Below, one piece after another: positions 1 through 64,000 of a stretch of 64,000 bases of DNA. The stretch's first letter is position 1, and every line of letters begins with the position of its first letter. Below the pieces are notes generated by a model, which worked only from the letters and a program-made list of their open reading frames with translations, was not told where the DNA came from and did not search any database. Origin of the DNA: Trypanosoma brucei (taxonomy: Eukaryota); contig CM000208.1 in the NCBI GenBank assembly GCA_000002445.1, positions 384,001 through 448,000 of the forward strand. The letters are read 5' to 3'. Position numbers and translations under genes: made by a program.

Positions 1-1621
1 ACTGATCGTTACAAGCTTGGAGAGTATTAAGGCGTTCAAGAATGGCATCATCCGATTCGTTACCTGTGCGGCACGCTTCAAGTTCTTCAAGAAACTTCGC
101 CTCCTGCTCAGCCTTGTATTCCTCCAATTTCTGTCTGAGAAGTTCATCATGCTCAGCGATACGGTGACGCAACGAGTCTACCTCTCTTGCTGCATCAGCT
201 CTTTCACTTTCAAGTTGTTGTTGCAAGCCGGAAATGCACATCTCAAGCTCCTTAACACGAAGTGCCATTCCGGTTTCAACGCATACAGAAGGTGTCACAG
301 AGTCTCCCACACCAAATACAACAGCATCATCATCGTCCTCCACTCTTGGTTGAGAGGCCTCACCTTGTATAACCATTTTAGCAAAAGGATTCAAAGGAAT
401 ACCGGCGGTACTACTATTGTTTTCAGTTTCCTGTGTACTCTCAAGTGTGTGGATACGGTCTTGTAACTCACTTAGCTCCCTGATCATCGCTTTTTCGGCA
501 CGCTTCCGTTGTTTTATTTCCTCTTGCTTCTGCTGCTCTGTTTTTTCTTTACATTCCAGTTCTTTTTTTACCTTGTTGTAGGCAACGGTACTGTCCTCGT
601 TTATTTTCCGCTCGCGTGTTAATTCCTGCTCGAGGTTTTTTATGCGCTGGTGAGCGGCTTCTACTTCCTTTTTACTCACATCTACTTGTACGCCAAGCTC
701 TGAGTTTGCTGCTTCTAGTTGCAAAATACGTTCTTTGCACTTCGTTTCGCTCTCCTTGATCGTATCGCCTTCGTTCTGTATTGTTACCACTTCACCTCTA
801 AGGGCATTGTTATCATCTTTTAGTTTTTGCAGTTCTTTCGCTTTGAGTTCGAGAAGAATATGCAACTCCATTATTTGAGTTTTGAGACTGTCGTTCTGCT
901 CATTAACGCTTTCGAGTCGGAGTTGCAATTCCCTGTCGCGCTCCTGCAGTGCTTCTTGAAGACTTTGCAACTCTTCTTCCTTTTGCAGTTGCCTTGCATT
1001 CGCCTCGGTCACACCCTTCAACTCATTTGTTAGCACATCGATTTCAGATTCTTGGTTTCGAAGTTGAGCGTTCAGTTGCTCTATTTGTTGGTGCTGTATC
1101 TCCATTGTTTTGTGTAGCGTAGCTACATCTTTGTTATACGATAACTGCTTGAAGTCTTCATCATCACCATCCACACAGCTGACGGAAGGTCCACACATCG
1201 TTAACAACGCCACGTGGTGCAACTCCTCGGGTTCCGCGGGTGTTGACTCCGGAAATAACGGTTTGTCGGTGGGAGCGCACCACTCCGCCAACTTTGTTGT
1301 GGGCATGTTGTACTCCTTTGCTGTGATATTATCGTCCTGTGGCAAATGACTACTACCACTACTACCCATATTTTGTTTATGGGCTTTGGAAGGCTCCTCT
1401 GATGTAGTGATGAGGGGAGAATGAAGTTTCCCCTGCAGCGGCATCCATTGTTCTCCTTGAAGGTACCTTTTGAATATAATATATCCCTGGCGTCTTAACT
1501 GCTCGAATTTCTCGGGTGAGTGGCTCAAAATCTCTGCGCGCCGGGCTTCCATCATCGCGCGCCCGCGTTCCATATAAGTCTTCCTCGTTTCCTCATCCAT
1601 CGTGGCGAAAGGCCCATCCAT
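1..1621 (-). CDS. Coiled-coil protein, partial. The N-terminal part is in the window and the C-terminus lies beyond position 1.
   Basis: I translated the minus strand by hand at several points (positions 40, 250, 480-560, 1369-1744). The frame is open and heptad-like, rich in E, K, L and Q (e.g. ...KELEMCISGLQQQLESERADAAREVDSLRHRIAEHDELLRQKLEEYKAEQEAKFLEELEA...). The upstream in-frame stop is at 1745-1747. Candidate ATG starts are 1621-1619, 1444-1442 and 1369-1367, and I list the most upstream one. A minus-strand polypyrimidine tract lies at about 1975-2130. The plus-strand ORF 17..466 is antisense to this gene. Confidence 0.5.
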   Translation of the reverse strand, partial: MDGPFATMDEETRKTYMERGRAMMEARRAEILSHSPEKFEQLRRQGYIIFKRYLQGEQWMPLQGKLHSPLITTSEEPSKAHKQNMGSSGSSHLPQDDNITAKEYNMPTTKLAEWCAPTDKPLFPESTPAEPEELHHVALLTMCGPSVSCVDGDDEDFKQLSYNKDVATLHKTMEIQHQQIEQLNAQLRNQESEIDVLTNELKGVTEANARQLQKEEELQSLQEALQERDRELQLRLESVNEQNDSLKTQIMELHILLELKAKELQKLKDDNNALRGEVVTIQNEGDTIKESETKCKERILQLEAANSELGVQVDVSKKEVEAAHQRIKNLEQELTRERKINEDSTVAYNKVKKELECKEKTEQQKQEEIKQRKRAEKAMIRELSELQDRIHTLESTQETENNSSTAGIPLNPFAKMVIQGEASQPRVEDDDDAVVFGVGDSVTPSVCVETGMALRVKELEMCISGLQQQLESERADAAREVDSLRHRIAEHDELLRQKLEEYKAEQEAKFLEELEACRTGNESDDAILERLNTLQACNDQ

Positions 1622-2875
1622 CCCTCGCTGTGACGACCACGCGGATGGGTAAGCGAATGTAATCTTGTTTCTTAAAACGCAAAAGAAAAAAATCTCTAGG
1701 TACACTCGTACAGCGTTACAATTGTGATAAAGACAAGAGTCTGCTCAGGATATGGAAAAAGGAAATGAAGTTCCTCAGGCACCTATGTCCCCACAACCTT
1801 ATCAAACTAGTGGAAAATTCCCTCTGCCGGTGTGTTTTTTTTCCTCCCCCCTTTTATTTTTCTTGCACTCACTCCGCTTTGTCTGTATTATTCCCCTTTC
1901 TTCCTTCCCTCCCCTCCGCCCCGTTGTGCGACCAACAACGTACACGGGTGGTGGAAACGGAATTGTAAACTGGGAGAAAACCGTCCCCCCCCCAAAAAAA
2001 AGGAGAAAAAAACAAGAAAAAAACTTTGCTGCCGTGACTTCTGCCCACCACGGTAATTTGAGATATCACCCTCTGAAGAAAAAAAAAACAAAAAAGAGGG
2101 AAGAGGAAAGTAGAGAAATGCAGGGTGCAAAAAGAAACTTATTCCACACATCCGTCTCAGTGCAGTAGGGAGATTGGGAGCACAACATACCATGGAATTA
2201 TTGTAAACAAAATAATACATACAGTCGTTTCACCAAGTCACAACTGTAAGAAGGAAGAACGAAAAAAAAAAAAAGAGCAATTAGAAGTAAAAGCAATATG
2301 GTAATATATTTTGCGGAAAGTGGATCAGAAAACTAGGAGGTGAAGATACTGAAAATAAGTCAACAAAAACCACACTTCTCAGCACCAACTGTTGGTGTTG
2401 TATTCCGTAGCAACCACTATACGCAATGACCCCACGCTTGCGGTTGAGAAAATGAGGCCCTAAAGTGGAAAGCGTACTCCAACGAGAGGGTTGATGCTGA
2501 ACAACTAAGATATGAGAAGGAAGAAACTTCATTGGAAGAAGTCAGAATTAGAAACGTCCCGTTGCTCACATCACATAGGCCAGTCTACTTGATTTTATTT
2601 GCATTCCCTTTCCTTTGGATTTTTTTTTTCGCTGTTGTGAAATTCTCTACACACGAAAGGGATGTCTTGTTTCCAAACTGCGAGCTAAGTATTGCACGAA
2701 CCAGGGTCATCTGCCAAGCTCTGACATCCGAGCTTGACGACAGTCCGAACGAGACAGTATCCTGAGGAGCCGTTTTCATCCAATTCCCTACACTGCGGCC
2801 AATTGGAGCCGCGCCAAGTGGACTCCACGAATAACAAGGGAGGAAAACAGCAACAGAGAGTAGTAACAATGTTCT

Positions 2876-5416
2876 CTACACTCTGACGAATAGGTTTCGG
2901 TAGAGCCCCTCCACTTTGTGCAATAAAGCCTGGACGGTGCGCCTGTCCTCCTCGTGAGTGAGTGGAACGAGAGGTACGTTAAGCACTTGCACAGAGCCAC
3001 CCATAGTGGCATCAGCGATGATGGACCGGGTGGTCACCGTCGGTGAGTAAACTACCACCTGCTGCAACAGCAGACGCAAAATGGCCATTGCGTCCTCCCA
3101 TAGTTTCTTTCCCTGTAACTTCTTTGGCTCCAGTTCAGCTTCTAACACCCCCCTCTGTTTTTCGCGTTTGTCATCCGGGGTCAGCAAAAGCTGTTCAGAA
3201 GCCGCCCAGCGGATGAGATCAACAGCGTGCCGGAGCATCAACTCCTTCGCGGAAGGTAAGCAATCAAGCGAAGTACCTCGCGTCATTAACGTGAAGGAGT
3301 GCTGTGTAACTCCCTCCTCGTTGTCCGCCGCTGAACTTGCTGTTGTTTGAGTACCTTGGTTACTCTGAAGGCTCTGTTTGAGCTGAGACGCGGCTGTTTG
3401 AATGTACCCTTCTACCTGCTTGAGGTCATCCAAGGAGTCATGAAAGAGAGACGATGAGGCACTCATGTTTGGACCGTTCGTGGCGTTGGCAGCTCCTCCC
3501 GTATCCCCGGCAACATTGCTGCACTCCGAAAATACGGTATTTACTGCCGCACTAAGAAGATCCCACCCGTAGGATAGCAGAACAAGGCCTCGGCCTGGGT
3601 CACGCTCCCTCTCTACAATGTTATATTGCAGAATATGAATATACTCACGAAGCGCCAAGATAGTTTGCCTCTTCTCCAAAGTCGTTAAAACATTTCTACC
3701 GCCTTCACAATTCTCAACCGGGAGAACTGAATTATCCACTGCGCTGGGGTACTCAGCCAGCGCTTGTCCCGCAAGTGTCACCCCGCTTGCAGACCCCAGA
3801 GCATCAGCAAGTACGGACCTCGGTGATCCTCCTCTCACTAATACAGGTGCACTTCGAGGCTCTTCATGAGTAAACCACACGTGGTTCTTCACATCGATGA
3901 TTGTGCAGCGCTTTTTCGCCTCGGAATGCAGCATCTGCCGAAGCAATTCGTAGCAGCTGGGCGAAAGGCGCCTTCGATTCACGTATCCTCCCTCCTGTTG
4001 CGACAGCTCCCCACCCGCACCGTCTGTCGTAGAAGTTGATGCAGAGGGCGCACGATTTGTCATATCCAACTGCTCTGCACGCGCAATAGCACCAAGCAGA
4101 GCATCCGCCGAGCAGACGGTCGCTTTGGGGTAGATATAAGGGTGTCTAGCGAACAGTAATTCGTACATGATAACCCCCAGTGCCCATACCTCCGCTTGAT
4201 AGTCATAAGAATCGAAATTCAAGCGCTCCGGAGCCATGTAAGCCATAGTGCCAACAGCAGATTCAAACATTTCTTCGCCCTCCGTGGCCTCCAAAGCGGA
4301 GCCCTTTCGACTGTTAACCTTCGCCATACCCCAGTCGGCTACTTTCACTACCGCCTCATCGATATTACAGGATGTTAGAAGAATATTGGCTGGCTTTAAA
4401 TCACGGTGCATCACACCTCGTTCCCTAAGGAAACACAAGCAGTCAACCAGCTGCCGCATAATACGTCGGGCTTGCGCCTCCGATAGTGGGTCGTGCTTGG
4501 CCAAGTACTCTTTTAGGTCTCCCCCCTCGCAGAGCTCCAGAACGAGCACGTAGCTTGGTTCATTTTTGTCATCTATAGTTTCGTAAGTACCGTAAGCTTT
4601 GACGACGTTCGGATGACCCGGGCACCCAAGCAGGTCCATTATACTGATCTCGTCGGGTGTTTCATCCCTCTTTTTCGCTGGCGCCTTAATAATCTTCATG
4701 GCAACATGATACCCCTCTTTTATGTGCTTCCCACGGTATACTTCTCCAAACTGCCCTTTTCCAAGGCTTTCATCCATGTACATTTCATAGTCACCAACAA
4801 CACATGTGTTGCCCTCGCGTACAGGGGTACTAGGTCTCCATTTGCTATCAAAGTAATCACCTTCTACATTTCCCTGCATTATACGTGTGGCATCCACTGT
4901 CGGGTGTCGACGCAGCTCGATATCATCCCTCTCCACGTCGCTGGCCCGTCCTTTCCCTAGCACGCTTTGAGTGAAGAATTCCACTATACCATCACCCCCC
5001 AACCACTTCAGAAGAGCCATGGAGTACGCCCACTCACCTTCGATAACACTAAAATAGTCCACAACCCTAATAATATTGGGAAAATTTATGGCCAACACGC
5101 CCACTTCTTTTTGCACATACCTGCTCAACTCGTCCTTCTTGTTCGCAGGCCTCTTTAACACAGATACCACAACGTCGCAGTCGTCTTCCACATGTTTTCC
5201 ACGGAAAATAAGACCAATGCTCACGCTCCCGGCGACATTACTCCAGTCCACCTGGCTACAATGGCTTAGAAGCCCAGAAAGTTCCGCCATCCTCTGGACA
5301 TTCCTATAGTCATCGATACCAAAGCAATCAACATAGCCCTTAAGAATCTCTTCGGCACGGTCCTCAACTCGTTCGGGGCAACACCACGCCTTTCCACAGC
5401 TACAGCAAGATCTCAT
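2876..5416 (-). CDS. Serine/threonine protein kinase. The kinase domain is central, with a long N-terminal and a Ser-rich C-terminal extension.
   Basis: Glycine loop LGKGQFGEVY, the VAMK lysine, the catalytic loop HRDLKPANILL, DWGMAK (DFG with Phe replaced by Trp) and GTMAYMAPE are all present. The start codon at 5416-5414 is a true ATG. Confidence 0.85.
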   Translation of the reverse strand: MRSCCSCGKAWCCPERVEDRAEEILKGYVDCFGIDDYRNVQRMAELSGLLSHCSQVDWSNVAGSVSIGLIFRGKHVEDDCDVVVSVLKRPANKKDELSRYVQKEVGVLAINFPNIIRVVDYFSVIEGEWAYSMALLKWLGGDGIVEFFTQSVLGKGRASDVERDDIELRRHPTVDATRIMQGNVEGDYFDSKWRPSTPVREGNTCVVGDYEMYMDESLGKGQFGEVYRGKHIKEGYHVAMKIIKAPAKKRDETPDEISIMDLLGCPGHPNVVKAYGTYETIDDKNEPSYVLVLELCEGGDLKEYLAKHDPLSEAQARRIMRQLVDCLCFLRERGVMHRDLKPANILLTSCNIDEAVVKVADWGMAKVNSRKGSALEATEGEEMFESAVGTMAYMAPERLNFDSYDYQAEVWALGVIMYELLFARHPYIYPKATVCSADALLGAIARAEQLDMTNRAPSASTSTTDGAGGELSQQEGGYVNRRRLSPSCYELLRQMLHSEAKKRCTIIDVKNHVWFTHEEPRSAPVLVRGGSPRSVLADALGSASGVTLAGQALAEYPSAVDNSVLPVENCEGGRNVLTTLEKRQTILALREYIHILQYNIVERERDPGRGLVLLSYGWDLLSAAVNTVFSECSNVAGDTGGAANATNGPNMSASSSLFHDSLDDLKQVEGYIQTAASQLKQSLQSNQGTQTTASSAADNEEGVTQHSFTLMTRGTSLDCLPSAKELMLRHAVDLIRWAASEQLLLTPDDKREKQRGVLEAELEPKKLQGKKLWEDAMAILRLLLQQVVVYSPTVTTRSIIADATMGGSVQVLNVPLVPLTHEEDRRTVQALLHKVEGLYRNLFVRV

Positions 5417-6266
5417 ACCATCAAGTAACTTACCCTCTCCGTCACTTTATACCTAGAAGGAAACTTTTAAAAATATGAACTCACTCTTTACTGCTGTTTC
5501 TTTTCCGACCTCCCCCCCCCCTCCTATGACTGCCTTTGTGTACCAACTTTTACAAGAACAAAGAAAAAAAAAGAGCGCACAATTTCCTATACATCACCGA
5601 CATATACATCTGACCTCATCGTAACTACGGCGATCAGCACATATATACCACTTAACATCCAAACACCGTGCCGAACCCTAGTCCATTTCCACACACGATG
5701 GTGGTATATTGCCTCGGAGAGATGCAAACGGAGCTTGAAGTAGGAATTATATGCACCGCTGGAATTAGTCTCACCCACTCGTAAGCATCCTCATGACTCA
5801 TCCATCCTCAACTCCTCAAGTGAGGCACAACACCACCGACCAGGACTCACAGGGCAAAAAAGCAAGTGATTGACAAGCAACTGTTACCAGTACACCACCA
5901 TCAACCACCGAGGTCGGCACACATTACAAGAACAACGGTAATGTTATCCATCGCTTCGTTCATCGCTACGCTCCATGTGTTACACGGGAAAGAACTCTCC
6001 TCTCTTCTCATACCGGTTTCTTTATTAGCTATTCTTCGCATCCTTTTCCCATTCATTCATCCCTTGTGCTCACATATCTTCCCCAAGTATGATCATTGTG
6101 AAACAAGCGTAGGGGAAATAACAAAACAAGCACAAGGCACAAGAACTACCTGCTTACACAGGTAACATTAAATAGGGAGGAAGCATGGGAAAGTACAAAT
6201 TTACGTACGGGTAATTGCACCACAGAACCCCGTTGCCTCCCACCATCAGCACATCAGCGACCGCAT

Positions 6267-6926
<660 letters not shown>

Positions 6927-9838
6927 TCACGCGAGCTTTATGATATCTCTTGTGAAACCTTGTTACCGCAGAAGGAAAAGAAGATGCTAACATTGCACGA
7001 TAATTGGGTTAGGTTCAAGGTAGTGGACTACCAGGCACTGCATGATACCTGTGGGGACGGCCGCATTCACGTCAATATTGCCAGATTAAACAGAGACAGA
7101 GGGGAAAAAAATAAGAGGAGGGTGGAGGGAGAGGAACGTAAGCACCGTGTCCCGTCTCTTGGGGGGTAGAGACGTCAGTAACCAAATGTAGTTGTCGCTT
7201 TTATAGATGAAATGACCTTAAATGAGACCGGCGTACCATATGAGCCTAATGACGGGACGCTTTGGAAATACATCGCCGTGGTGTTAAGTCGCATTTTAGA
7301 AAAATCAGTCGACGCACATCAACCAGGGGCACCAAAGTGACCTGAAGGAGAGATAAAGGAAAGAAAGAAGAAGGGTATGTGTAGTATACAACTCATTTTC
7401 ATGTACACCTCATATGTTGCTTAGCTGTTGCTGGATGAGCATCACCACATGACACTCTACTCACACATGCATGCAGAAACACGCACACACACACACACAA
7501 ACATATATATGTATGTATACGTGTACATGTAGCTGAAAGTCCGTACATTTTTTCATGCGGGTGTATGTGTGCCTGTTATTTTTCTTTGGTTCACATTGGA
7601 CGCTGACAGAAACTGCGTCAGATAACAACTAAGATAAATATCGTCAAAAGGTGCAGAAAAAAATAAGGTTAAATGTGTGCACTGAGGATGACATGAGGAG
7701 ACAACAGAAGAAGTACTACCAACAGCAAGCAGCATACAATGCGTTATAACCGAAAACGGAAGAAAGGAAGGATGAAAGAAAGAAAGAAAGAAAGAGAGAA
7801 AATAAAGGACGGGGGAAGCGATGGTGGGAGGGGAGCAAATGTTCCTCGGCAGCAAAGGAGGGTAAAGGCCGACCAATGGAGGAAAAACAAAACAAAAAAA
7901 TTGGTGAGGCCTCACGGGGGGGGGGGGTTGAGAATTGAGAGGGATGGAAGAAAAGAAGAACACGTTCATACAAGACAAACACAAATACACGTGAAGCATC
8001 ACAAACACGAATTACGTGCAATCAACCTGCAGCGGAGAGGCAATAAAATAAAAAAAAAGAATGGCGGAGTGGAAAGGAGGAAACCAGCAGTTGAGCCCTT
8101 TCACACACACATAAAAAAAACTTAGCAGTGCACAACATGGCGGACCCGAACAGCTGCTACACAGTGATTGAGAAGGAAAATAAATAAATAAAAGAGTGGA
8201 AAGAAAGGGACGAAAATGAGAGGAGAGGAGAGGAGACGCATTTCCACATGTGGCGACCCGTTTTTCCAACCCCCACGTCATGAACTTTATATATTTTTCT
8301 TCCTTTTGTTTTTCTTCTTCCCCTTCCCTTTTCTTTTGTTTTTTTTTTGTTTTAAAGCCAGATTCATCCTCCCCTTTTTTTGTCCTTAAACAAAATAAAA
8401 ACTCGGCCATTGACGACCGGCTATTTGCTTGCCCTCTCCCTAACCCTGCACCTCTACCGTTTCTCTTCATGAGCTGCAAAACAAACATTCGCACGCCTTC
8501 TCCCAAAATACAATTACAAACACAAATACGCACAACAACTCATAAGCACAAACAACTTAACCACAGAAGACACAAAACAAAACAAAACATCCTGCCTTTA
8601 TTATTATTATTATTCCCCTCCATTTTTTTTTTTTGGGGGGGGGGGGGTTCACCGCCAACAAATAACTTTCTTCATTTCGCCATTTATCACATCATCACAT
8701 ATCTCAGCGCCCTCTACTGCATGGGTTTCAGTCACCCTTATTTTTATTTTGTTCCGCTTTGCATAACTTTTTTTTTGCTATTTAAAATTAACTAACTTCA
8801 TTTTTTTTCTTTTTTGCCGTTTGTCTCTTGTTTCACCTTATTTTAATCTTTTTTTTCTTGATTTTTTTCACACACGATTCCTTTTTTTTTTTCCGTTTCT
8901 TTTAATCTGCATGTGGATATACGCCCGTACGTACGCAACAGTTTCATCAAAAGGATATATATATATATATGTTTCTTTTTTTTTTCATTGGTTTTGTTTT
9001 GTTACTTGACAATTTCATTTCATTTTATTTCATTTCACTTTTCTTTTTTTTTCTTTTCTCCCCTTTCCCCTTTCCGTGCTATTCGCTATTTTCCTCCTTC
9101 CCTTTTCTCTCGCTCCCTCACCCCTTTTCCTCGCTACAACTTACAAACACAAACACAAACACACTCACACTCGCATGCGTGTACACACTTTTTCTTTTCT
9201 TTTCTTTTCTTTTCTTCTCTTTTCTCTTTTTTGATTTGTTTTGTTTTTTCTTTTAATTATCCGCGAGTGTTCGGGTCGTTGTTTTTGTTTGTTTGTTTGT
9301 TTCTTTTATTTCTTTTTTTTTTTGGGGGGGAGGGGGAGGTGTCTCTTTTCATATGGTCGCGATACTCATCGATTTTTTGTTTTGTTTTCTGTTTTTACAT
9401 CGGTGCATCTTCCGCCTCATTCTTTTCCTTTTCTTTTTTATCTTTTTTAAAAAACAAAAAACCTTTCAAGTCGTCCCTTTTCCTTCACCCGCACCTCCAA
9501 ACTCGTGTGTGTGTGGGGGGGGGGCTTTTTTTTTTTTCCTCCCTCCTGTTTTGTTCTGCCAACGGTACTTTTGTATTATTTTTTTTCTTCTTCTTTCTTC
9601 TTCGCTCCGATTTTTCTTTTTTTTTTTTTTGTTGTTTCAATTCATTTGCTCTTTTTTTTTTGAACTTTTCCTCTTGAGGAGGATATGGGGAGAAGAAAAG
9701 GAGTAGGAGGAGGGTTTTTTTTTTCATTCATTCATTCATTCATATCCACCCCCTTCCCTTCTCATTTCCTCCCTTACCGTTTATATGGTTGTTGCCTTTC
9801 TTTCTTTTCTTGTTTTGTTTTGTTGTTGTTTCATTTTT

Positions 9839-9841
<3 letters not shown>

Positions 9842-9882
<41 letters not shown>
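9842..9882. repeat. (TA)~20 dinucleotide microsatellite
   Basis: Direct reading of the sequence. Confidence 0.95.
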
Positions 9883-9884
<2 letters not shown>

Positions 9885-10738
9885 CATTTCAAGTAAAGAA
9901 TAAAAAAAGAAAAAAGAAAAAGAAAAGCCAACAGGATGGCCCTCCTCACAGCTGCATGTCACATTTATTTATTTTAACTCCTTCGTTGTTGTTTTGTTTT
10001 TGTTTTTGTTTTTGTTTTTGTTTTTTTTTTCCTCCTTCTCCCCCCACCTTTTGTTCTTTTTTTTTCGATTCTTCGGGGTCTTACGGCACTTTACCTGCTT
10101 CCATTCATCCATTTGAAAAAAAAAAAGAGGACGTGACGGGGACGGGGTGTGGGGGAGTAAAAACGAAAACAGCAGGCGCGGGTTCTTCCTTTTGTTATTA
10201 TTATTTTTTCTTTTTTTGTTCCTTTTGTTCCTTAAACATTAATATCATTTTATATAAAAACAAAACAAAACAAAAAACAAAAAAATTGCTCTCTCTCTCT
10301 CTCTCCCCGCCATTTTTGTTCCGTTTCATTCCGTTCTTGTGTATGTTATATCATATCATATCACTCAAGTTTTGTTTTTTCTTTTGTTTTTTTCTTTTTT
10401 TTCATTTTATTTTGTTTTTTGGTTTGCTTTGCCTCCCTCTCCCTCCTTCCCCACACCGCCGCGTATTTCCCCTCTTATTTCCTCTTCTCTTCACATGATT
10501 AATTTAAGTGCTATAAATAACCCTAATGGTAACAGTAACCGTCATAATAATAACAATAATAATAATGATGATGATGAAGATGATTGTGGCGGTGGTAGAA
10601 GCAGTAGTGTAAGTGAGCAGAAGGACGAATATAAATAAATAAATAAATATACAAATATATTCGCTCAAAAATACCCATACAAAACGGAAACACAGACACG
10701 AACGCGAACGCACGGACTCTTTCATATTTTGTTTTGTT

Positions 10739-10760
10739 ATATATATATATATATATATAT
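10739..10760. repeat. (AT)11 microsatellite
   Basis: Direct reading of the sequence. Confidence 0.95.
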
Positions 10761-11399
10761 AATATTTTGTTTATGTATCTTTTTTTTTCTTCTGTGGTTG
10801 CCTCTCCTTCCTTTGGAGTTTTGGCCCAACACATACCCGCTATTGCCTTTTTTTTTCCCTTCTTCTTCTTCACTGGTTTTCGGTTGTTGTTTATTCTTTA
10901 TTTATATATTTTTTTCTTTTTTTTTGTGTGTGTTTTTTTTTTGCTTCCTTTTCCCTTTACCTTTACCTTTGCCATTGTCATTCTTTCTTTTTCTCTTTTG
11001 TTGTTGTTTTTGCTAATATTTTCACTCTCTCTTTCTCTCTTTTTCTTTTTCTTTTCCTGAAAACACAAGCACAAACTTTCATTTGTTTCTTTTTTCTTGT
11101 TTTTTTTCCTTTTGCCTCTTTTGTTTTTCCCCCCTATTATTTTCCCCCCTTTTTTCTTTTCGTTTTTTTACTTTTTTTTGTTTTACTTTCCGTTCACTCT
11201 GCAATAACGGGACTTCTTATTTTTTTAAAAAAAATTTTTTCCATCATCTCGCAATTCCCCTCCCCCTTATCTTTCCTTTTCCCTTATCTTTCCTTTTTAT
11301 TTCTTTTTTTTCCTTTTCCTTTTCCTTTTTCTGTTGTTGTTGTTGTTTGTTTGAAAAATATGATAATTCCGTCCCTTCCGTTCCATTTCAATTAAACTT

Positions 11400-11575
11400 G
11401 TATGTAGAGGGAATCGCACAATGAAAAAGAAATAAGAAGAGAAAATAATAAAAAAGGAGAAAATAATAAAAAAAGTAAAAAAGTAAAAGCAAAAAAGCAA
11501 AAAAGAAAGAAAAGGGGAAGTTGGGAGAAGGGGGAAAGAAAAAAAAAAGAAAAGAAAAGAATGCACAAATCCCGG
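11400..11575 (-). promoter_or_regulatory. Strong polypyrimidine tract on the minus strand (A/G-rich on +), in the middle of the gene-free interval. It is a candidate trans-splicing or polyadenylation signal region.
   Basis: The + strand reads gaaataagaagagaaaataataaaaaaggagaaaa...gaaaaggggaagttgggagaagggggaaagaaaaaaaaaag. This is an inference from the known role of polyY tracts in kinetoplastid mRNA processing. Confidence 0.3.
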
Positions 11576-12324
11576 AATGCAATGTCCCACATCACACAAA
11601 TAAACGTCTAGCATCACATCACACAATTCCCCGCCACTTTGCAGCCACCATTCCTTCACACGTGCTTTTATAAATATAAATATATATTTCCCCCTCCTTT
11701 TTTTTAAAAAAAAAAGTAAGTCTCATTTCTTGTTTGTCTTTGTTTTTGTTTCATCTTTCATTTTTTTTTGTTCTTGTTGTTGTTGCTGCTGCTGTTCCAT
11801 TCCTATTCTTCTTCCCCCATGGCGAAGAGAAGGAGGAGGGAGAGAAAGGAGGAAGTAAAGGAGATAAAGCGACGGTTCATTTCTTACGCATAATAATAGT
11901 AATAATAATAATAACAGTAATAATGATTGTAATAATTACTCTTTCTTATCTGCTCATTGACCGATAACATCTCCACTCTCCAGTTCCTTTTTTCTCCTCT
12001 TCCTCTTTCTTTGTTTTCTCACTCTTTCTCTTCCTCTTTTCTTTTTTTTTTTGCTTCTTCGTCGATTTCCCCCTCCACACACACACATACTTCTTCAAAA
12101 GAAGATGGGGGAAAAACAAAGAAACAGAAATCGAAAGTAAAAAGAAAAAAAGAGAATGAGAGAGTAGGGAAAGGAAAAGGAAAAAAAAAATAGTAACAAT
12201 AGTAACAGTAATAACAGTAGTAACGACAACGGTGACAACTGTTATTATCATTATTATCATTATACTTCCATGTTCATTTTATTTGGTATCAGTGTACGGT
12301 GCAGCCATGGGGGACGCGTCTTTA

Positions 12325-15300
12325 CTAGTGAGGAATCGGTTCTTGGTGTCGTGGTGGATATAAATTGTGGATATCACCTGGGGGATTGTCATCAATGTGA
12401 TCGCGCCACTTTTGCCACATCATTTCGATTGTGTCCTCAACAATAGTGCCAGTAAGTTGGTCCTTTGCGACAATTGTTTCCTTATCATTCAACATGTAGG
12501 CGTTAATTAGGTACAGTGCTTGAAGTGTGAAGGACATAACCAAATGAAGGTGGTCGGCAAGATCAGGAATGTCGCGGAATTTCCCTTGCAAGTACTCTAT
12601 TCGCTCCTCCCGCGAGGTGAGGTTAGCTTGGTAGTCCGATGGGAAAACGAGTACGTAGTGAAGAAGTAACCCACCGATGGTGGATGGAACATCCCCAAAC
12701 GGTAATATGGAGGCGAATTCAGCAAAATCTTGCAAACTGCAGCTGCTGTTTCCAGAAAGGAACACAGTGGAGGTGATAACCTCTACAAGCTCGCGAAGGC
12801 AGCGGCACATAGCACGAACCATTACAGTGAAGGCACATAAGTGTCGACTGTAGACAGGAGCCCATACAAAGGGCAAGTTCTCACTCGCACGGCGATACGG
12901 CAGCTTGACGAGACAAGCAATACGTGAGGCCAGTAACACACGCGAGTCACTATTGGTATCCTGGTCATCCATACTAATTTCTACCTGCTGATTGGCAGGA
13001 TTGATGTAGCGACAGGGATTGCTATTGATAATTCGAACGCGGACCAACTCCGTCAGGAGAACAAAAGATGCCTGAACGTCAAGTGGGTTTGCCTTGATGG
13101 TTGCCCTCAGGTATATGGGAAAGTACACAGATGGGTAGTCCTTTAATCCCTCATCCGCCATGAAATTGATGTCGCTTGCTTCACTTCTCTTCATGCTGCT
13201 GAGATCCTTTTCGTGGTAGGCGGCCGGGACGGAACCACCCCGGTCGTGGCCATCCATCCCGCAGCACTCCATTTCCATCCCATCCACCGCGTCGTTAGGA
13301 GCAGTGGAGTGCGAAAAGTAACCGAGGAAATCAAATGACTTAAGAAGAATAGCTAAAAAGGTCTCCCTCTTGCTGTTGTAGCGGATGGGCACCCGACCTG
13401 CAGGACGGTTGCTCTCTTCCACCGCTGGTCTCGATGCATCAGCTGTGACACTAAGCACTGAGGCAATGCTATAATCTGCTAAACAGTCTTCGTCCAATTT
13501 CTTCAGCTGATCACTATCTGAGATTTCCCACTCGTCTAAGTCGATGAGGTCGCGGGGTCGATCCATCGGAGCCAATATCGGTTGAAACCATCGAACCCAC
13601 GAAAGGCACTCGGTCCGTTTGATTGGGGGCGGGTGCGCAATCCTCTTCAGTATCTGTCCAATGACTTGACTGCGCATCGTCATGAGGAGCCCTAATGTGG
13701 TGTGATAGTCCTTAGTGTCTGAAACGGGGCATTCATCACGGAGGTACGACTGTGTTATAGCCGTCATTATACGCACAGACAGCAGTCCAGAGAACTGCAT
13801 GTAAAATAGTGACAGCGGCACAAGATGACCCAACACCCCGGCGAGATTTGTAGGCATGTCGGCGTTCGTCAAGTCAGGATCGAGTACGCGAACTAAGTAT
13901 ACCAACGGTGTGTCCCGTGATTTCGTGGAGAATACCGCACTGTAACGAAGGTATCCACGCCCTTTGGAATGCTTAATGGAGAGACCGGCCTTCTTGCCCG
14001 TTTCCTGTGAGCATGCATGGGCATTGATAAAGTCCTTAATGGAGCGAAATTTCGGTGTGGGCGTGGATAGTTCCTCATAAACCTCCTGCATTGAAAGATT
14101 AAGGGTCACGCGCGCGGACGACAGTGCAGCGTGCGTTGCCGTAATGAGGCCAAGGTCCATCAACCTATCCCCCGCAACTCTAGTATTCGTTTCGGTGACG
14201 TGATTCGGGAAGAGTGCACGAAGAACCCTATCCCTGTCTAGATAATTTACGCTGCTATTAGACACGTCAATCTGCACAATGACTTTCATTTCGTCATACG
14301 GAAGCAACAACATCTCTGGCGGCCCCATTAATAAATCCGCAATTCCCTCCTTGTGGAATGCAACCATCTGCGCCCAGTTGAGGAACGGGGCCGTAACCGC
14401 CATTACGCCCAGTTCCTCCTTCAAGTAGCGTGCAACCGCCATTTGCACGTCCTCGCCTAGGGGCTGATCAAACGCTTCTTGAATTTCCACTTCATCCGGT
14501 ATTTCACCATCCTCCAGCTTACTCCAGACGGCGTCGCGAGCACGCAGCTCCGCCTCAGTCGTTAGAAATGTCTCCACATCACCACTCACGCTAAGACCGT
14601 TGAAGACCCAAATGGGTTCCAGTTTCATGTTTCGCATCCACTCCACGTGCTGCTGCACTAACATGAGTAATTCCTCGGGGAGTGTAGAGTGAAGAAACCA
14701 CAAGGAGTCTCTCTTCCTGAGCTCATCACGAAGACTCGTAAGGCAGAAGTTACCGTCCACAGCCACTTTCAGCGCGGGGTCGTCCTTTCCATATCCCTCT
14801 GGAAAGAACTTTGAGATATTGTCCACCGACACAAGGCCCCGATCATGTAGAAAATCGTAAAGCGCCTCCGTGGAGCCGCTCATATTCGCATCGTCCCCCG
14901 GAAATGTGTCACCCATGCTTGGGGTCGTAGGGATCATAGCGTGCGGACTGGGCGACACGCCTGGTAGAGGCATAAAGTTGCCCACTTGGGGGGGTAAACC
15001 TTGGCCCATCATGGGCGACTGATTCATGCGGTTGGGAGGCATCATCCCAGGATCAGGTGTACCTATGCGCGGTGGACGTGATGCGTTTGATGCAGGCATT
15101 TGGGGACCCATCCCCCTTGCCCGCATTTCCAAGTAACCAGCATTGCCACCACCACCACCGCCACCACCAATACCAGCCGGGGGCCTCGACGCGTTCATCG
15201 GACCTCCAGGGCCAACACCTGCACCAGGCAAAACGCCACCGTACGGCGGGCCCGCCGGCATCGGTGGTGGCGGTGGTGGTCCCACAGGTGCACCCGCACC

Positions 15301-15987
15301 GTAACCTACCTGCGCTGGAGGGCTTACGCGCGTATCCGGGTACCCGTCATGACGCATCATTGGTGCACCGTACATTCCGCTGGGTTGCATATGTTCCATG
15401 AGAGGTTGTCCTCCACGACCAAATCCCATTGGCGTGTGCGCCCCTTGATGGGGAAGTGCACCGTACCCACCGGGAAGGGGTGCACCGGCAGGAAGCCCGT
15501 TGTGCATCGCTGGGTTACGCCCGTAAGGAATATTTGCTCCACCTCCCATATGGGAAGGGGAGGAAGGATACTGGCCACCGTGCACATCTCGGTACATTCC
15601 ACCCATATCTCCGTAACCACCACCGGTGCCCGGGCTCATTTGATTGTAGCCCTGATTATACATGGGCGTCTGCTGCGGAGGACTATTCCACGGACTGCCA
15701 GAGACACCCTGCCCAAAACTATGTGGTGGCATTTGCGGCTGACGGATGTTGTCGTAAGCATTACCGTAAACGCCATTGTGATGGGGGTGATGATGGTGAT
15801 GTTGGTGCGGATGCTGGTGAGGATGTTGGTGCTGGTGCTGATGTTGATGCTGATGCTGATGATGGTGCTGATGCTGATGATGGTGCGGATACATCATAGA
15901 GGGGCCTGGGGGTGACATTTGTGGCCCCTGCTGTCCCAGGTTTCGGCCCTGTCGTTCATTATTGCGATTTGCTCCAGCTTTCCTCAT
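12325..15987 (-). CDS. MKT1L: MKT1-like protein. It has an XPG-N/PIN-like domain and a roughly 370-aa low-complexity N-terminal extension rich in His/Gln and Pro/Gly.
   Basis: XPG-N-like motifs ...ALKVAVDGNFCL... and ...EPIWVFNGLS... follow a poly-H/Q tract (HHHQHQHHHQHQHQHQHQHQHPHQHPHQHHHHH) and a P/G/M-rich region. The track's ORF starts at a GTG at 16011, and the first ATG is at 15987-15985. Position in front of MetRS and NOT1 matches the T. brucei MKT1L locus as recalled. Confidence 0.75.
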   Translation of the reverse strand: MRKAGANRNNERQGRNLGQQGPQMSPPGPSMMYPHHHQHQHHHQHQHQHQHQHQHPHQHPHQHHHHHPHHNGVYGNAYDNIRQPQMPPHSFGQGVSGSPWNSPPQQTPMYNQGYNQMSPGTGGGYGDMGGMYRDVHGGQYPSSPSHMGGGANIPYGRNPAMHNGLPAGAPLPGGYGALPHQGAHTPMGFGRGGQPLMEHMQPSGMYGAPMMRHDGYPDTRVSPPAQVGYGAGAPVGPPPPPPMPAGPPYGGVLPGAGVGPGGPMNASRPPAGIGGGGGGGGNAGYLEMRARGMGPQMPASNASRPPRIGTPDPGMMPPNRMNQSPMMGQGLPPQVGNFMPLPGVSPSPHAMIPTTPSMGDTFPGDDANMSGSTEALYDFLHDRGLVSVDNISKFFPEGYGKDDPALKVAVDGNFCLTSLRDELRKRDSLWFLHSTLPEELLMLVQQHVEWMRNMKLEPIWVFNGLSVSGDVETFLTTEAELRARDAVWSKLEDGEIPDEVEIQEAFDQPLGEDVQMAVARYLKEELGVMAVTAPFLNWAQMVAFHKEGIADLLMGPPEMLLLPYDEMKVIVQIDVSNSSVNYLDRDRVLRALFPNHVTETNTRVAGDRLMDLGLITATHAALSSARVTLNLSMQEVYEELSTPTPKFRSIKDFINAHACSQETGKKAGLSIKHSKGRGYLRYSAVFSTKSRDTPLVYLVRVLDPDLTNADMPTNLAGVLGHLVPLSLFYMQFSGLLSVRIMTAITQSYLRDECPVSDTKDYHTTLGLLMTMRSQVIGQILKRIAHPPPIKRTECLSWVRWFQPILAPMDRPRDLIDLDEWEISDSDQLKKLDEDCLADYSIASVLSVTADASRPAVEESNRPAGRVPIRYNSKRETFLAILLKSFDFLGYFSHSTAPNDAVDGMEMECCGMDGHDRGGSVPAAYHEKDLSSMKRSEASDINFMADEGLKDYPSVYFPIYLRATIKANPLDVQASFVLLTELVRVRIINSNPCRYINPANQQVEISMDDQDTNSDSRVLLASRIACLVKLPYRRASENLPFVWAPVYSRHLCAFTVMVRAMCRCLRELVEVITSTVFLSGNSSCSLQDFAEFASILPFGDVPSTIGGLLLHYVLVFPSDYQANLTSREERIEYLQGKFRDIPDLADHLHLVMSFTLQALYLINAYMLNDKETIVAKDQLTGTIVEDTIEMMWQKWRDHIDDNPPGDIHNLYPPRHQEPIPH
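15783..15890 (-). repeat. Coding CAY/CAR codon repeat (poly-His/Gln tract) inside MKT1L
   Basis: The + strand reads gtgatgatggtgatgttggtgcggatgctggtg..., the reverse complement of CAC/CAT/CAG/CAA runs. It gives rise to a spurious antisense ORF at 15100..15915. Confidence 0.85.
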
Positions 15988-17054
15988 TTGTGCTTCCCCC
16001 GTCTGTTCCACCTAACTAACACACGCACGCCCAGACAACAACTACGACTAACAACACCTCCAAAGAAAAAATTGCTATTTTTTTTCTTTAAAAAAAAAAA
16101 GCGACGGCAACAACTACAACTACAAATATATAACAGCTGCTTTCAAGGAAAGGTGCAACGTTAACACACTTTCCCCCTTTACTATTGCTTTATATACAAA
16201 AGTTAACAACACAGGAGGAAATGCAGGAGAGAGAAGGGAGATTATTAAGGGAGGTAAGGGAAAAGAAAATGCAGGACCTGTGATACACAGACAAGCTTGA
16301 TCCAGGCCTCCCCGGGAACTGGGGTGCCCAGACACAGGCGTAGAAAATAAAAGAAGGAAAAAATAAAGAAATGGAAGTAACGGGAAAGCCCCCACAGAAA
16401 CGCTAAAGATGATTCCCCTTCAGATTAACCTCAGATACCCACTGGGAAGTTACGAAGTGTGGTAATACAACAGCTTCTCAAGAAATGAGTGAACAAACAA
16501 ATAAAGTAAAGGAATACCCGCCCAGGTGCACATATATCAACTCTCCCCAACGCTACTCTCTCTCCAGCACCCCCTTTCGCGTTTTGTTTAAGCAGCCCAC
16601 TGCGTTACCGGCGTTTGTCAATTTAAATACTACCAATTATTATTCTTGCACCTGCTCATATGTCCCTCACCTGCACGATGTTACCATCGGGGCGCAGCGG
16701 CCATTTCACGGACAGCTCTGAGTCATTTTCGAAAAAAAAGGGCGAAAACTACAAAACTACAACAACACAATTGTGAATCATAAAAGAAGGAAAAGTGATG
16801 ATTTTAGGAGAACTCGAAGCCAAACGGAACCGAGGCGATCAATCAAAAACACACACAAAAAGAAAAGCATACGGGGTTTCCCCCAGGAAAATTTTTAAAG
16901 TTTCACTGAGACGTGGGGAGAAAAAAATAGGTTGAACAGCGAATAGCGTGCGCTGGAGCACGAATGAGGCGGCTGTGACGGAAGATGATGAAGAGAAAAT
17001 AAGTAAGAGGAAATGAGAACCGCTATTGGCTAGCTAAAGAAATCATTCGTACAC

Positions 17055-19376
17055 TTATGTACTCTTTGTATTCTCTGTTGAGCGCTTGCTGAACAGCACC
17101 TCGCCCTCCACTGCGGGGCCGAGACGCGTTCCAGGAGGAACGGCACCAAACTCAAAGTTCTCAATACCTTTACGATGTACCTCGGGGACGCCCAACATGT
17201 CAAAAATAACAACGGACTTCCGCGGAAGAATTGGGGAAAGGAGCAGCGTCGTCACGCGTACACCCTCCAGGGTAATGTACAGCACCGTGCGGAGCCGTTC
17301 CGGGTCTGTTTTGACGAGTTTCCATGGCGCCATGTCGGTGACGTAAGCGTTGATGGCACGTAGCACGTCGAAAACGGCAATGATAGCTTTCTGTATGTCG
17401 GGAATCAGGTAGTAGTGATCCGCCGTTCCAGGCAAATCCTTAATGAGTTGTATGAGGGACTCGTCCTCCTCGGTGTAAGCCGCAGGACTGGGCCACTCGC
17501 CGTTAACATTTATCTTCGCAGAAGTGCACCGCATGACAAGATTGCCGAGCGTATCAGCAAGCTCACCATTAAGGCGGGCAATCATGTTCTTGTCACTGTA
17601 GTCACCATCATCGGAGAAGCCCGACTCCCGAAGCAGGAAGTACTTAAGCGCATCGTAACCAAACTCCTCTGCCTTCTCCACCGGATCGAAAACGTTCCCG
17701 AGGGATTTGCTGATCTTCTTGCGATCCTTTGTCCACCACCCATGTGCGACAATCTTCTTGGGTAGTGGAAGGCCAGCAGAGAGCAGGAACGCAGGCCAGT
17801 AAATTGCGTGGAACTTCAAAATGTCTTTCCCAATAACGTGAACATCAGCAGGGAAGCGCTCGAGCTCGCTAAAGTCATCCGCTAGGCTCACCTCCTTCCC
17901 GGATTCATCTACTCGAAGACGTGAACCAGTTAAATAATTCGTCAGAGCGTCGAGCCAGACATAAACGCAGTGGTCTGGGTTGCCTGGAACGGGTATCGCC
18001 CAGTTGTGCAGTGTTTCCTTCTTGCGGGAGACACTCAGGTCAGGCAAGCCCTTCTCCACCGCGCGAATTACCTCCCTTCTGCGAAACTCTGGCACTATGC
18101 AACCGGGGTTGGCATGGTACCATTCCAAAAGCCTCTCGCGGAACGCGCTCAGGCGGAACATATAATTTTCTTCTGAGACCCACGTTACGACGTGCCCACT
18201 TTCGAGGCTCACTTTGCATGGATTGCCATCCTTGTCAACTCCGTCCGTGATGTTCTGTGGCGTAAGGAAGGACTCATCACTGATTGAATACCAACCTTCA
18301 TAACGGCCGAGATAGATGTCACCTTTCTGCTCCAACTTCGTCCATAGCTCCTTAACCACCGCCTTGTGTTGCTCATTGGTGGTGCGAATGAAGTAGTCGA
18401 TGCTGTAATCCATCTGTTCAAAACACTTCTTGAACTCGCCAGCCACAGCAGCCGTAAAATCATACGGAGAAACCTGTTTCTGCTTGGCAGCTTCGGCTAC
18501 CTTCTGCCCGTGTTCATCGGTGCCAGTCAATGCAAACACCCGCTCTCCCTTCACGCGGTGGTACCTCCCAATGACGTCGGTAATCAAAGTGCTGTACACG
18601 TGACCAATGTGTGGTGCTGCATTCACGTAGTAAATGGGTGATGTGACAAAGAATACTTTCTCCACCTTAGCCGACACCTTGTACACACGTGGGCACCGCA
18701 AGAAGTCGGCAGCTTCCTGCACAGAGAGGTTCTCGAAGGCGTTATCAATCAACGTCTTCTGTTCCTTTTGAAATGTATTGAACCACTTCACAAGATGCGG
18801 TAGCTGTTGCTTCTCCGAGTCCCGCAGCACACCGCTCTCGCAGAGAGCAGGAAGGACAGCACACCATACAATACAGTCAATGAAAAAAGTGCTGACGGCA
18901 TCGGTGGGATCCGCAGCCCCTTTACCTTCAACAGCTGGAGAGTAAACACAGCGGTCATCATTTTCACTAATCTTTTTGTCGAGATATGAAAACACAGCCA
19001 GAGACTCCGCCGTTTGCCGTCGTTGCGTGTAGAGCGGGTGCACAGCACGGGTAAAAGTCGTTGCCTCCCACTCCAACCACGTCTCGTGCTCCAATGTCAG
19101 GTTTGTCAAACCGGCAACGGGAGAGGCGGTACCGTCACCATTAGATGAATCTGCTGCCCCTCCATTATTACTAGTGGGTTCAACGCTGTAAAATAAAATG
19201 ACGCGGGCCATTTCGTTAGGTGCAATGATGGGCTGCTTGAAGGCTGGATGGTGCAAAATAGGAGTTGCATATGCTCCCGATAGCGACACCTCTACGGGTC
19301 GTTTAACGTAATAAGAGCACAGCAACACCTTGAGGGCTTGTGAGTTGGCCTTTTCTGAAAGCAGCTTTAGAGCCAT
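17055..19376 (-). CDS. MetRS: Methionyl-tRNA synthetase
   Basis: Class I motifs HIGH ([13 protein letters not shown]) and KMSKS (KISKSLGN) are present. The 773-aa product has an N-terminal extension of about 230 aa. The ATG at 19376-19374 was checked. Confidence 0.93.
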
Positions 19377-20348
19377 CCCGTGAAATGCAGAGCCTGATTG
19401 GTGCTTCAGACGACAACCTATCTTTGGGCTTATTTTATCTTTCTTTCTCTTCTTTTTAAAGGGTTGTTCCTGTTTTGTTCGCCTTCCTTATTGTAAACGA
19501 AGTGATAGATAGGTACTCCTAAGCTCACTTTGTTATTCTTTCCTTTTAGAATATGTTTTTTTTGTGTGTGTGGTTTCACTGTTGTTTATGTTTCTAGCGT
19601 TACTTATCGTTCCCCCTTCCCTTTGAAGTTGTCAGTGGCGGTGCTTTGGCTCAACTGATAGCGTCTTTTTTTTTTTTTTTAAAGGCTACTGCTGTCAGAT
19701 CTCCTTTCAGCAGTTATTCCTCCCTTTATTCCTTGTTGTCCTTTTTTGTAAATGTATATCTCGCCTACTGTCTTGATCGTCACGAACTATACGCCTTACT
19801 GATTTCCTCCTTCAGTGCCTATTTATTTGTTTGAAAAATCCCTTGCGTCACAGTGGACATCACCGCAACATGACGAAATAGTGAGACACAAAAAAATAGA
19901 GAGAAAAAGTAAAGAGTTAAAGGGAGGAAATATGCATGTGTATTGTTTTACTTGTTTTTGCACTATCTTAACAGGTAAAGTTAGCATTACTACGACGCAT
20001 CCGTACAGCATGCGCGTTACATCACATGTCCATCCAATTTACTTCGCTACTTTTGCCTTGTCGCAGCTGCTGATGAAATTTTCCTGTCCGCTGAAAGCAT
20101 ATGTATGGTTTGTAAAGAAGATGTAGAAAGAAAGAAAGGAAAAGAAAAAAGGAAGGTGAGATATTAGTAAACAAATACGCACAAATACAAACATATATGC
20201 GCATATAAATAAATAAATACATATATACAGGAGGGAAAGTAGTTATCTCGCATTGATTGATTGATTGATTGATCGACTTATTTATTTTGTTTGCTTGATT
20301 AGGTCTGACGCACGTACTCTCTTTCTCTCTCTCTCTGATGCACGCTCT

Positions 20349-20360
20349 GGGGGGGGGGGG
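20349..20360. repeat. G12 homopolymer, one of several G or C runs of 11-13 nt in intergenic DNA
   Basis: Direct reading. Similar runs are at 7916-7927 (G12), 8635-8647 (G13), 46774-46785 (C12), 54113-54123 (C11) and 60152-60162 (C11). Confidence 0.9.
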
Positions 20361-21759
20361 AAACAAAAACAATAATATAAAAGAGGCATGCAGCGAAACG
20401 ACGCTTTCAGTCAGACATTCATTCACTTAAAAAAAGAAAAGGAGGAAAGGGATAAATGGATGGATGGATGAGAAGGAGAAGGAGAAGGGAAAAAAGCAAA
20501 GTAAAGTAAAGGAGATAAAGGGGAAAAGAAAAAAAAGAATTGAATGAATTGAAGTGACGGAAATGAACTAAAGGTGTGAAGAAATTTTTATTTTTTATTT
20601 TAAAAAAGATGAGTAGAAGGGGGAAACAGAGGAATAAAAAATTTTTTAAGAAACAAGGAAGGGGATTAATTAATTACTTTTTTTTTTCTTTCATACCTTT
20701 TTCACCTTCATCTTCACCCTTCTTTTTTTTTCCTTTTCCCCACCACCACCACCACCACCACTCCCTTCATAATTTATTCTTCACCAACAGCACTCACAAT
20801 TTGCGCAACGAAACACATCTCGTTGGGAGGAACAATACACAAGTACAAGCACACACAAATACAAGGAAATATGAATACCGGTAATAATCATAAAATTAGA
20901 ATGAAAGTGAAAATTAAAAAAAAACACCAGAATGAAACCCGTAATTATCACAAGCGATGATGACCGCTTTTTTTTTTTCCTTCTCCTATTTCTTTATTTA
21001 CTTTTTGTTTGATCATAAGGCAAGGGCTAAACAACTTATTCCCACCAATGTTATTCGCATCATCGCCTCACCGTCCTTCTGTTTTAGCATTTATTTACTG
21101 TCATTTGCATTTCCATCTCTCTCATTTTATTTTTCCTTTTCTCCCTTCCATCTGCACCCTTCTCGTATTATTTTTCTTTTTTGTTTCCTCCCCTCCCCTC
21201 CCTTTAATACATAAAATTGCTGCATACCTTCTTTTCTCAAAAAAACAAAAACAAACAACAATTTTCGCTGCTGTTATTCATATCCTCACTTATTAATATT
21301 ACTGTTGCCGTTACTGATATCACCCATCCTCTCCTCGTTTTACTCTTTCTTTCTTTTTCAAGCTTCTGTAGTTACTCGTTTTGGTATTCACTATTTTCAG
21401 AAAAAGGAAACAAAAAAAAAACTAACCATCACATCACATCACATTCCCCACCTTCTCGCATAAATAATTAATAAAAATGGAAAGAAGAATGGAAAAGAAA
21501 AAAATTGAGACAAACAGATACGGTGAAGGGGAGTGGTTGACCGCACAAACATAAACGCACACACAAACACACACGTAACAACACACAAAAATTACATATG
21601 AAAGGGCGAATGAGGGTCTTAATTTTATTTTTAAAAAAAATTAATATTAAAAAACGCTGAAAGGTGAAAAATACCAGCAACAACAAGGCAAACTAAAGAA
21701 AAAAGAAGCGTAAAGAAAAAAAAATGAAGTGAAGTGAAAACAATTCAAACCTGTGTTAC

Positions 21760-24700
21760 CTACTTCTTGCCTTGAGTTGCGGAGGTGGAAGCAGATCCGG
21801 TCGATTGCTGCACCTGTTGCTGGGCGTTTCGGGACTCCACTGAGCGTCGCAGTTTTGTGAACATACTCTCTAAGAAAGATGTACTGCATATAAAACTCTT
21901 CTCCCAGAAACCATACTCTGGGGCCCTCATGAGCTCCATGAATGTACTGAGTACTCCCCACGGATGCGGTTGAATGATGAGTGTTTTTTCCACCGCCACA
22001 CGAGTGATTTGCTCTTGGATGCACTGCTGAACCACGGCGTTGCGAATGGATCGGTGGGGAAGGAAGAGGTTGGATATAACCTTCACGAAGAAGTTCGTTT
22101 GACAGTTCGGGTAACGCAGATGGTTAGCGCAGGAACAGATAAAGTAATAGCGGTGTTCGTGGTCCAATGAGCCCGCAAGGTGGCGGTAGAAACGCATAGC
22201 GTTGGATTCAGGAAAGTTGGGCTTCACAGCATGATCGTTTACCTGCAAGTACACAATGCAAACGTGCAGTACGATGGCATTCATCAGCCGCCAGTTGTGC
22301 AACGACTGCAACTTCTCCACAATACTTTGCATGTAAGACTCGGACATTGGTCGGTCATCCTGCAATTTCTCGGACAAAGCGTTTCCATCGAAGTGGTGCT
22401 GTTTGAAACTCTCCTCAATACACTTTACTTGATTGTCGGTCGCAGGGTGCTTCCGCATCTCCGAGCCATCGTCTGGCACACGCGCAAAGAACTCCGGTAA
22501 CTTCACACCCGACGGGAAGGAGCACAAAACAGTGTTTAGCAACTGCACACAGTACGGTGGGATGGCGTCACACAACTGGTAGTGATACGTAATAAGAAAG
22601 CGTGAGTAGTCGTGTGTGAGTACCAACATCAGCTTGAAGAACGCCTTGTAGAACACGAGTACGTTTTTGGAAATATTTCCTTCACGCGTGAAGCGCTCAA
22701 TAAACTCGAGCCCCTGAACTAACAGCGCAACATAGGAGGGCCAGGGCACAGGCGAACGTAGACAGCGGTTGAGGAATATACGGTGACTCACAAGCTCCAG
22801 CCATCCAAAAGTGAACGCAGGATATTTGAGTGGCGGGAGGTTATGAAGAGTATCAGCAAAAGCACTTGTGATTTGCTCCATCGTCTCACGCTTTGGCGAA
22901 TCCGCACGCACGAGCGTGGTAAAGAGATTACTGAAGAAGCGCACGTAGGGTTGTTGTTGGAACATCGGTGCGTAGGCGGTGCCAGCGGGAAGCTCAGACT
23001 TTGCATTTCCAAGGTGATTGGGGTTCTGAGCCTGTTGTAAACGTACAACGACCGCCTGATGATTATCTATGAGCGCCCATTGGAACGCATCCAGAACCCG
23101 CCTGAGTAACGTAAGAAGTGTCCGCGACTCGTTCTTCAACGAGCAGTAATATAACAACACTGTCACTAGGTCAGACAAGGCATCCACATGTGTGAAAAGC
23201 CCGTCATCGTACTGGTAACGATGGGGTGGAGCGTTGCCTGGCTTCCATTCAGCGGTCAAAGCACGGCCGAGTACCGCCGGGTTGGAGCGCTCCAACTCCA
23301 ACGACTTGGTGGCGTAGTGTTCAACACAGAAGCGTAGTGACGTAGTGAGGAACGTCCTAAGTTGCGGGCCGTCAAGCTGCTTGTTGTCTCGTAACTTCAT
23401 CATGTACTCATACTGTGGTGGTGGTTTGTTACCCGGTAACGCCGCTGATGTTGTAGACGTAGGAGCAGCGGTGGCAGAAGCGGGGGACGATGTAGTCGGT
23501 GCTGTTGCGCCCTCCTGTGACGGAGCATTGGTCGCGGCACCACTGGCCTGGTTAGACTCGCTGGACGAGCTGTGCATTCTCCGTGCGTTAACAATCAACC
23601 ACTCTTCAAACAATCCTCGAATTTTCTCTGCATCTTCTTGATTTTGGGGTGCAAGCGTAGGCACAACAAGCCGCCGTACATGCTGCTCTACCAAGTTGGA
23701 GAGCGCAGGGGAAGCTCGCATGGCGTTGGTTGGTGCTGCGCCTCCCGGCGCCATCTGAGCCCCACCCATTGCTCCCGAATCCTGTCCACTCGCAGGAAGT
23801 TGCTGGGACTGTGGCTGGTGCCGCTGCTGCTTGGGCTGATTCTGCTGCTGGCGGGGCGTTTGGTTGTCCTGTTTACTGGCAATGCTCTCTAGCTGGGACA
23901 CTGTGTCCCTCAATTCCTTTGCACTAAGGAGCTTCTCATTCACGATTACCCTGGATAATGTTGCGCCAGCGAAGTCTACTACACCTTGCCGCCCCATCCC
24001 CTCAGCCAACAGTGCCTTAGAGAGCGCCGCGTCGAATCTGGAGACGTTGAGCACCTTAATACGCAAGAGATTAACCGCAAGGTCCGTGTAGCTCCAGCGC
24101 TGCTCCGCCTGCAAATACAACTGCGTCAATTCTTCGCGAATAATATCTCCCCCGCGCTCATAACACGTTTGCAATACAAAGAGGTAGACCTCGTTGAGCA
24201 GGTTGCAGACATTTCTGTGACGAGCAGTAGTGAGGTCATTGCTTGCGGCTGTCCCACTATCGGCACGCTTCATCGCACCTGCAAGCACAAACAACTTGCG
24301 AAGCATTGGGCCGACGCAGTAGATGGCTGTTTCGGCATTGATGATGTTTGAAATACCGATTACCCGAGTGCGGATAACATCGTGGCTTTCGCCAAAGTGT
24401 CCGTTCGCAAACTCGGGGCTTGTCAGCGATAGCACCTTAGCGTCGCCCGTAGAGTAGTGTTGGACTGTGGCGTCCTCCAACGTACGCACATACGCAGTAA
24501 GCAGCCCAACAACGGGCACACTGTTGTTGAATTCCTCATAGACTGCCCGCTGCAGCGGTGGCAAATTGTGAGGCGGTCGCAACACCTCACCCATATGCAT
24601 CAACAGATCCCGCACATCGTGATACTCCTTTGGGGCTCGTGGGGGTTCACGGGCGGTAATTTGATCAATCTTTTCCTTGATAATCTTGTCTAACTTCTCA

Positions 24701-27700
24701 TGCAGGCGCTTCGCTCCTTCCTCTGCCGCCTGCCATTCAAGCGCACGTACACACAAATCCATGTTATTTTCACGGATTAGCCCTTTCAGCCGCTCACGGC
24801 GCTCCGTGTAGCTGGGCACGTTAACATCAATCAAACGGCTGATGAGATCACCAACCTGCACGTTAAATGGCTCTGGAAGTGCGTCACGGATGGCCACTGT
24901 GCACAAGTTGGAAGCCAGAGAACGAGCCATCGCATCCGCTGCCCGGAGTTGCGCCTTAATGTCGCGGTCGAAAAGAAAGTCCTTAGTGGTAATGTGGCAG
25001 GCTGTTACAGCGGCAATTGTGCCGGAACGCTGCACCGTCGGCTTGAGTTCCTGCGTAACCCTTTCAAGCGTTTTGGCCAGGTATCCCTTGTACACAGCAA
25101 GCCGTTCGCCAAAAAGGCTCGCCTCTTCCTCACTTACCCGCACCGTTTCAGGTGTGATAACGATGGGAGGCCTACGCGGGCCCACAGCCTCAAAAGCAAG
25201 TGCTCCACCCGACGGAACCATAGAATCCTTTGGCTTAAAGGGCTCCGCGTTGGCCTGAAGAGGGCGGTTGGCACGGGCAGCCTGGGTTTGCAATTGCGGC
25301 TGCGCTGCCTGTTGTGGTTGTTGAACTTGCTTATGCGGTTGTTGAACGACATCCTGGAGTTCCATCTTATCCACACGGAAGTCGGCACTCTGGTGAATGT
25401 TTATTTCTCTATACACATCAGATATGCACAACTGTGTGCTGGAGTGGATGGGATGCATGTTGTAGTACTGCTCGATTTCCTCCAGTTTCACATTCATGTG
25501 TTTGCAAAGAAGATCCACCTCAAACCTGAGTGTCACCCGCAGGTTTCTGAGGTTATACATTTCCCACAGGAGACATAATTGCCGCATCGTCCACGGATTG
25601 GGTGGGCAGAAGAAGCGTGAGTCCATGCAATGATGCAACACTCTTGCAATACATGAAACTACTGCCATAAGTTTTCCCTCGCGCAACCCGAGGATAATCA
25701 AATCCTTGAAGCATAGTTCCTGAGCCGTAATGGGAATGTTCTTGGCTAGGGTTAGGAGCCCAAGCCAATAGCCAAGATTCTTGAGCAGTGAGCGCTCCCC
25801 AGGATCGGCGCGTATCTTGTCACTGCTAAGCAGCAGCTTGATGGAAGAAACGGTAGCGCTGCGTATCGCCTTCTCCAACTGCTTCGACTGCAGGTTGTTG
25901 AGGAGGTTCAGGTAAGTAGGATGATAATTCGGCTCCAACGCCGCACGTTTCACCACGAAATACTCAGCAAAGAACTCGTAGTACTCCGGACGTAGCTGTT
26001 TCGCTAACTCACGGGCATTATTTTCAACGTTGTGCAAATCCGTGTTACCAATTATGAAGTTGATCTGCTCCTGGATAACACGCGGCGGTGCTGTAATATT
26101 CTTCTTCGACAGCAGCGTCCCTATGTCGTGCTGATGCAACGTTGCTGCAGCCACGCGATCCTTCTGCTGCTCCGCTGCCAACATATTGTCGCGACGTTCC
26201 GTGCTGAGAGCCAGGACCGCCGGGTCAGAGAGCAACGATTCCACTTCCTTCTGTTGTTGTGTCGTCTTCTCTTGATTCTGTGCACGGCTCTGCGACTGGC
26301 GAGCCGCCTCCTCTGCCTTGATACCCCGGTTAATGGCGGCCATGATGCCAGGTATTCTTATGTCGAGGTCCTTCACATGACGCAGAGCACGCCCGTACTG
26401 CGGCCACTCTGCCAGCCTAGGTTTGATTTGTTCCAACGCTATGATTCCATACTCCTCCACCAGGTGGTCAGTGGGCTTTACAATAACCGGTAACAGGAGG
26501 GTCCACGCGCGTTGTTGTTGGTTCGGCGGAAGCAACTCCCGTGCTATCATCTGACCGTAAAGTGTGGCGAACAGTTGTAGTTCCTTGTGGGGATAGCAAC
26601 CAATAGCGTTGCACTCTTCAAACATGATGCTCACGATGCACGCACAGAGCTGCTTATCACGACTCTTGCTACTTTTCAAAAGCTGCTCAATGAAAGCGAG
26701 TGATGCTGAGATGGTCGGGTCGCCCGCCTTGTACATACGCCTGTAAAACTCCGTTGCATCGTTCTCCACGTCAGTGGGGAAAAGAGAATCAGTTGATGCC
26801 AAGAGTATACGCGCTTGTTCGGCAACGTCACGGAGCAGATCCTTCAGTGAAGAAGCAAGGAAAGTGTTGAGTGCGGCAGTAGCCTTTGGGACGTACTTCT
26901 GTTTATCCAGCAGCTGCTCCGCTACCTCAACAATAGACGTGGCCACTGCAAAGCGGTTTTCTGCGGCGTGAGCCCGAAAGTGCAACTTTCCCTCAAGTGC
27001 CTTACTAATCCAAGAGTCACCAGCACCACCACTCACACCGCAGTTGGCTCCGCCGCCGCCTCCCTCATTGGACTCATCCATGCACATTGCAATAGCAGTA
27101 ACCAACCGCGGGTTGCCACCAACCGCAAGGAACGCCCTAACAGCGTTCTTTGTCTTAAGCACTGCCTCCATTACGTCAATTGTACGACTCGGGACCACAA
27201 TAGTTAGCTCAGACAGTAGAGAAATGACGGTGTTCAACTTTCCGCGCCTTTCTGCCTCGGGGATGATGGTAGTTGCAACGCGTTCAAGCGGAAGCCGAGA
27301 GTCCCTCAAAATCAGTTTCGCGGTGCTGAAGTTTTTCATCGTACCTGGGAACGAGCCAAAGAGCAAGGAATACAGCATGAGAAGTGGATAGCGCAGCGCC
27401 GCCGGCCGCAACGTCTCGGCATCAAAGGCACCGTCGCGGCTTGCAACGTGTACAGCTGCTTCGAGGAAAGGGAAATAGCGCCACAACTCTACTTCTCCCG
27501 CGCGGCTTTCCGGAACTGTCGACGGTGACGCACTGGCACCGGAAGTCGTGGGACTTGAAGCCGCATCCGCAGCGTCCACTTCTACCAGCTCGATTGGTGC
27601 CATTTGGTCGCACGACAGCCCCTGCATCGAAACTTTCTCTGGGTGCTTAAGTATATATTCTAACACGGTGCGCTGCCGGCCGACGTTGCTCCATCTCCCG

Positions 27701-28740
27701 AGGAATATGGTAATCGGGGGATACACACCGGGTGTGCCGGTACCCTTGAACTTACAATACGCATCAAACACGATGGACACATGCTTCCGCACGAACGGTC
27801 CCTCGTTACTCTTATCAAGCATACGAAGGACGGTATCCCAATCCACCGGCTCCTGCACTCTCTCCTGAAGTAACTCCAAAAGTGGAAACGGTGAAATGGC
27901 AGCGTTTTGCTGTACCTTTGTTGGTTCACGCCCGGCTGAAGCCATGAGAGCGTTATACGTGTTCGTGTCCGTTGGCGCACTCCCTTGCGAGGCGAAGAAA
28001 CCAACCACATCCGCCACATCGACTTGGGTGACGGGACGGGGGAACAAGCTGAGCAACTCACGACAGTCTGCCGGCGTCGCCACACAAGCCGTGCCTAATT
28101 CATCAATGATCCTTGACAGGCTGACATGCATATCGACAACACCATCATGTGGCAATACTGTAACCCTGTCATTTGCGCCACCTGCGGCACCTGCGGCTGC
28201 GGCAGAGAGTTGAGTCTCCAAAGCTTGCACATCACCCAGTTGTCGTGCGAGGACACTGTAGGACCAAAGACTTGCGACGTCCTCCTTCACTGTGTATTGC
28301 GCCACACTGATGCCATTGAGGAACTCCGCAGCCGCCTCCTTTCCCTTTTTGCTGCCTGCCAGAAGACCCATCGCAAACTGCAGCTGCTGCGGGGGCGTGA
28401 GCTTCAAGTCCCGCGTCATGAGGGTCACCAGAGACTCCTTCGTTACAGTCACCGGCGACTCATCAACAGCCGCCGACACAAGCGTAAGCGCGTTACTCTT
28501 TTCAAGGGCCGTCGACACAAGTTTAGAGACAAGGAGATTTTTTTCCTCTGTCTGCGGGGGCGTCCATATAGAAGAGACAGCTGCAGACACAACAAACCTA
28601 TACAACTCTACAGACTGCCCGGCTATCTTTTCTAGAGCCTGCAGCGTTGTCTGGAGGGAACTCTTCGTCGCAGACGCTATGAGGTACCGCGCCGCAGCAC
28701 CACGGGAGCTCCCGATGTCAGTAGTATGCTCATACAACAT
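21760..28740 (-). CDS. NOT1: CCR4-NOT complex scaffold subunit NOT1
   Basis: The product is 2326 aa and its C-terminal region resembles the NOT1 superfamily-homology domain (...VLVFYKAFFKLMLVLTHDYSRFLITYHYQLCDAIPPYCVQLLN...). Size and position next to MetRS match the T. brucei NOT1 locus as recalled. The ATG at 28740-28738 was checked. Confidence 0.8.
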   Translation of the reverse strand: MLYEHTTDIGSSRGAAARYLIASATKSSLQTTLQALEKIAGQSVELYRFVVSAAVSSIWTPPQTEEKNLLVSKLVSTALEKSNALTLVSAAVDESPVTVTKESLVTLMTRDLKLTPPQQLQFAMGLLAGSKKGKEAAAEFLNGISVAQYTVKEDVASLWSYSVLARQLGDVQALETQLSAAAAGAAGGANDRVTVLPHDGVVDMHVSLSRIIDELGTACVATPADCRELLSLFPRPVTQVDVADVVGFFASQGSAPTDTNTYNALMASAGREPTKVQQNAAISPFPLLELLQERVQEPVDWDTVLRMLDKSNEGPFVRKHVSIVFDAYCKFKGTGTPGVYPPITIFLGRWSNVGRQRTVLEYILKHPEKVSMQGLSCDQMAPIELVEVDAADAASSPTTSGASASPSTVPESRAGEVELWRYFPFLEAAVHVASRDGAFDAETLRPAALRYPLLMLYSLLFGSFPGTMKNFSTAKLILRDSRLPLERVATTIIPEAERRGKLNTVISLLSELTIVVPSRTIDVMEAVLKTKNAVRAFLAVGGNPRLVTAIAMCMDESNEGGGGGANCGVSGGAGDSWISKALEGKLHFRAHAAENRFAVATSIVEVAEQLLDKQKYVPKATAALNTFLASSLKDLLRDVAEQARILLASTDSLFPTDVENDATEFYRRMYKAGDPTISASLAFIEQLLKSSKSRDKQLCACIVSIMFEECNAIGCYPHKELQLFATLYGQMIARELLPPNQQQRAWTLLLPVIVKPTDHLVEEYGIIALEQIKPRLAEWPQYGRALRHVKDLDIRIPGIMAAINRGIKAEEAARQSQSRAQNQEKTTQQQKEVESLLSDPAVLALSTERRDNMLAAEQQKDRVAAATLHQHDIGTLLSKKNITAPPRVIQEQINFIIGNTDLHNVENNARELAKQLRPEYYEFFAEYFVVKRAALEPNYHPTYLNLLNNLQSKQLEKAIRSATVSSIKLLLSSDKIRADPGERSLLKNLGYWLGLLTLAKNIPITAQELCFKDLIILGLREGKLMAVVSCIARVLHHCMDSRFFCPPNPWTMRQLCLLWEMYNLRNLRVTLRFEVDLLCKHMNVKLEEIEQYYNMHPIHSSTQLCISDVYREINIHQSADFRVDKMELQDVVQQPHKQVQQPQQAAQPQLQTQAARANRPLQANAEPFKPKDSMVPSGGALAFEAVGPRRPPIVITPETVRVSEEEASLFGERLAVYKGYLAKTLERVTQELKPTVQRSGTIAAVTACHITTKDFLFDRDIKAQLRAADAMARSLASNLCTVAIRDALPEPFNVQVGDLISRLIDVNVPSYTERRERLKGLIRENNMDLCVRALEWQAAEEGAKRLHEKLDKIIKEKIDQITAREPPRAPKEYHDVRDLLMHMGEVLRPPHNLPPLQRAVYEEFNNSVPVVGLLTAYVRTLEDATVQHYSTGDAKVLSLTSPEFANGHFGESHDVIRTRVIGISNIINAETAIYCVGPMLRKLFVLAGAMKRADSGTAASNDLTTARHRNVCNLLNEVYLFVLQTCYERGGDIIREELTQLYLQAEQRWSYTDLAVNLLRIKVLNVSRFDAALSKALLAEGMGRQGVVDFAGATLSRVIVNEKLLSAKELRDTVSQLESIASKQDNQTPRQQQNQPKQQRHQPQSQQLPASGQDSGAMGGAQMAPGGAAPTNAMRASPALSNLVEQHVRRLVVPTLAPQNQEDAEKIRGLFEEWLIVNARRMHSSSSESNQASGAATNAPSQEGATAPTTSSPASATAAPTSTTSAALPGNKPPPQYEYMMKLRDNKQLDGPQLRTFLTTSLRFCVEHYATKSLELERSNPAVLGRALTAEWKPGNAPPHRYQYDDGLFTHVDALSDLVTVLLYYCSLKNESRTLLTLLRRVLDAFQWALIDNHQAVVVRLQQAQNPNHLGNAKSELPAGTAYAPMFQQQPYVRFFSNLFTTLVRADSPKRETMEQITSAFADTLHNLPPLKYPAFTFGWLELVSHRIFLNRCLRSPVPWPSYVALLVQGLEFIERFTREGNISKNVLVFYKAFFKLMLVLTHDYSRFLITYHYQLCDAIPPYCVQLLNTVLCSFPSGVKLPEFFARVPDDGSEMRKHPATDNQVKCIEESFKQHHFDGNALSEKLQDDRPMSESYMQSIVEKLQSLHNWRLMNAIVLHVCIVYLQVNDHAVKPNFPESNAMRFYRHLAGSLDHEHRYYFICSCANHLRYPNCQTNFFVKVISNLFLPHRSIRNAVVQQCIQEQITRVAVEKTLIIQPHPWGVLSTFMELMRAPEYGFWEKSFICSTSFLESMFTKLRRSVESRNAQQQVQQSTGSASTSATQGKK

Positions 28741-30136
28741 GGACTAAGGTAAATGGCTCTTAAAAAATGTGGGCCTGCAGCTGCAATCAGCACTGGTTGA
28801 CGCGCCACCCTCCGCGGATGCAGAAATGTTTCCTATACCTTTTCCTCAACTTTCCTCTGTTACTGAAAGGGTTGGTTCCCTTCCGACCAACAGGTCTTTT
28901 TCTTTTTCTTTTTTGCCCCCAAACACAGTCTTCTTTTTCCTCCTTCTCTTCCAGGGACCTTCACAACTGCGCAACCTTAGCTATGTCCTCCCTTTTGTTT
29001 GGCTCCTTATCCTTATTTATTTATTCTTTTTACTCTCTCCCTACTCTTCAGGCCTCTGTCACCCCGTCACTTAATTCGCTGAGCGCAATCCTTTGGGCCC
29101 CGAGAAAATGCGGTGGTAGAAACCTAATAACAACAGGAGGACCTGCGCGCGCAAACAAATGCTAAGACCTTCACACCTCGTACCACACGCTCTGGCGCCT
29201 CCTTTCCCCTCTCTGATGTAAGTAAATATGGAAATATTTACAAACTACACACAAAGGAAAAGGTAAGGGAAAGATTGTGCCTCTTTTCCTTTTCTTTTCC
29301 TTCCTTCACCCTTACTATATACTTATCTAAATATATAGATATATTAAGATGTATACGAGTGGTTATCCCCTTTACACGGCCCTGTAGTCGTACGCCTCAA
29401 TGCTGGTGCTGCCCAGCAAGAACACACGAACAAACCCCGGTAAACTTTCTCTCCCTCCCTTTTTACTTCTTCTTCAGTTCCTTGTTTCGGTCACAATGTA
29501 ACAAAATTCCTACCGCGCAAAAGAAGAAATAATTTTTAAAGAAGCGGAGTCTTCCTTAACCACTTAATTTTTCCGCCTTCTCCTTTACCGTCGGTTGACT
29601 TTATGATTTACCCCCAAAGCCACGCCTCTTTCCCCTCCTCCGCTCTTCTCTGGTTTGCTTTCCTCGTTCCTACTCTTTGAGTGGTCGTCAGTTAGGGTTT
29701 ACATAAAGTGTAAAGGAAGAAAAAAAATAATTTGTGAAGGAGGAAGAAAGGAAAAAAAAAAAAGAAACGAGACGAGACGAGATGTGGAAACAAAAGAGGC
29801 GATGTGGAGAAAAGCGATTAATAGAGAGAGCAACAAATTGTAACCTGAGCAAAAAAGAACAAAGGATTTTCTCAGAAAAAAGTGCCGGGGATGCAGTCCA
29901 ACATGGCAGAAGACCGTACAATCAACTCTTCCTCCACGCAAACCGAAGCAAGTACACTGATATTGAAACTTAAGCAACAGAAGGTAGTAGTAGTAATAAT
30001 AATAAGATTTCTTCCCTTGTCTTCCCCTAGTTACACACCTGACAGTTACGCAACGGTGATCACACGCCCCTCCTCCCATCTGCAGAACGAGTCACACCGT
30101 CGCCCAACATAATAGGCACCAACCGCGACGGTTCCT

Positions 30137-30946
30137 TCAGGAACAACAGCGGTTCCGTCGAGGTGTCGCAGCTGCTACGTTCGGGTTTGAACTGAGGTTC
30201 ACAGTGCTATGTTTGCCACCGCCACCTGACACAAGATTCGCCACCTCATCATCCTCCCCCGGCATATCATCTTCAATCCGCAGCAACCCTCGCCGCTTGC
30301 GACGCTTCGGTGCCCAGGCACTCGATCCTTCCGACTCAAAGAAAACACTGCCACCGGCTCCACTGGCACTATTGTTATTATTGCTACCGCCACCTCCACT
30401 CCCTCCACCCCCTGTGGCTCCCGCTGACGATGCTATAGCTGTTGCTAGCGTCTGAAACGCCTCCGCTACATTCATTCCCGTCCGAGCACTCGTTGAGAGG
30501 TGCTGAGCTCCGTGATCTTTTGCGAATCTCCGGCCCTTCTCTTCGCTCACCTCTCGCTCCTGCTCGAGATCGGATTTGTTCGCGCACACGACGAGTTGTA
30601 TTTGGTCCCCAACCACTGCGCGCAACTCTCGAATCCACAGACGCACCTTCTCGAGTGTGTCAGCGTCCGTCACATCGTAGACGAGGATTGCGCCGTTGGC
30701 ATTGCGGTAATAAATAGGACCAAGCGCATGGAACCGCTCCTGCCCCGCGGTGTCCCACACATTGAGATTGACGGTTTTGTCACTGTTAAGCAATGGAACG
30801 TTGACACTGCTGTACATGCTGGCCTGTGTGGTGCTACGCTGCTGGGCATCAAAGGTGTCGTTAACGAAACGGGAGATGAGAGATGTCTTCCCCACGCGTC
30901 CCTCACCAAGTAGGACAACCTTATAACTAGGCACCGACGACCGCAT
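30137..30946 (-). CDS. RAB21: Rab-family small GTPase of Rab21 type, with a Gly/Ser/Asn-rich hypervariable tail and a C-terminal CCS prenylation motif
   Basis: G1 is VVLLGEGRVGKTSL (human Rab21 has VVLLGEGCVGKTSL), G3 is WDTAGQERF and G4 is NKSDL. The C-terminus is ...RNRCCS. The ATG was checked. Confidence 0.75.
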   Translation of the reverse strand: MRSSVPSYKVVLLGEGRVGKTSLISRFVNDTFDAQQRSTTQASMYSSVNVPLLNSDKTVNLNVWDTAGQERFHALGPIYYRNANGAILVYDVTDADTLEKVRLWIRELRAVVGDQIQLVVCANKSDLEQEREVSEEKGRRFAKDHGAQHLSTSARTGMNVAEAFQTLATAIASSAGATGGGGSGGGGSNNNNSASGAGGSVFFESEGSSAWAPKRRKRRGLLRIEDDMPGEDDEVANLVSGGGGKHSTVNLSSNPNVAAATPRRNRCCS

Positions 30947-30990
30947 TTAAGCACAGAATGGACTAGTGGGTTGTTTTGCACCAGTACAAA

Positions 30991-31012
30991 TATATATATA
31001 TATATATATATG
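30991..31012. repeat. (TA)11 microsatellite
   Basis: Direct reading of the sequence. Confidence 0.95.
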
Positions 31013-31468
31013 TATCTGCTTAGTACAAGTACGGAAACCTAAGAACCAATATGGCACAATGTGGAAGTGTAAGTTCGTATATACACAAAGGTGTATACAA
31101 ACAACTTAATTTCAACAAATGTGTTCCACTCTCTGCTCGGTGCCGGGAAACAAAGAAAAGGGAAAGCAAAGGAGGGAGGGGGTCGCGGTTACATTCAGGC
31201 GTGGGCCCACCGCCCGCAACCAAAATATCAAAAGAAACACAAGTTCCAAAGTAAAATTATCAAACAAGAATGGCAAAAAAAAAAGGGTTCTTCTGCATCC
31301 CTTTATCCCGTTTATGGAAAATAAGTTGATGGTATGTGGAATCTATGCATGTAATTTTTTATGAAAAAGAATCTACCGTCAACGCAAACACTAACCAGCG
31401 CCTTAGCAACTAGAACACAAACACACATAAACACATACAAGGCTGCTAGCACGTAGAGGGTCAGTACT

Positions 31469-33916
31469 CTACAAACACGGTTGAGCTTTACTAATGGGTG
31501 GTACAATACGTAGTTTGTGGTGGTGTAGCGTCCGCGTGGCAGCGTGGAGTAACTGACGCACCTCCTCACAAGTTTCATGGACAGTCGGCAACTGACGTTT
31601 CACTTCTCTCAGTCGTTCGGCCTCAAGTCGTGCAGACGTTGTCCCTCCACTCGCTGGTGTACCCACCACCGCCGCCTGCGCTCTACGAGTGGAGTGGAAT
31701 GCAATAAAAGCATCAATACTGGCGCCGGCAAATGCGCTACCAGTATCTGTTTGGTCACCGCAGGTATCATTCCCACTCCTGGTATTCACTGACGTAGTTG
31801 CGAGATCAAACGACCTGAGAAGCGGCATCCTGGATTTCAGCGACGTCGCGTCATGGCCACTGCCCCTGCAACCTGAGTTATTCGCCTCTACCATTGCCAT
31901 CAGCTCCGCGCTGAGTGCCGCCTTGAGGGAGTACCGAGCCTTCATGTTGTGCTGCACCTTAGTTCGCAACGCCACATCATCCTGGGGAGTTCGGCTGTTG
32001 TTCACTTTGGCACTCCGGCGGAAGAACGCCGACATCTCGTGCAGCTGCTCGAGTCGGTGCGTGGCGCGAAAGCTATTGAACGCATTTTGCAGCGGATAAT
32101 TTGATGGTAGAGAAGAGGCACTCGACGCCTCAACTTCATCATTTTCCATAGCCTCCACCACACCTTTGGCGTTGCGAAGATCGTCGTAGACACAACAACC
32201 ATCACCGCAACGATTGACGTGACTTAGCGACCAAGCAACAAGGGAGCCAAACCGTGCAAGTTGCTCTGTTACGTCCCGCAACCTTTTCTCCAAACCGAGC
32301 ATGTGTCTCAATCCGCAGCACAGCCTACAGTAAGTATCATGTATGGCAGGGTGACACAACTGCAAATCAAGGTCGGAGTGTAAACCCATTGCAGAAATTT
32401 GCTCAGCCCGCTGGTGGAGGACATGCTCAAGGCGGCTAACAGACAACTCGATGAGGCGCCGCACGGAGAGCAGTTGCCGTGAAAGGTCTACTGGTCGACG
32501 CGGAGTGTCAGCCAACTCACCGCCAGCCGCGGGAATGATCCGCGCTTGTTGGTGCAAGCGGTACGCAATGTCTTCCTGTTCCAAAAACGAAGCAGGAGGC
32601 CATGGCACCGCAGCAGGAAACGAGTGCAGCAACACATCACCGTAGTGTTGTTTAGCCACATCGGTAGAACCACATTTAGTGGAGAAGCCCTCACCCAACG
32701 ACCCCACCGTACCGCTCAGTGTTGGTGATATCTCTCCAAAGCCGCCTTTTTTTTCATACTCATCCCCATTACGGCACCATTCCAGCAAGAAGGGGTATGC
32801 AAAGTGAATGTTAACGTGTTCGGCTGTTGCCACGAGCTGATATTCCCTCGTCAACCATAACAAGGCCAACATCAACTCGTCAAGGGAGGCGTGTAGCGGA
32901 GTTTGAACATAAAAAGCATCTCTTCTGTAGCCTAACTGAGATAGCGTGTGTAGTATGAAGCGCCATGCGATTATGGGAAGTGGGTTCTGTAACATGCTAG
33001 CAAATGAAACCTTGGTTCCACGCAAGGGGCGAGTGGAGTCTTCTTGTCGGCGTGGTTGCCGAAACATTGAGGTGGTTGCAGTTTTTAGGGGAGTCGGTAA
33101 TTCTTGCGGAGCAGGAGATTCCGAGATATCGACACTACTACTCACCCTTCCCCGTTGCCCACGCTGATTCGCACCCCTCACCGCTTCGTTAACAGTTTGG
33201 TACGACTGCCACTGAAGCTTTATAGGAAAATCGACAGTTTGGTCACTACGCTCCTCGTCACTCCCCTCACCCAGGCGCGACTGTCTCTCGTCTCCATTGT
33301 CACACAACGTACTGGAGTTTGAGCGTGCTGATGCATGTGAGGGTGATGCCTCTTCCAGTGATGGAAACAAGACCTGGTTTCCTGATGCTGCTACACAGTA
33401 AAACACAGCGTTGAAAAGCACCCTCCAAACGCCATTTCGAAGTTCATGGCAGCGGAGTTGCTGCGGTAACCCAACACCTTGGACCTTCTTGCAAGTCTGA
33501 CCATCCTCGTCGTCGAGTGTCATTTCCCCACCCTTCAGTATTTGGGTGTAGTGCCCTTCGAGTGCAGAAACAAATTTCAGCACGTCCTCATCTGGAGCAC
33601 TGGCGTTTTTCTCACCATTACATTCCCTCGGTCTGCACGCCCTCAAATCCACCTGTTCTTCCTCAAGAGGAGGAACTGTAAAGAAGCCGAGTTCCCCCCA
33701 CACGTGCAGCGCCACATCCCGTACGCAATTTGTGTTCGACGGGAGCTGCGTAATTCCACGCCGGGCATTCCGAGTGAAGTGCTGCGATTCTAATTTGGTA
33801 CTGCGTTCAACTGCCGCCGTCACCAGTTGCTGCGACCAGAATTTTGCATCGCGCTCAAAGTCTGTCAACAGAGGTCCAAAATCCCCTGCTCGCCCAACAC
33901 CAGAAACGCCACTCAT
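31469..33916 (-). CDS. Hypothetical protein of 815 aa
   Basis: A long ORF in the same orientation as the rest of the transcription unit, with coding-like composition and a verified ATG at 33916-33914. I recognise no domain in it. Confidence 0.6.
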   Translation of the reverse strand: MSGVSGVGRAGDFGPLLTDFERDAKFWSQQLVTAAVERSTKLESQHFTRNARRGITQLPSNTNCVRDVALHVWGELGFFTVPPLEEEQVDLRACRPRECNGEKNASAPDEDVLKFVSALEGHYTQILKGGEMTLDDEDGQTCKKVQGVGLPQQLRCHELRNGVWRVLFNAVFYCVAASGNQVLFPSLEEASPSHASARSNSSTLCDNGDERQSRLGEGSDEERSDQTVDFPIKLQWQSYQTVNEAVRGANQRGQRGRVSSSVDISESPAPQELPTPLKTATTSMFRQPRRQEDSTRPLRGTKVSFASMLQNPLPIIAWRFILHTLSQLGYRRDAFYVQTPLHASLDELMLALLWLTREYQLVATAEHVNIHFAYPFLLEWCRNGDEYEKKGGFGEISPTLSGTVGSLGEGFSTKCGSTDVAKQHYGDVLLHSFPAAVPWPPASFLEQEDIAYRLHQQARIIPAAGGELADTPRRPVDLSRQLLSVRRLIELSVSRLEHVLHQRAEQISAMGLHSDLDLQLCHPAIHDTYCRLCCGLRHMLGLEKRLRDVTEQLARFGSLVAWSLSHVNRCGDGCCVYDDLRNAKGVVEAMENDEVEASSASSLPSNYPLQNAFNSFRATHRLEQLHEMSAFFRRSAKVNNSRTPQDDVALRTKVQHNMKARYSLKAALSAELMAMVEANNSGCRGSGHDATSLKSRMPLLRSFDLATTSVNTRSGNDTCGDQTDTGSAFAGASIDAFIAFHSTRRAQAAVVGTPASGGTTSARLEAERLREVKRQLPTVHETCEEVRQLLHAATRTLHHHKLRIVPPISKAQPCL

Positions 33917-36900
33917 CTAGCGTAACTCAAAAAGAAAAAAATACAGGACTACGTACAATGAAGCATAAAGAAGTGAAAGCGGAAAAAGAAAAAAAGAGGT
34001 GAGAGAGTGCGCGACAATGTATAAGGTTCAGATTTTGCTATGGTGCGTAATATACTCCACAGAATACATACGCCTTTATGCGAGTTTGTGTGTACGAAAA
34101 GGGAGGAAGAAAAAAGCGTAAGAGGTTGTCATCTTAACTCCTCCCGCAGCGGTAAATCATAACACCACTCAAACCACACCAACACCTCCACTATTGCGTT
34201 ACCTACACTAAGCTGTACCATTCCTCCCATCTAGTCACACAACAACAACAACAACATAATAATAATAATAATAACCTAAACAACACAATAATATTCTCAT
34301 AATAATAACAATAGCATCTGTATTGTGGTCACAGTCATAGCGGTGACAATGACATTTTGGACAAGTGAGAGAAGAGAGGGAGAGAGCGGTAGAGTGGAAC
34401 AAACCCGTACGCGTAAAGGGGGGAAGAAAAGAAAAAAAAATGAAACAAAACCAAAAGAAAAAAAAATGAGAAATAAAAACAACAATGCTAATGACAACAA
34501 GCACAGCAAGGAAGGAAGTAAAGAGGTAAGAAGACAACAAAAGGAAGCGCAGCAAACCAAACAAATCTTCAATTTTAAAAAAAAAAATGAACCAACTTAA
34601 GGAGCCCCAATTCCTCCTATCACCCTCCACAAACACAATCTCATGTGTGATATAATGGACCAAAATGAAAAATTAAAAAAAGTTTTGCTGCAAGCCGACC
34701 TTAAGCGCTTCGTTTTGGGCCGGCACTGCAGAAGCTTTTCTCTCTGCATCCTTATCTCTTTCTTTTTTCTCTTTTAAAATACACTTTTCATTTATTTTTT
34801 TTTTCACTGCTTTCCTCCCCCTCTCTTTCCACCTATTTATTCACCCGTTTCTTAATTCATTTGCCTGCTTCATCTTCACCAGTTTCCCTCCCTCGCCTCC
34901 CTCCCACACTTCTCCACCAATGCCGCCCGGAGTTTTGCGATTCTGAGATGTGCACCTTTTTCTTTTTTTCTTCGTCGTTACATTTTTTTTTCTTTGTACC
35001 TTCTCATGCAAGGCACACACATTCCCTTTTTTCCGTCTAATTCCTCTTTCTTTCCACCTCTTTTAAGAACAAGAGCAAAAAAGAAAAATGCTGGTGTTCA
35101 TATGGGCATGCACAAATACATCTGAAATAATTTGAAGGAAGGAGGAAAATGAAAGGAAAAAAAAGGATGCAAATGCTAGTGTAGATAAATATATCTTTTA
35201 CGTATAAAAACAAATAAATGTAATTAGAGGAAGAAGAAAGAAAGAGACAAATAAAGGGAGAAAAAAGAAAAAGAAGAGCAACATAAGAAAAAAAAAGAGG
35301 AGGAAAGATAAATAACAACAGGGCAAGTAATACCCTCAAACTTAATATAAAATAATATAAAAGGGGAAAAAAGAAAAAGAAGAAACTGCTGATCATCATA
35401 TGCGCGACTCGCATGGAGGGAGGAAAGAGAAGAAGAGTTTACCCGCTTTGTTCAGTTCAGAAGTTAATTATCCTGCTCAACAACACGTAAAGGACGGCGT
35501 CACTCCTTCCAAATTCAATTCATAAATAAAAATAGTCATGCAATTCTCATGTCCCCATTGTTTGATTATATTATATTATATACATCGTTGCAGTTCTCAT
35601 AACCAATGGCTCATACCAAAATAATAATAATATTATTGTGATTAATTGTTGTTATTCTTAATGAAAATGGAAGGGGAACCAACCTTCAGTTATTCTTTAC
35701 CTCTCTTCGTATATATCTATATTTATATTCATTTATTCATTGGTCTCTTTCCTTATCACTGTATAAGCAAACACACACCGCAGGTTCGGAGACCGAGTAA
35801 AATGGCACGAGGGAAGAGAAAAGGGAATACAAGAACGCAAAAAAAAAGTGTAAGAACAAAAAACAAACAAAAGCACCAAAACAAACTCATCAATGGCACG
35901 ACGAGGAATAATGAAGAGAATGATGGTGAAATAAAAACAAAAAGGGGGCAAAAGGCGGCTCTATGAGAAGAACACACGCTGGAATCTCTTTGGTTTTGCG
36001 TCATTTATTCCCTTCTGTCACTCAATCCGTAAGTTTCATCCCCTTTCCTTCTTCTCTTTTTTTTTTTCTTCATGTTTCCTCACAACAAAATACGGTTACG
36101 GCAGTAGTACCAACCACAACTATGGTAACAGTGCCGCGGCTGATGACAATGATGGTAAATGTGAGTGTTGAAAAACAGGTTCGCAACTGTTGCATAATGA
36201 AAGGATCAGATGAGTGGAAAGAGGGGAATGCGTCCTCACGTGACAGCAGCGACACAGCAGGTAATGGAAATATAATGAAGAAGAAAAAAAAAGAAAAAGA
36301 AACAATAGCGGAAAAAACTAACAATGGAGCACAGGAAGGAAGGAAGGAAGAAAAATAAACTAAAACAAACAAATAAATATAACGGCGAAACAAAAAGAAA
36401 TGTACGACTGCTCTCTTCAGGCTCCTTTCACACACTTCTCCCCCCCCAAAAAAAAAAAATCGTTTTGTTTTGATGGTTTTATTTTCCTGTATTTATTCTC
36501 TTAAGCACAGACACACTTTACTACATTTCCCTGAACCCCTCACCGGCTATTACAACAATCATTGCAAAGTAACACATCATCATATTGTTTGCTCATAATA
36601 TTCCGTACGGAGTAAAAATATGAACACAACAAACGCGTGAAGCCGATCGCATTTAAGCTGTGACAATTTCTCCTATATTTCCCCCTTCATATGTATGTTC
36701 TTTTCCTTGTATACGACAACACAGACATATATTTGTGTTTGCTGTTTTTTTTTGCATTTTTACTCATGAGTTTTGTATTCAATTATCTCCCTTTTTATTT
36801 GCCGCGTCATGCGTTTTACCTCAACGGGGGAACACATAAGGGTTGTAAACATTGCGCCTCCGAAGCAGGCACATGTAAAGTGAAGCGAGGGGGTAATGGG

Positions 36901-37253
36901 GAAGAGAGGGCAGCGCACTCCATCACACGCGTATGAATGAATAAAATGATATGAGATGAGATAGAAAGGAAAGAAAATGGAAAATAAATGGAAAATAAAT
37001 CATACAAATACCTAAGTATTTGCTACTCGCTCATGCGTGCAAGTACGAAAACGAAAAAAATGAAAAAAAGTCAAACGACATCAAGCCGCATGCTCGCGCC
37101 ATGTCCGTACGGTTAGATGGGAAAATTTAATCGAAAGTTGCGTAAGCGAGTGAATTACGCGTGCTAACTAAAGGCGTGAGAGTGCGGTTTCATATTGTCT
37201 GACGTTAGCTCATTGTTCCCATGCACCCGTACTGGTTTAGTCCAATTTCTTTC

Positions 37254-37274
37254 GTGTGTGTGTGTGTGTGTGTG
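37254..37274. repeat. (GT)10 microsatellite
   Basis: Direct reading of the sequence. Confidence 0.95.
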
Positions 37275-37545
37275 CGCGCACGTCTGTGGCAAATAACAGA
37301 AAACGAACAAAGCTTTTTTAAAAGGGTAATGGAGGGGGGAAATGAAGAAAATAAATAAACAAATAAATAAATAAATGGAGTTAAAAAGTTAAACGCTTCC
37401 CCCCTAACCCCCAGCACCTCCCGCACCCTTCCCCTTCTCCTCTTTCACCTTAATTTTGGCACTTCAGCCCACTTGACTCAGAGTCACAGCGGAACCCAAG
37501 TCCAGCTGAAGGAAGTAGAAACACACAAACGTAAAGGCACATACG

Positions 37546-37568
37546 TATATATATATATATATATATAT
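37546..37568. repeat. (TA)11 microsatellite
   Basis: Direct reading of the sequence. Confidence 0.95.
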
Positions 37569-38074
37569 TAAGTATATAAATGTTGAGTATATGAACAGTG
37601 AGAAAATCATGTCAGATGTCAAAACCCGCATACCATCACTGCTGCTATTAATTCGGTCTCTACCCACCACACTCTTCACACCCATCACCACCACCTACAA
37701 CTCGAATCCCGCACAAAAAGACATATGAATGTATATATGTATACATATACATATGCGCGATATTAAAACACACGTGATGCCTTCAGTGTGGTACAATCTC
37801 TCAACAAGATTGAATGAAAATACCCTTACTTATTCATGTCACTTTTTACACGCCACTTTTTTACTCGTTTTTTTTATCGCCTCTTTATCTGCTTCTTCCT
37901 TTCCTCCACCATTCCTCAAACATATGCATCATTTCGCTACCCACAAACACAAATGGATACTACTACTTCTTTCGATCCTTTACTCTATAAACCCCTTTAC
38001 CATCATTTAAAATCCCCCATACGAGGAGCACCTTAACGGCACCAAAGATGTTACACATTGCTGTGGACCACCGC

Positions 38075-39769
38075 CTACGCTTTTTGCCGACGTTTCGCAC
38101 TACCGCGACCACTATTGTTGGATTGGCCCGTCAAATGCCTGCTACCACGCCTATGGCTGCCACTACAGGCATTCCTGTCGCTGCCGTTTATCCCACAGGG
38201 CGGCACACCCGCTCCAGCGGCGCAGCCGTTGCCGCTACCATTTTTGCTGTTTGGACATGTGTAGTTGTTATAACTAACACTGGCGCCATTGCGGGAGCGG
38301 GATGCACTTTCAGATCCCCTACCGTTCAAAAAGGGACTGGCACCAGCGCTTCCGTTACCATTAGTATTGTGGCCGCGATGAGTACTGCCTCTTTCACGGC
38401 CGCCTTCACCAGCAGACTTGGGTCGTACGTCAAAAATCCTTAAAACTCGGGTCACATTCGACGATCCTGCCGCAGCGGCGCCTAAATTAGGAGATCCATT
38501 TTGGCCAAGCGAACGCTGTGACGCGGGAGCGAACGGAGTGGCATCTCCCATCCCACAACTCGCAGGGCTTGTGCCACCACGGGGGGCAGTGTACAAGTTG
38601 GCATCACCTAAACTGAGCGGAGAAGCAGAATTAATCGCCGCATCCACACCAGGGTTGGCGCAGGAGACAACCTGATTCGCATGTTGGTATGGCTGCGATG
38701 CCGGTGTCATTCTCGCAGCCGGAGTGTTGTTCATAACGGAACGCCGTTGTTGATCGCAAATGATGTTAAACACCTCGTCAGTGACGTCCCCCAGGGAAAG
38801 CATCGTCGAAGAGTAGCTCCTCTCTCCGATGTTGATCATGGTCATTGATGGAGTAATACCGTTAAGCAAACACACCAAGTTTGGAGGGGGTGGGAGTTGC
38901 AAGTCATACTCGCGGCAAATATGAATATTTTTGCAATCTTCCACATAGCGGCAGAGCCGCGAAATGTGTAACCGACATACGTCCTTCGCGGGAACATCCA
39001 GTACATCCTTTCGCTCCACCTTCGCGCCATTCGCCGCACCTTGGTTGGTTTCGCCGAGGTTTTGTGACTGCTCTTCTTTCTCTTTCGCCGCTTGCGCACT
39101 CTGAGCTATGATCAACTGCAGACCGACCGTCAGTGCAACTCTTTCAGCGGGGATTAAATCAGATTGCTCACCGTTTGTGCCGCGGCTACTGTAACTCCCT
39201 TCATTTCCCACAAGTCGGATGAACTTAAACCGGTCGGTGAGCTCTGTGGTGCTGTGGGGATCCTTGTGCAGTCGGCAACACGTGGGGGCGTTGAGGGCCT
39301 GTTGACGGAGCATCGGAAGAACATGAGGAGGCACGTGGGCCTGTCGACACCACTCGTGTCGGCAGTGGCCCTCCAGAAAGGACAAACACAGCGATGGCAG
39401 CGCTCCTTTGTTGGCCGTCGCATGAGTCGGAACCATAAGCGATAACGGCACGCGCAGCTTTCGCGAGTGAGGGTCCAGCACCCACATGTAGAGCTCACCC
39501 CCCTTCACTTCATCATCACCGGCTCCGAATTTATCATCGTAACCGCAACCTGGGGAGTCTGAGTCAACGAAGTGGTGTACAGGACCTTCTGGGTGGACAA
39601 CACGCTGAACAGAGCAGGGATATGGTGGTGGCGAGACAGCGTTGGTGGCAACAGTCAAGGCGCCGTTGGGGCTAAGATATGAATCAGGTGGAATCGGTCT
39701 CTCCTCATCGGTGACGCACCACCTCGACACCCGCTCCTCTTCAATATCGTTCCTGTCAGCGGGAGGCAT
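38075..39769 (-). CDS. CCCH-type zinc-finger protein with two fingers and a Ser/Gly/Asn-rich C-terminus. It may correspond to T. brucei ZC3H30.
   Basis: The two CCCH fingers are CLSFLEGHCRHEWCRQAH (C-x7-C-x4-C-x3-H) and CRLHISRLCRYVEDCKNIH (C-x7-C-x5-C-x3-H). The ATG was checked. The ZC3H30 assignment rests only on recalled locus order. Confidence 0.75.
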   Translation of the reverse strand: MPPADRNDIEEERVSRWCVTDEERPIPPDSYLSPNGALTVATNAVSPPPYPCSVQRVVHPEGPVHHFVDSDSPGCGYDDKFGAGDDEVKGGELYMWVLDPHSRKLRVPLSLMVPTHATANKGALPSLCLSFLEGHCRHEWCRQAHVPPHVLPMLRQQALNAPTCCRLHKDPHSTTELTDRFKFIRLVGNEGSYSSRGTNGEQSDLIPAERVALTVGLQLIIAQSAQAAKEKEEQSQNLGETNQGAANGAKVERKDVLDVPAKDVCRLHISRLCRYVEDCKNIHICREYDLQLPPPPNLVCLLNGITPSMTMINIGERSYSSTMLSLGDVTDEVFNIICDQQRRSVMNNTPAARMTPASQPYQHANQVVSCANPGVDAAINSASPLSLGDANLYTAPRGGTSPASCGMGDATPFAPASQRSLGQNGSPNLGAAAAGSSNVTRVLRIFDVRPKSAGEGGRERGSTHRGHNTNGNGSAGASPFLNGRGSESASRSRNGASVSYNNYTCPNSKNGSGNGCAAGAGVPPCGINGSDRNACSGSHRRGSRHLTGQSNNSGRGSAKRRQKA

Positions 39770-41396
39770 GTTAAAGCGGCACCAATCTGCCCCTTCTATT
39801 TATTCAATTTGATTATTACTCGGGTAACTTTACTATTTCGCACCCCTGGTTATTGCTGTTGGCCCTTAAACTCTCTTATTCGCGAATGCGCCCTTTTCCT
39901 ATTCTTCCTCAAAATGGTATGTTCTCTCCTCTTCCTTCCTTCGCACACCGATACTCTGTAACAAGAAACAAAGTAAATGGTCAGAGCGGTGATAAAAGTC
40001 GAGTAGGGGAATAGCTCTAATCTCGTTTGGTTTTCCCCCGGTGCAATGCTTTTTCGGAGACTTATTTCCTGTTTGTGTACCTTTTATCCCTCTACCTTTC
40101 TCTTCAGTGTTCCTTTCCTTCCTCTGGGGTTTCACTATATCTCTTTTTTGAGCTTGCTGCAGGTTATGTTTTTTTCCTTCCCTCTTGCTTCCTCTCGTCT
40201 ACAGTAGTTCAGGGGTGTGCAAACAAGAAGAAAAGAAAAGTGTGCAGCTAACATCTATACACTAAGAACAGGTAAATTACATTCATTGAACTTGTTCATA
40301 TACGTATGTATTTTAGCTGGGTCCTCTCCACTGAATCATAACAAAAACAACAGAGGAGTGGTGCAGCACCTCCTCCCCGTGTGCGGACGGTCGTTCAAGA
40401 GGAGAGCGACAGAAACGAGGGCCCCACAATGTACTCCAACAGGAGGGTTTCAAAAACAAGTATGGTAAAGTTAAATAAAAACAGGGGGGGGGGTGAAGAA
40501 GAAAATGTAGAAAACAAAATGTGCATTTAAAAACCCTAATGATTGTCACGAGAACATAGGCGAAAATCTAAAGGAAAGGAAGCAAACTTTCCCTTTATCA
40601 CACATTTTTCTTCCTAAATGCTATTAAGTTATTTTGGTTTGTCTTCTCGCCCTTTTTCTTCTCTTTTCTAACATCCTTTGTAGCGGTCGCGGCGGTACTT
40701 CATGGTATACCAATTGTTGTTGAAACGCAAGTGAGGAAGAAAATGAGAAAGAAAACAGAGTGGCATTTTGAAGGCGGCTCGGCGCCAAAGGTGAAGTGAG
40801 AGAGCAACGTTGTAAAAGAACAGGCAACTCCACGATTCAACCAACGAACGGAAGTAACGGAGATGGCAGAGCGCCTTTAAAAGGAGGAAAAAAAAAGCCG
40901 ATGCGAAGAAGGAAGGTGAGGGCAGGGCTTTACAAATTGGACCGGACATGTCACAACCACTGCGGTATGTCACACCAAAAACGAGCGGGCGCAGAAGCAA
41001 AAGATAATAATATATATAGAAAAGGATAGGAGACAATGTCACTTGTCGAGCAGCAGCCCACACACTGACCAACAAACATCCCTCGCATTACCCACCGCAC
41101 CCACCTTGAATGTCAACGCCTACACTACCGACCATAAAATGCTTGTATGATGGCATCCCCTAACAGACGGTTACCTCTTCCGCTTACCCACCCCTCATCA
41201 CCATCCGTCCTGCACTTCCTTTTTCTTTCTTTATTGTCTCGGCTCACTTACTTCATTTCTTGTGCCCACATTTGCAGCCACAGGCGCATAGCCCCCTTCC
41301 AGTCCTACACGCACACACGTATCTTCTCCCTCCCCTTCATCGCCCTTGTATCGCCTTCTCATTGGATCATCATCTATTCCCAATGCATCCAGCGAG

Positions 41397-42845
41397 CTAT
41401 GAAGCAGTCGCACCCGATTGTTGCAATTGGGCGAGAGTGATGTTATGTAGCATACGCTCCTTTACAATAAGGTGTGAAACTTTATCCAACAGCGCCACAC
41501 TGCGCCCTACAGCTTCGTCCCATGCCGTCACCACATCATTGGCGTTTTTATTCGCCTCAAAAACGACTAACCCATCCACGCGATCAATCTTCGCGTACAG
41601 TGTGCGCGAGGCGACCATCATCATGAGGAATTCCTCCGTGTGCTGCGGCGTGAGACCCACCAATTCGGCCAGTCGAACAAGACGCAGTCGGCGATAGAAG
41701 CGGGAAATGACCAAGAGGTCGTGTTCGCTGCAGCGGCTACGAAGCAACGCCTGGCGCTCAGGGAACCCAGCGAGCTGCGGGTGATTTATGCAGAGGGCCT
41801 CTACATCATCAGCAACACGCTCACGTATGAGTTCAATACTCGTAAACTTCTCCAGTAGGTATTGAAGTTGCGGATTCTCCTCCAACCGCTTCCTCAGAGT
41901 AGTAGTGATGCCTTGAATTGCTGCCGTGCGGTCGGCAAATTTTGTGGCGGGGGAAAAGGCAGCGCACTCAGCATGATCCTCCAGTTCCTTTGGCGACGAG
42001 TGCTCGGCGATAAGATAGTGCACCGCCATGCTGCTTAGGGCTGAAACACAGGCTGTTTCATCCGTTTCGGAAAGGAATGTCTCGTACCAACAGCGAGCCA
42101 CATGGAAGTAAGAACGGCGCTGCGCGAAATATTCGCGCATCAGTTCGAAATATTTAAGCTTCGCCTGCAAGGCCCCGGGTCTTGACAGGGCACGGTGGTT
42201 TATTCGGCGCGACACAAGCCGCGCGAGCTCATAATCCTCCAACTCGAGGCACAACCGGATCAAGCGGTTAAGAGCATCGAGTTTCTCCACGCGGGGCATA
42301 TTTGTCACTGTTTCCACATGCAACCCACTGAGCAAGTCGCACGCCGCCCGCTTCTCCCCATCGTCCTCCATTAACTTCGCTAAGTCGATAGCGAATCGCA
42401 CGTGCTCAAGCTCCACATGGATACGGCTGTCAGTAAGATGCACTACGCGCTCCAACACGATGCGGCGCTGCTCACGTGACAGATTGCCTTCAGTGAGGAG
42501 GACACCGCATTCAGCGATCATGGCACCCTGTGATTGTTTGGTTTGCCCACGCTTGCGCATGAGAGTTTCCAATGTGTCAAGCATTTTTTCGTGATCTCCA
42601 TGAACGCGGTAGATCCGCAATATTTCAACTACAAGACGTTTTGCCGACAGAGCATCACCACCTAGGCGCGCCATTTTCTCGAGAGCCAAAAGCTCATTAA
42701 CGAGATCGTCCAAGCTCGAATTGGTACTGCGCAAGAGAACAGGAATGGCGGTAGCATTGATGCGTTCGAGCAACGCATCTGTCGCCTCGCTGTGATCCTC
42801 CTCCTGCTTGAAGCTCGCACACTTCCACTGGTCTACGTCGGTCAT
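41397..42845 (-). CDS. RPN5: 26S proteasome regulatory non-ATPase subunit RPN5 (PCI-domain protein)
   Basis: Blocks align with yeast Rpn5 as recalled: LVNELLALEKMAR versus LDQLLVLEKKTR, and LSGLHVETVTNMPRVEK...YELARLVSRRI versus LCELQVETYGSMEMSEK...YSQATVLSRKI. A C-terminal PCI region is present (...LYAKIDRVDGLVVFE...). The ATG was checked. Confidence 0.75.
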   Translation of the reverse strand: MTDVDQWKCASFKQEEDHSEATDALLERINATAIPVLLRSTNSSLDDLVNELLALEKMARLGGDALSAKRLVVEILRIYRVHGDHEKMLDTLETLMRKRGQTKQSQGAMIAECGVLLTEGNLSREQRRIVLERVVHLTDSRIHVELEHVRFAIDLAKLMEDDGEKRAACDLLSGLHVETVTNMPRVEKLDALNRLIRLCLELEDYELARLVSRRINHRALSRPGALQAKLKYFELMREYFAQRRSYFHVARCWYETFLSETDETACVSALSSMAVHYLIAEHSSPKELEDHAECAAFSPATKFADRTAAIQGITTTLRKRLEENPQLQYLLEKFTSIELIRERVADDVEALCINHPQLAGFPERQALLRSRCSEHDLLVISRFYRRLRLVRLAELVGLTPQHTEEFLMMMVASRTLYAKIDRVDGLVVFEANKNANDVVTAWDEAVGRSVALLDKVSHLIVKERMLHNITLAQLQQSGATAS

Positions 42846-43704
42846 GTTATATCGTACCTGTATGTCGATCTGGCTGTACGTGTAGACTCACAGTAACCTT
42901 TTCGCTCTGCTGCAACCGCAAGTTTCACCACTGCAGTTTTGTGTCGACCTCCCGCACGGCTGTCGTCACTTCCGCTGCTGTTTTCCTTGCCCGCCTCCCC
43001 TCGACTTTTTAAACTCTTCTGCTCTACCACACAAACAAACAAATACACGCACACTTGTCTTTGATTTGCTTACCTTGCAGATACGTGTTGTTGTCTTCAG
43101 CTTTCCTTTCAATCTCGAGTAAAGGTAATAATAGTGGCAGCAAAAAAAAAAAAGCGGCATTTGATGAAATTAGTATGCATCAACACAGAGTCTCACACGT
43201 AACCCTCACATCCCTCCACTGTACCCGGAAGAAGACAAGAGGGAAGGATGCCAAAATGAGGCTACATCACGAAACAAAAGCCCAAAGAGTTTCCCCTTTT
43301 GTTATTGGTACCGCTCATTTCCCCCTGCATCTCTTTATTCACTTCTTTGCTTAACAATTTTAATACTGCAGGCCGTGTGTTTGCTTCTAATCATTAGATA
43401 TTTGACCTTTATCGCACTTACTCGTAGTTACTACGTCATTTCGCCGCGCGCCGCACGCTGTGCTATAAAAACACAAACACAAGAAAAACTGCACCAACTC
43501 ACCAGTTAATAAACGGACAATCGACAACCTCCGTAGGGCCACGTGCACGGAAGAAGGACAAAAACATACAACTGGCAGAAGCGGGAGACGAAATTGAAGG
43601 AGGGTGCAAAGAGAAGAAGATGGACGGGCGATCGCAAATAGTCGCCCCACCACTTAATGAACAGCATGTCCCCTCAACTCCCGTTGGGGTATCGTCGAAC
43701 GCCT

Positions 43705-46188
43705 CTAGTTGGAAGCCCCTCCAGGTCGCAAAAGTATACCTTCGTATTCCGTGAAACCGGCGTCAGCATGTGGGCGACGCCCCATGAATACCCAGTCAGG
43801 TAGTAATGCGTCATTCATGGCGGTCTTTCTTCCCTTCTGATTATGCTCTTCCTCACTTACCTCCTCATCTTCCTCTTCCCTCCCCTGGTGCTGCCGTTGC
43901 TGCTTTTGCTCCTCGCAGATCGGTTGTTCTTGTTTGTGCTGCACAAACGGTAACACATCGTTCAAATACAGACGGGCCTGAGCCACGACATCGGCGTGTT
44001 GACTCCTCTTCAATAGCAGCTGTTGCGACCAGTCATTGGTGGTGTAACGGTTGTGAAGCATCCGTTCTACACGCATTTCGCTCGCTCCGCTGAGAAACCC
44101 AACCGACTCTTGCCGCCTCTCCTTCACTTCATCATTTTTCTCATCATCACCTTCGGCACCGCGACCCGCATCCCCTTTTGTGCGGCCATCGAATCCCCCC
44201 AGAACGCGGCCTGCCATTCGGCCCTTTACAATGCATTCCAGTAAAACTTGACTACGTGTGGTGTGATTAACAATCGCATGTCCCAAGTCACGCGAGGCGC
44301 GCAGTAACAACACTACCGTCTCCACATCCTCTGCCCTCAAATGAGCCCCCACCCTTCTCGACAAGGTAATTATTTGCATTGCAACGTCTGTCAAAGAGGT
44401 CGTGGCCACGCCGTAAAATAGCTGTTGCGCTGCTGATGGCTCCGCTGAGTGGCGGAGCGCACATGCCACCGATGAAAAGAGCCGTCGCAGGGCCCGCTGC
44501 CCAAAAAGACGCAACGCCCGACGCATGTGCCCTGGGTTCCATGGAACGGCAAATGCGGGAACGCCATCCGCAATCTGCTTCATTTTACCGCGATGCTCTC
44601 CGACATTCCACCCCACACCAAGAAGAAATAACAGTCCCTGCACAGCGTTGTGCCACTGTTTGGCTAAACGTGTGTGAACAAACGGTGCCGTCTCAATTGC
44701 AAACACTGTTACAAGCACCGTCTTTACCTCCCGCACCCCATCCCCCATGCGAGATAAGGGGGTTGCCAAAGCGTAATGCAAGTAAAGGGGCAGCCACGAC
44801 CCAGTTACACGTTCCTTGTTAAGCAGAGAAAGTTCCTGGTGATATTCCACCTCAGCAGCCTCACCGTCGTCGCCGTCCACACCGCTCCCTACAACCGTGC
44901 GCAGGGCAGGCACATCGGAGCGAAACGGCTCGGGAAGCGGAAGCCATGTCGCCCCGCGTAGCACATCGGTCGTGTAAGGCCCACTTGCCAGCGAAACCTC
45001 AGCGAATTCCATTCGCCTCCACCACTGCTCCGTCTCCACAACCTCAGAAGTCGAAGAATCCTCAGCGGTATCCTGCCATTGTGACACAACAATGTGTGTC
45101 TCCTTCTCAGAATCGTACATAGTTGCAAGTGGAGTGCGCCGGGCCGTCAGGTGGATTAGGTCAAAGGAAGTCATTGTGAAAGACCCTTCGGAGGGCGAGT
45201 CCTGTGGAACCAGGCACGTAAACTGCAACACGTATAACGAACTCTCCTTAAGGCGAAGTGTCACCACCAGCATATACGATCCAGCAAACTCAACCCGCTC
45301 CGCAATTGTGTCTTTGGGAAAAGTGATGTGCTGTAACTTCCGCGACGCACAAGGGGCCATCAGATCTAACACATAACACTTTGAGCCATTGTCGTTCAAC
45401 ACAGCTGCGTAAGTCCGGTCCTTTGTCTTCGTTTCAGCACCGCCTTTCCCGCAACAGTTGCGAGAAACCACTAGCGCAGGTGTGGTGTGCGTGCCGCGGG
45501 TACGCCGAATCATGACGCTCAATGAGGCAACCTGCTCGCACGTCGTCTCCATTGTTTCCATGCGGGACACGGTAGCCCGTACCAAGCGGCCGCTGCCTGT
45601 AAGCACAAGTAGTGATGTGGCTGAAAGTGCTTGAATGCTGCGAATACCTTCGGCAGTAAAACCTGTGTCCACCACACGGGCTTCAGATATGAATGACCGC
45701 CACCTGACATTGCTTAGGTTCTCAGAGGATGGGATACTAAACCTTGTGGCAATACACAACTCTGCCCGGGTTTCACTCTCGTCCTTGCATTCGACGAGGA
45801 AGGCAACAATATTAGCACTTAGACAGCACACGTCAAGCACGCGCGCCGCGGGGTCGGCGGAACTAGCACGCGCCACCCACTGCAGTGCCCACGTGTCGCA
45901 TCGGAATACGGCGACGTGGAAGAATAGCTCTGTTGATGCTTGTCCTTTTGTACGATTGAAAGCCACGGCTACGTGCTCACCCGCCAACTTTCGTTTCTTT
46001 GACCGACCCATTCCAGCGTCTTGCGCACCCCCCGACGCAAAGGCACTCCATGAAGTTGCCCACGCAGCAGAGGCCTCAGGAGCGGCTTCACTTACCAGCC
46101 GTATCCTTCCCGACGGCCTTCTTCCGTGTAGATCCATGAACAAATCATGGTAAGCGACCCGCTTGCTCGCCGATAAACTGAGTGCCAT
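43705..46188 (-). CDS. Hypothetical protein of 827 aa
   Basis: A long ORF in the transcription-unit orientation. The track begins it at a TTG at 46194, and the first ATG is at 46188-46186. I recognise no domain. The C-terminus is acidic and Q-rich. Confidence 0.6.
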   Translation of the reverse strand: MALSLSASKRVAYHDLFMDLHGRRPSGRIRLVSEAAPEASAAWATSWSAFASGGAQDAGMGRSKKRKLAGEHVAVAFNRTKGQASTELFFHVAVFRCDTWALQWVARASSADPAARVLDVCCLSANIVAFLVECKDESETRAELCIATRFSIPSSENLSNVRWRSFISEARVVDTGFTAEGIRSIQALSATSLLVLTGSGRLVRATVSRMETMETTCEQVASLSVMIRRTRGTHTTPALVVSRNCCGKGGAETKTKDRTYAAVLNDNGSKCYVLDLMAPCASRKLQHITFPKDTIAERVEFAGSYMLVVTLRLKESSLYVLQFTCLVPQDSPSEGSFTMTSFDLIHLTARRTPLATMYDSEKETHIVVSQWQDTAEDSSTSEVVETEQWWRRMEFAEVSLASGPYTTDVLRGATWLPLPEPFRSDVPALRTVVGSGVDGDDGEAAEVEYHQELSLLNKERVTGSWLPLYLHYALATPLSRMGDGVREVKTVLVTVFAIETAPFVHTRLAKQWHNAVQGLLFLLGVGWNVGEHRGKMKQIADGVPAFAVPWNPGHMRRALRLFGQRALRRLFSSVACALRHSAEPSAAQQLFYGVATTSLTDVAMQIITLSRRVGAHLRAEDVETVVLLLRASRDLGHAIVNHTTRSQVLLECIVKGRMAGRVLGGFDGRTKGDAGRGAEGDDEKNDEVKERRQESVGFLSGASEMRVERMLHNRYTTNDWSQQLLLKRSQHADVVAQARLYLNDVLPFVQHKQEQPICEEQKQQRQHQGREEEDEEVSEEEHNQKGRKTAMNDALLPDWVFMGRRPHADAGFTEYEGILLRPGGASN

Positions 46189-47709
46189 TAACAAACAAAC
46201 CTACAAGTCAATCCAGTAATCACGTGTCACCTTTTCTCACTGTTTCCTCTTACCCTTTCCCCGTACGTAGCGACTTTTTCCGTGCGCAGCCTCTCTTATC
46301 TGCCAACGCGTGGTTCTCCACTCCTTCCCCCTTCCCTTTTTTTTACTTTATTTCCAGCCTTCTATATCGTTGTGGTAGCGAGGCGCAGCTGCCCTCCTTC
46401 GGCCACACACAAGCAAAGACCAGCTGGGATTGAGACGATGGGCCCGGACGGCCACCACCTACACTAACTTTTGTGAGAAGGGGAAGTCACGGCAGGAGAC
46501 AAGGCGGGCAGAGTGGAGTAAGAATTATGTAAGGAGACGAAAAAGAAGGGGGAGAAACAAGTGATGGTCAAGCAATACAGACAGCAAAAGAGAATGCATG
46601 ATTACCTGCTCCAAAGGATCTCACTACAGATGGAACGGCCTGCAGAAAGTATTTGTCAGTCGTTTCGCTCTTTCGTCACTGGCTTCTTCAGCGCACAGAA
46701 GAAGTTTTAAGTCATCGCAATAAAACGATCATGCGGATGTGGCTCAAACTGCCGTTCCTCGCACCCCGTATTTCCCCCCCCCCCCATACACACACACACG
46801 GGACCACGAATCGGATTCCCACAAGTACGAATCTACGTGCAAAAAGGGGTGGGAGAAACAAGACAAAACAATAAGTCAAAACAAGAAGAGTAGAGGTCGA
46901 GAGTGCCCAACTGTAAAGATATTACACACCGAGATGGCGTATGCGTGTGCGCGAGTGCAGCTGGTTCACATCGTGTTCCTTTCCAGCCCTTCAAGTGATT
47001 ACTTCCTTTTCCCCTCCCTTGCTTCCACTTCACACGAACAGTTTCCCTTCACCCTCTGCTGCACCTCCATCCTCATTAGGCTAAGGTGCAGGTGAGCGAG
47101 TGGCAGCATGCCCACATTCGTCGCCCCCTCTTCTGCTTCGCTTGTGTAGGGAAAGAAATATACGAAGGTCAGCCGTTCGTGCATCTGTTTGAACACCGTA
47201 AACGCGCTGCCTTCACTCCCTTCCCATATTCGACCTGGTGCCGGCGCCGTTTAGAGTACTCGCATCACCGTCACTACCTTTGTTATGACTCTTGGCTTCA
47301 CCGTTGCTCCTCACGTTCTCTAGCTTGGCCTGCTGCTGTACCCACACGGCTGAAAGAGATATAAATAATAATAATAATAATGAATGTTTCAGCTGATATC
47401 CAGCATTTACATGTTTCGCACGCCGAACGCTACACTTATAAACGGCCGCGTTTCCTTGTTCACTGACGTTAATTCGCTTCCTCCTACACTGTCAACAACC
47501 ATATGTGCCCTTTTTTTTAAAATTTTTCGTTTAACGCTACGGTGACAACAGATCTCTCCTATTAATCCACTTTTTTGTTAACTTTCGTGCTCCTAACTTT
47601 GCCTACCACCTATAACTCCGCGTACCGGAATATCCCTAATGCCCCGTGCCCAAACATGCGGAAAGAGGCAGGTGCTAGCCGGCACGCGCAGCGCTAAGGA
47701 GGAACGTCT

Positions 47710-48066
47710 CTACGAGAAGAGCATCAGAAACGCAAGCATGAGGGCGAATAGGCCGATAGCTTCCGTAAGCGCGAATCCAAGAATGGCATAGTTGAAAAGC
47801 ATCTTCGTTAAGTTGGGCTGCCGAGCACATGCCACCAACAGGTTACCAAAGATGGTTCCAATACCCAAACCGACTCCGGCAAGGGCAATGGCTGCCAGGC
47901 CTGTACCAACGTAATGTAATCCCTGCACAGAGATGGCCACGGTGGACGCCTCACGGATGGTAATGGCGCTGCACATAGGGTTGAGAGCCTTCGTCGAGGC
48001 CACCAGTGGTGTCGCGAAGGGTGTCGCACGACGAATCGAAGACTGGAGAGCGAGACGGCGCATCAT
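47710..48066 (-). CDS. Mitochondrial F-ATP synthase subunit c (proteolipid, subunit 9), nuclear-encoded, with a long N-terminal presequence
   Basis: The mature part reads ...[59 protein letters not shown]: the Gly-rich first helix and the second-helix carboxylate Glu in TEAIGLF are both present. The track's ORF starts at an upstream ATG, and I chose the in-frame ATG pair at 48066-48061 ([13 protein letters not shown]..., an Arg- and Ser-rich presequence). Confidence 0.85.
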
Positions 48067-48437
48067 CTTCTTGTTCGTACCGTTGAAAAAAAAACTTTTG
48101 GTTACCTTACAAATGCTATCTTTAGGTCGTGTGTGCCCCTTAAAAATAAACAAACCTTATATTAACAGAAAATACGGAGAGCTAATCTTTCTAAAATGCA
48201 ACAACGTGTAGGTAGACTCAGACCCTCGAGAAAATGGTAAGCGGGGCACACAAAAACAAAAGAAAGAATATAAGGGCGCCGAAAAATAGGGGCGAACGGC
48301 AGGTTGAATGGGCAGCCGACCATACTAGCACTCACTGATGACAGAGGAAGAGCAACAAGCGATACACTGCCCAAACTCCATACAAAATAAAAGGAGAAGG
48401 AAGTCACATGCTACAGGGCTCTCGCAACACCTCCAAC

Positions 48438-48782
48438 CTAACTCCCGGAAGATTCTCTATCGCTCACACCAGTGGACCCGCGGAACCCCTTCCGCAGCAC
48501 CTCTGCCGTCCACACAGTCTCAACACTCACATCGTGACCGAGAATATAACGTGTGTCGATATAAGACTTCCCAATGCCGAAACCGCACCCGAATGCTGTA
48601 GCCGCAACTCGGACCGGCACCGATCGAAAAACAACGAGGGAGAGAGCTGCACCAGTGAGGAAGCCAAGGCTCCCCTTCTTCAGTGTGTTGTCAACCACAT
48701 ATCGCCACTTTTCCGCCTCAGTGAGGGTGTCACGATCCAACAGCACCTTTTGGCTTGCCAGCGTAGAGACGGGCGCTGTCAT
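48438..48782 (-). CDS. Small membrane protein with a Mic10-like glycine-zipper motif (possible MICOS Mic10 homologue)
   Basis: ...LGFLTGAALSLVVFRSVPVRVAATAFGCGFGIGKSYIDTRY... resembles human MINOS1 (GTGFGLGIVFSLTFFKRRMWPLAFGSGMGLGMAYS). The ATG at 48782-48780 was checked. The product is 114 aa. Confidence 0.5.
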   Translation of the reverse strand: MTAPVSTLASQKVLLDRDTLTEAEKWRYVVDNTLKKGSLGFLTGAALSLVVFRSVPVRVAATAFGCGFGIGKSYIDTRYILGHDVSVETVWTAEVLRKGFRGSTGVSDRESSGS

Positions 48783-49905
48783 GAAGGAATGTTGAGGCGC
48801 CGTCGGCTAGAGCTAGTAACGTCAAAAATAACAGAGTAATTGCTTCCTATGTACGCGACCTTGTCCTACAACACACAATGAGTTTTTGATACTAATGGAT
48901 TAGGATGTAATCCTAAATACAGCCAATGTTTATTACTACTATGTGGCCCACTGAGACGCCCACGCCGTGGCACAAAACGAAGAATGCAAAAGAAGCCGAG
49001 GCGTTAGACCGTGAAAGATTTCACGAATCAAGTACAACGCGAAAAAGAGATTACACGTTTAGGACAAACCTTTCGTAAATAACAATTATCGTAGTAGCGA
49101 TAATGCCGGTCGACCCGGCATTCCGTACCCTATTCATTGAAGGCGCTGCAGCTCTCGTCAAGTTTTTAACCAAACGGAGTTTCCAGCGCGCGAATAAACC
49201 AGCGGTAAGTATCAGCTCATACGGATCAGCAGTTAAAAATGAATTGGGGGCGGAGCGTCCGGCGAATGCATCAAAGGAGCTGTAAGTTGCCGAGGGTTCA
49301 CACTACAAAACTGGGCAGTCGCACAACACCCCAGCACACCAAAAAATAAAAAAGAGGCAGCTTGAATGATAGCACTGAATAAGAGAGCACATCAGTTCCC
49401 CAGCGCGGGAAGCATCGACTGCATAGCGCTGTTTAGGCTGACCCTTCCACCGCTGGCGTTCGGGACGCAACGCATACGTATACCCACACATCAACATCAA
49501 GAAAAATATGGAGAAAAGTTGGCTAGACCATCTTGCTGAGATCTGCAGACTATTCGCTTCGCCTTCGTACCTATGTTGTGTAGCAAAACGGTAACGGTAA
49601 CAAAACAGTTAGGTGGGAAAAAAACGATTGCATGTGTGGTGCTTTATGTTAGCAGGAAGACACATCAACAAAGTTACATTTCACGGAAGACGACGGCGCA
49701 CCAACGTCCGCCACCTCTATCAGCGTAGAGTTATAAAAATGACAAACCTTCCTCATGCCTGAGAGAAGTATAAAGAAAGAAATAGCACATACAGGGCCAC
49801 ATGCACAGAGGGGGGCATGCGCGAAAAGGAAAAGTGCACCAGTCACGATAGAAGTTCGACGGACAGCAACATCCCTCATGAAGGTGGCGAGTAGATATTC
49901 CGTCA

Positions 49906-50235
49906 CTACTTCTTCTTCGTCTGCTGGCGGAGGGCCTCCTCCACCTTAGCACGTCTTTTCTTTGCCGCCTTAATACTACCGAGGCGCTTCTTGCAAAACT
50001 TCAGTGCACGCTTGTCCTTTCCCACACGGAGAAGCTCCTGAACCCGCCTCTCCATGGGCGAGAAGCCAACGAGATCACTGATAATAGCTTTCACGGCGCG
50101 TAGCTTCTTGTGAGGGAGCGCGTAACGGTCGTTTGATGACGGGCGGCGGGCGCGACGGGTTGTTTTGTGGCCCTTGTTGAAGCCAGCAATGATGCCGGTG
50201 CGGGGTGCGGGGGCCTCCTTCTTCGTGGCAGCCAT
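49906..50235 (-). CDS. RPL36: 60S ribosomal protein L36e
   Basis: ...GFNKGHKTT...ISDLVGFSPMERRVQELLRVGKDKRALKFCKKRLGS... matches the L36e family. The ATG was checked. Confidence 0.9.
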   Translation of the reverse strand: MAATKKEAPAPRTGIIAGFNKGHKTTRRARRPSSNDRYALPHKKLRAVKAIISDLVGFSPMERRVQELLRVGKDKRALKFCKKRLGSIKAAKKRRAKVEEALRQQTKKK

Positions 50236-50625
50236 GTTTACCTTGCGCTAATGGAATAAAGAGGTCGAAATCACAATCGAAGGAAGCGGGTAACGCATGC
50301 AGACGTAGAAAGATACACGTAACCGCATAAGTGAAAAGGGTTGTTCCACTACTTGGAGCAAAGTATGGGGAGCACCTGCCTTCACAAACATACGCAGTGA
50401 AAGCAGACGGTGACGCCATGCAAAGACTTGTCACAGCGATAAACCAGGTAGAAGGTCAAATTAAGAAGAAATGGCATGCTTAGAATATACAAAATCCCAC
50501 CGCCGGAATGAATCATAACTAACCACCATCCGCCTCCCAAATGCAGCGAAGTGCAGTTCGATCAGTCAGCAAGAAAAACAAGAAACAAGTCGAGCCATGA
50601 ACACATTGGCCACAACCCGCCAGCA

Positions 50626-51756
50626 TTACTTCAGAACTTGCCTGACGGAGACACCGCGGGAAAACTCCTCCCGCAACTTGCTGTCAATGAACCCCGACAA
50701 AGCGCCTTCCTGCGAGCGTTCAAACACTAATGCTAACCACCGCTTTCGTGGGAAGGGGACGCATCCAAGACCTTTGACTTTGTAGTCCATCCCCATGCCC
50801 AAGTCCCACACTTTACACCCTACGGAGCGCATCACCTCCCCCACAACCGCTAGCTGAAGCGTTCCTGCACCGCTCGCGCAGTAGGCACCTGTAGCAGAGG
50901 TATAAATATCGCCAACAACGAACCCGACTTCAGCTGCAACGAGGTCACCTTCCTCAACATGATCACCATGTGCGCGGTTACACATGGCGCTGCCTCCACT
51001 GCTTTCGGTCTTGGCATCCGTCCCAACATCATGACGGTGGCGCCGAATTGCTGTAAAAACAATTTTTGTACGGTATCGCTCGCTGTTCACGAACATATGC
51101 ACAAGACACACGCGAAGGCCATGACAGAGCCAGTTCTCTCCGTGCTGTGCATGTATGAGAGAAAGCACAGGGGCCACATCTTCCTTCCGGTTCACGAACA
51201 CATCGTAGGAAGCTGCACGCGTACTCAAATTTCTCTCACGTGTATATTTCTTTGACACCTGCAGCCGCTTCACCATGAAGACTCCCTCATCATCATCACC
51301 TCCCGTGGGGAACCCCTTTACATGCGACTGCAGCTGCGTTAGATAGCGTTGGCAGTGTAGTTTAGGACCGTAAACAAACGAACCTCCGATATCAAAGGCC
51401 AACGGGAACACTCCTCGCTGACACGATGCGTCTATTATCTGGGGAGAAAACGTGGTTGAGAAGCCCATTTCATTTTCCCCACCACTAGCCAAAAATCGCG
51501 AAACAAAGGAGTCTATCTCGTCTGCGCTACGTAACCGCGGATACCACATCGACAGTGCCCCAGCCATGGAGGGAGACAGGCTCGACTCGACAGAAACGTC
51601 CTTCTTCTTTATAGCCTCTGAAACCTCATTGCTAACCCTTTCTGCCTCCGGCAGCACCTTTTCAGATTTTACTCTGTAATGTTGTGTTGTATGCCGCATT
51701 AAACTGGTGGCTTCATCCCAAGAAAACCAGAACAAAAGAGAAGTGGATTGGTACAT
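50626..51756 (-). CDS. Leu/Phe-tRNA-protein transferase (bacterial Aat/LFTR)-like protein
   Basis: The CQRGVFPLAFDIGGSFVYGP block aligns with E. coli Aat ([21 protein letters not shown]), and the C-terminal block EGDLVAAEVGFVVGDIY...KVWDLG aligns with [23 protein letters not shown]...KLIDCQ. The track's ORF starts at a TTG, and the first ATG is at 51756-51754. The functional call comes from motifs I recalled, so confidence in it is only moderate. Confidence 0.5.
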   Translation of the reverse strand: MYQSTSLLFWFSWDEATSLMRHTTQHYRVKSEKVLPEAERVSNEVSEAIKKKDVSVESSLSPSMAGALSMWYPRLRSADEIDSFVSRFLASGGENEMGFSTTFSPQIIDASCQRGVFPLAFDIGGSFVYGPKLHCQRYLTQLQSHVKGFPTGGDDDEGVFMVKRLQVSKKYTRERNLSTRAASYDVFVNRKEDVAPVLSLIHAQHGENWLCHGLRVCLVHMFVNSERYRTKIVFTAIRRHRHDVGTDAKTESSGGSAMCNRAHGDHVEEGDLVAAEVGFVVGDIYTSATGAYCASGAGTLQLAVVGEVMRSVGCKVWDLGMGMDYKVKGLGCVPFPRKRWLALVFERSQEGALSGFIDSKLREEFSRGVSVRQVLK

Positions 51757-52700
51757 CCATCTGCACGCACAACTATTTGTACTAATGAGCAAGTGATTGA
51801 GTCAGTGAGTACCACAAAAATAAGTAAAACTCTCTTCAGTAAAATTCTTCGGAGGAAAAAGAAAGACCGTTCATAGCAATATTGCAGCGGACAGGCCGGG
51901 GGAAGTAAACAGCGAAAGGGAAGGCTATAAGTGGTCTTTAGTTTTTAAAACGGTCACTCTTTACACAAGTACCACGGACTCCAAAGTACTCTTCCAACGC
52001 CCAAAGGCGACAGACACCAATAGCGTAATAAGTCCTGCTTCCTAACACTGACTGCAGGAAGGGCATGCAGCATTTTCCGTAAGCCGTGCAACTGTGCCGG
52101 CCCTACAACCACTCCCAATGCCACAGTACCTACCACCACTTGGTATCAGCAGCATTCTGCGTCACGTCCAGGAGCCGGGGAATTTAGAGAGGAAAATGTA
52201 GTGAACTCACTCAAAATTCACCCCCCCCCTGATAACGCTAATTAAACAAAGAAAATAACGACGTCGCACCCCACGCACTTGTCGTGCATCTCCATAGGAT
52301 GCGAATGAAGTGCCGATACCAGAACCAGCACAAGAGCAGCCAATGAGAATGGGGTATCCCTTTATTTACCCTTCGTTCGGCTTTGGAGTGAGTATCGACC
52401 TACCAGTACCTTCCAGTGGTGTGACCGCTGTCAACACCGACAAAAATACCTACCTCAGACGCACACAAGTGTGCAACGGTAGATATGGGCGCACAACATG
52501 CGAGTTACAGCGACCAAGTAAGATAAAGTAATAATCACTTGGGTTCAGACCAAACGGGACTCGGAGTATACAGTTCGTAGACCCGATATAGTTCCATACC
52601 ACTTTCCACAAACCTCCACCATTCCTCACACCGCTTCCCATCGACCCAGAACCACACACACGCGCACCCGTGCAAGAAAAGAGGGGAGTGGTGGGGTCCA

Positions 52701-53144
52701 TTAGTGAACACCAAGTCCCCACTGAAAGCTGAGGTCACGAAATACCACTCTCCCATCCCTCACCACTAATGACTCTCGCACCCGCCGCTGGGAAAATTTT
52801 GTAAACCAGCTTCCAACCAAAGGGATCGCTGCCATACCACCTGACGTAAAATGTGCAAAACCTTGACGCTCGAAGGTATTCGGCGTGATGACAGTTACTT
52901 GAGTTGACCAGGATAGGCGAAGAGCCGAATGCTCTTTCCTCATCACAGCGAGTGCGGCAACTTGTCCTCTTACGACACCCCAGAAATTGGCATAGTGCAC
53001 CTCAGGCCCCATGAGGCTACCTAACTCCTCCGATTCCCCGTCGTCCTCGGCGGCACAAAACAGTTTCGCGGTGGCCAGGTTCGTCGCGAGCTCCCCATTA
53101 GGGTCATCTACGAGAAGCCTCAGTTTACGGAGACTATATGACAT
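52701..53144 (-). CDS. Hypothetical protein of 147 aa
   Basis: An ORF in the transcription-unit orientation with coding-like composition. The track starts it at a GTG, and the first ATG is at 53144-53142 (MSYSLRKLRLLVDD...). I recognise no domain. Confidence 0.45.
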   Translation of the reverse strand: MSYSLRKLRLLVDDPNGELATNLATAKLFCAAEDDGESEELGSLMGPEVHYANFWGVVRGQVAALAVMRKEHSALRLSWSTQVTVITPNTFERQGFAHFTSGGMAAIPLVGSWFTKFSQRRVRESLVVRDGRVVFRDLSFQWGLGVH

Positions 53145-53476
53145 GAATCCTTCCCCTAACACACAATGGCGCCTTATTCCTCGTTAGGTTCCCTCCTATT
53201 CCGTCCCCTCCCACCTACGGTTTACTTGCAACCACAGCTAAGACGAATGAAGAACAACTCTGCTTCCACACTCCTCTCTCAAGGATAACTTATCTTTATT
53301 CACCTTATAATGAGACATAAAACGGTGTAGAAAGATCCTACTAAACAGATGAGTTCGAAGACCCCGTGAGCGGAAGGTGTATACCACAGCCGTGGAAATG
53401 TAGTCAGGTGGGAGAAGTCAACCGCCGCTCGGCCTGCGCATATTTCTCCCACAGGGTTAGTCGACCTAACCGAAGG

Positions 53477-53665
53477 TCACGCTGTCTCCGCCAACTCTGC
53501 AAGCACCTTGCGCAACAAAGCCTTCATTTCTTCCGTCGGTGGTTCGGCCACCAACGGAGGCCATTCCATCCGTCCAATCACATCAGGCGGAACGCCTCGC
53601 CCGACAGTGACGTCTTCCTCAAACACTTCACCGTCGTCATCGTAAATCACGTGTCCCGTCGGCAT
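53477..53665 (-). CDS. Candidate small protein of 62 aa, acidic and Pro-rich
   Basis: It reads MPTGHVIYDDDGEVFEEDVTVGRGVPPDVIGRMEWPPLVAEPPTEEMKALLRKVLAELAETA. It is in the transcription-unit orientation and sits between two genes with spacing typical for this region. The first ATG is at 53665-53663, downstream of the TTG at which the track's ORF begins. No homology is recognised, and it could be non-coding. Confidence 0.3.
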   Translation of the reverse strand: MPTGHVIYDDDGEVFEEDVTVGRGVPPDVIGRMEWPPLVAEPPTEEMKALLRKVLAELAETA

Positions 53666-55302
53666 CCCTTTCGTTTGCTTAATCCTCTCCAATTCACGGA
53701 AACACAATGGTTTCTAACAACAGTCGTGACAAAAGAATCAATGGGAAAAAGGGAGGTTTGCCGTCAATGATAACAGAGGGTCGGTCAAGTCCACAAAAAA
53801 TGAATGAAGATCTGATACTGTGATCAAGGTGCACCAAGAGGCAAATAAAGAAATTGGGGTAAAGAAGAGCACACATCACTGGGCGGGAGCACCAACAGAG
53901 CCGTGTTATAAATCCCGGATATTTAAAAAAGCTATTATAGTAATACTTCGAATGGAAAAACTCCCTGAAGCCAATTATCACGTTCCCCACCCCAGGGAGA
54001 CGAAAGAAAAAGAAGCGATGGAGGGAGTGTGAGAGGGGGAACGAAGAGGGCTCACGCAGGGCACAAAGACCAGCATCAACAAGTACATATATAGGGTAGA
54101 GCTAAATGTTAGCCCCCCCCCCCAACTCTTTGGGATGCGATGCCGCCCCGCTGTGCGCGCAGTGCACGGTCACTAAAAGTATTGCCTCTCCGCCCCTCCG
54201 TCTTGCGAAAAAAAAAAAGCACACATCCATGAACACATAGATGAGTGTATACGTATATATATATATATATGTGTGTGTGTGTGAGTGCGGTGAGTCACTA
54301 CTAGACACGCGGTCTCAATAAACAATCTGCACTACCCTTACTGTATCAACAGTTTTACACCCACTGGTACCTACGCAACGGAAAAGAGGCATCGAAAATT
54401 CTTTTTAAAAAAAATATATGAGGAAAAGTGTTTGCATGAGAGGCAGTGACAATGATAAAGGGTTAAGGGATAACGCCAGGAGAAATCGCCCCTCGCAAGG
54501 GCTAGCAGCGTTCCTTTCACATCGACGCGCTTACCCACCGCTCGTTTTCACTCATAAGCGCCCACATATGTATTCTCTAGGCCCCCGAGCCGCAAATACG
54601 AAACTGCATTCAGAGGGATAATTCCTACTATTTTGTTCTCTTCCACCTCCCTCCATTTTTTTCTCCCCTTCGCCTCACCCCTTACCCATCACCGTGGACA
54701 CAGCAAAAACAATGCGACCTTTAGCAACAACCCTCTTTCTTCACTAAAGAAATGCAACTGATCTCTAAATAGCCCCTACTGTCTTCCTTTGCTTCATCTC
54801 GCAGATGGGATCGCCCTTCATCACAGTGCCCCTCCCCGATATGCACCGAGCTTACCGTATCACAGACGTCTTCACCTCAATCACTCCTCTCCTCTTCAGC
54901 GCCGCTTATACTCTATCAAACTCGCTGAAACAAAAGACATCTTTTTGATTACTCCCTCCCCCCTATCTTCAGGTTCTCTCAGTACCTACAACATACACAA
55001 ACACCGTTTCTCCTTTCCCGATGGCGGCTCCAGCCAACCGTGTGTAACGTTTGCAACAACCACGCGTTTAATACGAGTTTCACACCCCGCAAGAAGGCCA
55101 GCACTATTCCCAGGTCAAGCCATTGCTAAGATGAATTGACAAGCTGTCCAAACAAATGACTAGAAGACCTGATACGTCAATTATTCCACCACGTCGGAGA
55201 TACCATGCGCAGCACCAGAGTACAGGAGTAGATGTTCACAGATGACGGGCACCGAGCCCTTTGTGGTTCGCCCACGCCCAACCGTGTGATGCAGCTCCAC
55301 AA

Positions 55303-56970
55303 TCAACTCCTGCTGGATGGTATGGCCGCTGGTATCTGGCGTCGCAGCAAACCCACTCCCCCACCCTTGGAGCCACTGTTCGTACCACAGACCGTACGAC
55401 TGCTGCAAGCATCGGCAGAACCGGATGTGGGTGACGATACCCTACGAGGAGTGGAGGAAGGCCGCTCCACTGGAGAACCCGGACGGTTATTTAATGGACT
55501 GCTTCGCAGTAAAGATCTGTGAACCCTTGACGGAGATAACGCCGTCTTTCCAGCGCTCCACGCTGGTTGGACATTACTGCTCGGTTGCGATCGGTGTGGC
55601 GCAATGTTCCTGTAGGACGACAACCGTGTGGACGTCGCGAGAAACGCACTGGAATGCGAACTCACCGAACATGGACTACCTGACCGCGCTACTCCACTTC
55701 GAGAGAACCCCGTTGGTCTTGTGTAAGATGAGGTCCTTAACTGCGCGCCTCTTCCCTCAGACACAAGCGCAGATGAGGGACGCTGCACAGACCGCATCGG
55801 CGAACTGTTGTACACGACAGAGGGTAAAGGAGACCCCTTACGGTACTTGTGCCCGGACGTGAGTGTCGCGAACGGAGAGCGGGCTGGAGCGTGAATAGTG
55901 TCCGGCGATGGCAGGTGCGTGTGATATTCACCGACGTGACTTGCTCCATCAATCGTGGAATATCCGCTAGCCGTACGTGCGGCCTGCGATGAGGTGGCCC
56001 CGTCAAAAGCTGAGCAACTCCTGCCACTCTTTGATTCAAAACGTAGCGTGAGCTCTTGCCGTCCATGTGGATTTGTGCTAGGATCGGATTCGACACTACG
56101 ACCGCAGGGAGAGACACTGTGACGCATGATACTGTTGCTACGACGACGCCCCTCAAGGGCAATGGAACCATGGTAACCGAGGAAGTGATTCCCCGGTTCA
56201 CTTTGACGCAGTGGCTGAACGGTAACAACAGGCGTGCCGCTCCTTGGTTCAACATCTGACCCTTGCTTAGTGTCAACAAACACCAGACGCTTAGCCTTCT
56301 TCATGCGTGTTGTAGTAACTCGCACGTCGGACGTTTTAACTGGTTGGCCGACATCTACCTTGCTTGAGCACAGTTTGTATAGCTCGTTCTGACGCTGGCT
56401 GGCGGAGGTAAGACCATTAAGTAGTGTGTTACGAAGCATCCACTGGACATTGTCCAAACCAAAAGATGAATCGTCCACGTCAACATCAAAAATATCGTGT
56501 TCTATAGTGTTGCGCTTCGCAAACATTCGGAGTTGTCGCAGAAAATGTGGTTTTATGGACATGTCCTTGTGAGCCATTTCCAAAAAGGAGATGGCACTCT
56601 CCAGTTTCCACCCATACTTCACGATCAGGTAGGCCGCTACTAAGGCTGGGCTACGTGACATACCGAGTTGGCTGTGTACCAACACGCAATCACCAGCTTC
56701 AAGTGCCTCATCTATGAACCGCACCGTCCGCTTAACATTTTCATCCGCACTATCAAACATTACTGCTGTGCAGACTGAACCAGTAGGGTCTTTCCAGGGA
56801 AACGTAAGATATTTTACGCCATCGTCTGCGAAAAGATCAGCGAGCTCGCCACCGGCACAGTTAACAACATGGGTTATCTTGTTGAGTGAAATGAACTCAC
56901 GATCGTGTGCAGCCACCGCATTTCCCACGAAGATGCCATCCTTGACACGGACAGCGATAAGTTCCTGCAT
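55303..56970 (-). CDS. Dual-specificity-phosphatase-like protein with the catalytic Cys replaced by Ser (predicted pseudophosphatase), followed by a Ser-rich C-terminal region
   Basis: The N-terminal DUSP fold reads ...FPWKDPTG...DCVLVHSQLGMSRSPALVAAYLI... and the canonical motif is VHCxxGxSRS. I checked the codon on the DNA: + strand 56671-56673 is gct, reverse complement AGC, which is Ser. The general-acid Asp (WKD) and the Arg of the CX5R motif are kept. The ATG at 56970-56968 was checked. Confidence 0.8.
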   Translation of the reverse strand: MQELIAVRVKDGIFVGNAVAAHDREFISLNKITHVVNCAGGELADLFADDGVKYLTFPWKDPTGSVCTAVMFDSADENVKRTVRFIDEALEAGDCVLVHSQLGMSRSPALVAAYLIVKYGWKLESAISFLEMAHKDMSIKPHFLRQLRMFAKRNTIEHDIFDVDVDDSSFGLDNVQWMLRNTLLNGLTSASQRQNELYKLCSSKVDVGQPVKTSDVRVTTTRMKKAKRLVFVDTKQGSDVEPRSGTPVVTVQPLRQSEPGNHFLGYHGSIALEGRRRSNSIMRHSVSPCGRSVESDPSTNPHGRQELTLRFESKSGRSCSAFDGATSSQAARTASGYSTIDGASHVGEYHTHLPSPDTIHAPARSPFATLTSGHKYRKGSPLPSVVYNSSPMRSVQRPSSALVSEGRGAQLRTSSYTRPTGFSRSGVARSGSPCSVSSHSSAFLATSTRLSSYRNIAPHRSQPSSNVQPAWSAGKTALSPSRVHRSLLRSSPLNNRPGSPVERPSSTPRRVSSPTSGSADACSSRTVCGTNSGSKGGGVGLLRRQIPAAIPSSRS

Positions 56971-57786
56971 GCCGGCTGGTGGTCACTTTAGAGAACACTC
57001 GCCTTACTAGAAAACGAAAAGCCTGTGAAAGCAGAATAGGCAGGAAAAAACTACCTTCAGATAGAACGAGGTCCAGCAGGGCTGTGGGTGATCAAGATTC
57101 CTCTAGTCAGCCGTACACGGAAAGGGACTATGTCTCTAAATACTGTCACCACACTCTTTATACCACGCGGGGCTTTTGAACTGTTGGTCGCTCTTCTTCC
57201 CTTTTCCCTCTGTAATAGTAACTCCTTGCACTTGGCAACAAAACCGCTAACTCCCTTTTGATACGGTCAGTGTGTGCTGTTGGGACCTTTGAAAATAATA
57301 ATAATATAAATTATGAATAACCGTTGCAATAGGTATAGAGAATAAGAAGGAAGGGGGAAAATAGAGGGGGAAAGGGAAAACGAACTTGAGAACTCTATCA
57401 GAGGTACCGACTAGGCTCTCTCTCTCCGGTCCCCAGCCGCTAGGGTCTTTTTTGCCCTTCAAAAGTAAGTACATTATTATGCCACGTAACCCACTTAAGT
57501 CGAATTAAGTTTAACTTTTAGTGCTTAACTCCACCTACTCAGCATTGAACACCACAACGTGAAATGGACAAAAGTACATGTGCCGATATTCATCCGTTGC
57601 TTGTTTTTCGTTAAAAATATTCTTATTTGCTCTGATACGCGGACCATCCGTGCGGCATTGCCTCCGCTACCTCACCCCCACGCAGCTCTCTACGTGCGCA
57701 CGCTCCCCCTTCCAACAACGAATCAGAAAAAGCGTAATACGGTGGCATTTAGATCATTGTAACCCCAACGCATCCACTTTCCATAC

Positions 57787-59682
57787 CTACTCGTTGCTTT
57801 CATCATCTTCGTCCTCATCCTCTCCATCCACCTTCGCTGGTTTGACCGGTTTTGCGACCTCTTCCACCATGTAGAAGTAGTTCCCCGCGATTTTCTGTTC
57901 ACGATCTTTAACCGAGTCAAACTTGTTGATTCGCGGACGGAAATTCGATGGATCACGTCTGAAAGTAATATCGAGGCTTTTCAAAAATTTGTTCATTCCC
58001 TCCAAGAGGGCACAGGGAGCGTTGGCCTTGCAATTTACAGCTGGAGTGCCGTCGTATACAATAACACGATCCGCCAGGTATGTTGCCATAATAAAATCGT
58101 GCTCAACGATGAACGCAGTTCGTTTGGCATGCATAATGTATCTCTTGATGACACGGGCAGCTATTATACGCTGGTCCGAATCCAAGTAGGCACTGGGTTC
58201 GTCTATTAGATAGATATTTGCCGGTGTGCCGAGGGCAAGGCATAGACCAACGCGTTGCAACTGACCACCGGAAAGGTGTTGCACCTCCTGATCGTACAGC
58301 TCCTCAACTGTCATGGGTTTTAGTACATCTGTCTGGAATTGGGGATTAGAGAACGCTTCGTATATCTTTGATTGGAGAAGATCCTTCACGGTTCCCTGAA
58401 ACTTCGGTGCGATCTTCTGTGGTTTGTAACTTATGCACAGTTGAGGTACTTCCACTTCATTATCCGGTTTAATGTGGCCAGCGAGCATGCGAATAAACGT
58501 CGTTTTACCACATCCATTCTCACCTAGAAGGACAACAATCTCAGAGTCAGAAAAGGATCCCGATTCGACAGTTAATGTAAACCCTCCCAAATTCTTTACC
58601 ATGGACGGGTAAGAATGTTGTACACTGCGTTTGGTCGTCTCTTCCAAGTCATCGGTAATGCGAAATGACAAACTCTCTTGACGAAACCTCAGATTTTCAG
58701 TTGGGACAAAACCATCCAAGAAAATGTTAATACCTTCTCGGACCCCGTAAGGCATCGTTACCACTCCGTAGATTCCGGGAACGCCGTAGAGAACACACAC
58801 GAAGTCGGACATATAGTCCACAACAGAAAGGTCATGCTCAACGACAACAACATAATTATCATCTTTCAGCAGAGAACGAATCACCTTAGCGGCCATCAGT
58901 CTCTGCCGAACATCCAAATAACTAGAAGGCTCGTCAAACATGTACACTGAGGCATTTTGGACACAGAGAGCAGCAATGGTAAACCGCTGTAGCTCACCAC
59001 CAGATAATTTTTCGAGTTCGCGATCAGCAACGTTTTCTATATCAAGTTCCTTCATATAGTAGTCCTTCACACCCCGCTCATCAGCTTTAGTTAGTAGATC
59101 CCCCACTTTTCCCTTGGTAACTTTGGGAACCTGATCCACATATTGTGGTTTCAGGAGAACACGCATCTTTTGCTCCAGCATGTGTTGAAAATACGCTTGG
59201 TGCTCAGACCCTCGAAAGTATTTTAATATCTCCTCCCAACTGGGTTCATCCTTATAGCGACCAAGATTTGGCTTAGTCTTGCCCTTCAGAATAGACAATG
59301 CCGTCGATTTGCCCGTGCCATTCGCTCCAACGAGTCCCAAGACCTGCCCTGGACGAGGAAGAGGTAGCCTATGGAGTTTGAAACTATTGGGGCCGTACCG
59401 ATGAACAGTATCTTTATTCAGATTGGATGGCAAGTTGATGATTTGAATGGCTCCATAAGGACATTTTTTAACGCATAAACCGCAGCCAATACAAAGTTCT
59501 TCTGAAATTACAGAAATTGTTGACTTTTTTTGAACCACAACACATAGTTTCCCCTGAAGGTTAACTGGACAGCACTTACTGCACTCTAGATTGCATTTTG
59601 CTGGCTTGCATCGGTCGTGGTTTACAACGGCAATACGAGTCAGTTTAGACTTTTCCTCATCTTGCCTGTTTTTAGGTGGCAT
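57787..59682 (-). CDS. ABCE1: ABCE1 / RNase L inhibitor (ribosome-recycling ATPase)
   Basis: The N-terminal 4Fe-4S ferredoxin-type cysteine clusters ([15 protein letters not shown] and [12 protein letters not shown]) are present. There are two ABC domains with Walker [10 protein letters not shown] / GENGCGKTT and signatures LSGGELQR / LSGGQLQR. The track starts the ORF at a TTG at 59721, and the first ATG is at 59682-59680 ([23 protein letters not shown]...). Confidence 0.93.
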
Positions 59683-61448
59683 GTTAAAAGCTAATAGTAC
59701 TTTACCTTCATTAAAATGCAACAGAAGCCGCTAGTTATACGTCAGGAAGCAGTAGGTTCCTATTAACAGGACCTTGCGTTCGTATCAGTTTCGCTCCTTA
59801 CTCCGCGTTCGCACAGCGTACGACAGATGATAGATCTGTAAAATGTGTGTTAACCCTCGTACACACAACAGAAAAGGCAAGTCTCTTTCCCAGATATAGT
59901 TCGACAAACAAACCTCTGACATTCATTTACCACACAAATTACCCATTCCAAAAAGTATAACACTCCACCCATCACAAAAGCGAGCTGCTTGCGGTCATGA
60001 GCACCCACAGTGAAGGTCGCATTTCGCAGGGGAAAAAACACCACGCGACAGGAAACTGTGGGACTACAGAGATACATGCGTAGCGCACATTGTGGTCCTT
60101 AAAAATAAAAATAAGTTTTGTATTGCTTGGTAGGAAGTGTAAAAAAGGAAACCCCCCCCCCCGATAAGTTGGCACTTCAGATGACATTATCGGTCAAGAA
60201 TTGCCATACGCTCACAAAACCGAGCCATCATACGAATATGTATATATATTGGAGCATCGTACGGCATACCAAGAAAACTGCAGTTAGCTGGGTGAAAAGT
60301 CACCACACTGGCGTTTTTTTTTTACGATTCATAGAAAAAAACACGTAGGTGGAGTAACCGCGAGTGGATGCCACGACATACTGTAACAACTGTCACCCTC
60401 TTAGTCGCGCCCCCCCAAAAAAAAAAAAACTTAGAGACTCATCATTGGCTTATGTGGAAAGGTGGATAACACACGAAAAAGTATAACATGGGACGGGCAC
60501 CTCCTGTATTCAGTCCGAAGAGGGAAGTCCATTTGCAACAACGGTGAGTCCACTTGCCAGGCGAGAAAAAAAAAAGCAAACAGAAATTAGGTTAGCAACA
60601 AATCCTTTAGCTTCCCAGACGGAAAAAGAAATATATCCCTTACTCAACGGTCTCCCCCCCCCCACACACACACACAAGGCAAAATATAGAAAAAAACAAA
60701 TCGCAGCACGCACAAACTAAGAATAGACAGCGGCACTACCTCTTTAGCAATACGAAACCACGTTACAGAACTATCAGCGAAGGCACAGGGAAAACCTGAA
60801 CATATAGATAGAGAAAAAATCAGGCAGCAGTCCTGCAACCCTCTGACGACTTCAACAACGTTTTTTTTTTTGATGGCGAACATGCTTTATTCCTGCAACC
60901 AGTGCAAACGTAAATAAATTCTGACTTAAGGAAGTGGAAAGCGTTTACCCTTCAAAGCACTCAGAAACGCACAAACCGAAAATCTGATGGCGCTCGACAT
61001 ATGATGACAGACGCCATTCTTTTTTTTTTTTGACAACGAAGAAAAAAGTGCAACAAAGATGGCCACGTGAAGAAGTGATAAGGCCACGGTCGCGCCAGCA
61101 TCCGCCATCACTGGTAACCTCCAATCCATATACAACGGGGACAACAAAAATGTCAGTTGCTTCACCTTCAGGTAAAGGGACACCGAAGTGTGTAGGACAG
61201 AAAGTTTGGAGCCAGACAAAAATAAAACGACCGCATTGCCGCAACACGGAACATAGAAAAGTGAGGGAGAGTGACGACACGCACCAGCGGAGAAACCCAT
61301 CTAAGCGGTAACTTGAAAAGAAGTGCATGCACACACCAACAAATCTTACCTCAATCCTATATAGGAGTGCAACACAAACAAAAAGGGCAAAGCCAAACAC
61401 TACGCACCAACATCTACTACTACTGCCACCACCACCAAAAAATCTCCT

Positions 61449-61967
61449 TCAAACGAAGAAGTGAGAAAAGGGATTCAATAAACTAGAGTCAACGAGTCTT
61501 TGGACAAATTTGCAGTAGTTAACTTTGTTCAAATGAACACAGCCGAAGCGGCGAAGGTGCAAAACCAGCTCACTACCCTCCACAGCCGAGAGAAGTTCTC
61601 CTTCCTCCATCATTATCTGGAGAAAACAGTTTAAGTCAATATAACCCGTTCGGTTGGTATCGTAGTGAGAAAAAACTTCTACGAGTTCATCAACTCCAAA
61701 GTTTTCAGCTCGTGTGCTGACATCACTCAATGTGGAAAAAAGTACCACGAACTGTGGAAAATTGATCACATCACAGCCTTCCAGCTTCGTTGTGGATAAA
61801 ACACGGGAGAACATCCCCTCATTTAGCTTCGGTACCAAGCTGAAGGCCAGAGACCTGACCCGTGACATCGCTATAACACCCTCATCAGCGCTGTCAAAAA
61901 GGCGAAAAGCTTCCTGAAGGTCACTGACGACGTCATGGGTAAGAGTGCATTTCATTTTCGATAGCAT
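61449..61967 (-). CDS. EF-hand domain protein (calmodulin-like or myosin-light-chain-like)
   Basis: There is a canonical EF-hand loop DTNRTGYIDLNCF, and FRLFDSADEG resembles the flanking helix of a degenerate first EF hand. The track's ORF starts at a GTG, and the ATG is at 61967-61965. Confidence 0.6.
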   Translation of the reverse strand: MLSKMKCTLTHDVVSDLQEAFRLFDSADEGVIAMSRVRSLAFSLVPKLNEGMFSRVLSTTKLEGCDVINFPQFVVLFSTLSDVSTRAENFGVDELVEVFSHYDTNRTGYIDLNCFLQIMMEEGELLSAVEGSELVLHLRRFGCVHLNKVNYCKFVQRLVDSSLLNPFSHFFV

Positions 61968-62160
61968 CACTTAACACTTTAGGTGGAGATATTAAAAAGG
62001 GAGGAATATATTCACTTGTTAGTCTTCCCCGGTGCAAGTGTTGACGCCAAGGCGAACACTACTCAAGCGTTAATAATATATACACTGTGATGGTTAGTGA
62101 AAACGATATGTCTCTTCTACAAAGCAACACGGTACTGCATTGCTAACACATGAATATAAA

Positions 62161-63048
62161 CTACTGGAACGGTACAGATCCATGTCTCTCATCCGGACTG
62201 ACGCTTAACACAGTTTTAATTGCCTCTGGCTCGCTACCGTACATCAGCTGAAGGTTCGATGCGACTGCGGGAGGTACGTAAGCAGCCGCCTTTGAGTCTG
62301 AGTTCACTCCTTGAATCATCGGGACCACGCCCACCCTCCTGAGAAAATAATCGACGCGATGAGCCGGGCTGTCATTCCTCAGTAGCGTGTCCTTTGTGCT
62401 ACCGGCAAGGTTTAACAATGACCTCTGGTTACCACTTGAGAGTATCTCACGAAGTGTGCCAAAGGCAACGTCACGGCTGAACTGCACGCCGCGACCGTAC
62501 TCAGGATATCGTGTAATGAGCCAGGGGAAAAAAGTAATGAATGGATTTATCCTTCGTTCTGCGAGGTACTCATCCTTAATCCGCTGACGGCTAGATTTGT
62601 CGTACTGTATGGTGAAGAGCAAATAAGTCGCTTGCTCATCTACACTTCCAATCCACAAAGGTAATGCCAAATCCTCTGATACACCGCCAAAAAGCCGCTG
62701 TATAATGATTTTCGACGAAACAAAAACAAGCACCACACCAGTAAAAAACATGAGCCAGTCAACGCGACGCTCTCCTTGGGATAAGTTTCCAAAATTAGGG
62801 GCATTTCCTTGGGAAGCTTCGCGAGCACGAAAAGCAGCACTGGTCGCCAGCCCTCCCATCGCGAAATGTCCATAACTGAAGCCGGAAAATTCGGATATGC
62901 TGAGTCCCTTATATTTTTTGGCTACCTTTTCTCTAAGCGCCAACTCTCTTGACCGCTCTTGGGGGTCCTCATTGATTATCATCCTCCTTGGAACAAGTCC
63001 ACCGTGAAAAAGAATAACCGAACAACGGCGTAGTTCCTGACGAAACAT
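62161..63048 (-). CDS. Hypothetical protein of 296 aa with one predicted transmembrane helix (WLMFFTGVVLVFVSSKIIIQRLF)
   Basis: The track's ORF starts at a GTG at 63120, and the first ATG is at 63048-63046. Immediately upstream, a minus-strand polypyrimidine tract followed by AG supports this start. I recognise no domain. Confidence 0.5.
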   Translation of the reverse strand: MFRQELRRCSVILFHGGLVPRRMIINEDPQERSRELALREKVAKKYKGLSISEFSGFSYGHFAMGGLATSAAFRAREASQGNAPNFGNLSQGERRVDWLMFFTGVVLVFVSSKIIIQRLFGGVSEDLALPLWIGSVDEQATYLLFTIQYDKSSRQRIKDEYLAERRINPFITFFPWLITRYPEYGRGVQFSRDVAFGTLREILSSGNQRSLLNLAGSTKDTLLRNDSPAHRVDYFLRRVGVVPMIQGVNSDSKAAAYVPPAVASNLQLMYGSEPEAIKTVLSVSPDERHGSVPFQ

Positions 63049-63070
63049 ATTCCCTTCCCCACCCCCAGGA

Positions 63071-63103
63071 GAAATTAAAATTAGAGAAAAAATAGAAAAA
63101 AAA
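63071..63103 (-). promoter_or_regulatory. Polypyrimidine tract with a downstream AG, a candidate trans-splice acceptor signal for the gene starting at 63048
   Basis: The minus strand reads ...ttttttttctattttttctctaattttaatttctcctgggggtggggaagggaatATG. This follows the established kinetoplastid polyY + AG trans-splicing signal architecture. Confidence 0.4.
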
Positions 63104-64000
63104 CGGCACTCATTTATCACGAAAAGGGGAACTGCTCGTCGCCGTTACAACATGCCCCCAACAGAGATTTTCTTCTCCCCAGAACCTAAATTATCACATC
63201 ATGTCCCGCACAAATTCATACAAATAGGGGACAACGTAACTATGAATAATGTCCCTAATAACACTTTAATGCCACAAAGACTAGAAAATTGGGTCCCAGC
63301 GGCTGCCCAAACAGTCGTGAACGCCGAAATTTGAAACCCACCACAAACACACCGGAAACGACCGAATAGCACGGACCCCACTGGAGCCCACCCCCTGCGG
63401 AAACGTCACGATAACAAGCCGCTGTAGGATCCACAAAAGCTTCTTACCAACCGGACACTCGTGTTGTAACGCCCTAGGGTCAACAGACACGCGCAGCAAG
63501 CAATGTCGCCCATGCTGGGAGCCTCCACAAAATTTACACCGGGCGACGTCAAGCCCCACCGTCCAGCGCCACTCGATTGAATACCGCCGGGTCGATCCAG
63601 CGCAGGGGAAGCACCACCAGCAGTGTGACAGCAAGAGGGGGGAACCCCCACTTCCCATCCGAGGCTGAGCTCTGCCCCCTCGAGAGGAGGGGAACACACA
63701 CACAGACGCTCGCGGACTGACAGCAACTGCGAAGTGAAACACAGATTCATTTCCACTACCACCCGTGGCGGTCCGCCGCGCCAGGCAGACACCCCCGGAG
63801 GTCAGTGGTAGCAGGTTCGCTCCTGCAACGGCACATCGCGTTCGACCGCCGCAGCCTACCAAAAATTCTGTTTTTCCCCCATGTGGTTGGAATAGGTCCG
63901 GTGCCGAAGAGTCGAGTGGTTTACTTCGGACCAGCCCACAAGTGACGGAAGCAGATTAAATTCTTACGTGCGGAAAAGTGGATCATGTCTGCGTGCCCCT

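What the first reader, a model, noticed from the sequence alone, without database searches (positions are those of the whole stretch)
50626..51756. Bacterial-type Leu/Phe-tRNA-protein transferase (N-end-rule Aat)-like gene in a eukaryotic gene array
The protein carries the QRG(I/V)FP block and a C-terminal D-L-V...G...G...K.WD...LG block that line up with E. coli Aat, the L/F-transferase of the bacterial N-end rule. Eukaryotes normally use ATE1 arginyltransferase instead, and L/F-transferase homologues are restricted to a few protist lineages. The gene sits within the minus-strand array here, with no unusual composition. This would mark aminoacyl-tRNA-dependent N-terminal tagging in a trypanosome. 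It could also be a divergent GNAT-fold enzyme with a different substrate.
Basis: partly seen in the sequence, partly recalled or inferred. Interest (0 to 1): 0.55.

Follow-up and report, generated by a model that had tools for sequence, protein, structure and literature searches.

The report
Trypanosome Aat-like aminoacyl-tRNA protein transferase
This Trypanosoma brucei gene really does encode a relative of the bacterial enzyme that tags protein N-termini using charged tRNA. It is already annotated and its Leishmania counterpart has been published, and its altered active site suggests it adds arginine rather than leucine or phenylalanine.

Summary
The ORF at 50626-51756 (-) is real. It is 100% identical to an annotated T. 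brucei TREU927 protein that UniRef names 'Leucyl/phenylalanyl-tRNA protein transferase'.

On its own the protein hits nothing in Pfam, NCBIfam or PDB sequences, but homology is firm:
- A broad family profile aligns to E. coli Aat with hhalign probability 98.8%, E 5e-17.
- Orthologues reach PF03588.

The finding is not new. Sharma et al. 2018 described the Leishmania orthologue LmjF.21.0725 as essential and cytosolic, with activity untested. They also report that Plasmodium has an Aat-like enzyme that transfers arginine.

The protein belongs to a distinct subtype whose active site differs from E. coli Aat:
- Catalytic Asp186 is kept (D318).
- Donor-pocket Met144 is an invariant Glu (E276).
- Ile185 is Trp.
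- Both anchors for a basic acceptor residue are lost (Glu156 to Ala, Gln188 to Gly).

The subtype is widespread in stramenopiles and occurs in at least 221 bacterial genomes, mostly spirochaetes. I read it as an aminoacyl-tRNA protein transferase that more likely transfers Arg than Leu/Phe. That specificity is inferred, not shown.

The parts
50626..51756 (-). Annotated CDS, 376 aa plus stop: Aat-like (ATEL1-type) aminoacyl-tRNA protein transferase homologue
51697..51699 (-). Met20, the probable true initiation codon
   Evidence: Trypanosoma orthologues with a complete N-terminus start here, with conserved M(R/L/K)HT..H(F/Y). Residues 1-19 are not conserved and residues 1-11 have pLDDT below 50. 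A short polypyrimidine run at 51734-51743 and AGs at 51712 and 51705 lie just upstream.
51848..51866 (-). 16-nt polypyrimidine tract followed by AG: candidate trans-splice acceptor for this gene
   Evidence: Sequence read and pattern scan. Inferred from the known trypanosome splice-site pattern, not tested.
51469..51699 (-). N-terminal helical extension (residues 20-96). Its first ~50 residues are kinetoplastid-specific and have no counterpart in E. coli Aat.
   Evidence: Alignments A1 and A2. Helices 35-50, 62-68 and 78-90 in the model. The hhalign match to E. coli begins at residue 97.
51355..51468 (-). Small N-terminal (non-GNAT) domain equivalent to E. coli Aat residues ~27-62. It includes the QRGVFP motif (51403-51420) and the PKLH motif.
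   Evidence: hhalign. MAFFT columns. G115, P118, K132 and H134 are invariant in kinetoplastids.
50698..51354 (-). C-terminal GNAT-like catalytic domain (residues 135-353), equivalent to E. coli Aat residues ~63-220
50953..51036 (-). Kinetoplastid-specific, poorly conserved loop insertion (residues 241-268)
   Evidence: pLDDT below 50 for residues 246-260. The stretch is gapped or variable in A1 and absent from other family members and from E. coli.
50887..50943 (-). Beta-hairpin LVAAEVGFVVGDIYTSATG (residues 272-290) that lines the donor amino-acid pocket. E276 replaces E. coli M144, Y285 replaces F153, A288 replaces E156 and G290 replaces M158.
   Evidence: Column mapping in three independent alignments. 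E276 is invariant in 21 of 21 kinetoplastid sequences, 134 of 137 other family sequences and 77 of 79 bacterial subtype sequences.
50779..50808 (-). WDLGMGMDYK motif (residues 317-326). W317 replaces I185, D318 equals catalytic D186, G320 replaces Q188, Y325 replaces H193 and K326 replaces T194.
   Evidence: Proposed roles of D186 and Q188 come from bioRxiv 10.1101/2022.07.20.500667 and PMC4964394.

Best explanation
The gene encodes a cytosolic aminoacyl-tRNA-dependent protein transferase of the L/F-transferase fold. It has a small N-terminal domain plus a C-terminal GNAT-like domain, and belongs to a distinct, widespread subtype of Pfam PF03588.

Shown here: homology, fold, retention of the catalytic Asp (D318), of Trp209 (E. 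coli W111) and of the basic helix residues K169 and R173 (E. coli R76 and R80), and strong conservation across kinetoplastids.

Inferred mechanism:
- The enzyme binds the 3' end of an aminoacyl-tRNA.
- The amino-acid side chain sits in a pocket formed by E276, Y285, L302, V305 and W317.

In E. coli this pocket is all-hydrophobic. Here it carries an invariant carboxylate flanked by aromatic residues. The two E. coli residues that hold a basic acceptor side chain are replaced by Ala and Gly.

The most likely reaction is therefore transfer of Arg (or another basic residue) from Arg-tRNA to non-basic, probably acidic, N-termini. That is the activity reported for the P. falciparum Aat-like enzyme. 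The tagged proteins would then feed an Arg/N-degron-type ubiquitin-proteasome route, not the bacterial ClpS/ClpAP route.
For: Identity and annotation.

Fold:
- AF2 pLDDT 86.9, pTM 0.88.
- In Foldseek the top 9 PDB hits are all E. coli L/F-transferase, E 5.8e-8.

Sequence:
- Orthologues hit PF03588: Phytomonas 25.0 bits against a gathering score of 22.7, and P0025 77 bits.
- 132-sequence family profile against E. coli Aat: probability 98.8%, E 5.2e-17.
- Intermediate family members hit E. coli Aat by phmmer at 1e-17 to 1e-9.

Active site: M144 to E276, F153 to Y285, M158 to G290, I185 to W317, E156 to A288, Q188 to G320 and T194 to K326, with D186 = D318 and W111 = W209 retained. These residues are invariant or nearly so in kinetoplastids, 137 other family representatives and 79 bacterial members. 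The exception is the E156 position, which is never acidic but varies among Ala, Leu, Met, Phe and Tyr.

Roles of the E. coli residues: PMC4964394 and bioRxiv 10.1101/2022.07.20.500667.

Precedent that a pocket Glu specifies Arg: klAte1 has Glu277 where the Leu-transferase Bpt has Gln189 (PMC9351520).

P. falciparum Aat-like enzyme with arginyl-transferase activity; Leishmania orthologue LmjF.21.0725 cytosolic and essential: PMC6135404. Orthology is confirmed by the published peptide LKKEAAIQRKAEIR matching the C-terminal tails of P0012 and P0014.

One metagenomic family member is named 'arginyl-tRNA--protein transferase' by IMG.

The title of de Oliveira et al. 2017 reports protein arginylation in T. 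cruzi (reference lists).
Against: - No enzyme activity has been measured for any kinetoplastid member. Sharma et al. could not obtain enough protein.
- I could not obtain the P. falciparum sequence, so I have not shown that it carries the E276/W317/G320/K326 signature.
- Residue roles are transferred from E. coli by alignment at 16-17% identity. I could not inspect model coordinates or dock a ligand.
- Gln188, part of the proton relay proposed for E. coli, is absent, so the catalytic details must differ.
- Trp49, which stacks on A76 in E. coli, is Leu or Met here.
- I did not test whether T. brucei also has a canonical ATE1, a UBR-box recognin or ClpS.
- The T. brucei protein itself does not reach any Pfam threshold.
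Confidence: 0.55

Rival explanations
1. It is a canonical bacterial-type L/F-transferase. It would add Leu or Phe from Leu-tRNA or Phe-tRNA to N-terminal Arg or Lys, as in E. coli.
For: Same fold and family. Database names say so. Catalytic Asp, W111 and basic tRNA-side residues are conserved. L302 (E. coli L170) is kept.
Against: - Pocket Met144 is an invariant Glu.
- Both anchors for the basic acceptor residue (Glu156, Gln188) are replaced by Ala (or Leu) and Gly throughout the subtype (with roles).
- The assayed Plasmodium homologue is reported as an Arg-transferase.
- From general knowledge, not tested here: the ClpS/ClpAP machinery that reads Leu/Phe N-degrons is not known in the trypanosome cytosol.
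Confidence: 0.12
2. It is an aminoacyl-tRNA-dependent transferase with a different donor, a different acceptor, or both. Examples would be Lys or another amino acid as donor, or a non-protein acceptor, as in the FemX and MprF relatives.
For: - The active site differs from E. coli at most specificity positions.
- The subtype is common in spirochaetes with no conserved proteolysis-linked neighbourhood.
- A Glu plus aromatic pocket would also fit Lys.
Against: - The N-terminal domain, which Fem and MprF enzymes lack in this form, is conserved.
- The Plasmodium precedent is protein arginylation.
Confidence: 0.22
3. It is a catalytically inactive scaffold, or an acyl-CoA-using GNAT enzyme that no longer uses aminoacyl-tRNA.
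For: Gln188 and Trp49 of E. coli are lost. InterPro only reports a generic acyl-CoA N-acyltransferase superfamily domain for the Leishmania orthologue.
Against: - About 25 residues are invariant from Bodo to Trypanosoma and cluster on the catalytic hairpin and the WDLGM..YK motif.
- D318, W209 and the basic helix are retained.
- The same signature is kept over 1146 sequence clusters.
- The Leishmania gene is essential.
Confidence: 0.06

Closest known systems
[quoted passage not shown]
   Same: - Motif order G-(I/V)-F-P, H-(I/V)-S-(K/R)-basic, W111, LV..-x-G, D186, LG..PR.
- Catalytic Asp and basic tRNA-side residues.
   Different: - Only 16-17% identity.
- Donor pocket M144/F153/M158/I185 becomes E/Y/G/W.
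- Acceptor anchors E156 and Q188 become A and G.
- W49 becomes L.
- H193 and T194 become Y and K.
- Extra N-terminal helices (residues 20-96) and two loop insertions.
- Eukaryotic cytosolic setting without the ClpS/ClpAP pathway (the last point is from general knowledge).
Plasmodium falciparum Aat-like arginyl-transferase (GenBank ABG02898.1; 'ATEL1' is my recollection of its published name; Graciet et al. 2006, described in PMC6135404)
   Same: - A eukaryotic (protist) protein with L/F-transferase-like sequence.
- Sharma et al. grouped it with kinetoplastid and oomycete homologues of the Leishmania orthologue.
- Its reported Arg-transferase activity matches what the acidic pocket here predicts.
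   Different: - Only about 20% identical to the Leishmania orthologue.
- I could not retrieve its sequence, so sharing of the signature residues is untested.
- Activity is shown for Plasmodium, not for any kinetoplastid.
Leishmania major LmjF.21.0725 (Sharma et al. 2018, PMC6135404)
   Same: - Orthologue: Leishmaniinae proteins P0012 and P0014 are 42-43% identical to the window protein.
- Their C-terminal tails match the published LmjF.21.0725 peptide.
- Phyre2 also modelled it on 2CXA.
- Cytosolic, low abundance, essential in promastigotes.
   Different: - The Leishmania proteins carry a Lys-rich C-terminal tail that the Trypanosoma proteins lack.
- There are no T. brucei-specific experiments in the papers I could search.
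Eukaryotic ATE1 arginyl-transferase and bacterial Bpt (Pfam ATE_N/ATE_C)
   Same: - Same chemistry class: aminoacyl-tRNA to a protein N-terminus, on a GNAT-type catalytic domain.
- ATE1's Arg pocket uses one Glu plus Ser and Tyr, similar in composition to the E276/Y285/S287/T289 hairpin here.
   Different: - Different domain architecture.
- Any similarity of the Arg pocket would be convergent, and I have not tested it structurally.

Membership tests
L/F-transferase family (Pfam PF03588 Leu_Phe_trans) | Significant sequence or profile match to the family | tested here: met
   The T. brucei protein alone has no hit. Orthologues match: Phytomonas 25.0 bits against a cut-off of 22.7, T. vivax 20.5 bits, P0025 77 bits. 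11 of 22 orthologues match at E<=1. Family profile A2 against E. coli Aat gives hhalign probability 98.8%, E 5.2e-17.
L/F-transferase family (Pfam PF03588 Leu_Phe_trans) | Two-domain fold: small N-terminal domain plus C-terminal GNAT-like domain | tested here: met
   [not shown]
L/F-transferase family (Pfam PF03588 Leu_Phe_trans) | Catalytic Asp (E. coli D186) and conserved Trp (W111) | tested here: met
   D318 and W209 are invariant in all groups.
L/F-transferase family (Pfam PF03588 Leu_Phe_trans) | Basic residues on the tRNA-facing helix (E. coli R76, R80) | tested here: met
   K169 and R173. The columns are K or R in most family members. Assignment of these residues to tRNA binding is from my own knowledge of the E. 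coli literature.
Canonical Leu/Phe-specific, Arg/Lys-directed transferase (E. coli Aat type, EC 2.3.2.6) | All-hydrophobic donor pocket M144, F153, L170, F173, I185 | tested here: not met
   The pocket is E276, Y285, L302, V305, W317, with the Glu invariant. The pocket definition is from PMC4964394.
Canonical Leu/Phe-specific, Arg/Lys-directed transferase (E. coli Aat type, EC 2.3.2.6) | E156 and Q188 anchoring the basic N-terminal residue of the acceptor; Q188 in the proposed proton relay | tested here: not met
   A288 (Leu or Ala in most of the family) and G320 (invariant).
Canonical Leu/Phe-specific, Arg/Lys-directed transferase (E. coli Aat type, EC 2.3.2.6) | W49 stacking on the 3'-terminal adenosine | tested here: not met
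   L119 here; Met, Leu or Ile in the subtype.
Canonical Leu/Phe-specific, Arg/Lys-directed transferase (E. coli Aat type, EC 2.3.2.6) | Leu/Phe transfer activity | not testable with these tools
   Needs a biochemical assay. None has been reported for kinetoplastids.
Plasmodium-type Aat-like arginyl-transferase (Graciet et al. 2006) | Aat-like sequence or fold in a eukaryote | tested here: met
   The window is a trypanosome polycistron.
Plasmodium-type Aat-like arginyl-transferase (Graciet et al. 2006) | Shares specificity residues with the assayed P. falciparum enzyme | not tested
   The P. falciparum sequence could not be retrieved. Searches returned none, and the paper PMC1413915 is not held.
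Plasmodium-type Aat-like arginyl-transferase (Graciet et al. 2006) | Arg-tRNA-dependent arginylation of N-terminal Asp or Glu | not testable with these tools
   Inferred only, from the invariant pocket Glu and the loss of the basic-acceptor anchors.
ATE1/Bpt family (Pfam ATE_N, ATE_C) | Sequence match and ATE fold | tested here: not met
   [not shown]
FemABX / aminoacyl-phosphatidylglycerol synthase families | Tandem GNAT architecture and best structural match | tested here: not met
   [not shown]

The most novel reading that the evidence does not exclude
The Glu276 / Trp317-Asp-x-Gly320 / Tyr-Lys326 subtype may be a coherent second class of Aat-fold enzymes. It is defined here across kinetoplastids, stramenopiles and at least 221 bacterial genomes, mainly Spirochaetota. 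Its members would transfer Arg (or another basic residue) rather than Leu/Phe. If so, kinetoplastids would run their essential N-terminal arginylation through this enzyme, and N-terminal arginylation would also exist in free-living and pathogenic spirochaetes such as Treponema.
Probability: 0.3. Interest if true: 0.6.

Novelty: already known. Interest (0 to 1): 0.3.

Why it matters
- **What it would mean.** If the enzyme is active, trypanosomes tag protein N-termini with an amino acid taken from charged tRNA, using a bacterial-fold enzyme that humans lack.
- **Drug-target angle.** The Leishmania orthologue is reported as essential, which makes the enzyme a candidate drug target.
- **Practical gain from this check.** It warns against the database name. 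The active-site residues argue against Leu/Phe-to-Arg/Lys chemistry and point to arginylation, which changes which assay and which substrates to try first.
- **Leads.** The subtype signature and its spread into spirochaetes are modest, checkable leads rather than a discovery.

Tried and rejected
- **Single-sequence searches** of the T. brucei protein against Pfam, NCBIfam and PDB sequences found nothing relevant. One chance cyclophilin hit had E 1.3.
- **A kinetoplastid-only profile** (A1) against PDB sequences missed Aat and gave only a chance Vps22 hit at E 0.28. hhalign of A1 against E. coli Aat was weak (probability 39%, E 3e-4). Only the broad family profile A2 gave a decisive score.
- **A homologous-protein search with the 132-sequence alignment** was swamped by word matches and returned mainly kinetoplastids. 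A consensus-sequence query worked, but its top 120 hits were stramenopiles and included no Plasmodium sequence.
- **The Graciet et al. 2006 paper** (PMC1413915) is not held. 'ATEL1' occurs in no relevant held paper.
- **The afdb50 fold library** was unavailable.
- **Literature searches** for ATE1 or UBR N-recognins in trypanosomes gave nothing usable, so I left the presence of ATE1, UBR or ClpS in T. brucei untested. A guess at the gene's TriTrypDB identifier found nothing relevant, so I give no identifier.
- **Bacterial gene neighbourhoods.** I clustered the neighbours of the 80 bacterial loci looking for ClpS/ClpA or other proteolysis genes. The largest recurrent neighbour family occurs in only 11 of 80 loci and is unrelated by eye, so there was no functional hint.
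- **A neighbour-joining tree** put E. coli Aat on a long branch outside the subtype and recovered kinetoplastids as one clade. It did not resolve eukaryote-bacterium relationships, so I draw no conclusion on origin or horizontal transfer.
- **Rejected readings.** ATE1/Bpt family member, FemX-type enzyme and ordinary acetyl-CoA GNAT.
Full report
**1. What is at the coordinates**

A minus-strand ORF ends at 50626. From the ATG at 51756 it encodes 376 aa (re-translated). It is 100% identical over its full length to a Trypanosoma brucei brucei TREU927 protein on a 4.05-Mb contig. NCBI calls that protein 'hypothetical protein, conserved' and UniRef calls it 'Leucyl/phenylalanyl-tRNA protein transferase'.

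The window is an ordinary trypanosome polycistron. Every ORF above 220 aa that matched a Pfam family is on the minus strand. They include a protein kinase, an MKT1-like protein, methionyl-tRNA synthetase, NOT1, a Rab GTPase, proteasome subunit RPN5, RPL36e (immediately downstream), a dual-specificity phosphatase and ABCE1. GC content around the gene is 0.50, like its neighbours.

The start codon is doubtful. Other Trypanosoma orthologues begin at the position of Met20 (window 51699) with a conserved M-x-H-T..H-F/Y. Residues 1-11 are modelled with pLDDT below 50. Polypyrimidine/AG splice-acceptor candidates exist both upstream of Met1 and between Met1 and Met20.

**2. Is the resemblance to Aat real?**

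On its own the protein matches nothing in Pfam, NCBIfam or PDB sequences, even at E<=10. That explains the NCBI 'hypothetical' label. Four independent lines establish homology.

- **Orthologues.** They exist in every kinetoplastid sampled, from Trypanosoma, Leishmania, Phytomonas and Leptomonas out to Bodo and a protein labelled 'Tbor' in EukProt. Eleven of 22 hit PF03588 at E<=1. Phytomonas passes the curated cut-off (25.0 against 22.7 bits). A more distant relative, P0025, links both sides: E 4e-13 to T. brucei and 77 bits to PF03588.
- **Wider family.** An exhaustive profile search found 1146 clusters at 50% identity. Many of these hit E. coli Aat directly by phmmer at 1e-17 to 1e-9.
- **Profile comparison.** A 132-sequence family profile aligns to E. 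coli Aat with hhalign probability 98.8%, E 5.2e-17. It covers E. coli residues 27-220 and T. brucei residues 97-353.

**3. What kind of Aat-like enzyme?**

I mapped the functionally assigned E. coli residues onto the family in three alignments that agree. Their roles come from two sources.

- The GNAT review PMC4964394 says W49 stacks on the 3'-terminal adenosine. It says M144, F153, L170, F173 and I185 form the highly hydrophobic pocket for the Leu/Phe side chain. It says E156 and Q188 anchor the basic side chain of the acceptor's N-terminal Arg or Lys.
- The ATE1 structure preprint describes a proposed Q188/D186 proton relay.

| E. coli residue | Role in E. coli | T. brucei residue |
|---|---|---|
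| D186 | proposed proton relay | D318 (kept) |
| W111 | conserved Trp | W209 (kept) |
| R76, R80 | basic helix, tRNA side | K169, R173 (kept as basic) |
| M144 | donor pocket | E276 |
| F153 | donor pocket | Y285 |
| M158 | pocket residue by my recollection; not in the list | G290 |
| I185 | donor pocket | W317 |
| E156 | acceptor anchor | A288 |
| Q188 | acceptor anchor, proton relay | G320 |
| W49 | stacks on A76 | L119 |
| H193, T194 | not assigned | Y325, K326 |

These replacements are not kinetoplastid quirks. E276, for example, is Glu in 21 of 21 kinetoplastid sequences, 134 of 137 other family representatives and 77 of 79 bacterial members. The family is therefore a sharply defined subtype with a remodelled specificity site around a conserved catalytic Asp.

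**4. Likely mechanism**

*Shown:* fold, catalytic Asp, tRNA-side basic residues and strong purifying conservation of the active-site hairpin and the WDLGM..YK motif.

*Inferred:*
- The enzyme still uses an aminoacyl-tRNA donor and a protein N-terminus as acceptor.
- A pocket with a buried carboxylate flanked by Tyr and Trp suits a guanidinium or ammonium side chain, not Leu or Phe.
- Loss of both acidic/polar anchors for a basic acceptor argues that the acceptor is not Arg or Lys.
- The new invariant Lys326 (and K132 and H134 in the PKLH motif) are candidates for binding an acidic acceptor side chain.

Two precedents fit this reading:
- In K. lactis Ate1 the Arg pocket contains a single essential Glu (Glu277). 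The related Leu-transferase Bpt has Gln at that position (PMC9351520).
- The one biochemically assayed protist Aat-like enzyme, from P. falciparum, is reported to have arginyl-transferase activity on Asp, Glu or oxidised Cys N-termini (PMC6135404 citing Graciet et al. 2006).

Two weaker hints point the same way. One metagenomic member is labelled 'arginyl-tRNA--protein transferase' by IMG. A paper I could see only as a citation reports protein arginylation in T. cruzi.

I therefore favour an Arg-transferase feeding an Arg/N-degron-like pathway, with confidence about 0.55 for the whole statement. Homology and fold alone I put above 0.95.

The main gaps:
- There is no activity data for any kinetoplastid member.
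- I could not obtain the P. falciparum sequence to check the signature.
- I could not inspect model coordinates.
- I did not determine whether T. brucei has ATE1, UBR-box recognins or ClpS.

**5. What is already known**

Sharma et al. 2018 (PMC6135404) studied LmjF.21.0725, the Leishmania major orthologue. Its published antigenic peptide LKKEAAIQRKAEIR matches the C-terminal tails of the Leishmaniinae proteins in my alignment.

Their findings:
- Phyre2 modelled it on E. coli 2CXA.
- They noted homologues in Bodo, oomycetes and apicomplexans.
- The protein was cytosolic and of low abundance.
- The gene could be deleted only when an episomal copy was present.
- They could not purify enough protein to assay it.

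Several trypanosome orthologues already carry the L/F-transferase name in UniRef or NCBI.

**6. Distribution**

A consensus query returned 410 proteins. The listed top 120 all carry PF03588, and the named ones come from diatoms, oomycetes (Phytophthora, Aphanomyces, Albugo, Pythium) and other protists. A labyrinthulid member, Hondaea, was identified separately.

A scan of one genome per bacterial or archaeal species, using the subtype motif WD[LF]GMx[MLI]xYK, found 221 confirmed loci. Most are in Spirochaetota: Treponema, Alkalispirochaeta alkalica DSM 8900, Leptospirales and Gracilinema. Others are in SAR324, Thiomargarita, Achromatium, some cyanobacteria and Myxococcota.

These bacterial proteins also carry residues not used for selection: Glu at M144, Tyr at F153, Ser at G155 and Gly at M158. 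Their gene neighbourhoods are not conserved and gave no functional clue.

A rough neighbour-joining tree puts E. coli Aat on a long branch outside the subtype and recovers kinetoplastids as one clade. It does not resolve how the eukaryotic and bacterial members relate.

**7. Verdict**

Novelty is 'already known'. The residue-level argument against Leu/Phe specificity and the spirochaete distribution are small additions that I could not check against the key 2006 paper.

Interest is 0.3. The gene matters as an untested, probably essential parasite enzyme absent from humans, but a specialist would not be surprised by its presence.

Noticed in passing
window 51697-51756 (-): The annotated start (Met1, 51756) is probably too far upstream. 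Orthologues start at Met20 (51699), and residues 1-19 are unconserved and modelled with low confidence. Polypyrimidine/AG splice-acceptor candidates lie at 51851-51866/51848 and at 51734-51743/51712.
   Followed up: partly
L001-L080 (bacterial loci): The same active-site subtype (Glu for M144, Trp-Asp-x-Gly-Met, Tyr-Lys) is encoded in at least 221 bacterial species genomes. Most are Spirochaetota, with some SAR324, Thiomargarita, Achromatium, cyanobacteria and Myxococcota. There is no conserved gene neighbourhood.
   Followed up: partly
window 8001-12000, 20001-22000, 34001-38000: AT-rich stretches (GC 0.33-0.39, against about 0.5 elsewhere). The first holds two plus-strand ORFs (8913-9677 and 9785-10498) with no Pfam match, inside an otherwise minus-strand array.
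   Followed up: no
window 17055-19376 (-) and 41397-42845 (-): The same polycistron contains methionyl-tRNA synthetase and proteasome lid subunit RPN5. Both are thematically close to tRNA-dependent N-terminal tagging and proteolysis. In a trypanosome polycistron this is most likely coincidence.
   Followed up: no
P0026 (EukProt protein, 1021 aa): The best non-self hit of the kinetoplastid profile (682 bits) is a 1021-aa protein with two matched stretches. It may be a tandem duplication, a fusion or a gene-model merge.
   Followed up: no
window 52701-53162 (-), 43705-46194 (-), 38075-39769 (-), 31469-33916 (-), 62161-63120 (-): Five minus-strand ORFs in the array (153 to 829 aa) have no Pfam family at E<=0.001.
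   Followed up: no
reference lists seen: de Oliveira et al. 2017 (Int J Mass Spectrom 418:51-66) reports protein arginylation in T. cruzi according to its title. The paper is not in the held library. It bears directly on whether trypanosomes have an R-transferase.
   Followed up: no

What the first reader, a model, noticed from the sequence alone, without database searches (positions are those of the whole stretch)
55303..56970. DUSP-like gene whose catalytic cysteine is replaced by serine: a likely pseudophosphatase
The phosphatase signature reads VHSQLGMSRS where the canonical form is VHCxxGxSRS. I verified on the DNA that the nucleophile codon is AGC (Ser), one transition away from TGC (Cys). 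Every other catalytic-site element is kept: the general-acid Asp in FPWKD, the Arg of the CX5R motif, and the Ser/Thr after the Arg. Cys-to-Ser is the classic substitution that abolishes DUSP catalysis but keeps phospho-substrate binding (substrate trapping). A natural version is expected to act as a phospho-binding or scaffold protein, like STYX-type pseudophosphatases. A long Ser-rich tail of about 300 aa follows the domain and could itself be a phospho-regulated interaction region.
Basis: partly seen in the sequence, partly recalled or inferred. Interest (0 to 1): 0.6.

Follow-up and report, generated by a model that had tools for sequence, protein, structure and literature searches.

The report
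Known trypanosome Cys-to-Ser pseudophosphatase gene
This is Trypanosoma brucei gene Tb927.10.1620, a phosphatase look-alike with serine in place of its catalytic cysteine; it was published as a "STYX" pseudophosphatase in 2007, and what I add is that the serine is ancestral across a large protist family whose tails are packed with R-x-x-S-P motifs.

Summary
ORF 55303-56970 (-) encodes a 555-aa protein with a DSPc domain (Pfam E=9e-21). Its P-loop reads VHSQLGMSRS, and the nucleophile codon is AGC at 56671-56673. One slip: AGC to TGC is a transversion, not a transition.

Ser is kept in 55 of 59 close homologues and in 175 of 184 members of a wider family. That family spans Discoba (kinetoplastids, diplonemids, euglenids, Heterolobosea, a jakobid) and Alveolata. 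The P-loop Arg and His and the Asp/Glu of the acid loop are also kept.

It is not new. Brenchley et al. 2007 list this gene (Tb10.70.6300, Q38C79) as the single T. brucei "STYX", with this exact P-loop. [quoted passage not shown] I found no functional study.

What I add:
- "STYX" here is an analogy, not orthology.
- Cys, Asp and Gly variants are derived.
- An NTxLN helix after the domain is near-invariant.
- The tails carry R-x-x-S-P 7-fold more often than composition predicts, and one such site (S513) is phosphorylated in vivo.

The finding as submitted is already known and of low interest. The family-level picture is moderately interesting.

The parts
55303..56970 (-). Complete CDS of Tb927.10.1620 (old ID Tb10.70.6300, Q38C79), 555 aa plus stop
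   Evidence: ORF. 100% identical database protein. Gene IDs.
56518..56934 (-). Dual-specificity-phosphatase fold (Pfam DSPc, aa 13-151)
   Evidence: One search gives E=8.9e-21. The AF2 model has pLDDT 86.7. Foldseek matches VHR, DUSP1, DUSP28, DUSP19 and DUSP22 at E about 1e-11.
56788..56802 (-). Acid loop FPWKD (aa 57-61). D61 aligns with the general-acid Asp57 of DUSP22
   Evidence: Alignment. Across 184 family members the position is Asp in 140 and Glu in 38.
56650..56679 (-). P-loop VHSQLGMSRS (aa 98-107), the HCX5R(S/T) signature with Ser in place of Cys
   Evidence: In the family, His99 is kept in 169/184, Gly103 in 175/184 and Arg106 in 182/184.
56671..56673 (-). Codon AGC for Ser100, at the position of the catalytic Cys
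   Evidence: Ser in 175/184 family members. Codons in other species are AGC, AGT, TCT and TCG.
56410..56454 (-). Family-specific helix after the domain, DNVQWMLRNTLLNGL (aa 173-187), with the near-invariant N-T-x-x-N
   Evidence: N181, T182 and N185 are invariant in A1. Across 185 aligned sequences (184 with a P-loop) they are kept in 182, 177 and 178. Modelled as helix 174-186.
55306..56370 (-). Disordered Ser/Arg/Pro-rich tail, aa 201-555
   Evidence: Composition. pLDDT is below 50 for most of it.
56257..56280 (-). Conserved tail motif FVDTKQGS (aa 231-238). D233 is invariant
56050..56094 (-). Conserved tail motif VESDPSTNPHGRQEL (aa 293-307). It lies in the one tail stretch that reaches pLDDT 63-78 (the 10-residue blocks covering aa 291-310)
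   Evidence: Consensus LESDPxxNPKGRQ. pLDDT.
55822..55881 (-). Best-conserved tail motif RSPFATLTSGHKYRKGSPLP (aa 364-383). P366, R377, S380 and P383 are invariant. It contains the first R-x-x-S-P site
55672..55686 (-). R-x-x-S-P site RSGSP (aa 429-433)
55588..55620 (-). Conserved tail motif SSYRNIAPHRS (aa 451-461)
   Evidence: Consensus SSYRxIAPxRS. Coordinates.
55471..55485 (-). R-x-x-S-P site RPGSP (aa 496-500)
55429..55443 (-). R-x-x-S-P site RVSSP (aa 510-514). S513 is phosphorylated in vivo
   Evidence: Phospho-S513 has localisation probability 0.975 in PMC11408851 supplementary dataset 2.
55306..55350 (-). Conserved C-terminal motif LLRRQIPAAIPSSRS (consensus RRQxPxxIxSRR)

Best explanation
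The gene encodes an expressed protein built on a dual-specificity-phosphatase fold. Published GO terms place it in the cytoplasm. The cysteine nucleophile has been serine since before kinetoplastids diverged, so the protein cannot carry out normal thiol-based phosphate transfer. The rest of the phosphate-binding pocket (His99, Gly103, Arg106, Ser107, Asp61) is under strong purifying selection.

The most likely mechanism is a pocket that binds a phosphorylated ligand without hydrolysing it, as a natural substrate trap or phospho-reader. This pocket is coupled to a long disordered tail. The tail carries several conserved short linear motifs and four R-x-x-S-P sites, at least one of which is phosphorylated in vivo.

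The protein would therefore act as a phosphorylation-dependent adaptor or scaffold. It could protect, sequester or localise phosphoproteins. It could also bind its own phosphorylated tail, either within one molecule or between molecules.

Shown here: the sequence features, the fold, the conservation, protein expression and phospho-S513. Inferred: loss of activity, phospho-ligand binding and the scaffold role.
For: - Ser100 is encoded by AGC inside an otherwise canonical P-loop.
- AF2 gives a DUSP fold with pLDDT 86.7 and Foldseek E about 1e-11 to VHR and DUSP1/19/22/28.
- The best PDB sequence match is the engineered DUSP22 C88S substrate-trap mutant.
- Ser is present in 55/59 close homologues and in 175/184 members of the wider family. 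Arg106 is kept in 182/184, His99 in 169/184, Gly103 in 175/184, and position 61 is Asp or Glu in 178/184.
- Both Ser codon classes are used, which indicates selection for Ser itself.
- Among trypanosomes the domain dN is 0.08-0.13 while dS is saturated.
- Non-Ser members sit nested among Ser members in an NJ tree.
- The protein was detected with 9 peptides and 22% coverage, and carries a GO cytoplasm term.
- S513, within RVSSP, is phosphorylated and changes after DNA damage.
- R-x-x-S-P is enriched in family tails, 541 observed against 73 expected.
- The gene was classified as an inactive STYX phosphatase by Brenchley 2007 and in later reviews.
Against: - No biochemical measurement exists for this protein or any orthologue. 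A 2017 review states that none of these atypical DUSPs had been characterised, and I found no later study.
- In vertebrate STYXL2, which has a similar layout, the dead domain is dispensable and the tail does the work. Pocket function therefore cannot be assumed.
- AF2 does not dock the RKGSPLP motif on the domain, although the model is unphosphorylated.
- It is unresolved which Asp is the general-acid equivalent. The 2007 paper lists AVMFDSADENV in a motif column of its alignment table, which I read as its D-motif. D73 is also more conserved than D61 (174 against 140 of 184).
Confidence: 0.7

Rival explanations
1. The tail is the functional part, and the dead DSP domain is only a folded anchor whose pocket binds nothing. 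This is how vertebrate STYXL2 is reported to work.
For: STYXL2 has the same layout: an N-terminal DSPc with Cys replaced by Ser, followed by a long C-terminal region. It works through its C-terminus without the domain. The T. brucei tail holds invariant motifs (D233, P366, R377, S380, P383) and an in vivo phosphosite.
Against: A pocket with no role should drift. Instead Arg106, Gly103, His99 and Ser100 are kept in 92-99% of 184 members spanning Discoba and Alveolata. The domain is about twice as conserved as the tail, with mean conservation 0.70 against 0.35.
Confidence: 0.15
2. The protein is still an enzyme. Either Ser100 acts as a nucleophile, or the pocket acts on a different, possibly non-protein, substrate with different chemistry.
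For: Every other catalytic element is retained, and Ser specifically is selected rather than any small residue. Both codon classes encode it. The few Gly and Asp variants are rare.
Against: Established knowledge, not tested here: Cys-to-Ser mutants of PTP-fold and DUSP enzymes are used as inactive substrate traps. The many C-to-S DUSP crystal structures that top the search lists fit this. No metal site or second nucleophile is evident. Cys95 is invariant only in the 42-sequence kinetoplastid-dominated alignment and is Ser in the wider family.
Confidence: 0.1
3. It is a prozyme-like partner that binds and regulates an active phosphatase or kinase, in the way trypanosomatids use dead paralogues of other enzymes.
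For: Trypanosomatids use enzyme-prozyme pairs, for example PRMT1. Inactive myotubularins regulate active ones (cited).
Against: No close active paralogue appeared among the homologues found. The family also exists far outside trypanosomatids. There are no interaction data.
Confidence: 0.05
4. The Ser is a sequencing or strain error, or the gene is a decaying pseudogene.
For: None beyond the single-base distance from TGC.
Against: The same residue is present in the TREU927 reference, in the T. equiperdum record and in about 95% of 184 relatives. The 555-codon ORF is intact, the protein was detected by mass spectrometry, and the gene is under strong purifying selection.
Confidence: 0.005

Closest known systems
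TriTryp "STYX" group of atypical DSPs (Brenchley et al. 2007, BMC Genomics 8:434): Tb10.70.6300, Tc00.1047053506977.10 and LmjF21.0700
   Same: It is this very gene. The paper lists it as 555 aa, Q38C79, class STYX, with P-loop VH*SQLGMSRS and the catalytic Cys substituted.
   Different: Nothing differs for the gene itself. The paper treats the group as one gene per TriTryp species. It does not describe the wider Discoba and Alveolata family, the NTxLN helix or the tail motifs.
Human STYX (phosphoserine/threonine/tyrosine-interacting protein, PDB 2r0b)
   Same: DSP fold with the nucleophile replaced and the P-loop Arg kept. It is the prototype of a phospho-binding dead phosphatase.
   Different: STYX has Gly, not Ser, at the nucleophile position. 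It has no long tail. It is not the closest relative: STYX ranks about 40th in the profile-versus-PDB search (E=6.6e-17, against 2.7e-22 for DUSP22) and 37th by Foldseek. The shared name reflects analogy, not orthology.
STYXL2 / DUSP27 (vertebrate striated-muscle pseudophosphatase)
   Same: N-terminal DSPc domain with Cys replaced by Ser, followed by a long C-terminal region.
   Different: STYXL2 acts through its C-terminus, and its domain is dispensable. Here the pocket residues are strongly conserved. Orthology was not tested and is unlikely given the taxon distribution.
MK-STYX / STYXL1
   Same: A natural Ser at the nucleophile position in a DSP domain (from memory).
   Different: MK-STYX has an N-terminal rhodanese/CH2 domain and also lacks the His before the nucleophile (from memory). 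The trypanosome protein has only DSPc in Pfam and keeps His99.
Engineered C-to-S substrate-trapping DUSP mutants (for example DUSP22 C88S 6l1s, VHR C124S 1j4x, DUSP1 C258S 6apx)
   Same: The same single substitution in an otherwise intact active site. DUSP22 C88S is the top PDB sequence hit.
   Different: Those are laboratory mutants of active enzymes. Here the substitution is natural, ancestral and under selection.

Membership tests
Dual-specificity phosphatase fold (Pfam DSPc PF00782, class I Cys-based PTP superfamily) | Sequence and fold match to the DSP catalytic domain | tested here: met
   Pfam E=8.9e-21, 74.5 bits against a cut-off of 33.5. Foldseek E about 1e-11 with TM 0.6-0.9 to many DUSPs.
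Dual-specificity phosphatase fold (Pfam DSPc PF00782, class I Cys-based PTP superfamily) | Catalytic Cys in the HCX5R signature, as an active enzyme requires | tested here: not met
   The position is Ser100, codon AGC.
Dual-specificity phosphatase fold (Pfam DSPc PF00782, class I Cys-based PTP superfamily) | P-loop Arg and general-acid Asp | tested here: met
   R106 is present and D61 aligns with DUSP22 D57. Whether D61 or D73 plays the acid role is not settled.
STYX-type pseudophosphatase (functional class) | PTP/DSP fold with the nucleophile replaced, and the replacement conserved in orthologues | tested here: met
   Ser in 55/59 close homologues and 175/184 family members.
STYX-type pseudophosphatase (functional class) | No catalytic activity, binds phosphorylated ligands, and activity is restored by putting Cys back | not testable with these tools
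   This needs recombinant protein assays. Natural Cys-bearing relatives exist (P0043, P0045, P0101, P0185) and could be assayed.
Orthologue of metazoan STYX | Specific sequence or structural closeness to STYX over other DUSPs, and Gly at the nucleophile position | tested here: not met
   STYX ranks about 40th by profile search and 37th by Foldseek. The residue is Ser, not Gly.
MK-STYX / STYXL1 | N-terminal rhodanese (CH2) domain before the DSP domain | tested here: not met
   The DSP domain starts at residue 13, and the only other Pfam hits are two sub-threshold PTP-type families overlapping it.
Discoba/Alveolata HSX5R pseudo-DSP family (defined here) | VL[VI]HS-x2-G-x-[SN]-R P-loop, followed about 75 residues later by an N-T-x-x-N helix | tested here: met
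   The T. brucei protein has both. N181, T182 and N185 are kept in 177-182 of 185 aligned sequences. 470 cluster representatives reach E<=1e-30.
Discoba/Alveolata HSX5R pseudo-DSP family (defined here) | Disordered tail enriched in R-x-x-S-P | tested here: met
   The T. brucei tail has four sites. Family-wide there are 541 against 73 expected, and 126 of 172 tails have at least one.

The most novel reading that the evidence does not exclude
Tb927.10.1620 is not a kinetoplastid oddity. It belongs to an old, apparently undescribed eukaryotic family found in jakobids, Heterolobosea, Euglenozoa, ciliates, dinoflagellates, perkinsids and chromerids. In this family the DSP nucleophile has been Ser since the common ancestor. 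The dead pocket co-occurs with an NTxLN helix and a tail carrying multiple R-x-x-S-P-[L/M] phosphosites.

The pocket may read the family's own phosphorylated tail motifs. That would give phosphorylation-dependent self-association or multivalent scaffolding. Occasional Ser-to-Cys reversions, as in the Trypanoplasma lineage, would turn the protein back into an enzyme.
Probability: 0.3. Interest if true: 0.6.

Novelty: already known. Interest (0 to 1): 0.3.

Why it matters
For the finding as submitted, little changes. The gene has been listed as the T. brucei STYX-type pseudophosphatase since 2007 and is annotated as such.

It remains functionally uncharacterised, and the comparative data give the experiments a clear shape.
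- The pocket residues are conserved over a very deep divergence, so the pocket probably does something.
- Natural Cys-bearing relatives offer a ready-made revertant control.
- The conserved RKGSPLP and other R-x-x-S-P sites, one of them phosphorylated in vivo, are obvious candidates for regulation or self-recognition.

If the family-wide picture holds, it would be one of the more widespread pseudophosphatase families outside animals and fungi.

Tried and rejected
- **Sequencing or strain error:** rejected. The residue is the same in the TREU927 literature record and in T. equiperdum, and Ser is conserved family-wide.
- **Orthology to human STYX or MK-STYX:** rejected. STYX is not a preferred hit, and there is no rhodanese domain.
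- **Tail motif docking on the domain:** full-length AF2 shows the tail as disordered. Only aa ~290-313 reaches pLDDT 63-78, and the RKGSPLP motif does not dock.
- **dN/dS:** dS is saturated in every comparison among the species available, so only dN and a rough omega of about 0.03 for one pair could be given.
- **Literature on function:** searches by old and new gene IDs in three species returned only the phosphatome paper, reviews and two omics tables.
- **Further phosphoproteome supplements:** two had no text held.
- **AlphaFold-database fold search for taxon breadth:** the library was not available.
- **A link to axonemal DUSPs or STYXL1 in radial spoke 3:** considered because DUSP3 and DUSP21 chains from sperm doublet structures appear among the hits and STYXL1 is reported in RS3. 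There is no specific similarity, and the T. brucei GO term is cytoplasm, so I did not pursue it.
Full report
**1. Observation**

The minus-strand ORF 55303..56970 is real and encodes 555 aa. An in-frame stop lies five codons upstream of Met1. All orthologues begin at the same MQELIAV, so the start is right.

Pfam places a DSPc domain at aa 13-151 (E=8.9e-21, 74.5 bits, cut-off 33.5). The signature VHSQLGMSRS is aa 98-107. The residue at the nucleophile position is Ser100, encoded by AGC at window 56673..56671.

FPWKD is aa 57-61. In the HMMER alignment to human DUSP22, D61 lines up with D57 of IPAAD, the general acid. Arg106 and Ser107 follow the canonical pattern.

The remaining ~355 aa are 20% Ser, 10% Arg and 8.5% Pro. 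AlphaFold2 predicts them to be disordered.

**2. Identity of the gene**

The protein is 100% identical to a T. equiperdum record. The neighbouring ORF 57787..59721 is ABCE1/RLI, which is Tb927.10.1630 in T. brucei.

The supplementary tables of Brenchley et al. 2007 list Tb10.70.6300 (Q38C79, 555 aa) as class "STYX". They give its P-loop as VH*SQLGMSRS, together with Tc00.1047053506977.10 and LmjF21.0700. [quoted passage not shown] Two later reviews repeat this, and one says none of these proteins had been characterised.

[quoted passage not shown] It reports 9 peptides and 22% coverage, so the protein is made.

Searches by gene ID in three species returned no functional study.

**3.

Among 59 homologues with a P-loop, 55 have Ser. 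These include all Trypanosoma, Leishmania, Leptomonas, Phytomonas, Strigomonas, Bodo and Neobodo sequences. Two have Cys (P0043 and P0045, the latter from Trypanoplasma borreli), one has Asp (P0041) and one has Gly (P0052, Hemistasia).

I built a profile of the first ~200 residues (alignment A1) and searched it against 1.84 billion cluster representatives. It found 470 proteins at E<=1e-30. The best 150 match the whole profile, including a segment after the DSP domain.

Over the 184 sequences in hand, conservation is as follows:

| Position | Conservation |
|---|---|
| Nucleophile (100) | Ser 175, Cys 4, Gly 3, Asp 2 |
| Arg106 | 182/184 |
| His99 | 169/184 |
| Gly103 | 175/184 |
| Position 61 | Asp 140, Glu 38 |
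| Asp73 | 174/184 |
| N181 / T182 / N185 | 182 / 177 / 178 of the 185 aligned sequences |

The Ser codon is AGC or AGT in kinetoplastids, but TCT in one GC-rich relative that clusters with diplonemid sequences (P0048) and TCG in a relative from the non-Discoba branch (P0054). The Cys member uses TGC. The two Ser codon classes are not connected by a single synonymous step, so the amino acid itself is under selection.

Among trypanosomes the domain dN is 0.08-0.13 with dS saturated.

In a neighbour-joining tree the Cys/Cys/Asp trio forms one small clade inside a 45-member kinetoplastid clade that is otherwise all Ser. Every other non-Ser sequence has Ser-bearing nearest neighbours. Ser is therefore ancestral, and the Cys state arose secondarily at least three times. 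The tree has no bootstrap support and is midpoint-rooted, so the count is provisional.

**4. Breadth of the family**

Named members come from these taxa:
- Diplonemids: Diplonema papillatum, D. ambulator and Lacrimia.
- Euglenids: Euglena longa and Jenningsia.
- Heterolobosea: Willaertia magna.
- Jakobids: Andalucia godoyi.
- Chromerids: Vitrella brassicaformis.
- Ciliates: Paramecium octaurelia and Halteria.
- Perkinsids: Perkinsus olseni.
- Dinoflagellates: Polarella and Effrenium.

The tree splits into a Discoba branch and a second branch. The second branch holds all the named alveolates plus several metagenome-only clades of unknown origin. The split matches organismal relationships. The family is thus not kinetoplastid-specific.

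ABCE1 sits immediately upstream of the gene in T. vivax, T. theileri and L. mexicana. An ABC-transporter-domain gene, apparently the same one, does so in Bodo saltans.

**5. Structure and relatives**

The AF2 model of aa 1-200 (pLDDT 86.7, pTM 0.85) is a standard DUSP fold, followed by helices at 174-186 and 189-199 that carry the NTxLN motif.

Foldseek and profile searches against the PDB give DUSP22, VHR/DUSP3, DUSP10, DUSP19, DUSP28, DUSP1 and SSH2 as the best matches. Human STYX ranks 37th and about 40th. "STYX" is thus a functional label here, not orthology. The top sequence hit is the engineered DUSP22 C88S mutant, which simply has the same HS motif. The DSP domain starts at residue 13 with no rhodanese domain, so this is not an MK-STYX-type protein.

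**6. The tail**

In a 42-sequence full-length alignment, the invariant tail residues are D233 (FVDTKQGT) and P366, R377, S380, P383 (RSPFATLTSGHKYRKGSPLP). Other conserved blocks are LESDPxxNPKGRQ, SSYRxIAPxRS and a C-terminal RRQxPxxIxSRR. In the full-length AF2 model, only the VESDP..GRQEL region (aa ~290-313) rises above the disordered baseline, to pLDDT 63-78.

Across 172 family tails of at least 100 aa, R-x-x-S-P occurs 541 times, against 73 +/- 9 in composition-preserving shuffles. It is enriched both in kinetoplastid-like members (251 against 31) and in the rest (290 against 43). Leu or Met is preferred at +2 and Arg at +4. SP alone is enriched only 1.3-fold and R..S only 1.8-fold, so the combined motif is specific. 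The sequences are related to one another, so the z-score overstates independence. The tails are poorly conserved, however, and the representatives are at most 50% identical.

The T. brucei protein has four such sites, at S380, S432, S499 and S513. Phospho-S513 was observed in bloodstream-form phosphoproteomics. It fell about 8-fold after an induced double-strand break (log2 -3.09, localisation probability 0.975).

From memory, an Arg at -3 with Pro at +1 resembles the DYRK, RCK (MAK/ICK) and CDKL consensus sites. I did not test this.

**7. Mechanism**

Established knowledge of Cys-based PTPs says a Cys-to-Ser change abolishes turnover but keeps phosphate binding. That is why the C-to-S crystal structures exist.

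The pocket is conserved across a very deep divergence, so the best-supported reading is a phospho-ligand-binding module. It is attached to a multi-site phosphorylated, motif-rich tail and acts as an adaptor or scaffold (confidence about 0.7 for the pseudophosphatase-with-functional-pocket core, and lower for any particular partner).

The rivals are these:
- A tail-only function, as shown for STYXL2. Pocket conservation argues against it.
- Residual or altered catalysis by Ser100.
- A prozyme-like regulatory role (for the precedent).
- Error or pseudogene, which is refuted.

One open point remains. The 2007 paper lists AVMFDSADENV (D73) in a motif column of its alignment table, which I read as its D-motif. 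The DUSP22 alignment instead puts D61 at the general-acid position. D73 is the more conserved of the two. A solved structure would settle it.

**8. Verdict**

The finding itself is already known, from the 2007 phosphatome paper and the current gene annotation, so interest in it as submitted is low.

The extensions made here are:
- An ancestral Ser in a Discoba-plus-Alveolata family.
- Natural Cys revertants.
- The NTxLN helix.
- The R-x-x-S-P tail signature, with one site phosphorylated in vivo.

I did not find these in the literature I could search. They give concrete experiments.

Noticed in passing
L004 177-2378 (P0043), P0045 (Trypanoplasma borreli transcript), L005 448-2808 (P0041): One small clade inside the kinetoplastids carries Cys (TGC), Cys and Asp (GAC) at the nucleophile position. 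All of its relatives have Ser. This looks like a natural Ser-to-Cys reversion that may have re-created an active phosphatase.
   Followed up: partly
window 56737-56772 (aa 67-78, CTAVMFDSADEN): Asp73 is more conserved in the family (174/184) than the presumed general acid Asp61 (140 Asp plus 38 Glu). The 2007 phosphatome paper lists the segment containing D73 in a motif column that I read as its D-motif, whereas alignment to DUSP22 puts D61 at the acid position. Kinetoplastids also have an insertion of about 8 residues between the two.
   Followed up: partly
window 55429-55443 (RVSSP, S513): Phospho-S513 dropped about 8-fold (log2 -3.09) after an I-SceI break in the active VSG expression site, in a published phosphoproteome (PMC11408851, supplementary dataset 2). 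No explanation is offered there or here.
   Followed up: no
window 57787-59721 (-) and L002, L003, L007, L010: ABCE1/RLI lies immediately upstream of the pseudophosphatase gene in T. brucei, T. vivax, T. theileri and L. mexicana. In Bodo saltans the upstream gene is a weak ABC-transporter-domain fragment that is probably the same gene. The T. cruzi gene IDs (508637.150 and .160) indicate the same order.
   Followed up: partly
window 1-64000: The long ORFs that have Pfam or homologue support all lie on the minus strand, as do nearly all ORFs of at least 200 aa. This fits one polycistronic transcription unit. AT-rich stretches (GC 0.33-0.39) lie at about 8-12 kb, 20-22 kb and 34-38 kb.
   Followed up: no
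window 41397-42845 (-), 30137-30946 (-), 21760-28740 (-): The neighbours include a PSMD12/CSN4-type PCI-domain protein, a Ras/Rab-family small GTPase and a 2326-aa ORF that I did not examine. Several other ORFs (62161-63120, 50626-51792, 43705-46194, 38075-39769, 31469-33916) have no Pfam match at E<=1e-5.
   Followed up: no
P0052 and P0065 (Hemistasia-type diplonemids), P0145: A few family members have Gly at the nucleophile position (IHGxxGVNRS). This is the same substitution as in metazoan STYX, and it arose independently.
   Followed up: no
window 56686-56688 (Cys95, GDCVLVHS): A Cys five residues before the nucleophile position is invariant in the 42-sequence kinetoplastid-dominated alignment, but the wider family has Ser there (GESVLVHS). 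Its significance is unknown.
   Followed up: no
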